Source: an uncultured Lachnospiraceae bacterium
Lineage (GTDB): Bacteria > Bacillota > Clostridia > Lachnospirales > Lachnospiraceae
Direction: 5' to 3'
Length of the DNA: 30,829 nt
Assembly: GCA_902803355.1 (NCBI GenBank)
Contig: CADCPP010000141.1
Location: 1 to 30,829, forward strand
The notes below the pieces were generated by a model. It did no database searches. It was not told where the DNA came from and was given only the letters and a program-made list of their open reading frames with translations. A program made the position numbers and the translations under genes. Positions 1 through 30,829 of the stretch are shown here, one piece after another. Position 1 is the stretch's first letter. The number at the start of each line of letters is the position of its first letter.

Positions 1-2
1 CT

Positions 3-74
3 TGGGCTATAGCCAAGCGGTAAGGCACAGGACTTTGACTCCTGCATTCGTTGGTCCGAATCCAACTAGCCCAG
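3..74 (+). tRNA. tRNA-Gln (anticodon TTG)
   Basis: Acceptor stem TGGGCTA(3-9)/TAGCCCA(67-73), with the U1-A72 pair typical of Firmicute tRNA-Gln. Anticodon stem CAGGA/TCCTG with loop CT-TTG-AC. T-stem GTTGG/CCAAC. T-loop reads TCCGAAT, not TTCGAAT. No encoded CCA. Confidence 0.95.
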
Positions 75-117
75 CTGGTCTCGGACAGACGCTTACAGCG
101 CGGCCCGGGGCTGAATC

Positions 118-190
118 GGGCGATTAGCTCAGTCGGTAGAGCACTTGACTTTTAATCAAGTTGTCGGGGGTTCGAATCCCCCATCGCTCA
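118..190 (+). tRNA. tRNA-Lys (anticodon TTT)
   Basis: Acceptor GGGCGAT/ATCGCTC, D-arm GCTC-AGTCGGTA-GAGC, anticodon arm CTTGA-CTTTTAA-TCAAG, T-loop TTCGAAT. No encoded CCA. Confidence 0.97.
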
Positions 191-195
191 CAAAG

Positions 196-223
196 AAAAA
201 CGGCTTCGCTGAGCCGTTTTTTT
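196..223 (+). terminator. Rho-independent terminator after the tRNA pair
   Basis: AAAAACGGCT-TCGCTG-AGCCGTTTTT stem-loop ending in a T7 run. Confidence 0.85.
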
Positions 224-256
224 GTTACCTGGACAGCGAAAGGGCGGAGGATCATG

Positions 257-988
257 ATGAATTATAAACTGACGATACGATATGACGGCAGCCGCTACTT
301 TGGCTGGGAGCGCCAGCCGGGACGCGACACCATTCAGGGAAAGCTGGAAGCGGTGCTGACCGAAATGACCGGGGAAGCAACCGAGGTGATCGGTGCCGGC
401 CGGACGGACGCCGGCGTGCACGCGCGCGCCATGACGGCGAACACGCATCTGAAGACGCAGCTGACGCCGGATGAGATCCGCCGCTACCTTAACCGCTATC
501 TGCCGGATGATATCTGCGTGGACGAGGTAAAGACCGCCGCAGACGGTTTTCACGCCAGATACAAGGCTTCAGGAAAGCTTTACACATACACCTGCTGGTG
601 CGGTGAACTAAAGCCTATTTTTGAGAGAAAATTTCTTACGATTCTGGACAAAGCACCGGATATCGAGCGTATGCGTTCTGCCGCCGCCCTGCTCGTCGGA
701 GAACATGATTTCAAGAGTTTCTGCGGGAATCCGCAGATGAAAAAGTCCACCGTACGGACGGTGGACCAGATAGAGATCCTTCAGAAAAAGGATCGTATTC
801 TTTTCCGCATTCATGGAAACGGTTTTCTGCAGAATATGGTGCGGATCATCGTCGGCACGCTTCTTGAGGTCGGCTTTGGCAAACGCGAGCCGGAAGATAT
901 CCCTGCCATTCTGGAAGCGCGCGACCGAAAGAAGGCCGGCTATACCGCTCCCGCGCAGGGTCTGTGCCTGACAAGGGTGGATTATTAA
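257..988 (+). CDS. truA: tRNA pseudouridine(38-40) synthase TruA
   Basis: YDGSRYFGWERQ, GAGRTDAGVHA (catalytic Asp), FHARY, HDFKSF, GNGFLQNMVRIIVG, TAPAQGL. SD GGAGG at 246-250 favours ATG 257 (ATG 254 possible). The ORF-track start at 161 lies inside tRNA-Lys and is not credible. Confidence 0.95.
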   Translation: MNYKLTIRYDGSRYFGWERQPGRDTIQGKLEAVLTEMTGEATEVIGAGRTDAGVHARAMTANTHLKTQLTPDEIRRYLNRYLPDDICVDEVKTAADGFHARYKASGKLYTYTCWCGELKPIFERKFLTILDKAPDIERMRSAAALLVGEHDFKSFCGNPQMKKSTVRTVDQIEILQKKDRILFRIHGNGFLQNMVRIIVGTLLEVGFGKREPEDIPAILEARDRKKAGYTAPAQGLCLTRVDY

Positions 989-995
989 CTTCCGC

Positions 996-2039
996 TTACC
1001 GGGGAAGTCTGATCTTGTTTCTTCCCCGGAAGGTGTTGTATCTGTCCGGGATCCATTCCGGGCTGATATCCTTTACCGCTTCCGCGGCAGTGATCACCGC
1101 ATCATCATGATCGATATCGATCAGCTGATAGCGGTTATTTCCCATGCCGATCTCTTTCATATAGCTGAGCTGGCGCAGGCCGTGACGCGTCTCGATGCGT
1201 TCGATCATGGCCTTTCCGCCGCCTTCGGGCAGGTTATAGATCAGATCCACACAGGCCGTATCCGCCGCGCAGATATCCAGCGATGCCACGATCCCGATAT
1301 CCGGCGTGACCACAGGTTCCGCTTCGGGACCTTCGCAGTCACAGGAGACCGAAATATTCCGCAGGGTGTTCACGAAGCAGATATGCGGCGCGAAATGATC
1401 GACCACGGACTTGGTGCTCTCGGAAATGCGCTCCATCAGCTCTTCTTCCCCGATGCTCCACATATTGTCGGAGCCCTCGCGCTGGTGGATTTCCTTCTTT
1501 CCCACGCGGCCGTCCGCGCAGCCGATGCCGATGTTCTTGTTGCTGCCGCCGAAGCCGCCCATGGTGTGTCCTTTGAAATGCGTGAGCACCAGCAGGGAAT
1601 CATAATTCAGCAGATTCTTTCCCACATGCATTTCCGTAAACCACTTGCCGCCCTTTACCGGCAGCGCGGCTACACCGTTCTCATCCGTAATATCCACCGG
1701 GCAGAAGTTCCAGCCGTTGATCTCCAGCGTCTTTCGGTGTTCTTCGGTGGTATAGCGGGTCCCGTAATAGAAGGTGTTCGTTTCAACGATGGAAGCCTCC
1801 GGGAGCCTGTCCGCGATCAGCTGTCTGATCCAGGGCCGCGGCAGGATGTTGGGGCCTTCCGCTTCGCCGGTATGCAGCTTGATGGCCACCTTGCCGGTCA
1901 GGACAGAGGCGACGCGGTCATAGATCTTTTTCAGGCCTTCTTCAGACAGATCGCGGGTGAAAAACACCACGGATTCTGCCCCGTCTCTTTTTTCATAGGG
2001 GACATACACATTGCCGTTCTTTCCGGGTTCAGGTCTCAT
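996..2039 (-). CDS. DUF362 domain-containing protein (putative metal/Fe-S protein)
   Basis: Motifs IKLHTGEAEG, VETNTFY..R, THFKGH..GGFGGSNKNIGIG, NISVSCDCE, DICAADTA. No CxxCxxCxxxC ferredoxin insert. Start ATG 2039 with SD GGAGGAG at 2047-2053, overlapping the upstream stop by 11 nt. Confidence 0.75.
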   Translation of the reverse strand: MRPEPGKNGNVYVPYEKRDGAESVVFFTRDLSEEGLKKIYDRVASVLTGKVAIKLHTGEAEGPNILPRPWIRQLIADRLPEASIVETNTFYYGTRYTTEEHRKTLEINGWNFCPVDITDENGVAALPVKGGKWFTEMHVGKNLLNYDSLLVLTHFKGHTMGGFGGSNKNIGIGCADGRVGKKEIHQREGSDNMWSIGEEELMERISESTKSVVDHFAPHICFVNTLRNISVSCDCEGPEAEPVVTPDIGIVASLDICAADTACVDLIYNLPEGGGKAMIERIETRHGLRQLSYMKEIGMGNNRYQLIDIDHDDAVITAAEAVKDISPEWIPDRYNTFRGRNKIRLPR

Positions 2040-4449
2040 TCTTCGTCTCCTCCGCAGTTTCTTCCGGAAGCGTTTCGTCCACGCTTTCCTCCGTGCTCTC
2101 TTCGCTTGCTTCCGGCACTTCTTCCTCCTCGCCCAGCCAGTGGATATCTGCCGCATCCTTCAGGAAATAGCAGCTGTAATCCGCAAACAGGGCGGGATTG
2201 ATGGTCAGGTTGTAGGAATAGTCGTACATGGCCGCCTCAAGCTTCGTTGAGAAGACAAAGGCGCTGTAGCTGGGAGATCCGCTGTAGTTGCCGTAGACCG
2301 GCTGCTGATACAGTTCCTCCTGCAGGGTCTCGATGGAGCCCAGCGAACCGTTCAGGAAGAAGCCGCAGCGGGAAAGGCTGCTGTTGCTCTTCAGATACGG
2401 CCCCAGGAAATCCGTAAAGTCGCTCGGGGTAGTCCCGAACCAGTTGATCACGAGCGGCATGTAATAATAGTCGCCGACCTTTGTGACGATATACTTATCA
2501 TCCGGCGAACTGATATTCTTATCGTTGTCGCTGATGACCTCAGCCGGAATCCTCTTATAGCGCACGCCGCTGCTGTAGGCCGCGCCGCTGCGGTCATAGA
2601 CCCAGCCGCCTTCCTCAAGCAGACGGATCGCTTCCTGTTCGGAGGGCTTATAGGCATTCAGCTTCATGCCCTGCGCAACGGCTGATCTATACATCCAGGC
2701 GCCTTCATAGTAAGGACCGTCTACCGCCTTGCCGTGCTCTCCGGTAAAATCACTCGCGATATCGCTGCGGTCGAGCAGGTAGGCCAGAGCCCTGCGCACT
2801 TCGGTAAACTGGACCGGCCCGTAATCGCAGCGGAAGCCGATCTTTCCGTAACCGGCGCGAATGTACGTGAACGAGTCCAGTCTGGAGGAGAAGCGCTCAA
2901 CGTTCTTCAGCGCTTCCGCGATCGCCGAATCACCCGAGATGCCGCCCACAAAATCGAGGGAGCCGTTGCTCATCGCGACCATCTCGCCTTCCGCATCCAG
3001 GACCTTATAGGTCACCTTGCCGATGGAAGGCTTCGTTCCTTCATAATTGCCCTTGAAATGGATGTTGCGCGATAAGACGGCCTCACCGCTGTTTGTATCG
3101 AAAGAAAGGAGAAAATACGGCCCGGAATACGGATATTCCGCATAGGCTTTGCCGGACGTGTCCGTCGCCGCCATCTTGATCTGAGCTGCCGTCACATAAG
3201 CGCCGCTCTCATTCTTTGCGTAGAAATCATCCGTCAGATAGCAGCCTTCGCCGTCATCTTTGATCTCCGCATTACCAAGCCACATGGATGCGTAGTAGGG
3301 CTGCAGGGAGATCATGGCCAGATCATAGAACGACGGCAGATACTCCTTCTTCACTGTCTGCGAGAAGGTGTATTCGTCGATAAGATGAAAGCCCGTAAAG
3401 ACCTTGCTGCCGCCTTCCGCACCGGGACCGGTGTAGGCCAGATAATCCTCCCAGCCCAGATAAATGGCGCCGGAATCCTGACGGCCGGAAGCCGCTTCGC
3501 CCAGAGGGCTGAAAAAGACCATGGGGAAGGCCAGATAATCCTTCGCGGTGATGGCGCTGCCATCCGAGAATTTCAGATCATCCCAGAGCGTGATCGTGTA
3601 GGTCACGGAACCGTCTTCATTCTGGGTCTCCGTGTGCTGCTTCACCACCGTATCATTCCAGGTATAGCCCGCGTCCTTGGTGCGGGAGACGGTCTCCAGA
3701 CCGCTCAGCAGCTGTCCGATCTCCTTATCCGCCACATTGGTCGCAGCATTGCCGTAGGAAGCGTAGCGGAACTGACCGGCCGCTTTCGTGGTGTTGCCGA
3801 TGATGATCGATCCATTGGAGGAGGACCATTCCACGAGGGCATCCAGCACGGACCAGCTGGCCGTCACCGGGTGCTTGTCTATGCCGCTCAGTTTCTTGTT
3901 GTAGACGCAGAGGTACTCGTTCGTGTAGAGCGGGATCTCCGGCAGCAGATAGTTCCAGCGGGTAACGTACAGCCTCCACCAGGCGGCGTAAACGTCTTCC
4001 TTCGTCTTATAGTCTCCTGCGGGCTGGGTATTGCCGACCATGGCCATGGACAGGAAATCAAGACCGAGTTCATAGCGCTTTCCGTTCACTTCAATGTACG
4101 CAAAGCCGGTCTCCGGATCTTCGATCACATCGGCAATAGTGATGTCCCGGCCAAAGCTCTCATAAAGAGATTCATAATCCTTGCCGTAGGTATAATGACC
4201 AAGGACCATCGGCGCGAATTCGCTGTCTTTGTACACATCCATCGGATCCGGCTCCGCCTCGGTCGTTTCCTCGGGCGTGGTCTCTTCGGTCGTCTCCTCT
4301 TCCGTCGTCTCTTCTTTCGTGGTGACCGCTTCGGTGGTGGTTTCCGCCTCCGTTGTGGTCGCCTCGGTCGTTTCAGGCGTCTTGCCGGCACAGGCGGCCA
4401 GCTGGACGAGCAGCAGCATCGAGAGGAATATCGCAATGAATTTCTTCAT
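2029..4449 (-). CDS. Family-5 (oligopeptide/nickel-type) ABC substrate-binding lipoprotein, apparently circularly permuted
   Basis: Lipobox LAAC at residue 20, T/E-rich linker, family-5 motifs TYTITLWDDLKFSDGSAITAKDY, PYSGPY, EVRRALAYLLDR, LLEEGGW. SD AAAGGAG at 4455-4461. Confidence 0.85.
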   Translation of the reverse strand: MKKFIAIFLSMLLLVQLAACAGKTPETTEATTTEAETTTEAVTTKEETTEEETTEETTPEETTEAEPDPMDVYKDSEFAPMVLGHYTYGKDYESLYESFGRDITIADVIEDPETGFAYIEVNGKRYELGLDFLSMAMVGNTQPAGDYKTKEDVYAAWWRLYVTRWNYLLPEIPLYTNEYLCVYNKKLSGIDKHPVTASWSVLDALVEWSSSNGSIIIGNTTKAAGQFRYASYGNAATNVADKEIGQLLSGLETVSRTKDAGYTWNDTVVKQHTETQNEDGSVTYTITLWDDLKFSDGSAITAKDYLAFPMVFFSPLGEAASGRQDSGAIYLGWEDYLAYTGPGAEGGSKVFTGFHLIDEYTFSQTVKKEYLPSFYDLAMISLQPYYASMWLGNAEIKDDGEGCYLTDDFYAKNESGAYVTAAQIKMAATDTSGKAYAEYPYSGPYFLLSFDTNSGEAVLSRNIHFKGNYEGTKPSIGKVTYKVLDAEGEMVAMSNGSLDFVGGISGDSAIAEALKNVERFSSRLDSFTYIRAGYGKIGFRCDYGPVQFTEVRRALAYLLDRSDIASDFTGEHGKAVDGPYYEGAWMYRSAVAQGMKLNAYKPSEQEAIRLLEEGGWVYDRSGAAYSSGVRYKRIPAEVISDNDKNISSPDDKYIVTKVGDYYYMPLVINWFGTTPSDFTDFLGPYLKSNSSLSRCGFFLNGSLGSIETLQEELYQQPVYGNYSGSPSYSAFVFSTKLEAAMYDYSYNLTINPALFADYSCYFLKDAADIHWLGEEEEVPEASEESTEESVDETLPEETAEETKNET
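4249..4380 (-). repeat. Low-complexity Thr/Glu linker (ETTE-like repeats) after the lipoprotein Cys
   Basis: TPETTEATTTEAETTTEAVTTKEETTEEETTEETTPEETTEAEP. Confidence 0.8.
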
Positions 4450-4494
4450 GGCATCTCCTTTATACGGGCATCAGCCCGCGTTTATTGAAATGAT

Positions 4495-4523
4495 ATTGTA
4501 ACACAGGAAGCGGAAGATGTAAA
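4495..4523 (-). promoter_or_regulatory. Sigma-A promoter for the SBP-DUF362 unit
   Basis: Minus strand TTTACA (4523-4518), 17 nt spacer, TGt-TACAAT (4500-4495), an extended -10. Confidence 0.7.
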
Positions 4524-4539
4524 GGAGTACAGCCAAGTA

Positions 4540-4580
4540 CAGGCGCGGAAGTCCGCCGAAGCGGTCATCTTCCACGCCTG
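4540..4580 (-). terminator. GC-rich hairpin after the fused oppD/F (terminator or 3' stabiliser)
   Basis: Minus strand CAGGCGTGGAAG-ATGA-CCGC-TTCG-GCGG-A-CTTCCGCGCCTG with a C(UUCG)G tetraloop. The T-run is on the plus side only. Confidence 0.55.
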
Positions 4581-4599
4581 TCTTTTTCGTCAGGATCAA

Positions 4600-6663
4600 T
4601 TATAATCCGAGTTCCTTCCTGTATCCATCGATCTCAGGAGAGTTGCCGTAGATGAAGTGGCCGGGCAGGATCTCGACCCATTTCGGCCCTTCCTTCTCGT
4701 AGTGATGGACAGAAGGATCGTATACCAAAAGCTTCTTGCTCCGCTCCACATAAGGGTTCGGATTGGGCACTGCCGACAGAAGCGCCTTGGTGTAAGGGTG
4801 CAGCGGATGCGCGAACAGCTCCTCCGCCTCAGCCAGCTCCACGATGCGGCCCTTGTGAATGACGGCGATGCGGTCCGAAATGAAGCGGACCACGCTTAAG
4901 TCGTGAGCAATGAACAAATAGGTCAGCCCGCGGCTCTTCTTCAGATCGTTCAGCAGGTTCAGCACCTGAGCACGGATGGACACGTCCAGTGCGGAGATCG
5001 GCTCGTCCGCCACGATGAACTCGGGTTCCATGATCAGGCTTCGGGCAATGCCGATACGCTGCCGCTGTCCGCCGGAGAACTCATGAGGGAAGCGGCTGGA
5101 GAACTCAGTCAGCAGGCCCACTTCCTGCAGTGCCTTCTGCACCTTCTCCTGGCGGTCCTGCTCATCCTTGTACAGATGATAGTTGAGCAGGCCTTCCGAT
5201 ACGATATAGTCCACCATGGCGCGTTCATTCAGAGATGCCATGGGATCCTGGAAGATCATCTGCATGGAACGGATCACCTTGGTATCCATCTCACGGCTGA
5301 TCTTTCCGCTGATCCGCTCGCCCTTGAAGAGGACTTCCCCGCTGGTGATCGGGTTGATGCGGACGATGGCACGGCCGATGGTCGTTTTGCCGCTGCCGCT
5401 CTCACCCACCAGAGCGAAGGTCTCGCCCTTATAGATCTCAAAGTTGACATCGTCTACAGCCACAAATTTGCGGCGGCCCGTACCGAACGTGACCTGCATA
5501 TTTTTGACTTCGATCAGCGTTTCCCGGTTGGGATCCAGATGAGGATGGTAGGCATTCGGATCCGTTCCTTTGCTGCTCAGATTCATCTCTGACAGGCGCT
5601 GGATGGATTTGGGTTGTTCTACCTTGGGCGCGCGGTGATCGCGGAGCCAGGACTTCACGGTATGCGTGCCCGTCACCTCGTACATGGGCGGTTCTTCCAG
5701 GAAATCGATGTTCAGGGCGTGCTTGTTGCGCGGTGCGAATGCGTCGCCCTGGATCTTGTTGAACAGACTGGGCGGGGTGCCGTCGATAGCCGGCAGCTTT
5801 TCGCCCTTCACGCCCAGCTGCGGCAGAGCGGACAGCAAAGCCCAGGTATACGGATGCTGGGGATCAAAGAACACTTCATTGGCCATGCCGATCTCAATGA
5901 TCTGGCCGCCGTACATGACCGCCACACGGTCTGCCACATTGGCTACCACGCCCAGGTCGTGCGTGATATAAATGATGGTCATGTTCTGTTCTTTCTGCAG
6001 GCGGCGGATCAGGTCCAGGATCTGCGCCTGAATGGTCACGTCCAGAGCGGTCGTCGGCTCATCGCAGATCAGGATCTGAGGACGGCACGCCACGGCAATG
6101 GCAATGACCACCCTCTGACGCATGCCGCCGGAGAACTCGTGCGGATACTGTTTGTAACGGCGCTGCGGATCCGGAATGCCGACCGCTTCCAGGATGCGGT
6201 AGACTTCTTCTCTGGCCGCCCTGCCTCTCAGACCCTGGTGCAGCTCCACGCTTTCCTGGATCTGGAAGCCGATGGTCTTTAAGGGGTTCAGGCTGGTCAT
6301 GGGGTCCTGCGTCACCATGGCGATCTTCTTGCCGCGGATACGCAGCCAGTCTTTTTCCGTAAACTGAGTCAGATCTTCTCCGTCATACATGATGGAGCCG
6401 TTGGTGATGCTGCCGTTCTTATCCAGCATGCCTACGAAACATTTGGTAAATACGCTCTTTCCGCTGCCGGATTCCCCCACGATGGCAAGGGTTTCTCCCT
6501 CATACAGGTCCAGGGAAGTGCGGCGGATGGCGACCAGCTTTTTCCCGCGAAGAGAGAAGGTCACTTCCACATCACGGGCAGACAGAAGCGGTTCCTGCGC
6601 CAGGATCTTTTTGGCGCGTTCGCTGAAATCGGTCTCATGCAGCTTATTCACAGCTTCACTCAT
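4600..6663 (-). CDS. Fused oligopeptide ABC ATPase (OppD-OppF in one polypeptide)
   Basis: Two complete NBDs: [29 protein letters not shown] and [29 protein letters not shown], each followed by an HPYT oligopeptide-ATPase tail. SD AAAGGAG. Confidence 0.93.
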
Positions 6664-6678
6664 CTTCCGCGCCCTCCT

Positions 6679-7731
6679 TTACACATGGTTCCGCGGGTCG
6701 CACGCGTCAGAGAACGCGTTCCCCACCAGATAGAACGTAATGGTAATGATCGATACAATAGCTGCCGGGAACCACAGCGTATACGCGGCACGCGGGAACA
6801 CGGCACGGGCGGCGGCCAGCAGGATGCCCAGGGAAGGCACCATAATATCCATCAGGCCCAGATAGGTAAGCGTGGTCTCGTAGGCGATCGTATTGGGGAT
6901 CGCCAGCGCAAGACGCAGGATGATCACGCTGACCAGATACGGGAAGATATTCCTGAACAGGATCCGGCCCAGTTTCGTTCCCAGGCAGCGGGAAGCCAGG
7001 TTGTACTCCCGGTCGCGGTACATGAACACCAGGTTTCGGACGTTCCTGGCCGTGGCAAGCCAGCCGAAGCCTACCATGGCGATGCCCATGGTCACCATCG
7101 TCTTGCCTACCATCAGCGCGATCAGGGTCATGTAGATGATGGTCGGGACGTTATCGATCAGGTTGTAAAGCTCCGTAAAGAAACGGTCAAGCTTTCTCAC
7201 ATAGCCCCAGATCAGGCCGATGATCACGCCCAGCGTGATCTGGCCGAGGGAAACCAACACGGCAAGCAGGATGGATGCCCTGGTGGCGTACCACACCTGT
7301 GCCCAGTAGTCCTGACCGATGGCGTTGGTGCCGAACCAGAACTCGCTGTTCGGGCTGATATACATGCGGTTTAACGGGTCAGGCGCCATATGGATATCAT
7401 ATTTGCCGATGGCGCTCGCAATGAAGGTAAAGATGAACAGCAGGATGAAGATGATGGACATGATCACTGCCGGTCTCTTTTTCAGGAAGTTTGCCCAGAC
7501 GCTCTTCCAGTAAGAATAGTTGGAATAGCCGATCTTTTCCGCTTCCTGCGCGTTGTACTGAGCAAATTCAAAGAGCTGGTCCTCCGGCATCTGGCTGCGG
7601 GACTTCGGGTATTCCCGCCCCTTCGGCCTTTCTTTGCCGGGGTCCGTATCTACCTTCTCGGGATTGACCGTCATGTTGACGACGGGCGCTTCCGCCTCCT
7701 GAACTGTTTTCTTGTGTTCGCGGTTATCCAT
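6679..7731 (-). CDS. oppC: Oligopeptide ABC permease OppC (AmiD-like)
   Basis: YSYWKSVWANFLKKRPA N-terminus, FGTNAIGQDYW, EAA-loop REYNLASRCLG...ILFRNIFP, DACDPR end. TAATG overlap with oppB. Confidence 0.9.
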   Translation of the reverse strand: MDNREHKKTVQEAEAPVVNMTVNPEKVDTDPGKERPKGREYPKSRSQMPEDQLFEFAQYNAQEAEKIGYSNYSYWKSVWANFLKKRPAVIMSIIFILLFIFTFIASAIGKYDIHMAPDPLNRMYISPNSEFWFGTNAIGQDYWAQVWYATRASILLAVLVSLGQITLGVIIGLIWGYVRKLDRFFTELYNLIDNVPTIIYMTLIALMVGKTMVTMGIAMVGFGWLATARNVRNLVFMYRDREYNLASRCLGTKLGRILFRNIFPYLVSVIILRLALAIPNTIAYETTLTYLGLMDIMVPSLGILLAAARAVFPRAAYTLWFPAAIVSIITITFYLVGNAFSDACDPRNHV

Positions 7732-8927
7732 TAGCGCACATCCCCCTTTCCGGTCAGTTTGATTCTGGGATCGATCATCGTCATCAGCAGGTCGCCCAGA
7801 AAGACGCCGAAGATACCCATGGTCGCGTACAGCAGCACGATGCCCTGCACCAGATTCAGGTCATAGCGGCTGATGGCGGTGGTCAGTTCCGGGCCCATGC
7901 CGGGCACGGCGAAGAAGGTCTCCACAAGCAGCGACCCGCCCACCGTCAGCAGGATGGAATAAGGCAGGTACTGCGCCAGCGGCACGAAGGCGTTCTTCAG
8001 CACGTGGCGGAACATCACCTTTCTGTCGCTTAAGCCCTTAAGCTTAGCCAGCCGGATGTAATCCTTGTTCAGCTCATCCACCATGTAGCGTCTTGTCCAG
8101 AGCATGTAGCCGGCCGTGGACGCAACGGATAAGCAGATGATCGGCAGCACCATGGTGAGCCAGGGCTTCTCGGCCGTGGCGTCATAGCGCATGGGCAGGC
8201 CGAGCAGCGATGCCCCGGCGATCATGATAATGGTATAGATGACCAGGTGGGGCACGGCATTTACGATCACGGTATACGCCGTACCGAGATTATCAAACAA
8301 TTTATCTTTGTATCTGGCCTGAAGCACGCCGAAAACAACGCCCAGCACCAGAGAGATTCCCAAAGAAATCAGGCCGATCCTCATGGAGACGACCATCTTG
8401 GAGGCGATCACATCGGTAACATACTGATTCTTCTCCAGACGAATACTCTTGCCCAGATTGAACATCACCTTCTTGTAGTAGCCTTCCTTCAGTGTTCCGA
8501 AGGGATCTTCACCGGTTTTCGACTTTTCCGACAGATACTTGAGCAGCGACATGGGCTCGATGGATTTTACCTCCTTGCCCTTCGCGTTAAACACCCGCAT
8601 CTGCAGCATATCACCGAAGAAATCCCCCAGCTGAGCGATCACGGAACGGTTCACATACCCTGTGCCCTTCGGTGCGATCTCATTCTCTCTGCAGGTATGG
8701 CAGGCCTCACCGTTTACCAGACCGGTGCCCTTACAGTCGGAGCAGGACTCCATCAGCCCCAGTCTCTCCAGCTTGGCATACTTCTGCGTCTCGGTGAACT
8801 TCATCAGTTCATCTTCGGTAAAGAAATAGTCACTAGGCATGAGCCGCAGCAGACAAAACACCACACAGACGACCAGCAGGATCACCATGATCGATTGAAA
8901 CAGCCGCTTTATGATATATTTTACCAT
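7731..8927 (-). CDS. oppB: Oligopeptide ABC permease OppB (AmiC-like) with a Cys4 insert
   Basis: MVKYIIKRL N-terminal TM, NLGKS, EAA-loop ELNKDYIRLAKLKGL...RHVLKNA, ETFFAVPGMG, DPRIK. SD GGAGG at 8935-8939. Confidence 0.92.
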   Translation of the reverse strand: MVKYIIKRLFQSIMVILLVVCVVFCLLRLMPSDYFFTEDELMKFTETQKYAKLERLGLMESCSDCKGTGLVNGEACHTCRENEIAPKGTGYVNRSVIAQLGDFFGDMLQMRVFNAKGKEVKSIEPMSLLKYLSEKSKTGEDPFGTLKEGYYKKVMFNLGKSIRLEKNQYVTDVIASKMVVSMRIGLISLGISLVLGVVFGVLQARYKDKLFDNLGTAYTVIVNAVPHLVIYTIIMIAGASLLGLPMRYDATAEKPWLTMVLPIICLSVASTAGYMLWTRRYMVDELNKDYIRLAKLKGLSDRKVMFRHVLKNAFVPLAQYLPYSILLTVGGSLLVETFFAVPGMGPELTTAISRYDLNLVQGIVLLYATMGIFGVFLGDLLMTMIDPRIKLTGKGDVR

Positions 8928-8965
8928 GCGCCTTCCTCCATCCTCTCAAAAGCCTCTTAAAAGGA

Positions 8966-9062
8966 GCTTCCGGGGCAGTCCATTGGGCGGTCCCGGAAGC
9001 ATTGCTTGGTTCTGATCCGATCTGACAGCAAAGCGGATCAGACTTTTCCGGCAGCTGCCGGA
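8966..9062 (-). promoter_or_regulatory. Three consecutive stem-loops between oppA and oppB (likely mRNA stabilisation/processing)
   Basis: GCTTCCGGG(8966-8974)/CCCGGAAGC(8992-9000); TCTGATCCG(9011-9019)/CGGATCAGA(9034-9042); perfect 16-bp palindrome TCCGGCAGCTGCCGGA (9047-9062). No long U-tract. Confidence 0.6.
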
Positions 9063-9070
9063 GTCATGAA

Positions 9071-11122
9071 TTATTCCGCGTTGTACTTGGCGGCGAGTTC
9101 GTTCATCTGCGCGGTGGTGTAAGGAGTCTCACTGGTCTCCCAATCCACATAACGGTACGCCTGCATGCCATACATGCTGTACACCTTGGAGTAGTTGTTG
9201 ACCTTGGTCAGCTCCCAGCCCACTTCGTAGGAGCAAGGGATCACCAGCGCGTGATTCAGCATGCACGCTTCGGCTTTCGCGAATGCGGCATAGCGCTCAT
9301 CCATGTTGCCAGTGATGGCTTTCGCCTTGACGACCAGATCGGTGAATTCCTTGTAGGCGGCGATCAGATCAGGATCATCGTTGTCGTTGCAGTTGCTGTA
9401 CGCATTGGAGTAGTACGCAGCAGTGTCATCATAGGTTTCCTGGCCGAGGAAGTTGATCGGGTCAGCAAAGTCGGCGCCCCAGCCGTTGATGAAGAAGGAA
9501 GCCTTGCGGGGCTTACGCACTTCATTGGCAAGGGAGGAAACGTAGGTATTGGTCTTCAGGACAACATAATCGCTGCCGAGGCATTCTGCGAAGATGTTTT
9601 CCAGGACCTTGGCCGTCTGAGCAGCAACATCAGAAGAACCGGAGATGTAATAATCTACCTGGACAGGGAAGGTGACGCCCTTGGCGCTCAGTTCTTCCAT
9701 GGCTTTCTTCTTAAATTCGGCAGCCTTTGCAGCATCCACGCGGGTATACTTGGTGCTGTCATATTCCATGCCAAGTTCCTTCAGCACGAGCTTCGTGTAA
9801 TCGGTGCCGTCAGAGGTAAAGGCCACGCCGTTGCCGGTGTAGACGAAATTCTGGCAGGACAGAGGATTGATCGCGTTGGTGCGGGCGAAGTAGTTGGTCA
9901 GGTCAAGGCCGTAGTACAGGCTCTTGCGGAAGTTTTCGTTGGCAACAGCGGTGTTCCAGTTGGTGTCGGGCGTTTCGCCGTCTTCCAGGTTCTTGCTGTA
10001 TACCAGGTGGATCTGATAGGAGTACTTGGTCGGACGAGATTCAACCAGATAATCCTTCAGGTTGGCATCGCTGGTGCCGTTGTAGATGCCCTGCAGGGTA
10101 GCCTGGTCAAGGGATACGTGATCCAGTTCGCCGTTCTTGAACAGCTGGAAAGCCACAGACGCGGAGTCGACCATCTTGATGGTGACGGTATCGAAACGGC
10201 TGCAGTTGGCATCGTTCCAATAGTTCGGGCTCTTGGTCAGAACTTTCTGGTTCTGGGATACGAAATAGGTGACGGTGTAAGCGCCGTTGTACCACATATT
10301 TTCCCAGGTCACATCACGGTAGCCGTCAACGCCCAGTTCTTCGATCAGCTCGGCAGACAGAGGATACAGGCAGTTGTAGGTGGCCACAGAGGGGAAGTAA
10401 GGCAGCTGGTCGACCAGCGTGTAGGTGATGGTGCCGGCTTCGTCATCGACTTCGATACCGACCATTTCGGCAAACTTGCTGCCGTCTTCCGCGGTCAGAG
10501 CCTTTGCAGCCTCTTCGCCTTCGGTTTCGGTAAGGTTCTTGGTGTATTCGTAGTAGTCATTGGCACCGACGATCATTTCGGCGGGCATGGAGACGTTGTA
10601 CGAATCGTTCTTGGCATAGTTCAGGACCCATTCAAGGCCGGTCGCCCAGTCGGAAGCGACCACGTCAGCCTGAACTTCGCCGTCTTTGTTGAACCAGGTC
10701 ATGCCTTCGTTCAGCGTGAAGACCCAGGTCTTGCCGCCGTCAGGGGAGGTGTAATCCTTGGCAGCATTCAGTTTCAGATTGCCGTGGTTGTCGTTGGTCA
10801 GCAGGCCATCGAACAGGTTGCACAGCACGTTCAGATCGGCTGCCGCCTGGGAATAGTGGACATTCCAGGTTTCCAGTTCACGGGCCTTGGTCTCGTACGT
10901 GTTCAGGGTTCTCGTGGTACCGGGAGTGGGAGCCTCTGTGCTTTCTGCGGGTGCATTCGTGCTCTGATCGGGAGCCTTGGTGCTCTGATCAGGGGCCTTG
11001 GTGCTTTCCGGAGCGTTCGTGCTCTGCCCCGGAGCTGCGGAGCTCTGTCCGGGCTGTCCGCCACAGGCTGCCAGAGAGAGGACCATTGCCGCAGCAAGAA
11101 GCATTGCGAGCAGTTTCTTCAT
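9071..11122 (-). CDS. oppA: Oligopeptide-binding lipoprotein OppA (AmiA/AliA-like), 683 aa
   Basis: MKKLLAMLLAAAMVLSLAAC lipoprotein signal, NLFDGLL, GKTWVFTL, YNGAY, NENFRKSL, GWGADFADP, DERYAAF. SD AAGGAGG at 11129-11135 fixes the start at 11122, not 11281. Confidence 0.93.
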   Translation of the reverse strand: MKKLLAMLLAAAMVLSLAACGGQPGQSSAAPGQSTNAPESTKAPDQSTKAPDQSTNAPAESTEAPTPGTTRTLNTYETKARELETWNVHYSQAAADLNVLCNLFDGLLTNDNHGNLKLNAAKDYTSPDGGKTWVFTLNEGMTWFNKDGEVQADVVASDWATGLEWVLNYAKNDSYNVSMPAEMIVGANDYYEYTKNLTETEGEEAAKALTAEDGSKFAEMVGIEVDDEAGTITYTLVDQLPYFPSVATYNCLYPLSAELIEELGVDGYRDVTWENMWYNGAYTVTYFVSQNQKVLTKSPNYWNDANCSRFDTVTIKMVDSASVAFQLFKNGELDHVSLDQATLQGIYNGTSDANLKDYLVESRPTKYSYQIHLVYSKNLEDGETPDTNWNTAVANENFRKSLYYGLDLTNYFARTNAINPLSCQNFVYTGNGVAFTSDGTDYTKLVLKELGMEYDSTKYTRVDAAKAAEFKKKAMEELSAKGVTFPVQVDYYISGSSDVAAQTAKVLENIFAECLGSDYVVLKTNTYVSSLANEVRKPRKASFFINGWGADFADPINFLGQETYDDTAAYYSNAYSNCNDNDDPDLIAAYKEFTDLVVKAKAITGNMDERYAAFAKAEACMLNHALVIPCSYEVGWELTKVNNYSKVYSMYGMQAYRYVDWETSETPYTTAQMNELAAKYNAE
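10927..11053 (-). repeat. Degenerate 21-bp (7-aa) tandem repeat linker in OppA
   Basis: PGQSSAA PGQSTNA PESTKA PDQSTKA PDQSTNA PAESTEA. DNA units 10959-10979 and 10980-11000 are 19/21 identical. Confidence 0.85.
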
Positions 11123-11198
11123 AGTTTTCCTCCTTATTGGTAATGGTAATATGTCCGTTCTGGAAGAACAGCTGTCCTCCCGGGATATATTATACTTT

Positions 11199-11227
11199 AA
11201 TATAGCAAAGCGCCAAAGCCTTGTCAA
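11199..11227 (-). promoter_or_regulatory. Sigma-A promoter of the oppABC-D/F operon
   Basis: Minus strand TTGACA (11227-11222), 17 nt spacer, TGc-TATATT (11204-11199). An A/T tract lies upstream, and a second TATAAT is at 11194-11189. Confidence 0.8.
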
Positions 11228-11300
11228 GGAATGTCTTTCAAAAAAAACATCATTTTTTAGCGCCCTTTGCGTGATCGTCATTCGGACCGGCGGCTTCCTC

Positions 11301-11329
11301 TTGTTTAATGGCAGACGGGGTGGTATAAT
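11301..11329 (+). promoter_or_regulatory. Sigma-A promoter of the divergent membrane-protein gene
   Basis: TTGTTT (11301-11306), 17 nt spacer, TGg-TATAAT (11324-11329). Confidence 0.7.
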
Positions 11330-11358
11330 AACAGCGTATTTCCATCGGAGGATGTTTC

Positions 11359-11769
11359 ATGATTCGCTGGCTGAAAGCACATTTTTCGCGGGATATGATC
11401 CGCCCGCTGATCTATAAGACCTTTACGCGAGCAGTGCTGGCTCTGTTTGCCGCCGAGCTCTTTCATTTTTTTGCTCCTGCAGACTGGCCTGTCTCCCGTT
11501 TTTCCAACCTGGCCCTCATTCTGGCCTTCATCTTTGTTCTTGGCGCCGTTATCGCCTGGCTGCGGCTTGACGGGATGCACATTCCGCAGTTCAAGCTTCC
11601 CCGCATGAAGCGCACGGATCCCGCTTTTCTGACCGGGGATATGGCCGATCATATCGATGATGACATCGTAAAATTTGACGATCTGGATAAAGAAGAGCAG
11701 GACGTCTGCGTCCTGCTGACCGATGTGATCCTGGCCGTGGTCTGCTTCCTGCTTGCGCTCATCCTCTGA
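11359..11769 (+). CDS. Hypothetical small membrane protein (about 3 TM segments)
   Basis: SD GGAGGA at 11347-11352, its own promoter and terminator, three hydrophobic segments and an acidic loop DMADHIDDDIVKFDDLDKEEQD. Confidence 0.75.
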   Translation: MIRWLKAHFSRDMIRPLIYKTFTRAVLALFAAELFHFFAPADWPVSRFSNLALILAFIFVLGAVIAWLRLDGMHIPQFKLPRMKRTDPAFLTGDMADHIDDDIVKFDDLDKEEQDVCVLLTDVILAVVCFLLALIL

Positions 11770-11798
11770 AAGAACAGTTCTATTCTCTTTATAAAGCC

Positions 11799-11838
11799 AA
11801 AAAACCGAGGCATCCTCAAGGATCAGCCCCGGTTTTTT
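11799..11838. terminator. Bidirectional Rho-independent terminator
   Basis: A6-CCG-A-GGC-ATCCT-CA-AGGAT-CA-GCC-C-CGG-T6 between convergent genes. Confidence 0.8.
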
Positions 11839-11861
11839 CTTAATTATGAAATAATTTACGT

Positions 11862-12260
11862 TTAAGCGGCAAAGTGATACAGCAGCAGAAAGACGCCGGA
11901 AAGGATAAAAAAGCCAAGTCCGGTAAAGAGAGACTGCTTCAGCCAGGGTCCCCTTGCCTTTGCCTTTTCATCTTTATAGTCGACGAACTGTCCTGCAGGC
12001 TTTCCGGTCCGGAACAGCTTCCAGACCGTTTTGATGCCGTAGCCGAAGATATCGTAGAAACCTTCGGAAGCCATGTAGCTAAGCCCCCCGAGGCCGCCAA
12101 GCAGCACACCGGTCAGAAAGCAGCTGTCCGACAGCATGCCGAAAACGTCCTTCGCCGAAGCCGCTCCGAATATCCCGTGGGAGAGCGCCGCCGTAAAACA
12201 AAGCAGGACTCCTGCGGCTATCCAGATCAGCAGTTTCTTTTTTGAACCGGCTTCCTTCAC
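11862..12260 (-). CDS. DUF3899-like small membrane protein (last gene of the opp operon)
   Basis: Three TM segments, DSCFLTG...GFYDIFGYG motif, GTG start overlapping the oppF stop (GTGA). This position at the end of opp operons is typical for the family as I recall it. Confidence 0.7.
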   Translation of the reverse strand: MKEAGSKKKLLIWIAAGVLLCFTAALSHGIFGAASAKDVFGMLSDSCFLTGVLLGGLGGLSYMASEGFYDIFGYGIKTVWKLFRTGKPAGQFVDYKDEKAKARGPWLKQSLFTGLGFFILSGVFLLLYHFAA

Positions 12261-13492
12261 TTGAGCACGCTCATGTACTTCTGGTATTCCGCCTCATTGC
12301 ACATGACGAAATGGCCCGGCTTGATCTCCCGGAAGGACGGCTTGTCCACGGAATAATCATGCTCCGCAAGCGGATTGTAGGTGATGCGCTTGCGCTGCTT
12401 TTCGGAGATCGGGTCCGGCAGCGGGATGGCTGACAGAAGCGAACGGGTGTAGGGATGCAGCGGGTTCAGGAAAAGCTCATCCGAGGGCGCCATCTCGACC
12501 ATCTTGCCGAAATACATGACGCCGATCCGGTCGGAGAAGTACTTGACCACGGAAAGGTCGTGCGCGATAAACAGCAGGGTCAGGCCGAACTTATCGCGAA
12601 GGTCGTTGAGCAGATTGATGACCTGCGCCTGAATGGAAACGTCCAGCGCGGAGACCGGTTCGTCGGCAATGACGAGGTCGGGCCGCATGACGATGGCTCT
12701 GGCCACGCCGATACGCTGCCTCTGGCCGCCGGAGAATTCGTGCGGGTAGCGGCTCGCGTGCTCGGGGACAAGGCCGACCAGGTCGAGCATCTCATAGACC
12801 TTCTCGTTGATGACCTTCGGGTCTCTCTCTCCGCGGATGACCAGCCCCTCCGCGATGGTGTCGCGGACCGTCATACGGGGATCAAGGGAGGCGATCGGGT
12901 CCTGGAAGATCATCTGGATCTGCGTGATGACCTTGGAGTTCTTCGCCTTGCGCAGCTCATTTCTGTACTCAGCCGACAGTTTTTTCTTTTCCTCGGCGGA
13001 AGCGCCGGCCAGCAGCGGTTCATATTTTTCCTTCACCGCAGCCGTCAGCTTTTCGACATATTCCTTGTCGCAGTTCTTCTGATCGTACTGTGCTTCTTTG
13101 ATCAGCTTCTTCTGCTCGGCAACGGTCCGGTCAAGCTCTTCCTTCAGGCGTTTCTTTTCATCCTCGGAGGCCGTCTTTACCTTTTCGTTATAGGCTGCCT
13201 TCGCGTCCTTGATGGCCTGTTTGTAGCTTCCGGTCCCGGCGCATACGCGCACGCCCTTGAAATAGACACTGCCGGAGGTGATGTCATAGAGCTTGATGAT
13301 GGAGCGGCCGGTCGTGGTCTTGCCGCAGCCGGACTCACCGACCATGCCGAAGACCTCGCCTTTATGGATCTCAAAGCTGACGTCATCCACGGCCTTGGTC
13401 GGCCCGAAGTACTGGCAGAGGTGATCCACCTTCAGCAGAACGTTGTCCTTCAGTTCAACGTCCACATTCTGCGATACGTTCTGATTATCCAT
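12257..13492 (-). CDS. oppF: Oligopeptide ABC ATPase OppF with a ~100-aa charged helical insert
   Basis: [51 protein letters not shown] at 13501-13506. Confidence 0.92.
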
Positions 13493-15653
13493 TTTGTCCG
13501 GCCTCCCGTTTCTTCTGCATGCGGCGGATGCGTTCGGTCACAGCCTTCGGCGGTTCCACCTTCGGTGCATCGGGGTGAAGCAGCCAGGTCGCGGCATAGT
13601 GCGTGTCGCTGATCTTGAACATCGGCGGCTGCTTTTCGAAATCGATCTTCAGGGAATACTTATTGCGCGGGGCAAAAGCATCGCCCTTCGGCGGATAGAT
13701 CATGTTGGGCGGCGTTCCGGGGATCGCCTCCAGACGTTCGTTGGTATCCAGGTCGGGCATGGAGCCAAGCAGAGCCCAGGTATACGGATGTCTGGAGTTG
13801 TAGAAAATATCCTCCGAGGTGCCGTATTCCACGATCTTGCCGGCATACATGACCGCGATGCGGTCCGCCATATTGGCCACGACGCCGAGGTCGTGGGTGA
13901 TGAAGATGACCGACAGGTGGCGTTCCTCCTTCAGCTTGTTGATCAGCTCAAGGATCTGCGCCTGGATCGTCACGTCAAGCGCGGTGGTCGGCTCGTCGCA
14001 GATCAGGATGTCCGGGTCCGCTGCCAGCGCGATGGCGATAACGATACGTTGCCGCATGCCGCCGGAAAACTCGAAAGGATACTGGTTGTAGCGGCGTCTG
14101 GGTTCCGCAATGCCCACCTCTTCCATCAGCTTGATGGCGCGCAGGCGCGCGGTCTTCTTCGTGACCTTGTTGACGATGCCGGAGGCGTTCGTCTTCAGAT
14201 ATTCCACCGCGGTCTCCGTGCGGGCATCCGCATCCGCGCCCGCATCGTTCTGCAGCGCTTCCTCGAAATGGTCGGAAAGGCGGGTGATCAGATGGGCCAT
14301 GTTCTGCTTGGTCAGTTCCAGATCGGTGACCGAGGCAGCCGGGACCTTCCAGCCCGGATCCTTGCCCTTTGCCATCTGCGCATCGTATTTCTTCTGCAGC
14401 TTGTCATGCTTTTTGAGTTCTTTGACGTTCTGCACGATGCCTTTGAAATAGGTATCGATCTCGCTCTTCAGACCGGAGGAGAAGGTATAGGCCAACGAAT
14501 CCTTTACGGTAAGCAGCGGGTCGATGGTCTTATTCACGGCTTCGGTGAGCTTGTCCAGGCTGGCTTTGCAGGCGTGTTTGTCCAGCTGGCCTTCCGCCTG
14601 GTATAAGGGCAGTTCCTCTTTCAGGACCTTTATGGCTTCGCGCTTTGCCTCCGCGGACTTCTTTTCCGCAAAAGCGATGCCGGCTGAGGCATAGGAGGCA
14701 AATTCCTTCATGAAGCCTTCGCTGACCCTGTCATAGAGGCGCTTGTTCAGTTCCTCCACGGGAACATCGGGCAGGGGCTCCTTTTCATAGGTCAGCCAGT
14801 AGCCCATAGCGAAGAAATCGGGTTTTTCCTTCGCAGCAGCTTCTTCCAGGATGCCTTTTAATTCCGTCAGGCGTTCTACGGTCTTCGCAAAATTGCCTTC
14901 CTTCTTCAGGGCTTTTGCTTCCTGCAGAAGGCCGTCCGTAAGCTCGTTCAGGCGCTCCGCCTTGTCCCTGACCACATAGGTCTGGACAGAGGTTTTCGCT
15001 TCGGTCACGATCTGCTTCAGACGGTAGTCCATATCCTTGGCGGCATTCTTTTCCAGCTCAAGGGTGATGGAATCGATCCCGTCGACGGCATCTTCCGCCG
15101 CTTCATGCGCCGTATTGTAGGCTGTTTCCAGCTCAATATGCTTCTTTTCGAAGGTCTCGAAACGCTTGCAGAGATCATCGATCTTCGCGTCATCGCTCCG
15201 TCCGGCGGCCTTTGCCGCTTCCTTCATGCTGGTATTCAGTTCCTTCAGATAGCTGTTGAAATTCCGGCGGCTCTCCCGCTGTCTGGCCTTGCCCTTTAAG
15301 ATCATGGCCTCGGTCAGCTGGCGGCCGATCTTGACGATCGGGTTCAGGGAGCTCATGGGGTCCTGGAAGATCATGGCGATCTTGTCGCCGCGGATCTTGT
15401 GGAAATCTTCTTCGGAGATCTTCAGCAGATCCTTGCCGTCGTAAATGATCTCGCCGCCTTCAATGATGGAGTTGCCGGCGAGGATGCCGAGGATCGCCTT
15501 GCTCGTGACGGATTTGCCGGAACCCGACTCGCCCACGATGGCCAGTGTTTCGCCCTTTTCCAGGTCGAAGCTGATGCCCCGGACCGCCTGTACCTTGCCG
15601 TTTGTGGTGTGGAAGGATATTCTCAGATCGCTGACATGCAGTTTGTTTTCCAT
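13485..15653 (-). CDS. oppD: Oligopeptide ABC ATPase OppD with a ~375-aa helical insert
   Basis: [49 protein letters not shown] 15653 fits SD spacing and coupling to the oppC stop better than ATG 15662. Confidence 0.9.
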
Positions 15654-15654
15654 A

Positions 15655-17199
15655 TTAATCATCCACTCCTCTCAGCGAAGGATTGAAGGCATCGCGCAGG
15701 CCGTTGCCGAAGAGGTTGAATGCGATCAGCAGCAGCGCGAAATACATGGCCGGGAAGAACATGGCGTGCGGTGAGCTCGTCATGGAGGTCTGGCCCTGGC
15801 TCATCAGGGTGCCCAGGCTCGTTCCCGCAAAGTCCGCGATATTGACGATGCCGAGGTAGGTCAGGGTGGTCTCGGAACGGATGACGCCCGGGATGGTCAG
15901 CGCGCAGCTCGTGATGATAGTGCCGATAGCGTTCGGGAAGATGTGCTTGAACATCAGCCGCCAGTCGGAAGCACCGAGCGTGCGGGCTGCCATGACGAAT
16001 TCCTGGCTCTTGAAACGGTAGAACTGTTTCCGGACCAGAGCCGCCATGCCGATCCAGCCTGTCAGCACGAAGGCAAAGAGGAAAGAAGGCACAACGCCCA
16101 CCTTCGGCGCCAGGTGCAGCTGGAACAGGGTCGAAACGACGATGAAAGGCACTTCATACAGAATATCCGCGATACGGTCCATGATCATGTCGACCGCGCC
16201 GCCGTAATAGCCCTGGATGGCGCCGTAGACGGCACCGATCGTCAGGTTGATCACGGAGACGAGCAGCGCGAAGATGATGGAGAAGCGGGAGCCTATGCCG
16301 ATGGCGCAGAACAGATCCATGCCCATGGAGTTGGTCCCCATGATGTACATGGGTTCATGACCGTTCACATAGGTATAGTAGTTGTAGTAGCATACACGGC
16401 ACTGCACGGCGCCGGACTTCTGCATGCTGTAGATCCAGTTGCCGGGGTCGTTTTCCAGCCGTTTGCTGTGATAAGGGGCGCCTTCCTTGGCCGTATTGGT
16501 GGAATAGGCCGGGATGAAGTTTCCTTCCTTATCATATTTCGGCGTGCCCTTGTTGTCCGAGACCTGATACCAGACGTTCGCGCTCGTGATGTCCTTGATG
16601 TCCTTGGCTTCCACGAAGGGATAGATGACCTGGATACCGGTCTCGTCCTGCCATTTCTGGATATCCTCGAATTCCTGGAACGATAAGACACGGAAGATCA
16701 TGCCCTGTTCATAGTACTTGTTGGTCTGGATCTTGTAGGTCTTTGTGATCCTTTCCTTGCCGCGGTAGAGCGATACGGTCTCCGTGGTCTCCAGGATCTT
16801 TAACAGCGGATCGTAGCCGGTCTCAATGGCAACGGCCTTCCACTGCGCCATGGCCGCCTCATTCTGCGAGGCATGCACGGCAGCGCCGTCAAAAATGCCT
16901 ATCTTCTTTTCCGCGATGGAACGGATATAAGGCGGATAGTTGACGTAATACTTGTCCTGGTCCCTTACCGTATACTTTGACAGGATGGGGGACAGAAGGG
17001 AAAACAGCAGCAGGAAGAAAATGATCCAGGCACCGATCACGGACGCCCTGTTCTTTCTGAAGCGCACAAGAGCATCGGCAAAGTAGCCGCGCGCCTTGGT
17101 CTCCAGCTTCGTATCGTGAAGGGTCTCGTCCTGCTGCGCAAGTTCAAACATTTCCTTCGGAATATCTTCGTAAATATTTTTCGTTGCTTCGTTCATCAT
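15655..17199 (-). CDS. oppC: Oligopeptide ABC permease OppC with a large extracytoplasmic insert
   Basis: YFADALVRFRKNRAS, MGTNSMGMDLF, EAA-loop QEFVMAARTLGAS...KHIFPN, GNGLRDAFNP. ATGA overlap with oppB. Confidence 0.9.
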   Translation of the reverse strand: MMNEATKNIYEDIPKEMFELAQQDETLHDTKLETKARGYFADALVRFRKNRASVIGAWIIFFLLLFSLLSPILSKYTVRDQDKYYVNYPPYIRSIAEKKIGIFDGAAVHASQNEAAMAQWKAVAIETGYDPLLKILETTETVSLYRGKERITKTYKIQTNKYYEQGMIFRVLSFQEFEDIQKWQDETGIQVIYPFVEAKDIKDITSANVWYQVSDNKGTPKYDKEGNFIPAYSTNTAKEGAPYHSKRLENDPGNWIYSMQKSGAVQCRVCYYNYYTYVNGHEPMYIMGTNSMGMDLFCAIGIGSRFSIIFALLVSVINLTIGAVYGAIQGYYGGAVDMIMDRIADILYEVPFIVVSTLFQLHLAPKVGVVPSFLFAFVLTGWIGMAALVRKQFYRFKSQEFVMAARTLGASDWRLMFKHIFPNAIGTIITSCALTIPGVIRSETTLTYLGIVNIADFAGTSLGTLMSQGQTSMTSSPHAMFFPAMYFALLLIAFNLFGNGLRDAFNPSLRGVDD

Positions 17200-18149
17200 T
17201 TTTTGGACCCCATGCGGATACGAGGATCGATAAAGCCGTAGCTGATATCGACCACGATGGCAGCCACCAGACCGATCGCGGTATAGAACACGGTCAGCAG
17301 CATGAATAAAGGATAATCCCGTCCGTTGATGGAGTTCAGATAGAGCTGGCCAACACCGGGTACCGAGAAGAGTTTTTCAATAATAAGCGAGCCGCCGATG
17401 ATCGAGATGAATTCCCCGAAGATGGACGGGACGATGACCACCATGCAGTTTTTCAGGGCATGCCGGACGGTAGCCTGCACCTTGGTCAGACCTTTGGTCC
17501 GCGCCAGCAGCATGAATTCGCTGGTCAGCACTTCCGTCAGCTCTGCGCGGGTGGTACGCGTAAAGCCTGCGATGACGCCCAGAGAAAGGGACAGCACCGC
17601 GGGAATCATACTGACGAACATGGGCCACGAGAACCAGTCTGTTCCCTCTTTCATCAGGAAGGGGAACCAGCCCAGCTTGAAGGCCAGGAAATACTGGATC
17701 AGGAAGGCATAAACGAAACTCGGCACCGAGATCAGTGCCATGGTGAGCGTGGAGATGGTATCATCCACCCACGTATTCTTTCGCAGGGCAGCCCATATGC
17801 CCAGCGCTATGCCTATGGGTATGCTGAGTATGATCGAATAGAAGTTCACGATCATGGTGGCCGGCAGCTTGCTCACGAAGATCGCGAACACGTCCTGACC
17901 AAAGTACAGCACGTCCGAAACACCCCAGTCACCCTTTGTGAAGACATTCTTCAGAAAGATGCCGAACTGTTCCAGATAAGGTTTATTGTATCCGAGCGCT
18001 TCTCTTCTGGCTTCAACGATCTTGGTATGCGGATCTCCCGGCGGAAGTTCGGCGGGAGGCAGCATCCTGACCAGCACGAAGCACATCAGCGTGATGATGA
18101 ACAGCGTGAAGACCATGAAGATCAGACGCTTGATGACGTATTTGCCCAT
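17196..18149 (-). CDS. oppB: Oligopeptide ABC permease OppB
   Basis: MGKYVIKRL, LGYNKPYLEQF, GDWGVS, EVLTSEFMLLARTKGL...RHALKN, EKLFSVPGVG, DPRIR. Confidence 0.93.
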   Translation of the reverse strand: MGKYVIKRLIFMVFTLFIITLMCFVLVRMLPPAELPPGDPHTKIVEARREALGYNKPYLEQFGIFLKNVFTKGDWGVSDVLYFGQDVFAIFVSKLPATMIVNFYSIILSIPIGIALGIWAALRKNTWVDDTISTLTMALISVPSFVYAFLIQYFLAFKLGWFPFLMKEGTDWFSWPMFVSMIPAVLSLSLGVIAGFTRTTRAELTEVLTSEFMLLARTKGLTKVQATVRHALKNCMVVIVPSIFGEFISIIGGSLIIEKLFSVPGVGQLYLNSINGRDYPLFMLLTVFYTAIGLVAAIVVDISYGFIDPRIRMGSKK

Positions 18150-18184
18150 GTCATCCTCTCCTAATCAGTTCTTGAACGGACCGT

Positions 18185-18250
18185 GGCGCGCGGAAGCGCC
18201 GCAGCTCATATGCGAAAGTGCGGAGCCGGTCGCCCGGCTCCGCAGCTGCC
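18185..18250 (-). promoter_or_regulatory. Stem-loops between oppA and oppB (likely mRNA stabilisation/processing)
   Basis: 11-bp perfect stem TGCGGAGCCGG(18219-18229)/CCGGCTCCGCA(18234-18244); GGCGC/GCGCC stem at 18185-18200. No U-tract. Confidence 0.55.
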
Positions 18251-18266
18251 AGCTGGTCGCTGGTAA

Positions 18267-20801
18267 TTAATACTTCAGCTCGCCGCCCTGGGACGCCACA
18301 TAGGCTTCCCACTCAGCTTCGTTGTAGTTGTACTTCATGTACTGGATACCGCCGCGGCTCATGACCGGGTTGTATTCGTCGATGACGTAGTACACCTGCT
18401 GAGACAGAAGAGCCATGGAGCCGTCCTGCAGCATGGGCAGATAGTCATAGGTGCCGAGGAACTTGGTTTCCAGAGCAGCCAGGATGTCCAGACGGGTCTC
18501 AACATCCGCACGGCCGGAACCGAAGCAGTATTCCTTGTCACCGATGGTGATGGTGGCGCCGTTCAGGGCGTCAGACCAGTTCTTGATGTTGGTGGTCAGC
18601 TCTTCGCCGTCAATGGTCAGGGTCATTTCCACGGTGGTGGCATCGAACCACTGAGCATCGTACTGATAGCTCGGGTTGACGTACAGATCGGTCAGGGAGA
18701 ACGGGTTCAGCAGAGAGCCGTTCCAGCCGCCCAGAACGGTATCGGCCATGCCCTGTTTGATCTTGGTGGACCAGTCATTGCCGTAAGGAGCGGACTTCAC
18801 GAATACGATCTTGCCGTCAAAGGCGGTGCCGGCCGTAACTTCGTTCATCTTCTCGTTCAGGTAGTTGATGGTCTTGGTCATGAAGTCGGAATCGGAGCTT
18901 AAGGAGTATTCGATCTGGATCGTCTGATCGCAGACGCCGTCCTTATCCTCGTCGGTGATATAGCCGAGTTCAAGAGCTTCCTTGAAGGCCTCGTTGTAGA
19001 GGGTCTTCGCGGTCTCAGGGTCATAACCGGTGATGGAATCTACAGCATCGTCAAGGCTGGCGAACTTGGTCGTGTCGACGGAATAGAAATCGCACAGAGC
19101 CTTCTTGGCCTGGTCGGTGTCGCGATAGCGGGAACCGGATTCAGGATCGTACAGATAGGAGATGCCGATGATGCCGAAGCCGCCGGAACGGGCCGGGGAA
19201 ATGGTAGCCGCAAAGAGGTCTTTGTCGTAGGTGACGGCGACAGCCTTGCGGAAGTTCAGCACGGTCAGGGTCTGCAGATCGTACTTGGTGGTATCGAAGC
19301 CTTCGGAAGCTTCACGCTGTTCGATGGCTTTCTTGTGACCGTTCAGGATCAGGAAGAAAATAGTGGAGCCGGGGGTGGCGTAGCAGTAGTCGGAGCTGCG
19401 GTAGGTATCGAAGTCTTCCGACTGCAGGCCGTAGCCCATCAGCTGGCCCTTCAGGAACATCAGCTTGCGGGTGGCAGCTTCTTCCACGACCTGGGTATCG
19501 ATCGCGGTGGTCTGATACATGGTGTAGGTCTCACCGTCTTCCGGATCGACATAGGTGTGCTTGCCGTCAGTCCAGCCGTACCAGTTTTCGTTCCTTTCGA
19601 AACGCATGTGCTTGTCAGCCTGGTAGTCGGTCATGACGTAAGGGCCGTAGGAGACGGAGGTCTCAAGGCTGGTGCAGTAGGTGTTGGTCCAGACGCCTTC
19701 CTTTTCGGTCAGGCACTTGTCGTACAGGTCGACCTTGACGATCCAGTTGCCGGACAGGTTGTACAGAAGGTTGAAGCCCGCAAGGGACTTGCCGAACACG
19801 AGGGTGATCTCATAGTCGCCGGTCTTGTAGCAGCCGACGGTCTTGTCATAGTCAAGGCCGGTGGCATATTCGCCGGTGATGGTGTACAGTTCATCAGGGG
19901 ACATAGACTCATATTCGGCGCCAGCGCCAAGATAAGAATCGTACAGTTCCTTGCCGCTGAACGCGTCGTCAACGTTCTCGCCGTAAACGGTCTCGTCCAG
20001 AACGGAGACGTACTGAGGCAGGCTGTTGCCGTCAGCATCGGTATAGCTGGCATCGGAATTCCAGAAATCGTAAGCGTCAACATACAGGTCTTCGACCTTG
20101 CCGCCCTTTTCCAGGAACTCAGTGGTCGTGACGCCGATCGCGGTGTATTCCTTCTGGCCCTGCAGGGCGAAGTTCTCGGCACCAGCGATGCACAGGTCAC
20201 CCGCATAGTAGTCGGTGGCGCGGTAGTTGAGGAGCTTCGGATCAAGCAGACGCTTCATGGATTCCACGTAGGTGTCCGCGTTGATCGCGGTGCCGTCGGA
20301 CCATTTCGCATCCTTGTTCAGGGCGATCTTGTAGGCATAGCCTTCGGTCGCATCGGCAGGGATGTTGAATTCGGGACGGGCAGCCTTGACATCGGCGGTC
20401 ACATCGACGGGCATCTCAGCAGCCATTTCCGGAACGATGACATAGCCTTCGAAGGGTTCCTTGCCTTCCAGCGGATGAGATTCATCGTTGAAGAAGAAGG
20501 AATAAAGACCCATGTACAGGAAATCGGTCGGATAGGACTCGTCCGTGGTCTGATAGGTGTGAGGGTTCCAGTTCGTGGACAGCGTGGTTACAGAATCCTT
20601 GTACACGTAATCCGCGGGCTTTTCCGGCTCGGGAGCTTCCGTGGTCGCCGGTTCGGTTGCGGCCGGAGTAGACTCAACGGGAGCCTTGGTTGTGGTCTCT
20701 TGCTTGGTGGGCGCAGCCGTGCTCTGTTCAGGCTGTCCGCCGCAGGCGGCCAGAGAAAGAGCCATGGCCAGTGCGCACACAAGTGCCAACAGTTTCTTCA
20801 T
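18267..20801 (-). CDS. oppA: Oligopeptide-binding lipoprotein OppA, 844 aa, with an acidic internal insert
   Basis: Lipobox LAAC, T/E/A/P linker, NWNPH, LNKDAKWSDGTAINADTY, SYGPY, NFRKAVA, GGWNGS. SD AAGGAGG at 20809-20815. Confidence 0.9.
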   Translation of the reverse strand: MKKLLALVCALAMALSLAACGGQPEQSTAAPTKQETTTKAPVESTPAATEPATTEAPEPEKPADYVYKDSVTTLSTNWNPHTYQTTDESYPTDFLYMGLYSFFFNDESHPLEGKEPFEGYVIVPEMAAEMPVDVTADVKAARPEFNIPADATEGYAYKIALNKDAKWSDGTAINADTYVESMKRLLDPKLLNYRATDYYAGDLCIAGAENFALQGQKEYTAIGVTTTEFLEKGGKVEDLYVDAYDFWNSDASYTDADGNSLPQYVSVLDETVYGENVDDAFSGKELYDSYLGAGAEYESMSPDELYTITGEYATGLDYDKTVGCYKTGDYEITLVFGKSLAGFNLLYNLSGNWIVKVDLYDKCLTEKEGVWTNTYCTSLETSVSYGPYVMTDYQADKHMRFERNENWYGWTDGKHTYVDPEDGETYTMYQTTAIDTQVVEEAATRKLMFLKGQLMGYGLQSEDFDTYRSSDYCYATPGSTIFFLILNGHKKAIEQREASEGFDTTKYDLQTLTVLNFRKAVAVTYDKDLFAATISPARSGGFGIIGISYLYDPESGSRYRDTDQAKKALCDFYSVDTTKFASLDDAVDSITGYDPETAKTLYNEAFKEALELGYITDEDKDGVCDQTIQIEYSLSSDSDFMTKTINYLNEKMNEVTAGTAFDGKIVFVKSAPYGNDWSTKIKQGMADTVLGGWNGSLLNPFSLTDLYVNPSYQYDAQWFDATTVEMTLTIDGEELTTNIKNWSDALNGATITIGDKEYCFGSGRADVETRLDILAALETKFLGTYDYLPMLQDGSMALLSQQVYYVIDEYNPVMSRGGIQYMKYNYNEAEWEAYVASQGGELKY

Positions 20802-20880
20802 ACAGTTTCCTCCTTAGTTTGTTTTGGCGCCGGCGCCGGGAAGATGCCTGCGCCAGTTACTCCATTAATTCGGGTATTTT

Positions 20881-20909
20881 ATTCTATATTTTTTTTAAAA
20901 AAAATGCAA
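20881..20909 (-). promoter_or_regulatory. Sigma-A promoter of the oppABCDF-DUF3899 operon
   Basis: Minus strand TTGCAT (20909-20904), 17 nt spacer, TAGAAT (20886-20881). The spacer is almost entirely T8A8. Confidence 0.7.
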
Positions 20910-21065
20910 GTATGATTTATTCAGATTTCCAATTCTTTTTATAACAGTAAATCCCCAAAGCCCTGCATATTATTCTTTTTTCTTTAATATTCTTCGGAAC
21001 GGGGAAGATGTCCCCGGGCAGCGCGCTTGTTTCCGAAGCTAAAGCATGCGGCGGAGCGCTTTCCC

Positions 21066-21094
21066 TTGCAATTTTTCCGCCTTCCCGCTACAAT
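21066..21094 (+). promoter_or_regulatory. Sigma-A promoter of the EEP gene (and possibly the downstream genes)
   Basis: TTGCAA (21066-21071), 17 nt spacer, TACAAT (21089-21094). Confidence 0.75.
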
Positions 21095-21141
21095 GGATGC
21101 GGCGCGGGATCATTGATTTCTCGCACAGGAGGCAGGTCAAT

Positions 21142-22245
21142 ATGGAGAGAAAACATTTATCCCCCGGGAAAAAGGTCCTTCGCGGCGTCCTGTGGGCGCT
21201 GCTTGCTCTGGTCCTGATCGCGGCAGGCTATGTTGCCTACGTGTTTATTGCCTATCACCGGATCGGGGATCAGCCACTCTCTGCCGAAAACGCGGCGGGG
21301 AATAACGCCGTCACCGCTTCGGTCCCCCGGAACACCGAGCTGACCGTGACCAGCTGGAATATCGGCTTCGGTGCCTACGAATCGGACTATGGCTTCTTTA
21401 TGGACGGCGGGCACGAATCCTGGGCCTGGTCGAAAGATAGGCTTAACACAAACCTGAATGAGATCGGCAGACTGCTGGCATCGCAGAACAGCAATTTCTA
21501 CCTGATCCAGGAAGTGGATATGGATGCCACCCGCAGCTATCACGTTGACGAGCGGGAAGTTCTGGCCTCCGCGCTGCCGTCCCTCGGCTATACCTGGGCG
21601 CAGAACTATGATTCGCCCTTCCTCTTCTATCCTTTCTATCAGCCTCACGGGGCGTCAAAGTCCTGCCTGATGACCTTCTCGCGGGCTAAGATCACGGAAG
21701 GCATGCGTGTGGAGCTTCCTGTTGAGAGCGGCTTTACCAAGCTTCTTGATCTTGACCGCTGCTACTCGCGGCAGTATATCCCGGTCGAAAACGGAAAAAC
21801 TCTTGTCCTTTACAACCTGCATCTGTCCGCCTATACTTCGGACGGGACCATCGCGACCGAGCAGCTGAATCTCCTGCTTGCCGATATGCAGACTGAGTAT
21901 GAGAAAGGCAATTACTGCATAGCCGGCGGCGATTTCAACAAGGATCTGCTGGGCAATTCCAAAGAGATCTTCCATGTGGAAGCTGCGGATTACAACTGGG
22001 GCCAGCCGATTCCCGAAGGCACATTTGACAAGGTCAATATCTCCCTTGTTGCGCCCTTTGATGCGGCCTCTCCCGTACCCAGCTGCCGCAACGCCGACTC
22101 CGCCTACCACGAGGGGCAGTATGTGCTCACCGTGGACGGCTTTCTGGTTTCGGACAATGTGAACGTCGTGAGCGCCGGCGTGGTCGATACCGGCTTTGCC
22201 TATTCCGACCACAATCCGGTGGAAATGTGCTTTATTCTGGAATAA
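21142..22245 (+). CDS. Membrane-anchored endonuclease/exonuclease/phosphatase (EEP) family protein
   Basis: N-terminal TM anchor; EEP motifs TSWNIG, LIQEVD, YNLHL, IAGGDFN, VDGFL, YSDHNPV. SD AGGAGG at 21127-21132 gives start 21142, not 21046. Confidence 0.88.
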   Translation: MERKHLSPGKKVLRGVLWALLALVLIAAGYVAYVFIAYHRIGDQPLSAENAAGNNAVTASVPRNTELTVTSWNIGFGAYESDYGFFMDGGHESWAWSKDRLNTNLNEIGRLLASQNSNFYLIQEVDMDATRSYHVDEREVLASALPSLGYTWAQNYDSPFLFYPFYQPHGASKSCLMTFSRAKITEGMRVELPVESGFTKLLDLDRCYSRQYIPVENGKTLVLYNLHLSAYTSDGTIATEQLNLLLADMQTEYEKGNYCIAGGDFNKDLLGNSKEIFHVEAADYNWGQPIPEGTFDKVNISLVAPFDAASPVPSCRNADSAYHEGQYVLTVDGFLVSDNVNVVSAGVVDTGFAYSDHNPVEMCFILE

Positions 22246-22332
22246 TCATAAGATCATCGGATCTTCCCCCGGCGGGGCGGGGCCTGACGTGCCGCGCCGG
22301 ATGAGAGACACTTGTACAGGAGCTGAATCATT

Positions 22333-23280
22333 ATGAAAGAAGTTTTTCTGCAGGCGCTGTCTTCGGTCAGCGTGATCCTGCTGCTCACCGTGACCGGATA
22401 CCTCCTCGGTGTGAAGGGCCTGATGGACAAGAGATCCAAAGCCTTCATCAGCAAGCTGCTGATGAGCCTGCTTGTTCCCTTCAACTGCATCAATGGCATC
22501 ATTACCAATCTGACGCGTGAAACGATCAGCCAGTACGGTATATATCTGCTGATCTCGCTCGCAGCCATGGCGCTCAGCAACCTTCTTGCGCTTTTGGTCT
22601 GCAAACTGTTCCGCATCCCCAAAAAAAGGACCGGCCTCTTCATTCACATGGGGGCGAACTCCAACGCGATCTTTATCGGACTCGCGATCTGCCGGGAGCT
22701 TTTCGGTGATGCCTGCGCGCCTTTCGTGATGGTCTTCTATGTGCTGAACTCCTTCTCCATCTGGCTGATCAGTGTGATCGCCGTCCGCTGGTCCTTTGAT
22801 TACGAACGGGAACGCTTCGGCAAGCTTCTGCTCAAGGTCCTCCTCTCTCCGCCCGTGATCGGTGTATCCATCGGCCTTGTTCTGGTCCTGCTGGATATTC
22901 AGCTGCCCACCTTTGCCTCCAGCTTCATCCGCCATCTCAGCAGCATGGTCACGCCGCTCGCCATCATGATGACGGGCTTCATCATTTATGAGCTCGGCCT
23001 GAAGTCGCTGGTCATGGACAAGTCCACGGCGCTGCTCCTGCTCATGCGCTTCGTTCTGGCACCGGGCATTTTCTTCGTCATTTTCAAGATCCTCGGTATG
23101 GAAGGGCTCGGCCCGCAGACGACCATGATCGTTGCCGCGATGCCTGCTCCGACCATGGCCGTAGTGCTCGGCTCACAATACGGCGGAGAAGAAGGCGAGA
23201 AATTCGCCTCCCAGGGCGTCGTCTGGACCACCCTCGCCATGTTCATCGTCACCCCGCTCCTGCGCGTGCTGATCGCGTAA
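22333..23280 (+). CDS. AEC (auxin efflux carrier / membrane transport protein) family transporter
   Basis: About 10 hydrophobic segments, NSNAIFIGLAI, SPPVIG, VTPLAIMMTG, IVAAMPAP..AVVLGSQYG. SD AGGAG at 22318-22322. Confidence 0.85.
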   Translation: MKEVFLQALSSVSVILLLTVTGYLLGVKGLMDKRSKAFISKLLMSLLVPFNCINGIITNLTRETISQYGIYLLISLAAMALSNLLALLVCKLFRIPKKRTGLFIHMGANSNAIFIGLAICRELFGDACAPFVMVFYVLNSFSIWLISVIAVRWSFDYERERFGKLLLKVLLSPPVIGVSIGLVLVLLDIQLPTFASSFIRHLSSMVTPLAIMMTGFIIYELGLKSLVMDKSTALLLLMRFVLAPGIFFVIFKILGMEGLGPQTTMIVAAMPAPTMAVVLGSQYGGEEGEKFASQGVVWTTLAMFIVTPLLRVLIA

Positions 23281-23331
23281 GCCGGCCTCCGTCAGTTCTG
23301 CTGGCGCCTTTTCCTGGGAGAGACTTATCTA

Positions 23332-24147
23332 ATGAATATGCTCAATAAAGAAGATTATGAAGAGCCGCGCTGCCTTCTGGATATGGACCGCAGCGCAGAC
23401 CGTCCCGCCTTCAGCGTTCCGCTTGGCCGCGTTATTGAAAAGCTGGACGAATACCTGGGCAGAAACGACTGGCCCGGTGCCGAGAGGCATCTGAAATACT
23501 GGCTTGCCGAAGCAAAGGCAGGCAGAGACAGGCGCGGCGAGCTGGCTATCCGCAATGAGATGATGGGCTACTACCGCAAATCCTCCCGCGAGGAACAGGC
23601 CCGTGAGGCCATGAGCGAGGCCCTGCGTCTTCTGGATGAGCTCGGCATGACGGAAAACATCATCGCCGGGACTACCTATGTGAATGCCGCGACCGTCTGC
23701 AAGAGCTTCGGTCATGCGGATGAAGCCCTGCCCTGGTTTGAAAAGGCCCGTGCCCTCTATGAAAAGGAGCTTCCGGAAAGCGACGGGCGCCTGGGCGGAC
23801 TGTACAACAACATGGCCCTTGCCCTGGCCGACCTTAAGCGTTACCCCGAGGCAGAATCTTACTACCGGAAGGCGCTCGAAACCATGAAAAAAGTTCCCGG
23901 CAGCGAACTGGAACAGGCCATCACCTGGCTGAACCTGGCCGATCTGATCTACGAGCAGGACGAAAATGCCGATGTGAATGAAATGCTGGAAACGGCGGAA
24001 GCGCTCCTCAAGACCGAGAGCCTGCCGCGGAACGGCTACTATGCCTTCGTCTGCAAAAGCTGCGCGCCGGGCTTTGATTTTTACGGATGGTTCATGACAG
24101 CAAAGGAGCTGCGGGAAGCCGCAGAAAAGATCTATGCAGGGACTTGA
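23332..24147 (+). CDS. Tetratricopeptide-repeat (TPR) protein
   Basis: Consecutive TPR-like units, e.g. TTYVNAA...EALPWFEKARALY, GLYNNMA...EAESYYRKAL, AITWLNLA. No HTH seen. Confidence 0.85.
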   Translation: MNMLNKEDYEEPRCLLDMDRSADRPAFSVPLGRVIEKLDEYLGRNDWPGAERHLKYWLAEAKAGRDRRGELAIRNEMMGYYRKSSREEQAREAMSEALRLLDELGMTENIIAGTTYVNAATVCKSFGHADEALPWFEKARALYEKELPESDGRLGGLYNNMALALADLKRYPEAESYYRKALETMKKVPGSELEQAITWLNLADLIYEQDENADVNEMLETAEALLKTESLPRNGYYAFVCKSCAPGFDFYGWFMTAKELREAAEKIYAGT

Positions 24148-25078
24148 ACTGGCAAGAAGATATTATGAAGAATACGGCGCTCCCATGCTGCATGAGCAGT
24201 TCCCGGAGATCGAAGGACTGATCGCCGCAGGTCTCTGCGGAAGCGGGAGCGAATGCCTGGGCTTCGACGATGAGGTCTCGCAGGACCACGATTTTGAAGC
24301 GGGCTTCTGCCTCTTTCTGCCCGGCGAGGACGTGATCGACCGCCAGACCGCCTTCCGGCTGGAGCGCGCCTACGCAAAGCTCCCGAAGGAGTTCATGGGT
24401 GTGAAAAAAAGCCTCATCTCTCCTGCCGGCGGAAGCCGCCACGGCGTGATCCGGATGAATGAGTTCTTCCTGGCAAAGACCGGAAATGCCGAGGGGATCC
24501 TGCGCGGCTATGGCTGGTTCCGCGTGCCTGAGCAAAGCCTTCTGGAAGCAGTAAACGGTCAGATCTGGCGGGATGATTCCGGCGTCTTCAGCGCCAGGCG
24601 GGAAGCCCTCCGCCGGATGCCGGAGGACGTGCGCCTGAAGAAGCTTACCGGTGAGCTCGCCACCATGGCACAGGCAGGCCAGTACAATTATCTGCGCTGC
24701 CTGGACCACGGCGAGGAAGGCGCGGCGCAGCTTTCCGCGATCAGCTTCGCGCAGGCGGCGATCCATGTGGTTTTTCTTCTGAACCGCAGATTCATGCCCT
24801 ATTACAAGTGGCAGTTCCGCGCCATGCGGAGCCTTCCGAAGCTCTCTGGCCTTGAGAGCGCCCTCGCCGGTCTCATCGGCGGCGGCAGCGGCGCCGGCGA
24901 GATGATGGAAAAATATGCCACGATCGAAAACATCGCCTCCGCCGTGATCGAAGAACTGCAGGAGCAGAGTATCAGCGAAGCCGTCTGTGGCGATTTGTCG
25001 AAGCATGCAAATTCGGTCAACGATCACGTGGCCGATCCCGCTCTGCGGAACGAGGACATTTTTTTCGGAGCAGGGTGA
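24134..25078 (+). CDS. DUF4037-containing nucleotidyltransferase-like protein
   Basis: N-terminal GS-x11-DHD (GSECLGFDDEVSQDHD), helical C-terminus with FLLNRRFMPYYKW. Overlaps the TPR gene by 14 nt. Confidence 0.8.
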   Translation: MQGLELARRYYEEYGAPMLHEQFPEIEGLIAAGLCGSGSECLGFDDEVSQDHDFEAGFCLFLPGEDVIDRQTAFRLERAYAKLPKEFMGVKKSLISPAGGSRHGVIRMNEFFLAKTGNAEGILRGYGWFRVPEQSLLEAVNGQIWRDDSGVFSARREALRRMPEDVRLKKLTGELATMAQAGQYNYLRCLDHGEEGAAQLSAISFAQAAIHVVFLLNRRFMPYYKWQFRAMRSLPKLSGLESALAGLIGGGSGAGEMMEKYATIENIASAVIEELQEQSISEAVCGDLSKHANSVNDHVADPALRNEDIFFGAG

Positions 25079-25088
25079 CGAGCACAGC

Positions 25089-25172
25089 AAAAAAAAGCCG
25101 GGCAGCCGGACGAAACCTTTCTCAGAGGCGAAAAAGCCTCTTCGAAAGCTTTGTCGGGCCTGCCCGGCTTTT
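25089..25172. terminator. Long bidirectional terminator hairpin between convergent genes
   Basis: A8-GCCGGGCAG...CTGCCCGGC-TTTT outer stem with further imperfect pairing in to the AGAGGC-GAAAAA-GCCTCT apex. Confidence 0.75.
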
Positions 25173-25183
25173 CTGTAGTTTTC

Positions 25184-26911
25184 TTACTCAAACTGATCCA
25201 TGAAGGCGTTCAGTTTTTCGATCATCACGCGTTCCTTCTCGTCGGCATCGGCCTTGTCTTTGCCGCAGATACCGCAGTAGAGCTTGATCTTCGGTTCGGT
25301 GCCGGAAGGCCGCACACACACCCAGGCGTCGTCCGTCAGCTCAAAGTACAGCACGTTCGAGGTAGGCAGGGTGGTCACGCCCTTTTCGCCCGTCAGGAAG
25401 TTCTGCGTGGTATGCTCCTGATAATCGCGCAGACCGATGACCGGCAGTCCGCCCATTTCCTTCGGCGCATCCTCTCTCAGCATCTTCATGATGCCCTTGA
25501 TCTTCGCCGCGCCTTCCAGGCCCTTGAAGGTCCGGGAGATGTTGATATCGCGGTAGTAACCGACCTCCTTGTACAGATCCTGCAGCACATCCCACAAGGT
25601 CTTGCCTAACGTCTTATAATAGCAGGCCGCTTCCGCAAGCGCCGTCACCGCCATGATGCCGTCCTTGTCGCGGGCGTAGGTGCCCACCAGGCAGCCATAG
25701 CTTTCTTCAAAACCGAAGAGGAAGTCCATGGAGGCGGTCTCCTCCAGTTCGCGCATCTTGCCGCAGATGTGCTTGAAGCCGGTCAGGGTCTCGTAATAGT
25801 TCACCCCGTATTTGCGCGTAATAGCGCCGGTCATATTCGTGGAGACGATGGTGGAAATGACGGTGCTGTCGGGACGGAGGCCGCGGATCTCCTTTGCGCT
25901 CTCGATCTCATAATTGGCCAGCAGGACGCCCATCATGTTGCCGGTCAGGCGCTGCAGATTGCCCTCGGCATCTCTTACATAAGAGCCGATGCGGTCCGCA
26001 TCCGGGTCGTTCGCAAGCACAAGGTCCGCTCCGACCTTTTCGCCCAGTTCAAGCGCCATCTTCATAGCCTTCGCATCTTCCGGATTCGGATAGCCGACGG
26101 TCGGGAACTCGCCGTCCGGTTCGGACTGTTCGGGCACCGCATACGCGGTAAAGCCCAGTTCCTTCAGCATATGCATGGTGGGCACGAAGCCGGTGCCGTG
26201 CAGCGGCGTATAGGCGACCGTGATGGTCTTTGCTTCCTTCGCGATCACGTCAGGGCGCTTGATCCACTGCTTGACGTTCTCGTAATAGCGTTCGTCCAGG
26301 TCGCTGCCGATATAGCGATACAGTCCCGCAGCCATGGCGTCCTGACGGCTCATGGTCTTCGGCTCGGCATAGTCGGTGATCTTGTTGACCTCGGCGATGA
26401 TCAGTTCATCGTCCGGGACGGTCACCTGCGCGCCGTCCTGCCAGTAGAGCTTGTAGCCGTTATATTCCGGCGGGTTGTGGCTGGCGGTGATGTTGACGCC
26501 CGCGGTGCAGCCCAGGTCACGCACGGCAAAACTCAGCATGGGCGTGGGGTGCAGCACCGGGAAGATATAGACCGGGATCCCGTTCGCGCAGAAGCAGCGA
26601 GCGGTCTCATCGGCAAATTCGGGAGACATGCGGCGGCTGTCATAGGAAATGGCGACCCCCTTCTTCTCCGTACCTTTCTGCAGAATGTAGTTGGCGATGC
26701 CCTGCGTGGCCTTGCGGACCGTATAGACATTCATCCGGTTCGTGCCGGCGCCGATCACGCCGCGCAGACCGCCGGTGCCGAATTCCAGATCGCCGGTAAA
26801 GCGTTCCGCGATCGCCTGCGGATCGTCCTTGATCGCACGCAGTTCTTCCTTAGTCGCCTCGTCGAATGCCGGGCTCGTCAGCCAGTATTCATAGCGTTCC
26901 TGTACCGTCAT
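25184..26911 (-). CDS. Alpha-D-phosphohexomutase (phosphoglucomutase/phosphomannomutase)
   Basis: FGTGGLRG, ITASHNPPEYNG (phospho-Ser), NDPDADR (metal), FGFEESYG (sugar), RPSGTEPKIK. SD GAGGA at 26917-26921 gives start 26911. Confidence 0.93.
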   Translation of the reverse strand: MTVQERYEYWLTSPAFDEATKEELRAIKDDPQAIAERFTGDLEFGTGGLRGVIGAGTNRMNVYTVRKATQGIANYILQKGTEKKGVAISYDSRRMSPEFADETARCFCANGIPVYIFPVLHPTPMLSFAVRDLGCTAGVNITASHNPPEYNGYKLYWQDGAQVTVPDDELIIAEVNKITDYAEPKTMSRQDAMAAGLYRYIGSDLDERYYENVKQWIKRPDVIAKEAKTITVAYTPLHGTGFVPTMHMLKELGFTAYAVPEQSEPDGEFPTVGYPNPEDAKAMKMALELGEKVGADLVLANDPDADRIGSYVRDAEGNLQRLTGNMMGVLLANYEIESAKEIRGLRPDSTVISTIVSTNMTGAITRKYGVNYYETLTGFKHICGKMRELEETASMDFLFGFEESYGCLVGTYARDKDGIMAVTALAEAACYYKTLGKTLWDVLQDLYKEVGYYRDINISRTFKGLEGAAKIKGIMKMLREDAPKEMGGLPVIGLRDYQEHTTQNFLTGEKGVTTLPTSNVLYFELTDDAWVCVRPSGTEPKIKLYCGICGKDKADADEKERVMIEKLNAFMDQFE

Positions 26912-26944
26912 ATTGTTCCTCATTTCCGCGGATGCCCGCATAAT

Positions 26945-28366
26945 TTATAATTGGATCTCCAGCCATTTGCCTTGCTTGACACGGCGGGAGCTTAGGATCA
27001 GTCTCATGCTCTGGTCGATCAGGATGCCCAGCCAGGCGCCGTAGAGCCCAAGGCCTGCGGTATAGCTGAGCAGGTACCCGCCCACCGGACGGATGATGCC
27101 GATGGCGATCAGAGAGATCACAGCCGTATATCTGGTATCGCCTGCCCCGCGCAGACAGCCCGAGCAGATGACCTGCGCCGTCTGCATATAGGTGATGACC
27201 GCCATGATGATCAGGCAGACGCTCCCCATTTCAATGACCTCGGGCGTATCCGTATACAGCCGCATGAGCGGATAGCGGAGCGTGATGAAAAAGACGCTTA
27301 AGAGAAACGCGACCACGGCCACCACTCTCCGGCCGATGCCGCAGTACATATACGCAAGGTCCGGGCGCTTCGCGCCGAGGCTCTGCCCTGCCAGCGATGT
27401 GGCCGCCACCTGAAAGCCGTCGCCGAAGCAGAACGACAGCGTCATCATGTTGGTGCCGATGATATGCGCCGCGTAGGAAAGCGGATCCAGCTTCGCGACG
27501 ATCAGGTTGAAGGTAAAGAAGCCGACGCGCATGACGAGCTGTTCCGCAAGGGCGCTGACGCTCACCTTGAGGACCGGCTGCAGCACCGTCAGGGAAGGCT
27601 TCCAGCCGCCCTCCACATAAATATTCAGGTAATGCTTTCTGATCAGCAGCCGTATCACCGAAATCGAGAAGGCGGCGACGGCGCCCATGAGCGTGGCAAT
27701 GGCCGCGCCCCGGATCTCCAGCCGCGGGAACGGCCCGATCCCGTTGATCAGAAGATAGTTGAAGACGATATTGACCAGGTTGCCGATCAGGTTCGTGGTC
27801 ATGGAGATCCTGGTATTGCCACTGCCCTTCTGCGCCGCGTTGATCACGATATTCATGCCCTGAAAGATCAGGCTGATGCAGATGATCCGGAAATAGATCA
27901 CAGCGTCATCGATATATGAATCGTGCGCGCCGGCAAAGCGCAGGAACGGTTCGGCAAAGCGGCGGCCGAGGGCCGTCAGCACGAGGATCATGACAAGGCC
28001 CAGCAAAAGCGCGTTTCTCAGCACCCTGTTTGCCCCCTCGCGGTCCTCCTGCCCCTTTCTGCGCGCCGCCACGGCAGTCACACCGGTGCTCAGCGCAAAG
28101 ATAAAGCAGAGAATGACGAAACGAGGCTGCTGGGTGATGCCTACGGCATCGATCGCCAGATCGCCCAGGCTGCTCACCATGATGGTATCCACGATCCCGA
28201 CCAGAGCGATCAGCACGGATTCGATCACCGATGGCCCGGCGAGCTTCAGGAAACGCTTGTATAAGTCCCTTGCGGGAGGGATCTCTCCGGCCGGCTCCCG
28301 GCCCTCCAGGAGGGCCTCGCTGCCCAGAAAGCGTCTGATCGTTTCCTTAAAGCTCATCTCCTGCAA
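26945..28366 (-). CDS. MATE family efflux transporter
   Basis: Two-fold repeated hydrophobic architecture, VDTIMVSSLG..AIDAVG, AARRKG, GSGNT, LINGIGPFPRLEIRGAAIAT, GQSLGAKR, LRGAGDT. Start TTG 28366 or ATG 28357. Confidence 0.9.
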   Translation of the reverse strand: MQEMSFKETIRRFLGSEALLEGREPAGEIPPARDLYKRFLKLAGPSVIESVLIALVGIVDTIMVSSLGDLAIDAVGITQQPRFVILCFIFALSTGVTAVAARRKGQEDREGANRVLRNALLLGLVMILVLTALGRRFAEPFLRFAGAHDSYIDDAVIYFRIICISLIFQGMNIVINAAQKGSGNTRISMTTNLIGNLVNIVFNYLLINGIGPFPRLEIRGAAIATLMGAVAAFSISVIRLLIRKHYLNIYVEGGWKPSLTVLQPVLKVSVSALAEQLVMRVGFFTFNLIVAKLDPLSYAAHIIGTNMMTLSFCFGDGFQVAATSLAGQSLGAKRPDLAYMYCGIGRRVVAVVAFLLSVFFITLRYPLMRLYTDTPEVIEMGSVCLIIMAVITYMQTAQVICSGCLRGAGDTRYTAVISLIAIGIIRPVGGYLLSYTAGLGLYGAWLGILIDQSMRLILSSRRVKQGKWLEIQL

Positions 28367-28399
28367 TTTCCTCTCTCTGCCGCAGGGGCATACATGGTC

Positions 28400-28428
28400 A
28401 TTATAACCGTTTCTCCCTCCGCACGCAA
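28400..28428 (-). promoter_or_regulatory. Sigma-A promoter for MATE (and probably the mutase)
   Basis: Minus strand TTGCGT (28428-28423), 17 nt spacer, TATAAT (28405-28400). Confidence 0.75.
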
Positions 28429-28462
28429 GATAAAAATCGGGGAGTCCCTTTTAGGGAAGCAT

Positions 28463-28492
28463 AAAAAACCGCCGCCCGAAGGCAGCGGCTTT
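28463..28492 (-). terminator. Rho-independent terminator of the GH18 gene
   Basis: Minus strand GCCGCTGCC-TTCG-GGCGGCGG followed by T6 (UUCG tetraloop). Confidence 0.85.
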
Positions 28493-28541
28493 GGTTCGCC
28501 GTAAGACGTTTCTTTTTCTCACTGTTTCACGCCTTTGCGTT

Positions 28542-30233
28542 TTACTGGCCACTCTGCACCGTCAGATCAGCCCCGCTGAAGTACTTGCCGAACACTGTCC
28601 AGATATCCGCCGTTTCCATCCCCAGCCGCCAGGCCGCAAGACCTGCCATTTTTGAGGAACGGACTGCGGAAAGTCTGGCAGCCATGGATTCCGCATCTTC
28701 GATCCAGACTCTGGCCTTGATGCCGTCCATGGTGAATTCCGCATATTTCTGCCCCAGTTTTGCGTCCCAGACGGGCGCAGCACCGTATACGCTCAGAATG
28801 TCCTCTGTTGCGTTCATGTTCAGCAGGCTGCTGTCTGGATTGGATCCGGTTCCTTTCCAGAGCCTGGTGAAGAACGGAACGCCCAGGATGACCTTCTTTG
28901 CGGGGACCTGAGCCAGCGTTTTCTCAACGCCTGCCGTAACAAAGTCAAGCGAGGCGGAAGAACCGGCTTCGGATCCCTGGTAATGCTCGTCATATCCCAT
29001 GATGATCAGGTAGTCCGCAAAGATTCCCTGCTCTGTGCGGTCATAGTGAGCCGTCCAGGGTGACGGAACGTAGTTATCGACCGACAGCACCAGACCTCTC
29101 TCATGGCAGGCCAGAGACAGTTCCCGGATAAACTGCACGAATCCCCTTCCCGCGTCTGAAGGGAGACCCTCGATATCCACATTGAGTCCGTCTGCGCCGA
29201 CCGCCGTGACGGCATCCACCAGTCCGCGCACCAGCTTCGTACGCTTTGTGGTCTCATTCATCACTGCTTTCAGCGCGTCCCCGTAGATCTCGTTATCCAT
29301 ATTATTGGCCAGCGCCCATACCTGAAGTCCGCGCGCGTGCGCCTCTTCCACATAGGCTGCGGAGGATGCGTTGTCAAAGCTGCCTTCCCCGTCGATCAGG
29401 AAAAACCACGTCGGCGATACGACCGTAACCCCCTGTGTTCTCGCCATCAGTTCCCCCAGTTTTCCGTTGTCGACATCCCGGTAGGCGATCTGATGCCAGA
29501 CCAGACAAATGTCCTGACGGGTAGAAACCATTTCGTAAGCCGGCGCCTGATAAACATGGTCGAGGATCTGTCTGCCTGCCGTCAGACGGCCTGTTTTGGC
29601 AATATAGCCTTCTATGCCGTCCTCTGTGCAGACGTAATACCATTTTGACTGTTCTTTCAGAAGGTGGACCTTCTCCCCCGCCGTGATGGTCTTCATGATG
29701 GGGCTGGAGACCCTTGCTTCCTGTCTGACGGCATTCTCCTCTTCTGCTGTCAGGATCGTCTGCTCGCCGAAATCCGTCCGGATGACGAGCCGGTCCGGTT
29801 CCGAGTACAGCTTCCAGTACATATCTGTATACTGACCGACGTAGTCCATCAGCACGTAAAGTGCACCTTTGCGTTCCCGGATGACCGCTTTCCCGTTCAT
29901 CATTGTCTTAGTGTCTGCCCTCAGCGTTTCTCCGGGCAGGGTATAGAGCAGCAGTTTTTCGGTTTCATCCAGATAAAACCGTGCGTTGACCGTTAATAAA
30001 TAGGATGCAGAGAGGTAAACGGCTCCTTCCTCGACAAAAGCGTCTTCATGAGAAAGGACGTTATTGGTAATCACGGCAAGAGAGCCGGATCCAGAGGCAA
30101 AATACTGGTCCAGATCGGCTTTGGCTTTGCTTGGCCTTGCTTCCGTAATGACAAAGACAGCCAGCAAAACAGCCACTACGGCAAGGACAGGCCATACAGG
30201 AACTTTTTGAGGGATTTTCTTGCGTGAGACCAT
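28542..30233 (-). CDS. Membrane-anchored GH18 glycosyl hydrolase with an SH3b-like domain (peptidoglycan/spore-cortex or chitinase-like)
   Basis: N-terminal TM, SH3b-like VRQEARVSSPIM...WYYVCTEDGIEGYI, GH18 VVSPTWF, DGLNVDIE (DxxNxDxE with the catalytic Glu), IMGYDEH, LGVPFFTR, AAWRLG. Confidence 0.85.
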   Translation of the reverse strand: MVSRKKIPQKVPVWPVLAVVAVLLAVFVITEARPSKAKADLDQYFASGSGSLAVITNNVLSHEDAFVEEGAVYLSASYLLTVNARFYLDETEKLLLYTLPGETLRADTKTMMNGKAVIRERKGALYVLMDYVGQYTDMYWKLYSEPDRLVIRTDFGEQTILTAEEENAVRQEARVSSPIMKTITAGEKVHLLKEQSKWYYVCTEDGIEGYIAKTGRLTAGRQILDHVYQAPAYEMVSTRQDICLVWHQIAYRDVDNGKLGELMARTQGVTVVSPTWFFLIDGEGSFDNASSAAYVEEAHARGLQVWALANNMDNEIYGDALKAVMNETTKRTKLVRGLVDAVTAVGADGLNVDIEGLPSDAGRGFVQFIRELSLACHERGLVLSVDNYVPSPWTAHYDRTEQGIFADYLIIMGYDEHYQGSEAGSSASLDFVTAGVEKTLAQVPAKKVILGVPFFTRLWKGTGSNPDSSLLNMNATEDILSVYGAAPVWDAKLGQKYAEFTMDGIKARVWIEDAESMAARLSAVRSSKMAGLAAWRLGMETADIWTVFGKYFSGADLTVQSGQ

Positions 30234-30257
30234 CTTTTCTTCTCAACCTCCGCGGAA

Positions 30258-30286
30258 AGTATAGCATTTCCGGGCAGGCTTGTAAA
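30258..30286 (-). promoter_or_regulatory. Sigma-A promoter of the GH18 gene
   Basis: Minus strand TTTACA (30286-30281), 17 nt spacer, TGc-TATACT (30263-30258). Confidence 0.7.
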
Positions 30287-30611
30287 GAAATCCGGCCTGA
30301 TTTCAGCTTCTTTTCCGGCAGTTTTGTTCCGTCATGTTCTGCAGAAGGGTATTACGGGCCGGCTTTCTCCGGAAAGGTTTTCCGGTTATTCCTGCTGCCG
30401 TCTCGGAAGCTGCTGACATATCACCGCATGAAGCCGTTGCTTTTCCCGCGGTCTTTCCTTGCTGAACCATCTTCAGCCTACCGCGTGAGGGCAGCTTTGT
30501 CATGGCACAAGGGCACGTTTTTTGCTGCGTTTTGTTGCCTTTGTTGCACAGATGCGGCAAAACAAGGACAGTCATTCCGTCTTCATCGGCTGCGTCTTTC
30601 CTCTGCGTACG

Positions 30612-30640
30612 AAAAAGACCCCGGAAAAACCGGGGTCTCT
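30612..30640 (-). terminator. Rho-independent terminator of rpmF
   Basis: Minus strand AGACCCCGG-TTTTT-CCGGGGTC followed by T5. Confidence 0.85.
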
Positions 30641-30657
30641 TCGCAAAGTTTTTTGCC

Positions 30658-30829
30658 TCAGGCATCAACTTCAATGATCTGTTTCTTGTTGTAGGAACCG
30701 CATGCCTTGCAGACTTGGTGAGGTACCATCAACGCACCGCATTTGCTGCACTTGACCAATGTAGGATTGCTCATCTTCCAGTTTGCTCTGCGGCTGTCTC
30801 TTCTTGCCTTAGAGGACTTATTCTTGGGA
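30658..30829 (-). CDS. rpmF: 50S ribosomal protein L32 (5'-truncated by the window edge; absent from the ORF track)
   Basis: Manual translation from 30828: PKNKSSKARRDSRRANWKMSNPTLVKCSKCGALMVPHQVCKACGSYNKKQIIEVDA*. Zinc-ribbon (C+) form. Confidence 0.96.
   Translation of the reverse strand, partial: PKNKSSKARRDSRRANWKMSNPTLVKCSKCGALMVPHQVCKACGSYNKKQIIEVDA

What the first reader, a model, noticed from the sequence alone, without database searches (positions are those of the whole stretch)
8658..8744. DnaJ-type zinc-finger pair inserted in the external loop of OppB
Seen: CSDCKGTG-LVNGEA-CHTC-RENEIAP-KGTG is inserted just after the conserved 'LGL' of the post-TM1 loop; the OppB at 17196-18149 reads LGYNKPYLEQF there with no insert. 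Established: CxxCxGxG is the DnaJ zinc-finger repeat, two repeats bind one Zn, and the DnaJ finger contributes to binding unfolded polypeptides. The loop after TM1 of OppB is normally extracytoplasmic. Inference: a metal- or redox-responsive module, or a peptide-capturing accessory domain, on a peptide permease. I know of no described example.
Basis: partly seen in the sequence, partly recalled or inferred. Interest (0 to 1): 0.72.

Follow-up and report, generated by a model that had tools for sequence, protein, structure and literature searches.

The report
Zinc-finger insert in a peptide-transporter permease
A membrane subunit of a peptide-type ABC importer from a rumen bacterium carries, on its outer face, a small four-cysteine zinc-finger module of the kind found in the chaperone DnaJ; the cysteines never vary among relatives, and no published example of this arrangement was found.

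Summary
The ORF at 7731-8927 (-) is a 398-aa OppB-type permease. Residues C62-G90 (8658-8744) read CxxCxGxG-x6-CxxC-x8-GxG.

The motif is a clade-specific insert in the extracytoplasmic loop after TM1. It sits where the alpha2 helix of the 'scoop motif' meets alpha3.

- All four Cys and four Gly are invariant in 37 of 37 species-level relatives, while the residues between them vary freely.
- All 120 closest cluster representatives keep the four Cys.
- Of 79 assessable genome loci, 41 of 41 long-loop forms have the Cys pairs and 0 of 38 short-loop forms do.
- Sister proteins carry 8 CxxC at the same site. Three of four pass Pfam's DnaJ_CXXCXGXG cut-off; the window's single finger does not (17.4 vs 32.7 bits).
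- The nearest solved look-alikes are DnaJ, anti-TRAP and BSD2, all weak matches.

The carriers are rumen and gut Clostridia, plus a nested Anaerolineaceae group that suggests gene transfer.

My best reading, which is inferred, is a one-metal Zn(Cys)4 staple in an enlarged docking cap for the binding protein. Redox-switch and peptide-capture roles remain open.

I rate this a new variant of a known kind, of moderate interest.

The parts
7731..8927 (-). OppB-type ABC permease gene, 398 aa, carrying both loop inserts
   Evidence: ORF. PF00528 scores 130.3 bits at residues 196-390. The AlphaFold2 model has mean pLDDT 84.6. Its best Foldseek match is E. coli OppB 8z21_A, E 1.9e-11, TM-score 0.85 on the target.
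8841..8903 (-). TM1 (about residues 9-29), preceded by K3, K7 and R8 on the cytoplasmic side
   Evidence: Helix 2-28 in the model. Residues 1-39 align with TM1 of E. coli OppB.
8763..8834 (-). Short helices after TM1 (residues 32-55). They correspond to the alpha1-loop-alpha2 'scoop motif' of DppB/OppB.
   Evidence: Model helices 32-35, 38-43 and 46-55. The scoop motif lying between TM1 and alpha3 is described in PMC12136057 (passages). The equivalence is by position in the loop, which is inference.
8649..8747 (-). Insert 1 (residues 61-93): the four-Cys DnaJ/anti-TRAP-type finger, C62-x2-C65-x-G67-x-G69-x6-C76-x2-C79-x8-G88-x-G90.
   Evidence: Insert boundaries against finger-less relatives come from alignment A7. 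Invariance is 37 of 37. All 120 of 120 cluster representatives have four Cys. pLDDT is 85-89 here in the full model.
8466..8600 (-). Insert 2 (residues 110-154): a strand-helix-strand element between the alpha3-like helix and the conserved FNLGKS strand
   Evidence: Alignment A7. Model strands 108-113 and 151-156 and helix 128-138, with pLDDT about 90. No clear fold match in PDB; best VIA-align Z is 2.8.
9071..11122 (-). Substrate-binding protein (SBP_bac_5). The likely start is MKKLLAM..., with a lipobox LAAC and a low-complexity linker. Listed as a 736-aa ORF, 9071-11281.
   Evidence: PF00496 scores 81.8 bits. The N-terminus was read.
6679..7731 (-). OppC-type permease, 350 aa
   Evidence: PF00528 and OppC_N. 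NCBIfam MMSYN1_0166 scores 378.5 bits against a cut-off of 370.
4600..6663 (-). Fused OppD-OppF ATPase, 687 aa (two ABC_tran and two oligo_HPY stretches)

Best explanation
The feature is a real, selectively maintained insertion of a single DnaJ/anti-TRAP-type zinc knuckle. Two CxxCxGxG-type half-sites together offer four Cys to one metal, most likely Zn. The insert lies in the extracytoplasmic TM1-TM2 loop of an OppB-family ABC permease, at the junction between alpha2 of the scoop motif and the alpha3 helix.

Together with a second insert of about 45 aa, it builds a small extra domain on the outer face of the permease. I propose that the metal site is a structural staple that holds this cap rigid. 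I further propose that the cap modifies how the roughly 640-aa substrate-binding protein docks on, or stays on, the translocator. This would be comparable to accessory periplasmic loops of other ABC importers.

Shown:
- the insert, its boundaries and its clade restriction;
- the invariance of the Cys and Gly residues;
- the DnaJ-type signature;
- confident prediction of a folded loop domain;
- presence of the coding sequence in contigs of rumen RNA libraries.

Inferred:
- extracytoplasmic location, by homology to solved OppB/DppB;
- metal binding and the metal's identity;
- contact with the binding protein.
For: **Identity and selection.** C62, C65, G67, G69, C76, C79, G88 and G90 are invariant in 37 of 37 species-level sequences, while the intervening positions have 1.5-3.0 bits of entropy. 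The full motif is present in 119 of 120 cluster representatives, and four Cys in 120 of 120.

**Clade restriction.** I examined 80 genome loci. Of these, 41 of 41 long-loop forms (38 of 391-408 aa, including two cut matches, and 3 of 568-581 aa) have two CxxC. None of 38 short-loop forms (316-355 aa) does. One locus (L069) does not cover the loop.

**DnaJ-type character.**
- The C2-C3 spacing is x10 in 105 and x11 in 14 of the 119 representatives. It is also x10 in the anti-TRAP sequence printed.
- The loop profile hits 1exk, 2ctt, 2bx9 and 3lcz.
- NCBIfam RtpA matches with E 3.9e-4.
- Six of the 36 relatives in A4 have a perfect second CxxCxGxG.
- Relatives with 8 CxxC at the same site score 44.2, 36.4 and 37.5 bits on PF00684 (cut-off 32.7) over the whole profile; a fourth scores 26.4.
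- Anti-TRAP binds one Zn through two CXXCXGXG motifs, and the Zn is needed for assembly and function (PMC2896485 passages).

**Structure.** pLDDT is 85-93 across residues 60-160 in the full model. Strands 59-61 and 91-93, which flank the finger, are listed next to strands 108-113 and 151-156 of insert 2.

**Position.** In E. coli DppB the scoop motif between TM1 and alpha3 occupies the cleft of DppA, with alpha2 on the N-lobe (PMC12136057 passages). Here the finger begins right after the alpha2-like helix.

**Order of events.** On a tree of the TM core, insert 2 appears first (52 rows, SH-aLRT 97). The finger-bearing rows all lie in one 45-row group (SH-aLRT 99).

**Habitat.** Most record titles name ruminant gut compartments, an anoxic setting in which external thiolates could stay reduced. 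That last point is inference.
Against: - No metal, no contact and no phenotype was measured.
- The window's own finger is below Pfam's cut-off (17.4 vs 32.7 bits). The fold matches are weak: Foldseek E 0.1 at best, VIA-align Z 2.1-2.5.
- Binding-protein size does not track the finger. Upstream reading frames, stop to stop, are about 630-760 aa in all loop classes.
- An alignment of 65 binding proteins shows only one 3-residue indel and 8 discriminating columns between finger and non-finger operons. Five of these columns lie in residues 211-292, and the signal is confounded by phylogeny.
- Five relatives (class A, L044-L048) sit in the same 45-row group yet lack the finger. The transporter therefore evidently works without it.
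- A Zn(Cys)4 site outside the cytoplasm is chemically vulnerable, so a disulfide or redox role cannot be excluded.
- I could not read model coordinates, so the Cys geometry was not checked.
Confidence: 0.5

Rival explanations
1. Redox or oxygen switch. The two CxxC pairs lose the metal and form disulfides when the strictly anaerobic cell meets oxidants. This changes the loop conformation and gates or shuts down import.
For: - There are two CxxC motifs on the outer face.
- Carriers are gut and rumen anaerobes by record titles.
- DnaJ-type fingers are reported to have thiol-oxidoreductase activity; I saw this only in the abstract of PMC8262869 in the listing.
- Thylakoid-lumen DnaJ-like fingers are linked to disulfide chemistry; I saw only the titles and abstracts listed.
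Against: - The invariant Gly pattern (xGxG after each CxxC) is typical of the metal knuckle rather than of thioredoxin-like redox CxxC sites.
- No thioredoxin fold is predicted.
- Nothing here tests redox behaviour.
Confidence: 0.2
2. Peptide or unfolded-polypeptide capture. As proposed by the first reader, the finger acts like the DnaJ cysteine-rich domain and holds substrates near the binding protein or the translocation gate.
For: - The finger has DnaJ-type character.
- Relatives expand the site to a full four-repeat DnaJ central domain plus further repeats.
- From recall, not from a call: the DnaJ Zn centres contribute to substrate handling.
Against: - In this transporter class substrate capture is done by the binding protein, and one is encoded immediately upstream.
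- The surface residues of the finger are hypervariable. That fits poorly with a conserved ligand-binding surface, although it would suit promiscuous binding.
- Known single-pair fingers (anti-TRAP, BSD2) bind folded protein partners (PDB titles).
Confidence: 0.1
3. Fold staple only. The finger merely stabilises the enlarged loop domain, or anchors it to the cell wall or to OppC, without touching the binding protein and without any regulatory role.
For: - The finger's flanking strands are listed beside those of insert 2 in the confident model.
- The finger arose after insert 2 on the tree.
- No binding-protein feature clearly co-varies with it.
- Finger-less class A relatives exist within the same group.
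Against: - The site is at the base of the scoop motif, which contacts the binding protein in solved homologues.
- The repeated expansion of the same site to 8 CxxC, or by insertions of about 80 aa inside the finger, suggests selection on an exposed, interacting surface.
Confidence: 0.2

Closest known systems
OppB/DppB permeases of peptide ABC importers (solved: E. coli OppB 8z21, M. tuberculosis OppB 8j5q, E. coli DppB 8z1v, M. tuberculosis DppB 8wd9)
   Same: - The six-helix core is shared: PF00528, and Foldseek E 1.9e-11 with TM-score 0.85 to 8z21_A.
- The operon has the same make-up: an SBP_bac_5 protein, OppC, and ATPases with oligo_HPY domains.
- TM1 is followed by a helical scoop-like segment.
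   Different: About 80 extra residues lie in the TM1-TM2 loop, as two inserts, one of which is a four-Cys finger. None of the four solved homologues aligns over residues 40-139.
Anti-TRAP (RtpA) of Bacillus, a 53-aa protein with two CXXCXGXG motifs binding one Zn
   Same: - It has one pair of CxxC(xGxG) half-sites with the same x10 spacing.
- It gives the best Foldseek rows for the loop model (3ld0, E 0.1, probability 0.98).
- NCBIfam RtpA matches with E 3.9e-4.
- It is a protein-protein interaction module that depends on Zn (PMC2896485 passages).
   Different: - Anti-TRAP is a free cytoplasmic trimer-forming regulator, whereas the window's finger is embedded in an extracytoplasmic permease loop.
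- The score is far below the family cut-off (20.5 vs 65 bits).
- The second half-site in the window is split by 8 residues.
DnaJ central cysteine-rich domain (Pfam PF00684; structure 1exk) and plant DnaJ-like finger proteins such as BSD2 (6ekb)
   Same: - It shares the CxxCxGxG repeat.
- The loop profile finds 1exk (E 0.0022) and 2ctt (E 0.022).
- Sister OppB proteins pass the Pfam cut-off over the full 65-position profile.
   Different: - The window has two repeats, which make one site, whereas DnaJ has four repeats and two sites.
- There is no J domain.
- The location is outside the cytoplasm.
- The window scores 17.4 bits against a cut-off of 32.7.
Accessory periplasmic loops of other ABC importer permeases (MalF P2 loop of the maltose transporter; recalled, not tested here)
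   Same: In both cases a large extra domain inserted in an outward-facing permease loop lies next to the element that enters the binding protein. It is a working analogy for a docking cap.
   Different: The loop is a different one (TM3-TM4 in MalF), the fold is different, and MalF P2 has no metal site. The comparison rests on recall only.
NCBIfam MMSYN1_0165/0166/0169 (Opp of the minimal Mycoplasma mycoides cell)
   Same: - These are the best-scoring curated families for OppB (215.5 bits), OppC (378.5 bits, above the 370 cut-off) and OppA (134.2 bits).
- The OppB model is also long (388 positions).
   Different: - OppB and OppA score far below their cut-offs (350 and 650).
- I did not examine whether the Mycoplasma loop holds Cys.

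Membership tests
OppB/DppB-type ABC importer permease (Pfam PF00528, BPD_transp_1) | Pfam domain hit above the gathering score | tested here: met
   130.3 bits against a cut-off of 26.4, residues 196-390.
OppB/DppB-type ABC importer permease (Pfam PF00528, BPD_transp_1) | Fold of solved OppB/DppB | tested here: met
   Foldseek to 8z21_A gives E 1.9e-11 and TM-score 0.85 on the target; 8j5q_B gives E 3.7e-11.
OppB/DppB-type ABC importer permease (Pfam PF00528, BPD_transp_1) | Operon with a family-5 binding protein, a second permease (OppC) and Opp-type ATPases | tested here: met
   SBP_bac_5, OppC_N plus BPD_transp_1, and ABC_tran plus oligo_HPY are encoded in adjacent minus-strand genes.
OppB/DppB-type ABC importer permease (Pfam PF00528, BPD_transp_1) | Transport of peptides | not testable with these tools
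   The substrate is inferred from family names only.
DnaJ central cysteine-rich domain (Pfam PF00684) | CxxCxGxG repeats | tested here: met
   The window has one perfect repeat (C62-G69) and one split repeat (C76-x2-C79 ... G88-x-G90). Six relatives have a perfect second repeat.
DnaJ central cysteine-rich domain (Pfam PF00684) | Score above Pfam's gathering cut-off | tested here: not met
   The window scores 17.4 bits against 32.7, and 18.9 bits in the genome scan. Sister proteins P0123, P0134 and P0135 score 44.2, 36.4 and 37.5 bits; P0133 scores 26.4.
DnaJ central cysteine-rich domain (Pfam PF00684) | Four repeats forming two Zn centres | tested here: not met
   The window and 119 of 120 close representatives have two half-sites, which make one centre. 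Variants with 8 CxxC exist.
DnaJ central cysteine-rich domain (Pfam PF00684) | Zn binding by the four Cys | not testable with these tools
   No coordinates or metal analysis were available.
DnaJ central cysteine-rich domain (Pfam PF00684) | Fold like 1exk, BSD2 or anti-TRAP | tested here: inconclusive
   Foldseek: 3ld0 E 0.1, 2bx9 E 0.42, 6ekb E 1.9. VIA-align: 2bx9 Z 2.5, 7zhs Z 2.4, 1exk Z 2.1, 6ekb Z 2.1. The domain is too small for strong scores.
Anti-TRAP RtpA (NCBIfam NF058604) | Score above the curated cut-off; a free protein of about 53 aa | tested here: not met
   20.5 bits against 65. Here the motif is embedded in a 398-aa permease.
MMSYN1_0165 OppB equivalog (NCBIfam NF043081) | Score above the curated cut-off | tested here: not met
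   215.5 bits against 350.

The most novel reading that the evidence does not exclude
A chaperone-type DnaJ zinc-finger module has been recruited to the outside of the cell. It would act as a working part of a nutrient importer rather than a passive staple. It could be a redox- or metal-sensitive gate that couples peptide uptake to the anoxic state of the rumen. Alternatively it could be a holdase-like arm that handles peptides or the binding protein at the mouth of the translocator. The site would be an evolvable platform: the family shows 1 to 4 predicted metal centres, and inserts of 80 aa or more inside the finger. The whole operon would be passed between rumen Clostridia and Anaerolineaceae.
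Probability: 0.15. Interest if true: 0.8.

Novelty: new variant of a known kind. Interest (0 to 1): 0.52.

Why it matters
Peptide ABC importers are now well known structurally, and the scoop motif of OppB/DppB is a key element of substrate hand-over. An accessory metal-binding module grafted at its base is a natural experiment on how docking of the binding protein can be modified.

Cys4 zinc fingers are regarded as intracellular modules. A conserved one on the outer face of a membrane protein in strict anaerobes would extend where such sites can operate, and it might report on redox conditions at the cell surface.

The family offers a ready-made series for testing this: no insert, insert 2 only, one finger, and four predicted centres. 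It is also abundant in ruminant gut genomes, where peptide uptake matters for nitrogen economy.

Tried and rejected
- **** failed because I gave the wrong strand for the paralogue. I corrected this.
- **Complex prediction** of the loop domain (144 aa) with the binding protein (residues 70-683), each given as a 30-row alignment, returned no verdict: score 0.00 in two runs, controls not run. It says nothing either way.
- **Insert search against representatives.** A phmmer search of the insert against 1.84 billion representatives gave only 12 hits, all OppB relatives or fragments. No other protein family carries this loop.
- **ESM Atlas look-alikes** of residues 36-165 scored 0.82-0.86, below a useful level.
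- **Fold of insert 2.** The best VIA-align Z is 2.8 and nothing stands out.
- **Co-variation with the binding protein.** Upstream reading frames, stop to stop, are similar in all loop classes. The signal type, lipobox or signal-peptidase-I-like, occurs in both finger and non-finger operons. Only one 3-aa indel and 8 columns discriminate the two groups. I rejected this as evidence because of phylogenetic confounding.
- **Other PF00684 hits in the genome.** These are the true DnaJ (64.5 bits) and, in the 644-aa frame on C35, a weak 18.2-bit match in a protein that I read by eye as a UvrA-like ABC ATPase. Neither is related to the finding.
- **Earlier findings of this scan.** Nothing was on record.
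- **Literature.** No paper linking OppB or ABC permeases with CxxCxGxG or zinc-ribbon inserts turned up. These cover open-access full text only.
- **Disulfide-only reading.** I considered that the four Cys might only form two disulfides. I judge this less likely because of the invariant Gly pattern and the anoxic habitat, but it is not excluded.
- **Binning artefact.** I considered this for the Chloroflexota carriers. It is unlikely, because 8 separate genome records are involved and several contigs are 80-105 kb long.
Full report
**What is there.** The minus-strand ORF 7731-8927 encodes a 398-aa protein. Its C-terminal 200 residues are a standard binding-protein-dependent permease domain: PF00528 at 130.3 bits, residues 196-390. 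It lies in an Opp-type operon, all on the minus strand:
- a family-5 binding protein at 9071-11281;
- this OppB;
- an OppC at 6679-7731;
- a fused double ATPase with oligo_HPY domains at 4600-6663.

The second OppB of the window (17196-18149, minus strand, 317 aa) has no such segment.

**Anatomy of the loop.** I aligned the N-terminal parts of the window protein and of relatives with shorter and longer loops. This shows two separate inserts.
- Insert 1 (residues 61-93, 8649-8747) is the Cys-rich segment. In finger-less relatives the chain runs straight from ...GLLD to PPLVQLG...
- Insert 2 (residues 110-154, 8466-8600) lies between the following helix (QLGDFF...) and the conserved FNLGKS strand.

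Solved OppB/DppB proteins (8z21, 8j5q, 8z1v, 8wd9) match the core and TM1 but not residues 40-139. An AlphaFold2 model built on a 66-row alignment has mean pLDDT 84.6, with 85-93 across the inserts. It predicts short strands at 59-61 and 91-93 flanking the finger, strands at 108-113 and 151-156, and a helix at 128-138. The whole model matches E. coli OppB with E 1.9e-11 and TM-score 0.85 on the target.

**Topology and position.** TM1 is preceded by K3, K7 and R8 and aligns with TM1 of E. coli OppB. In the E. coli DppABCDF paper (PMC12136057; abstract and passages read) the segment between TM1 and the short alpha3 helix is periplasmic. It forms the alpha1-loop-alpha2 'scoop motif'. That motif enters the cleft of DppA, with alpha2 lying on the N-lobe, and its deletion impairs growth on dipeptide and cuts ATPase activity to about a quarter. 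By position, the window's helices 38-43 and 46-55 correspond to that motif, and the finger starts immediately after the second helix. The extracytoplasmic location and the nearness to the binding protein are therefore inferences from homology, not measurements.

**Is it conserved?** Very strongly.
- The 120 best 90%-identity cluster representatives (77-100% identical) all keep four Cys, and 119 keep the full CxxCxGxG...CxxC...GxG[YF] pattern.
- A scan of one genome per species found 400 relatives, of which the best 80 were returned. I translated all 80.

| Class | Length (aa) | Loci | Loop content | Two CxxC |
|---|---|---|---|---|
| C | 391-408 (includes L014, cut at the N-terminus, and L030, 370 aa) | 38 | finger plus insert 2 | 38 of 38 |
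| D | 568-581 | 3 | finger plus a giant insert 2 | 3 of 3 |
| A | 337-338 | 5 | short insert 2, no Cys | 0 of 5 |
| B | 351-355 | 7 | insert 2, no Cys | 0 of 7 |
| 0 | 314-317 | 26 | no insert | 0 of 26 |
| not classed (L069) | 241 | 1 | match does not cover the loop | not assessable |

So 41 of 41 finger-class loci have two CxxC, and 0 of 38 others do. In the 37-row loop alignment the four Cys and four Gly are invariant, while every other position from 60 to 87 has 1.5-3.0 bits of entropy. This is the signature of selection on a metal knuckle rather than on a surface.

**Is it DnaJ-type?**
- The window's own segment scores only 17.4 bits on Pfam PF00684, against a cut-off of 32.7.
- It gives a weak NCBIfam hit to anti-TRAP RtpA, E 3.9e-4.
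- A profile of the loop alignment searched against all PDB sequences returns five hits. Four are DnaJ-type fingers: DnaJ 1exk (E 0.0022), DNAJA3 2ctt (0.022), and anti-TRAP 2bx9 (0.064) and 3lcz (0.074).
- A model of the loop alone (pLDDT 77.9) has anti-TRAP as its top Foldseek rows (3ld0, E 0.1, probability 0.98) and BSD2 further down. By VIA-align, anti-TRAP, DnaJA2, DnaJ and BSD2 appear at Z 2.1-2.5. This is weak, as expected for 30 residues.

The strongest argument comes from relatives. P0123, P0133, P0134 and P0135 are OppB proteins of the same subfamily that carry eight CxxC at the same site. Three of the four pass the Pfam cut-off over the full 65-position profile, with 44.2, 36.4 and 37.5 bits; the fourth scores 26.4. 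Six species-level relatives have a perfect second CxxCxGxG. In the window and most relatives, 6-9 residues have been inserted between the last CxxC and its GxG.

The C2-C3 spacing of 10 equals that of anti-TRAP in the alignment printed. Anti-TRAP binds one Zn through two CXXCXGXG motifs, and the Zn is needed for oligomer formation and function (PMC2896485, passages).

I therefore read the window's segment as one DnaJ/anti-TRAP-type four-Cys site. By the family's own threshold it is not a member of PF00684, and it is not a DnaJ protein, because it has no J domain.

**Evolution and distribution.** I built a quick maximum-likelihood tree of the C-terminal 245 residues, with the inserts left out. 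It has 79 rows: 77 loci, the window protein and the window's paralogue as outgroup. L014, L030 and L069 were left out as partial.
- All 52 rows that carry insert 2 group together (SH-aLRT 97).
- All 40 finger-bearing rows fall inside a 45-row group (SH-aLRT 99). That group also holds the five finger-less class A rows in an unresolved position.
- So there was either one gain and one loss, or class A is sister to the finger clade.
- Eight rows labelled Chloroflexota or Anaerolineaceae form a group with one Clostridia row (SH-aLRT 98), nested among Clostridia rows. This suggests transfer of the operon between rumen lineages.

Using the loop as query, I searched for the finger form among the window genome's relatives.

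| Group searched | Genomes with a match |
|---|---|
| Other species of the window genome's own genus | 3 of 18 |
| Genomes of other genera of its family | 0 of 6 |
| Sampled genomes of its order (E <= 1e-10) | 0 of 300 |

The distribution is patchy. Most record titles name ruminant gut compartments.

**Presence in RNA libraries.** Contigs from four sheep or bovine gut metatranscriptome libraries match the operon at 95% identity or better. One piece covers 8122-9219 with 2 differences, and another covers 8487-8799 with none. No differences are listed inside the finger. Such libraries can contain DNA, so this shows presence and sequence constancy but does not prove transcription.

**Mechanism.** The most economical reading has three parts. 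The four Cys bind one Zn. The knuckle staples a small extra domain that it forms together with insert 2. This cap, at the base of the scoop motif, alters docking or retention of the binding protein.

For this reading:
- the position of the insert;
- the protein-binding role of the nearest single-pair fingers;
- the confident folded prediction;
- the repeated enlargement of this very site in relatives, to eight CxxC, or by about 80 residues inserted inside the finger in L050 and L051.

Against it:
- nothing was measured;
- binding-protein size and signal type do not track the finger;
- only a 3-residue indel and eight columns of the binding protein discriminate finger from non-finger operons;
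- class A shows that the system can do without a finger.

The one complex prediction gave no verdict and is not used. A redox switch, peptide capture and a pure fold staple remain open as rivals. A rubredoxin-like Fe site cannot be excluded from sequence.

**Novelty and score.** Three full-text searches found no description of a CxxCxGxG or zinc-ribbon insert in OppB or any ABC permease. The precomputed Pfam column shows that automatic annotation already places PF00684 beside PF00528 on the multi-finger relatives. The co-occurrence therefore exists silently in databases.

This is a new variant of a known kind: an ordinary Opp-type importer with an unusual, conserved, outward-facing Cys4 module. 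It is of moderate interest as it stands. It would be of high interest if the finger proves to be a redox gate or a working arm of the transport cycle.

Noticed in passing
window 15655-17199 (-): The OppC of the second Opp operon is 514 aa. About 230 residues lie between its OppC_N domain (39-90) and its permease domain (323-510). This is a large extracytoplasmic insert of unknown fold in the partner permease.
   Followed up: no
window 4600-6663 (-) and 13485-15662 (-); also 12257-13492 (-): Both Opp operons encode fused double ATPases (687 and 725 aa). A further single Opp-type ATPase gene (411 aa) follows the second operon.
   Followed up: no
window 2029-4449 (-) and 996-2156 (-): A third family-5 binding-protein gene (806-aa ORF) lies directly downstream of the finger operon's ATPase, next to a DUF362 gene.
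   Followed up: no
window 9071-11281 (-), N-terminus: The binding protein has a lipobox (LAAC) followed by a low-complexity Pro/Ser/Thr/Ala-rich linker of about 50 aa. Most orthologues in other finger-bearing operons instead have a signal ending in ...ASA-D/E-E-L-T with no Cys. They are apparently not lipid-anchored, although the hosts are labelled as Clostridia.
   Followed up: partly
L016, L017, L019, L020, L021, L023, L025, L034: Eight genome records labelled Chloroflexota, Anaerolineaceae, Flexilinea or Leptolinea carry the finger-bearing OppB at 78-81% identity. They nest inside the Clostridia sequences on the core tree (SH-aLRT 98), which suggests inter-phylum transfer within the rumen.
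   Followed up: partly
P0123, P0133-P0135; L049-L051; P0130: Long variants (530-688 aa) carry eight CxxC and/or a second insert of 200-300 aa, with repeated ...L.EGEE.PEG.TV.E... modules. In L050 and L051 about 80 residues are inserted between the two CxxC of the finger. P0130 (473 aa) holds the same repeats and a finger but no permease core in the part seen.
   Followed up: partly
window 7525-7545 and 10469-10488: In all four RNA-library runs, a contig piece joins 10488 to 7525 with the same 25 letters between (one or two letters differ in two of the five rows), and there are loose ends at 7545 and 10469. The two window stretches show no obvious repeat. These are probably short matches to another organism's transcript.
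   Followed up: partly
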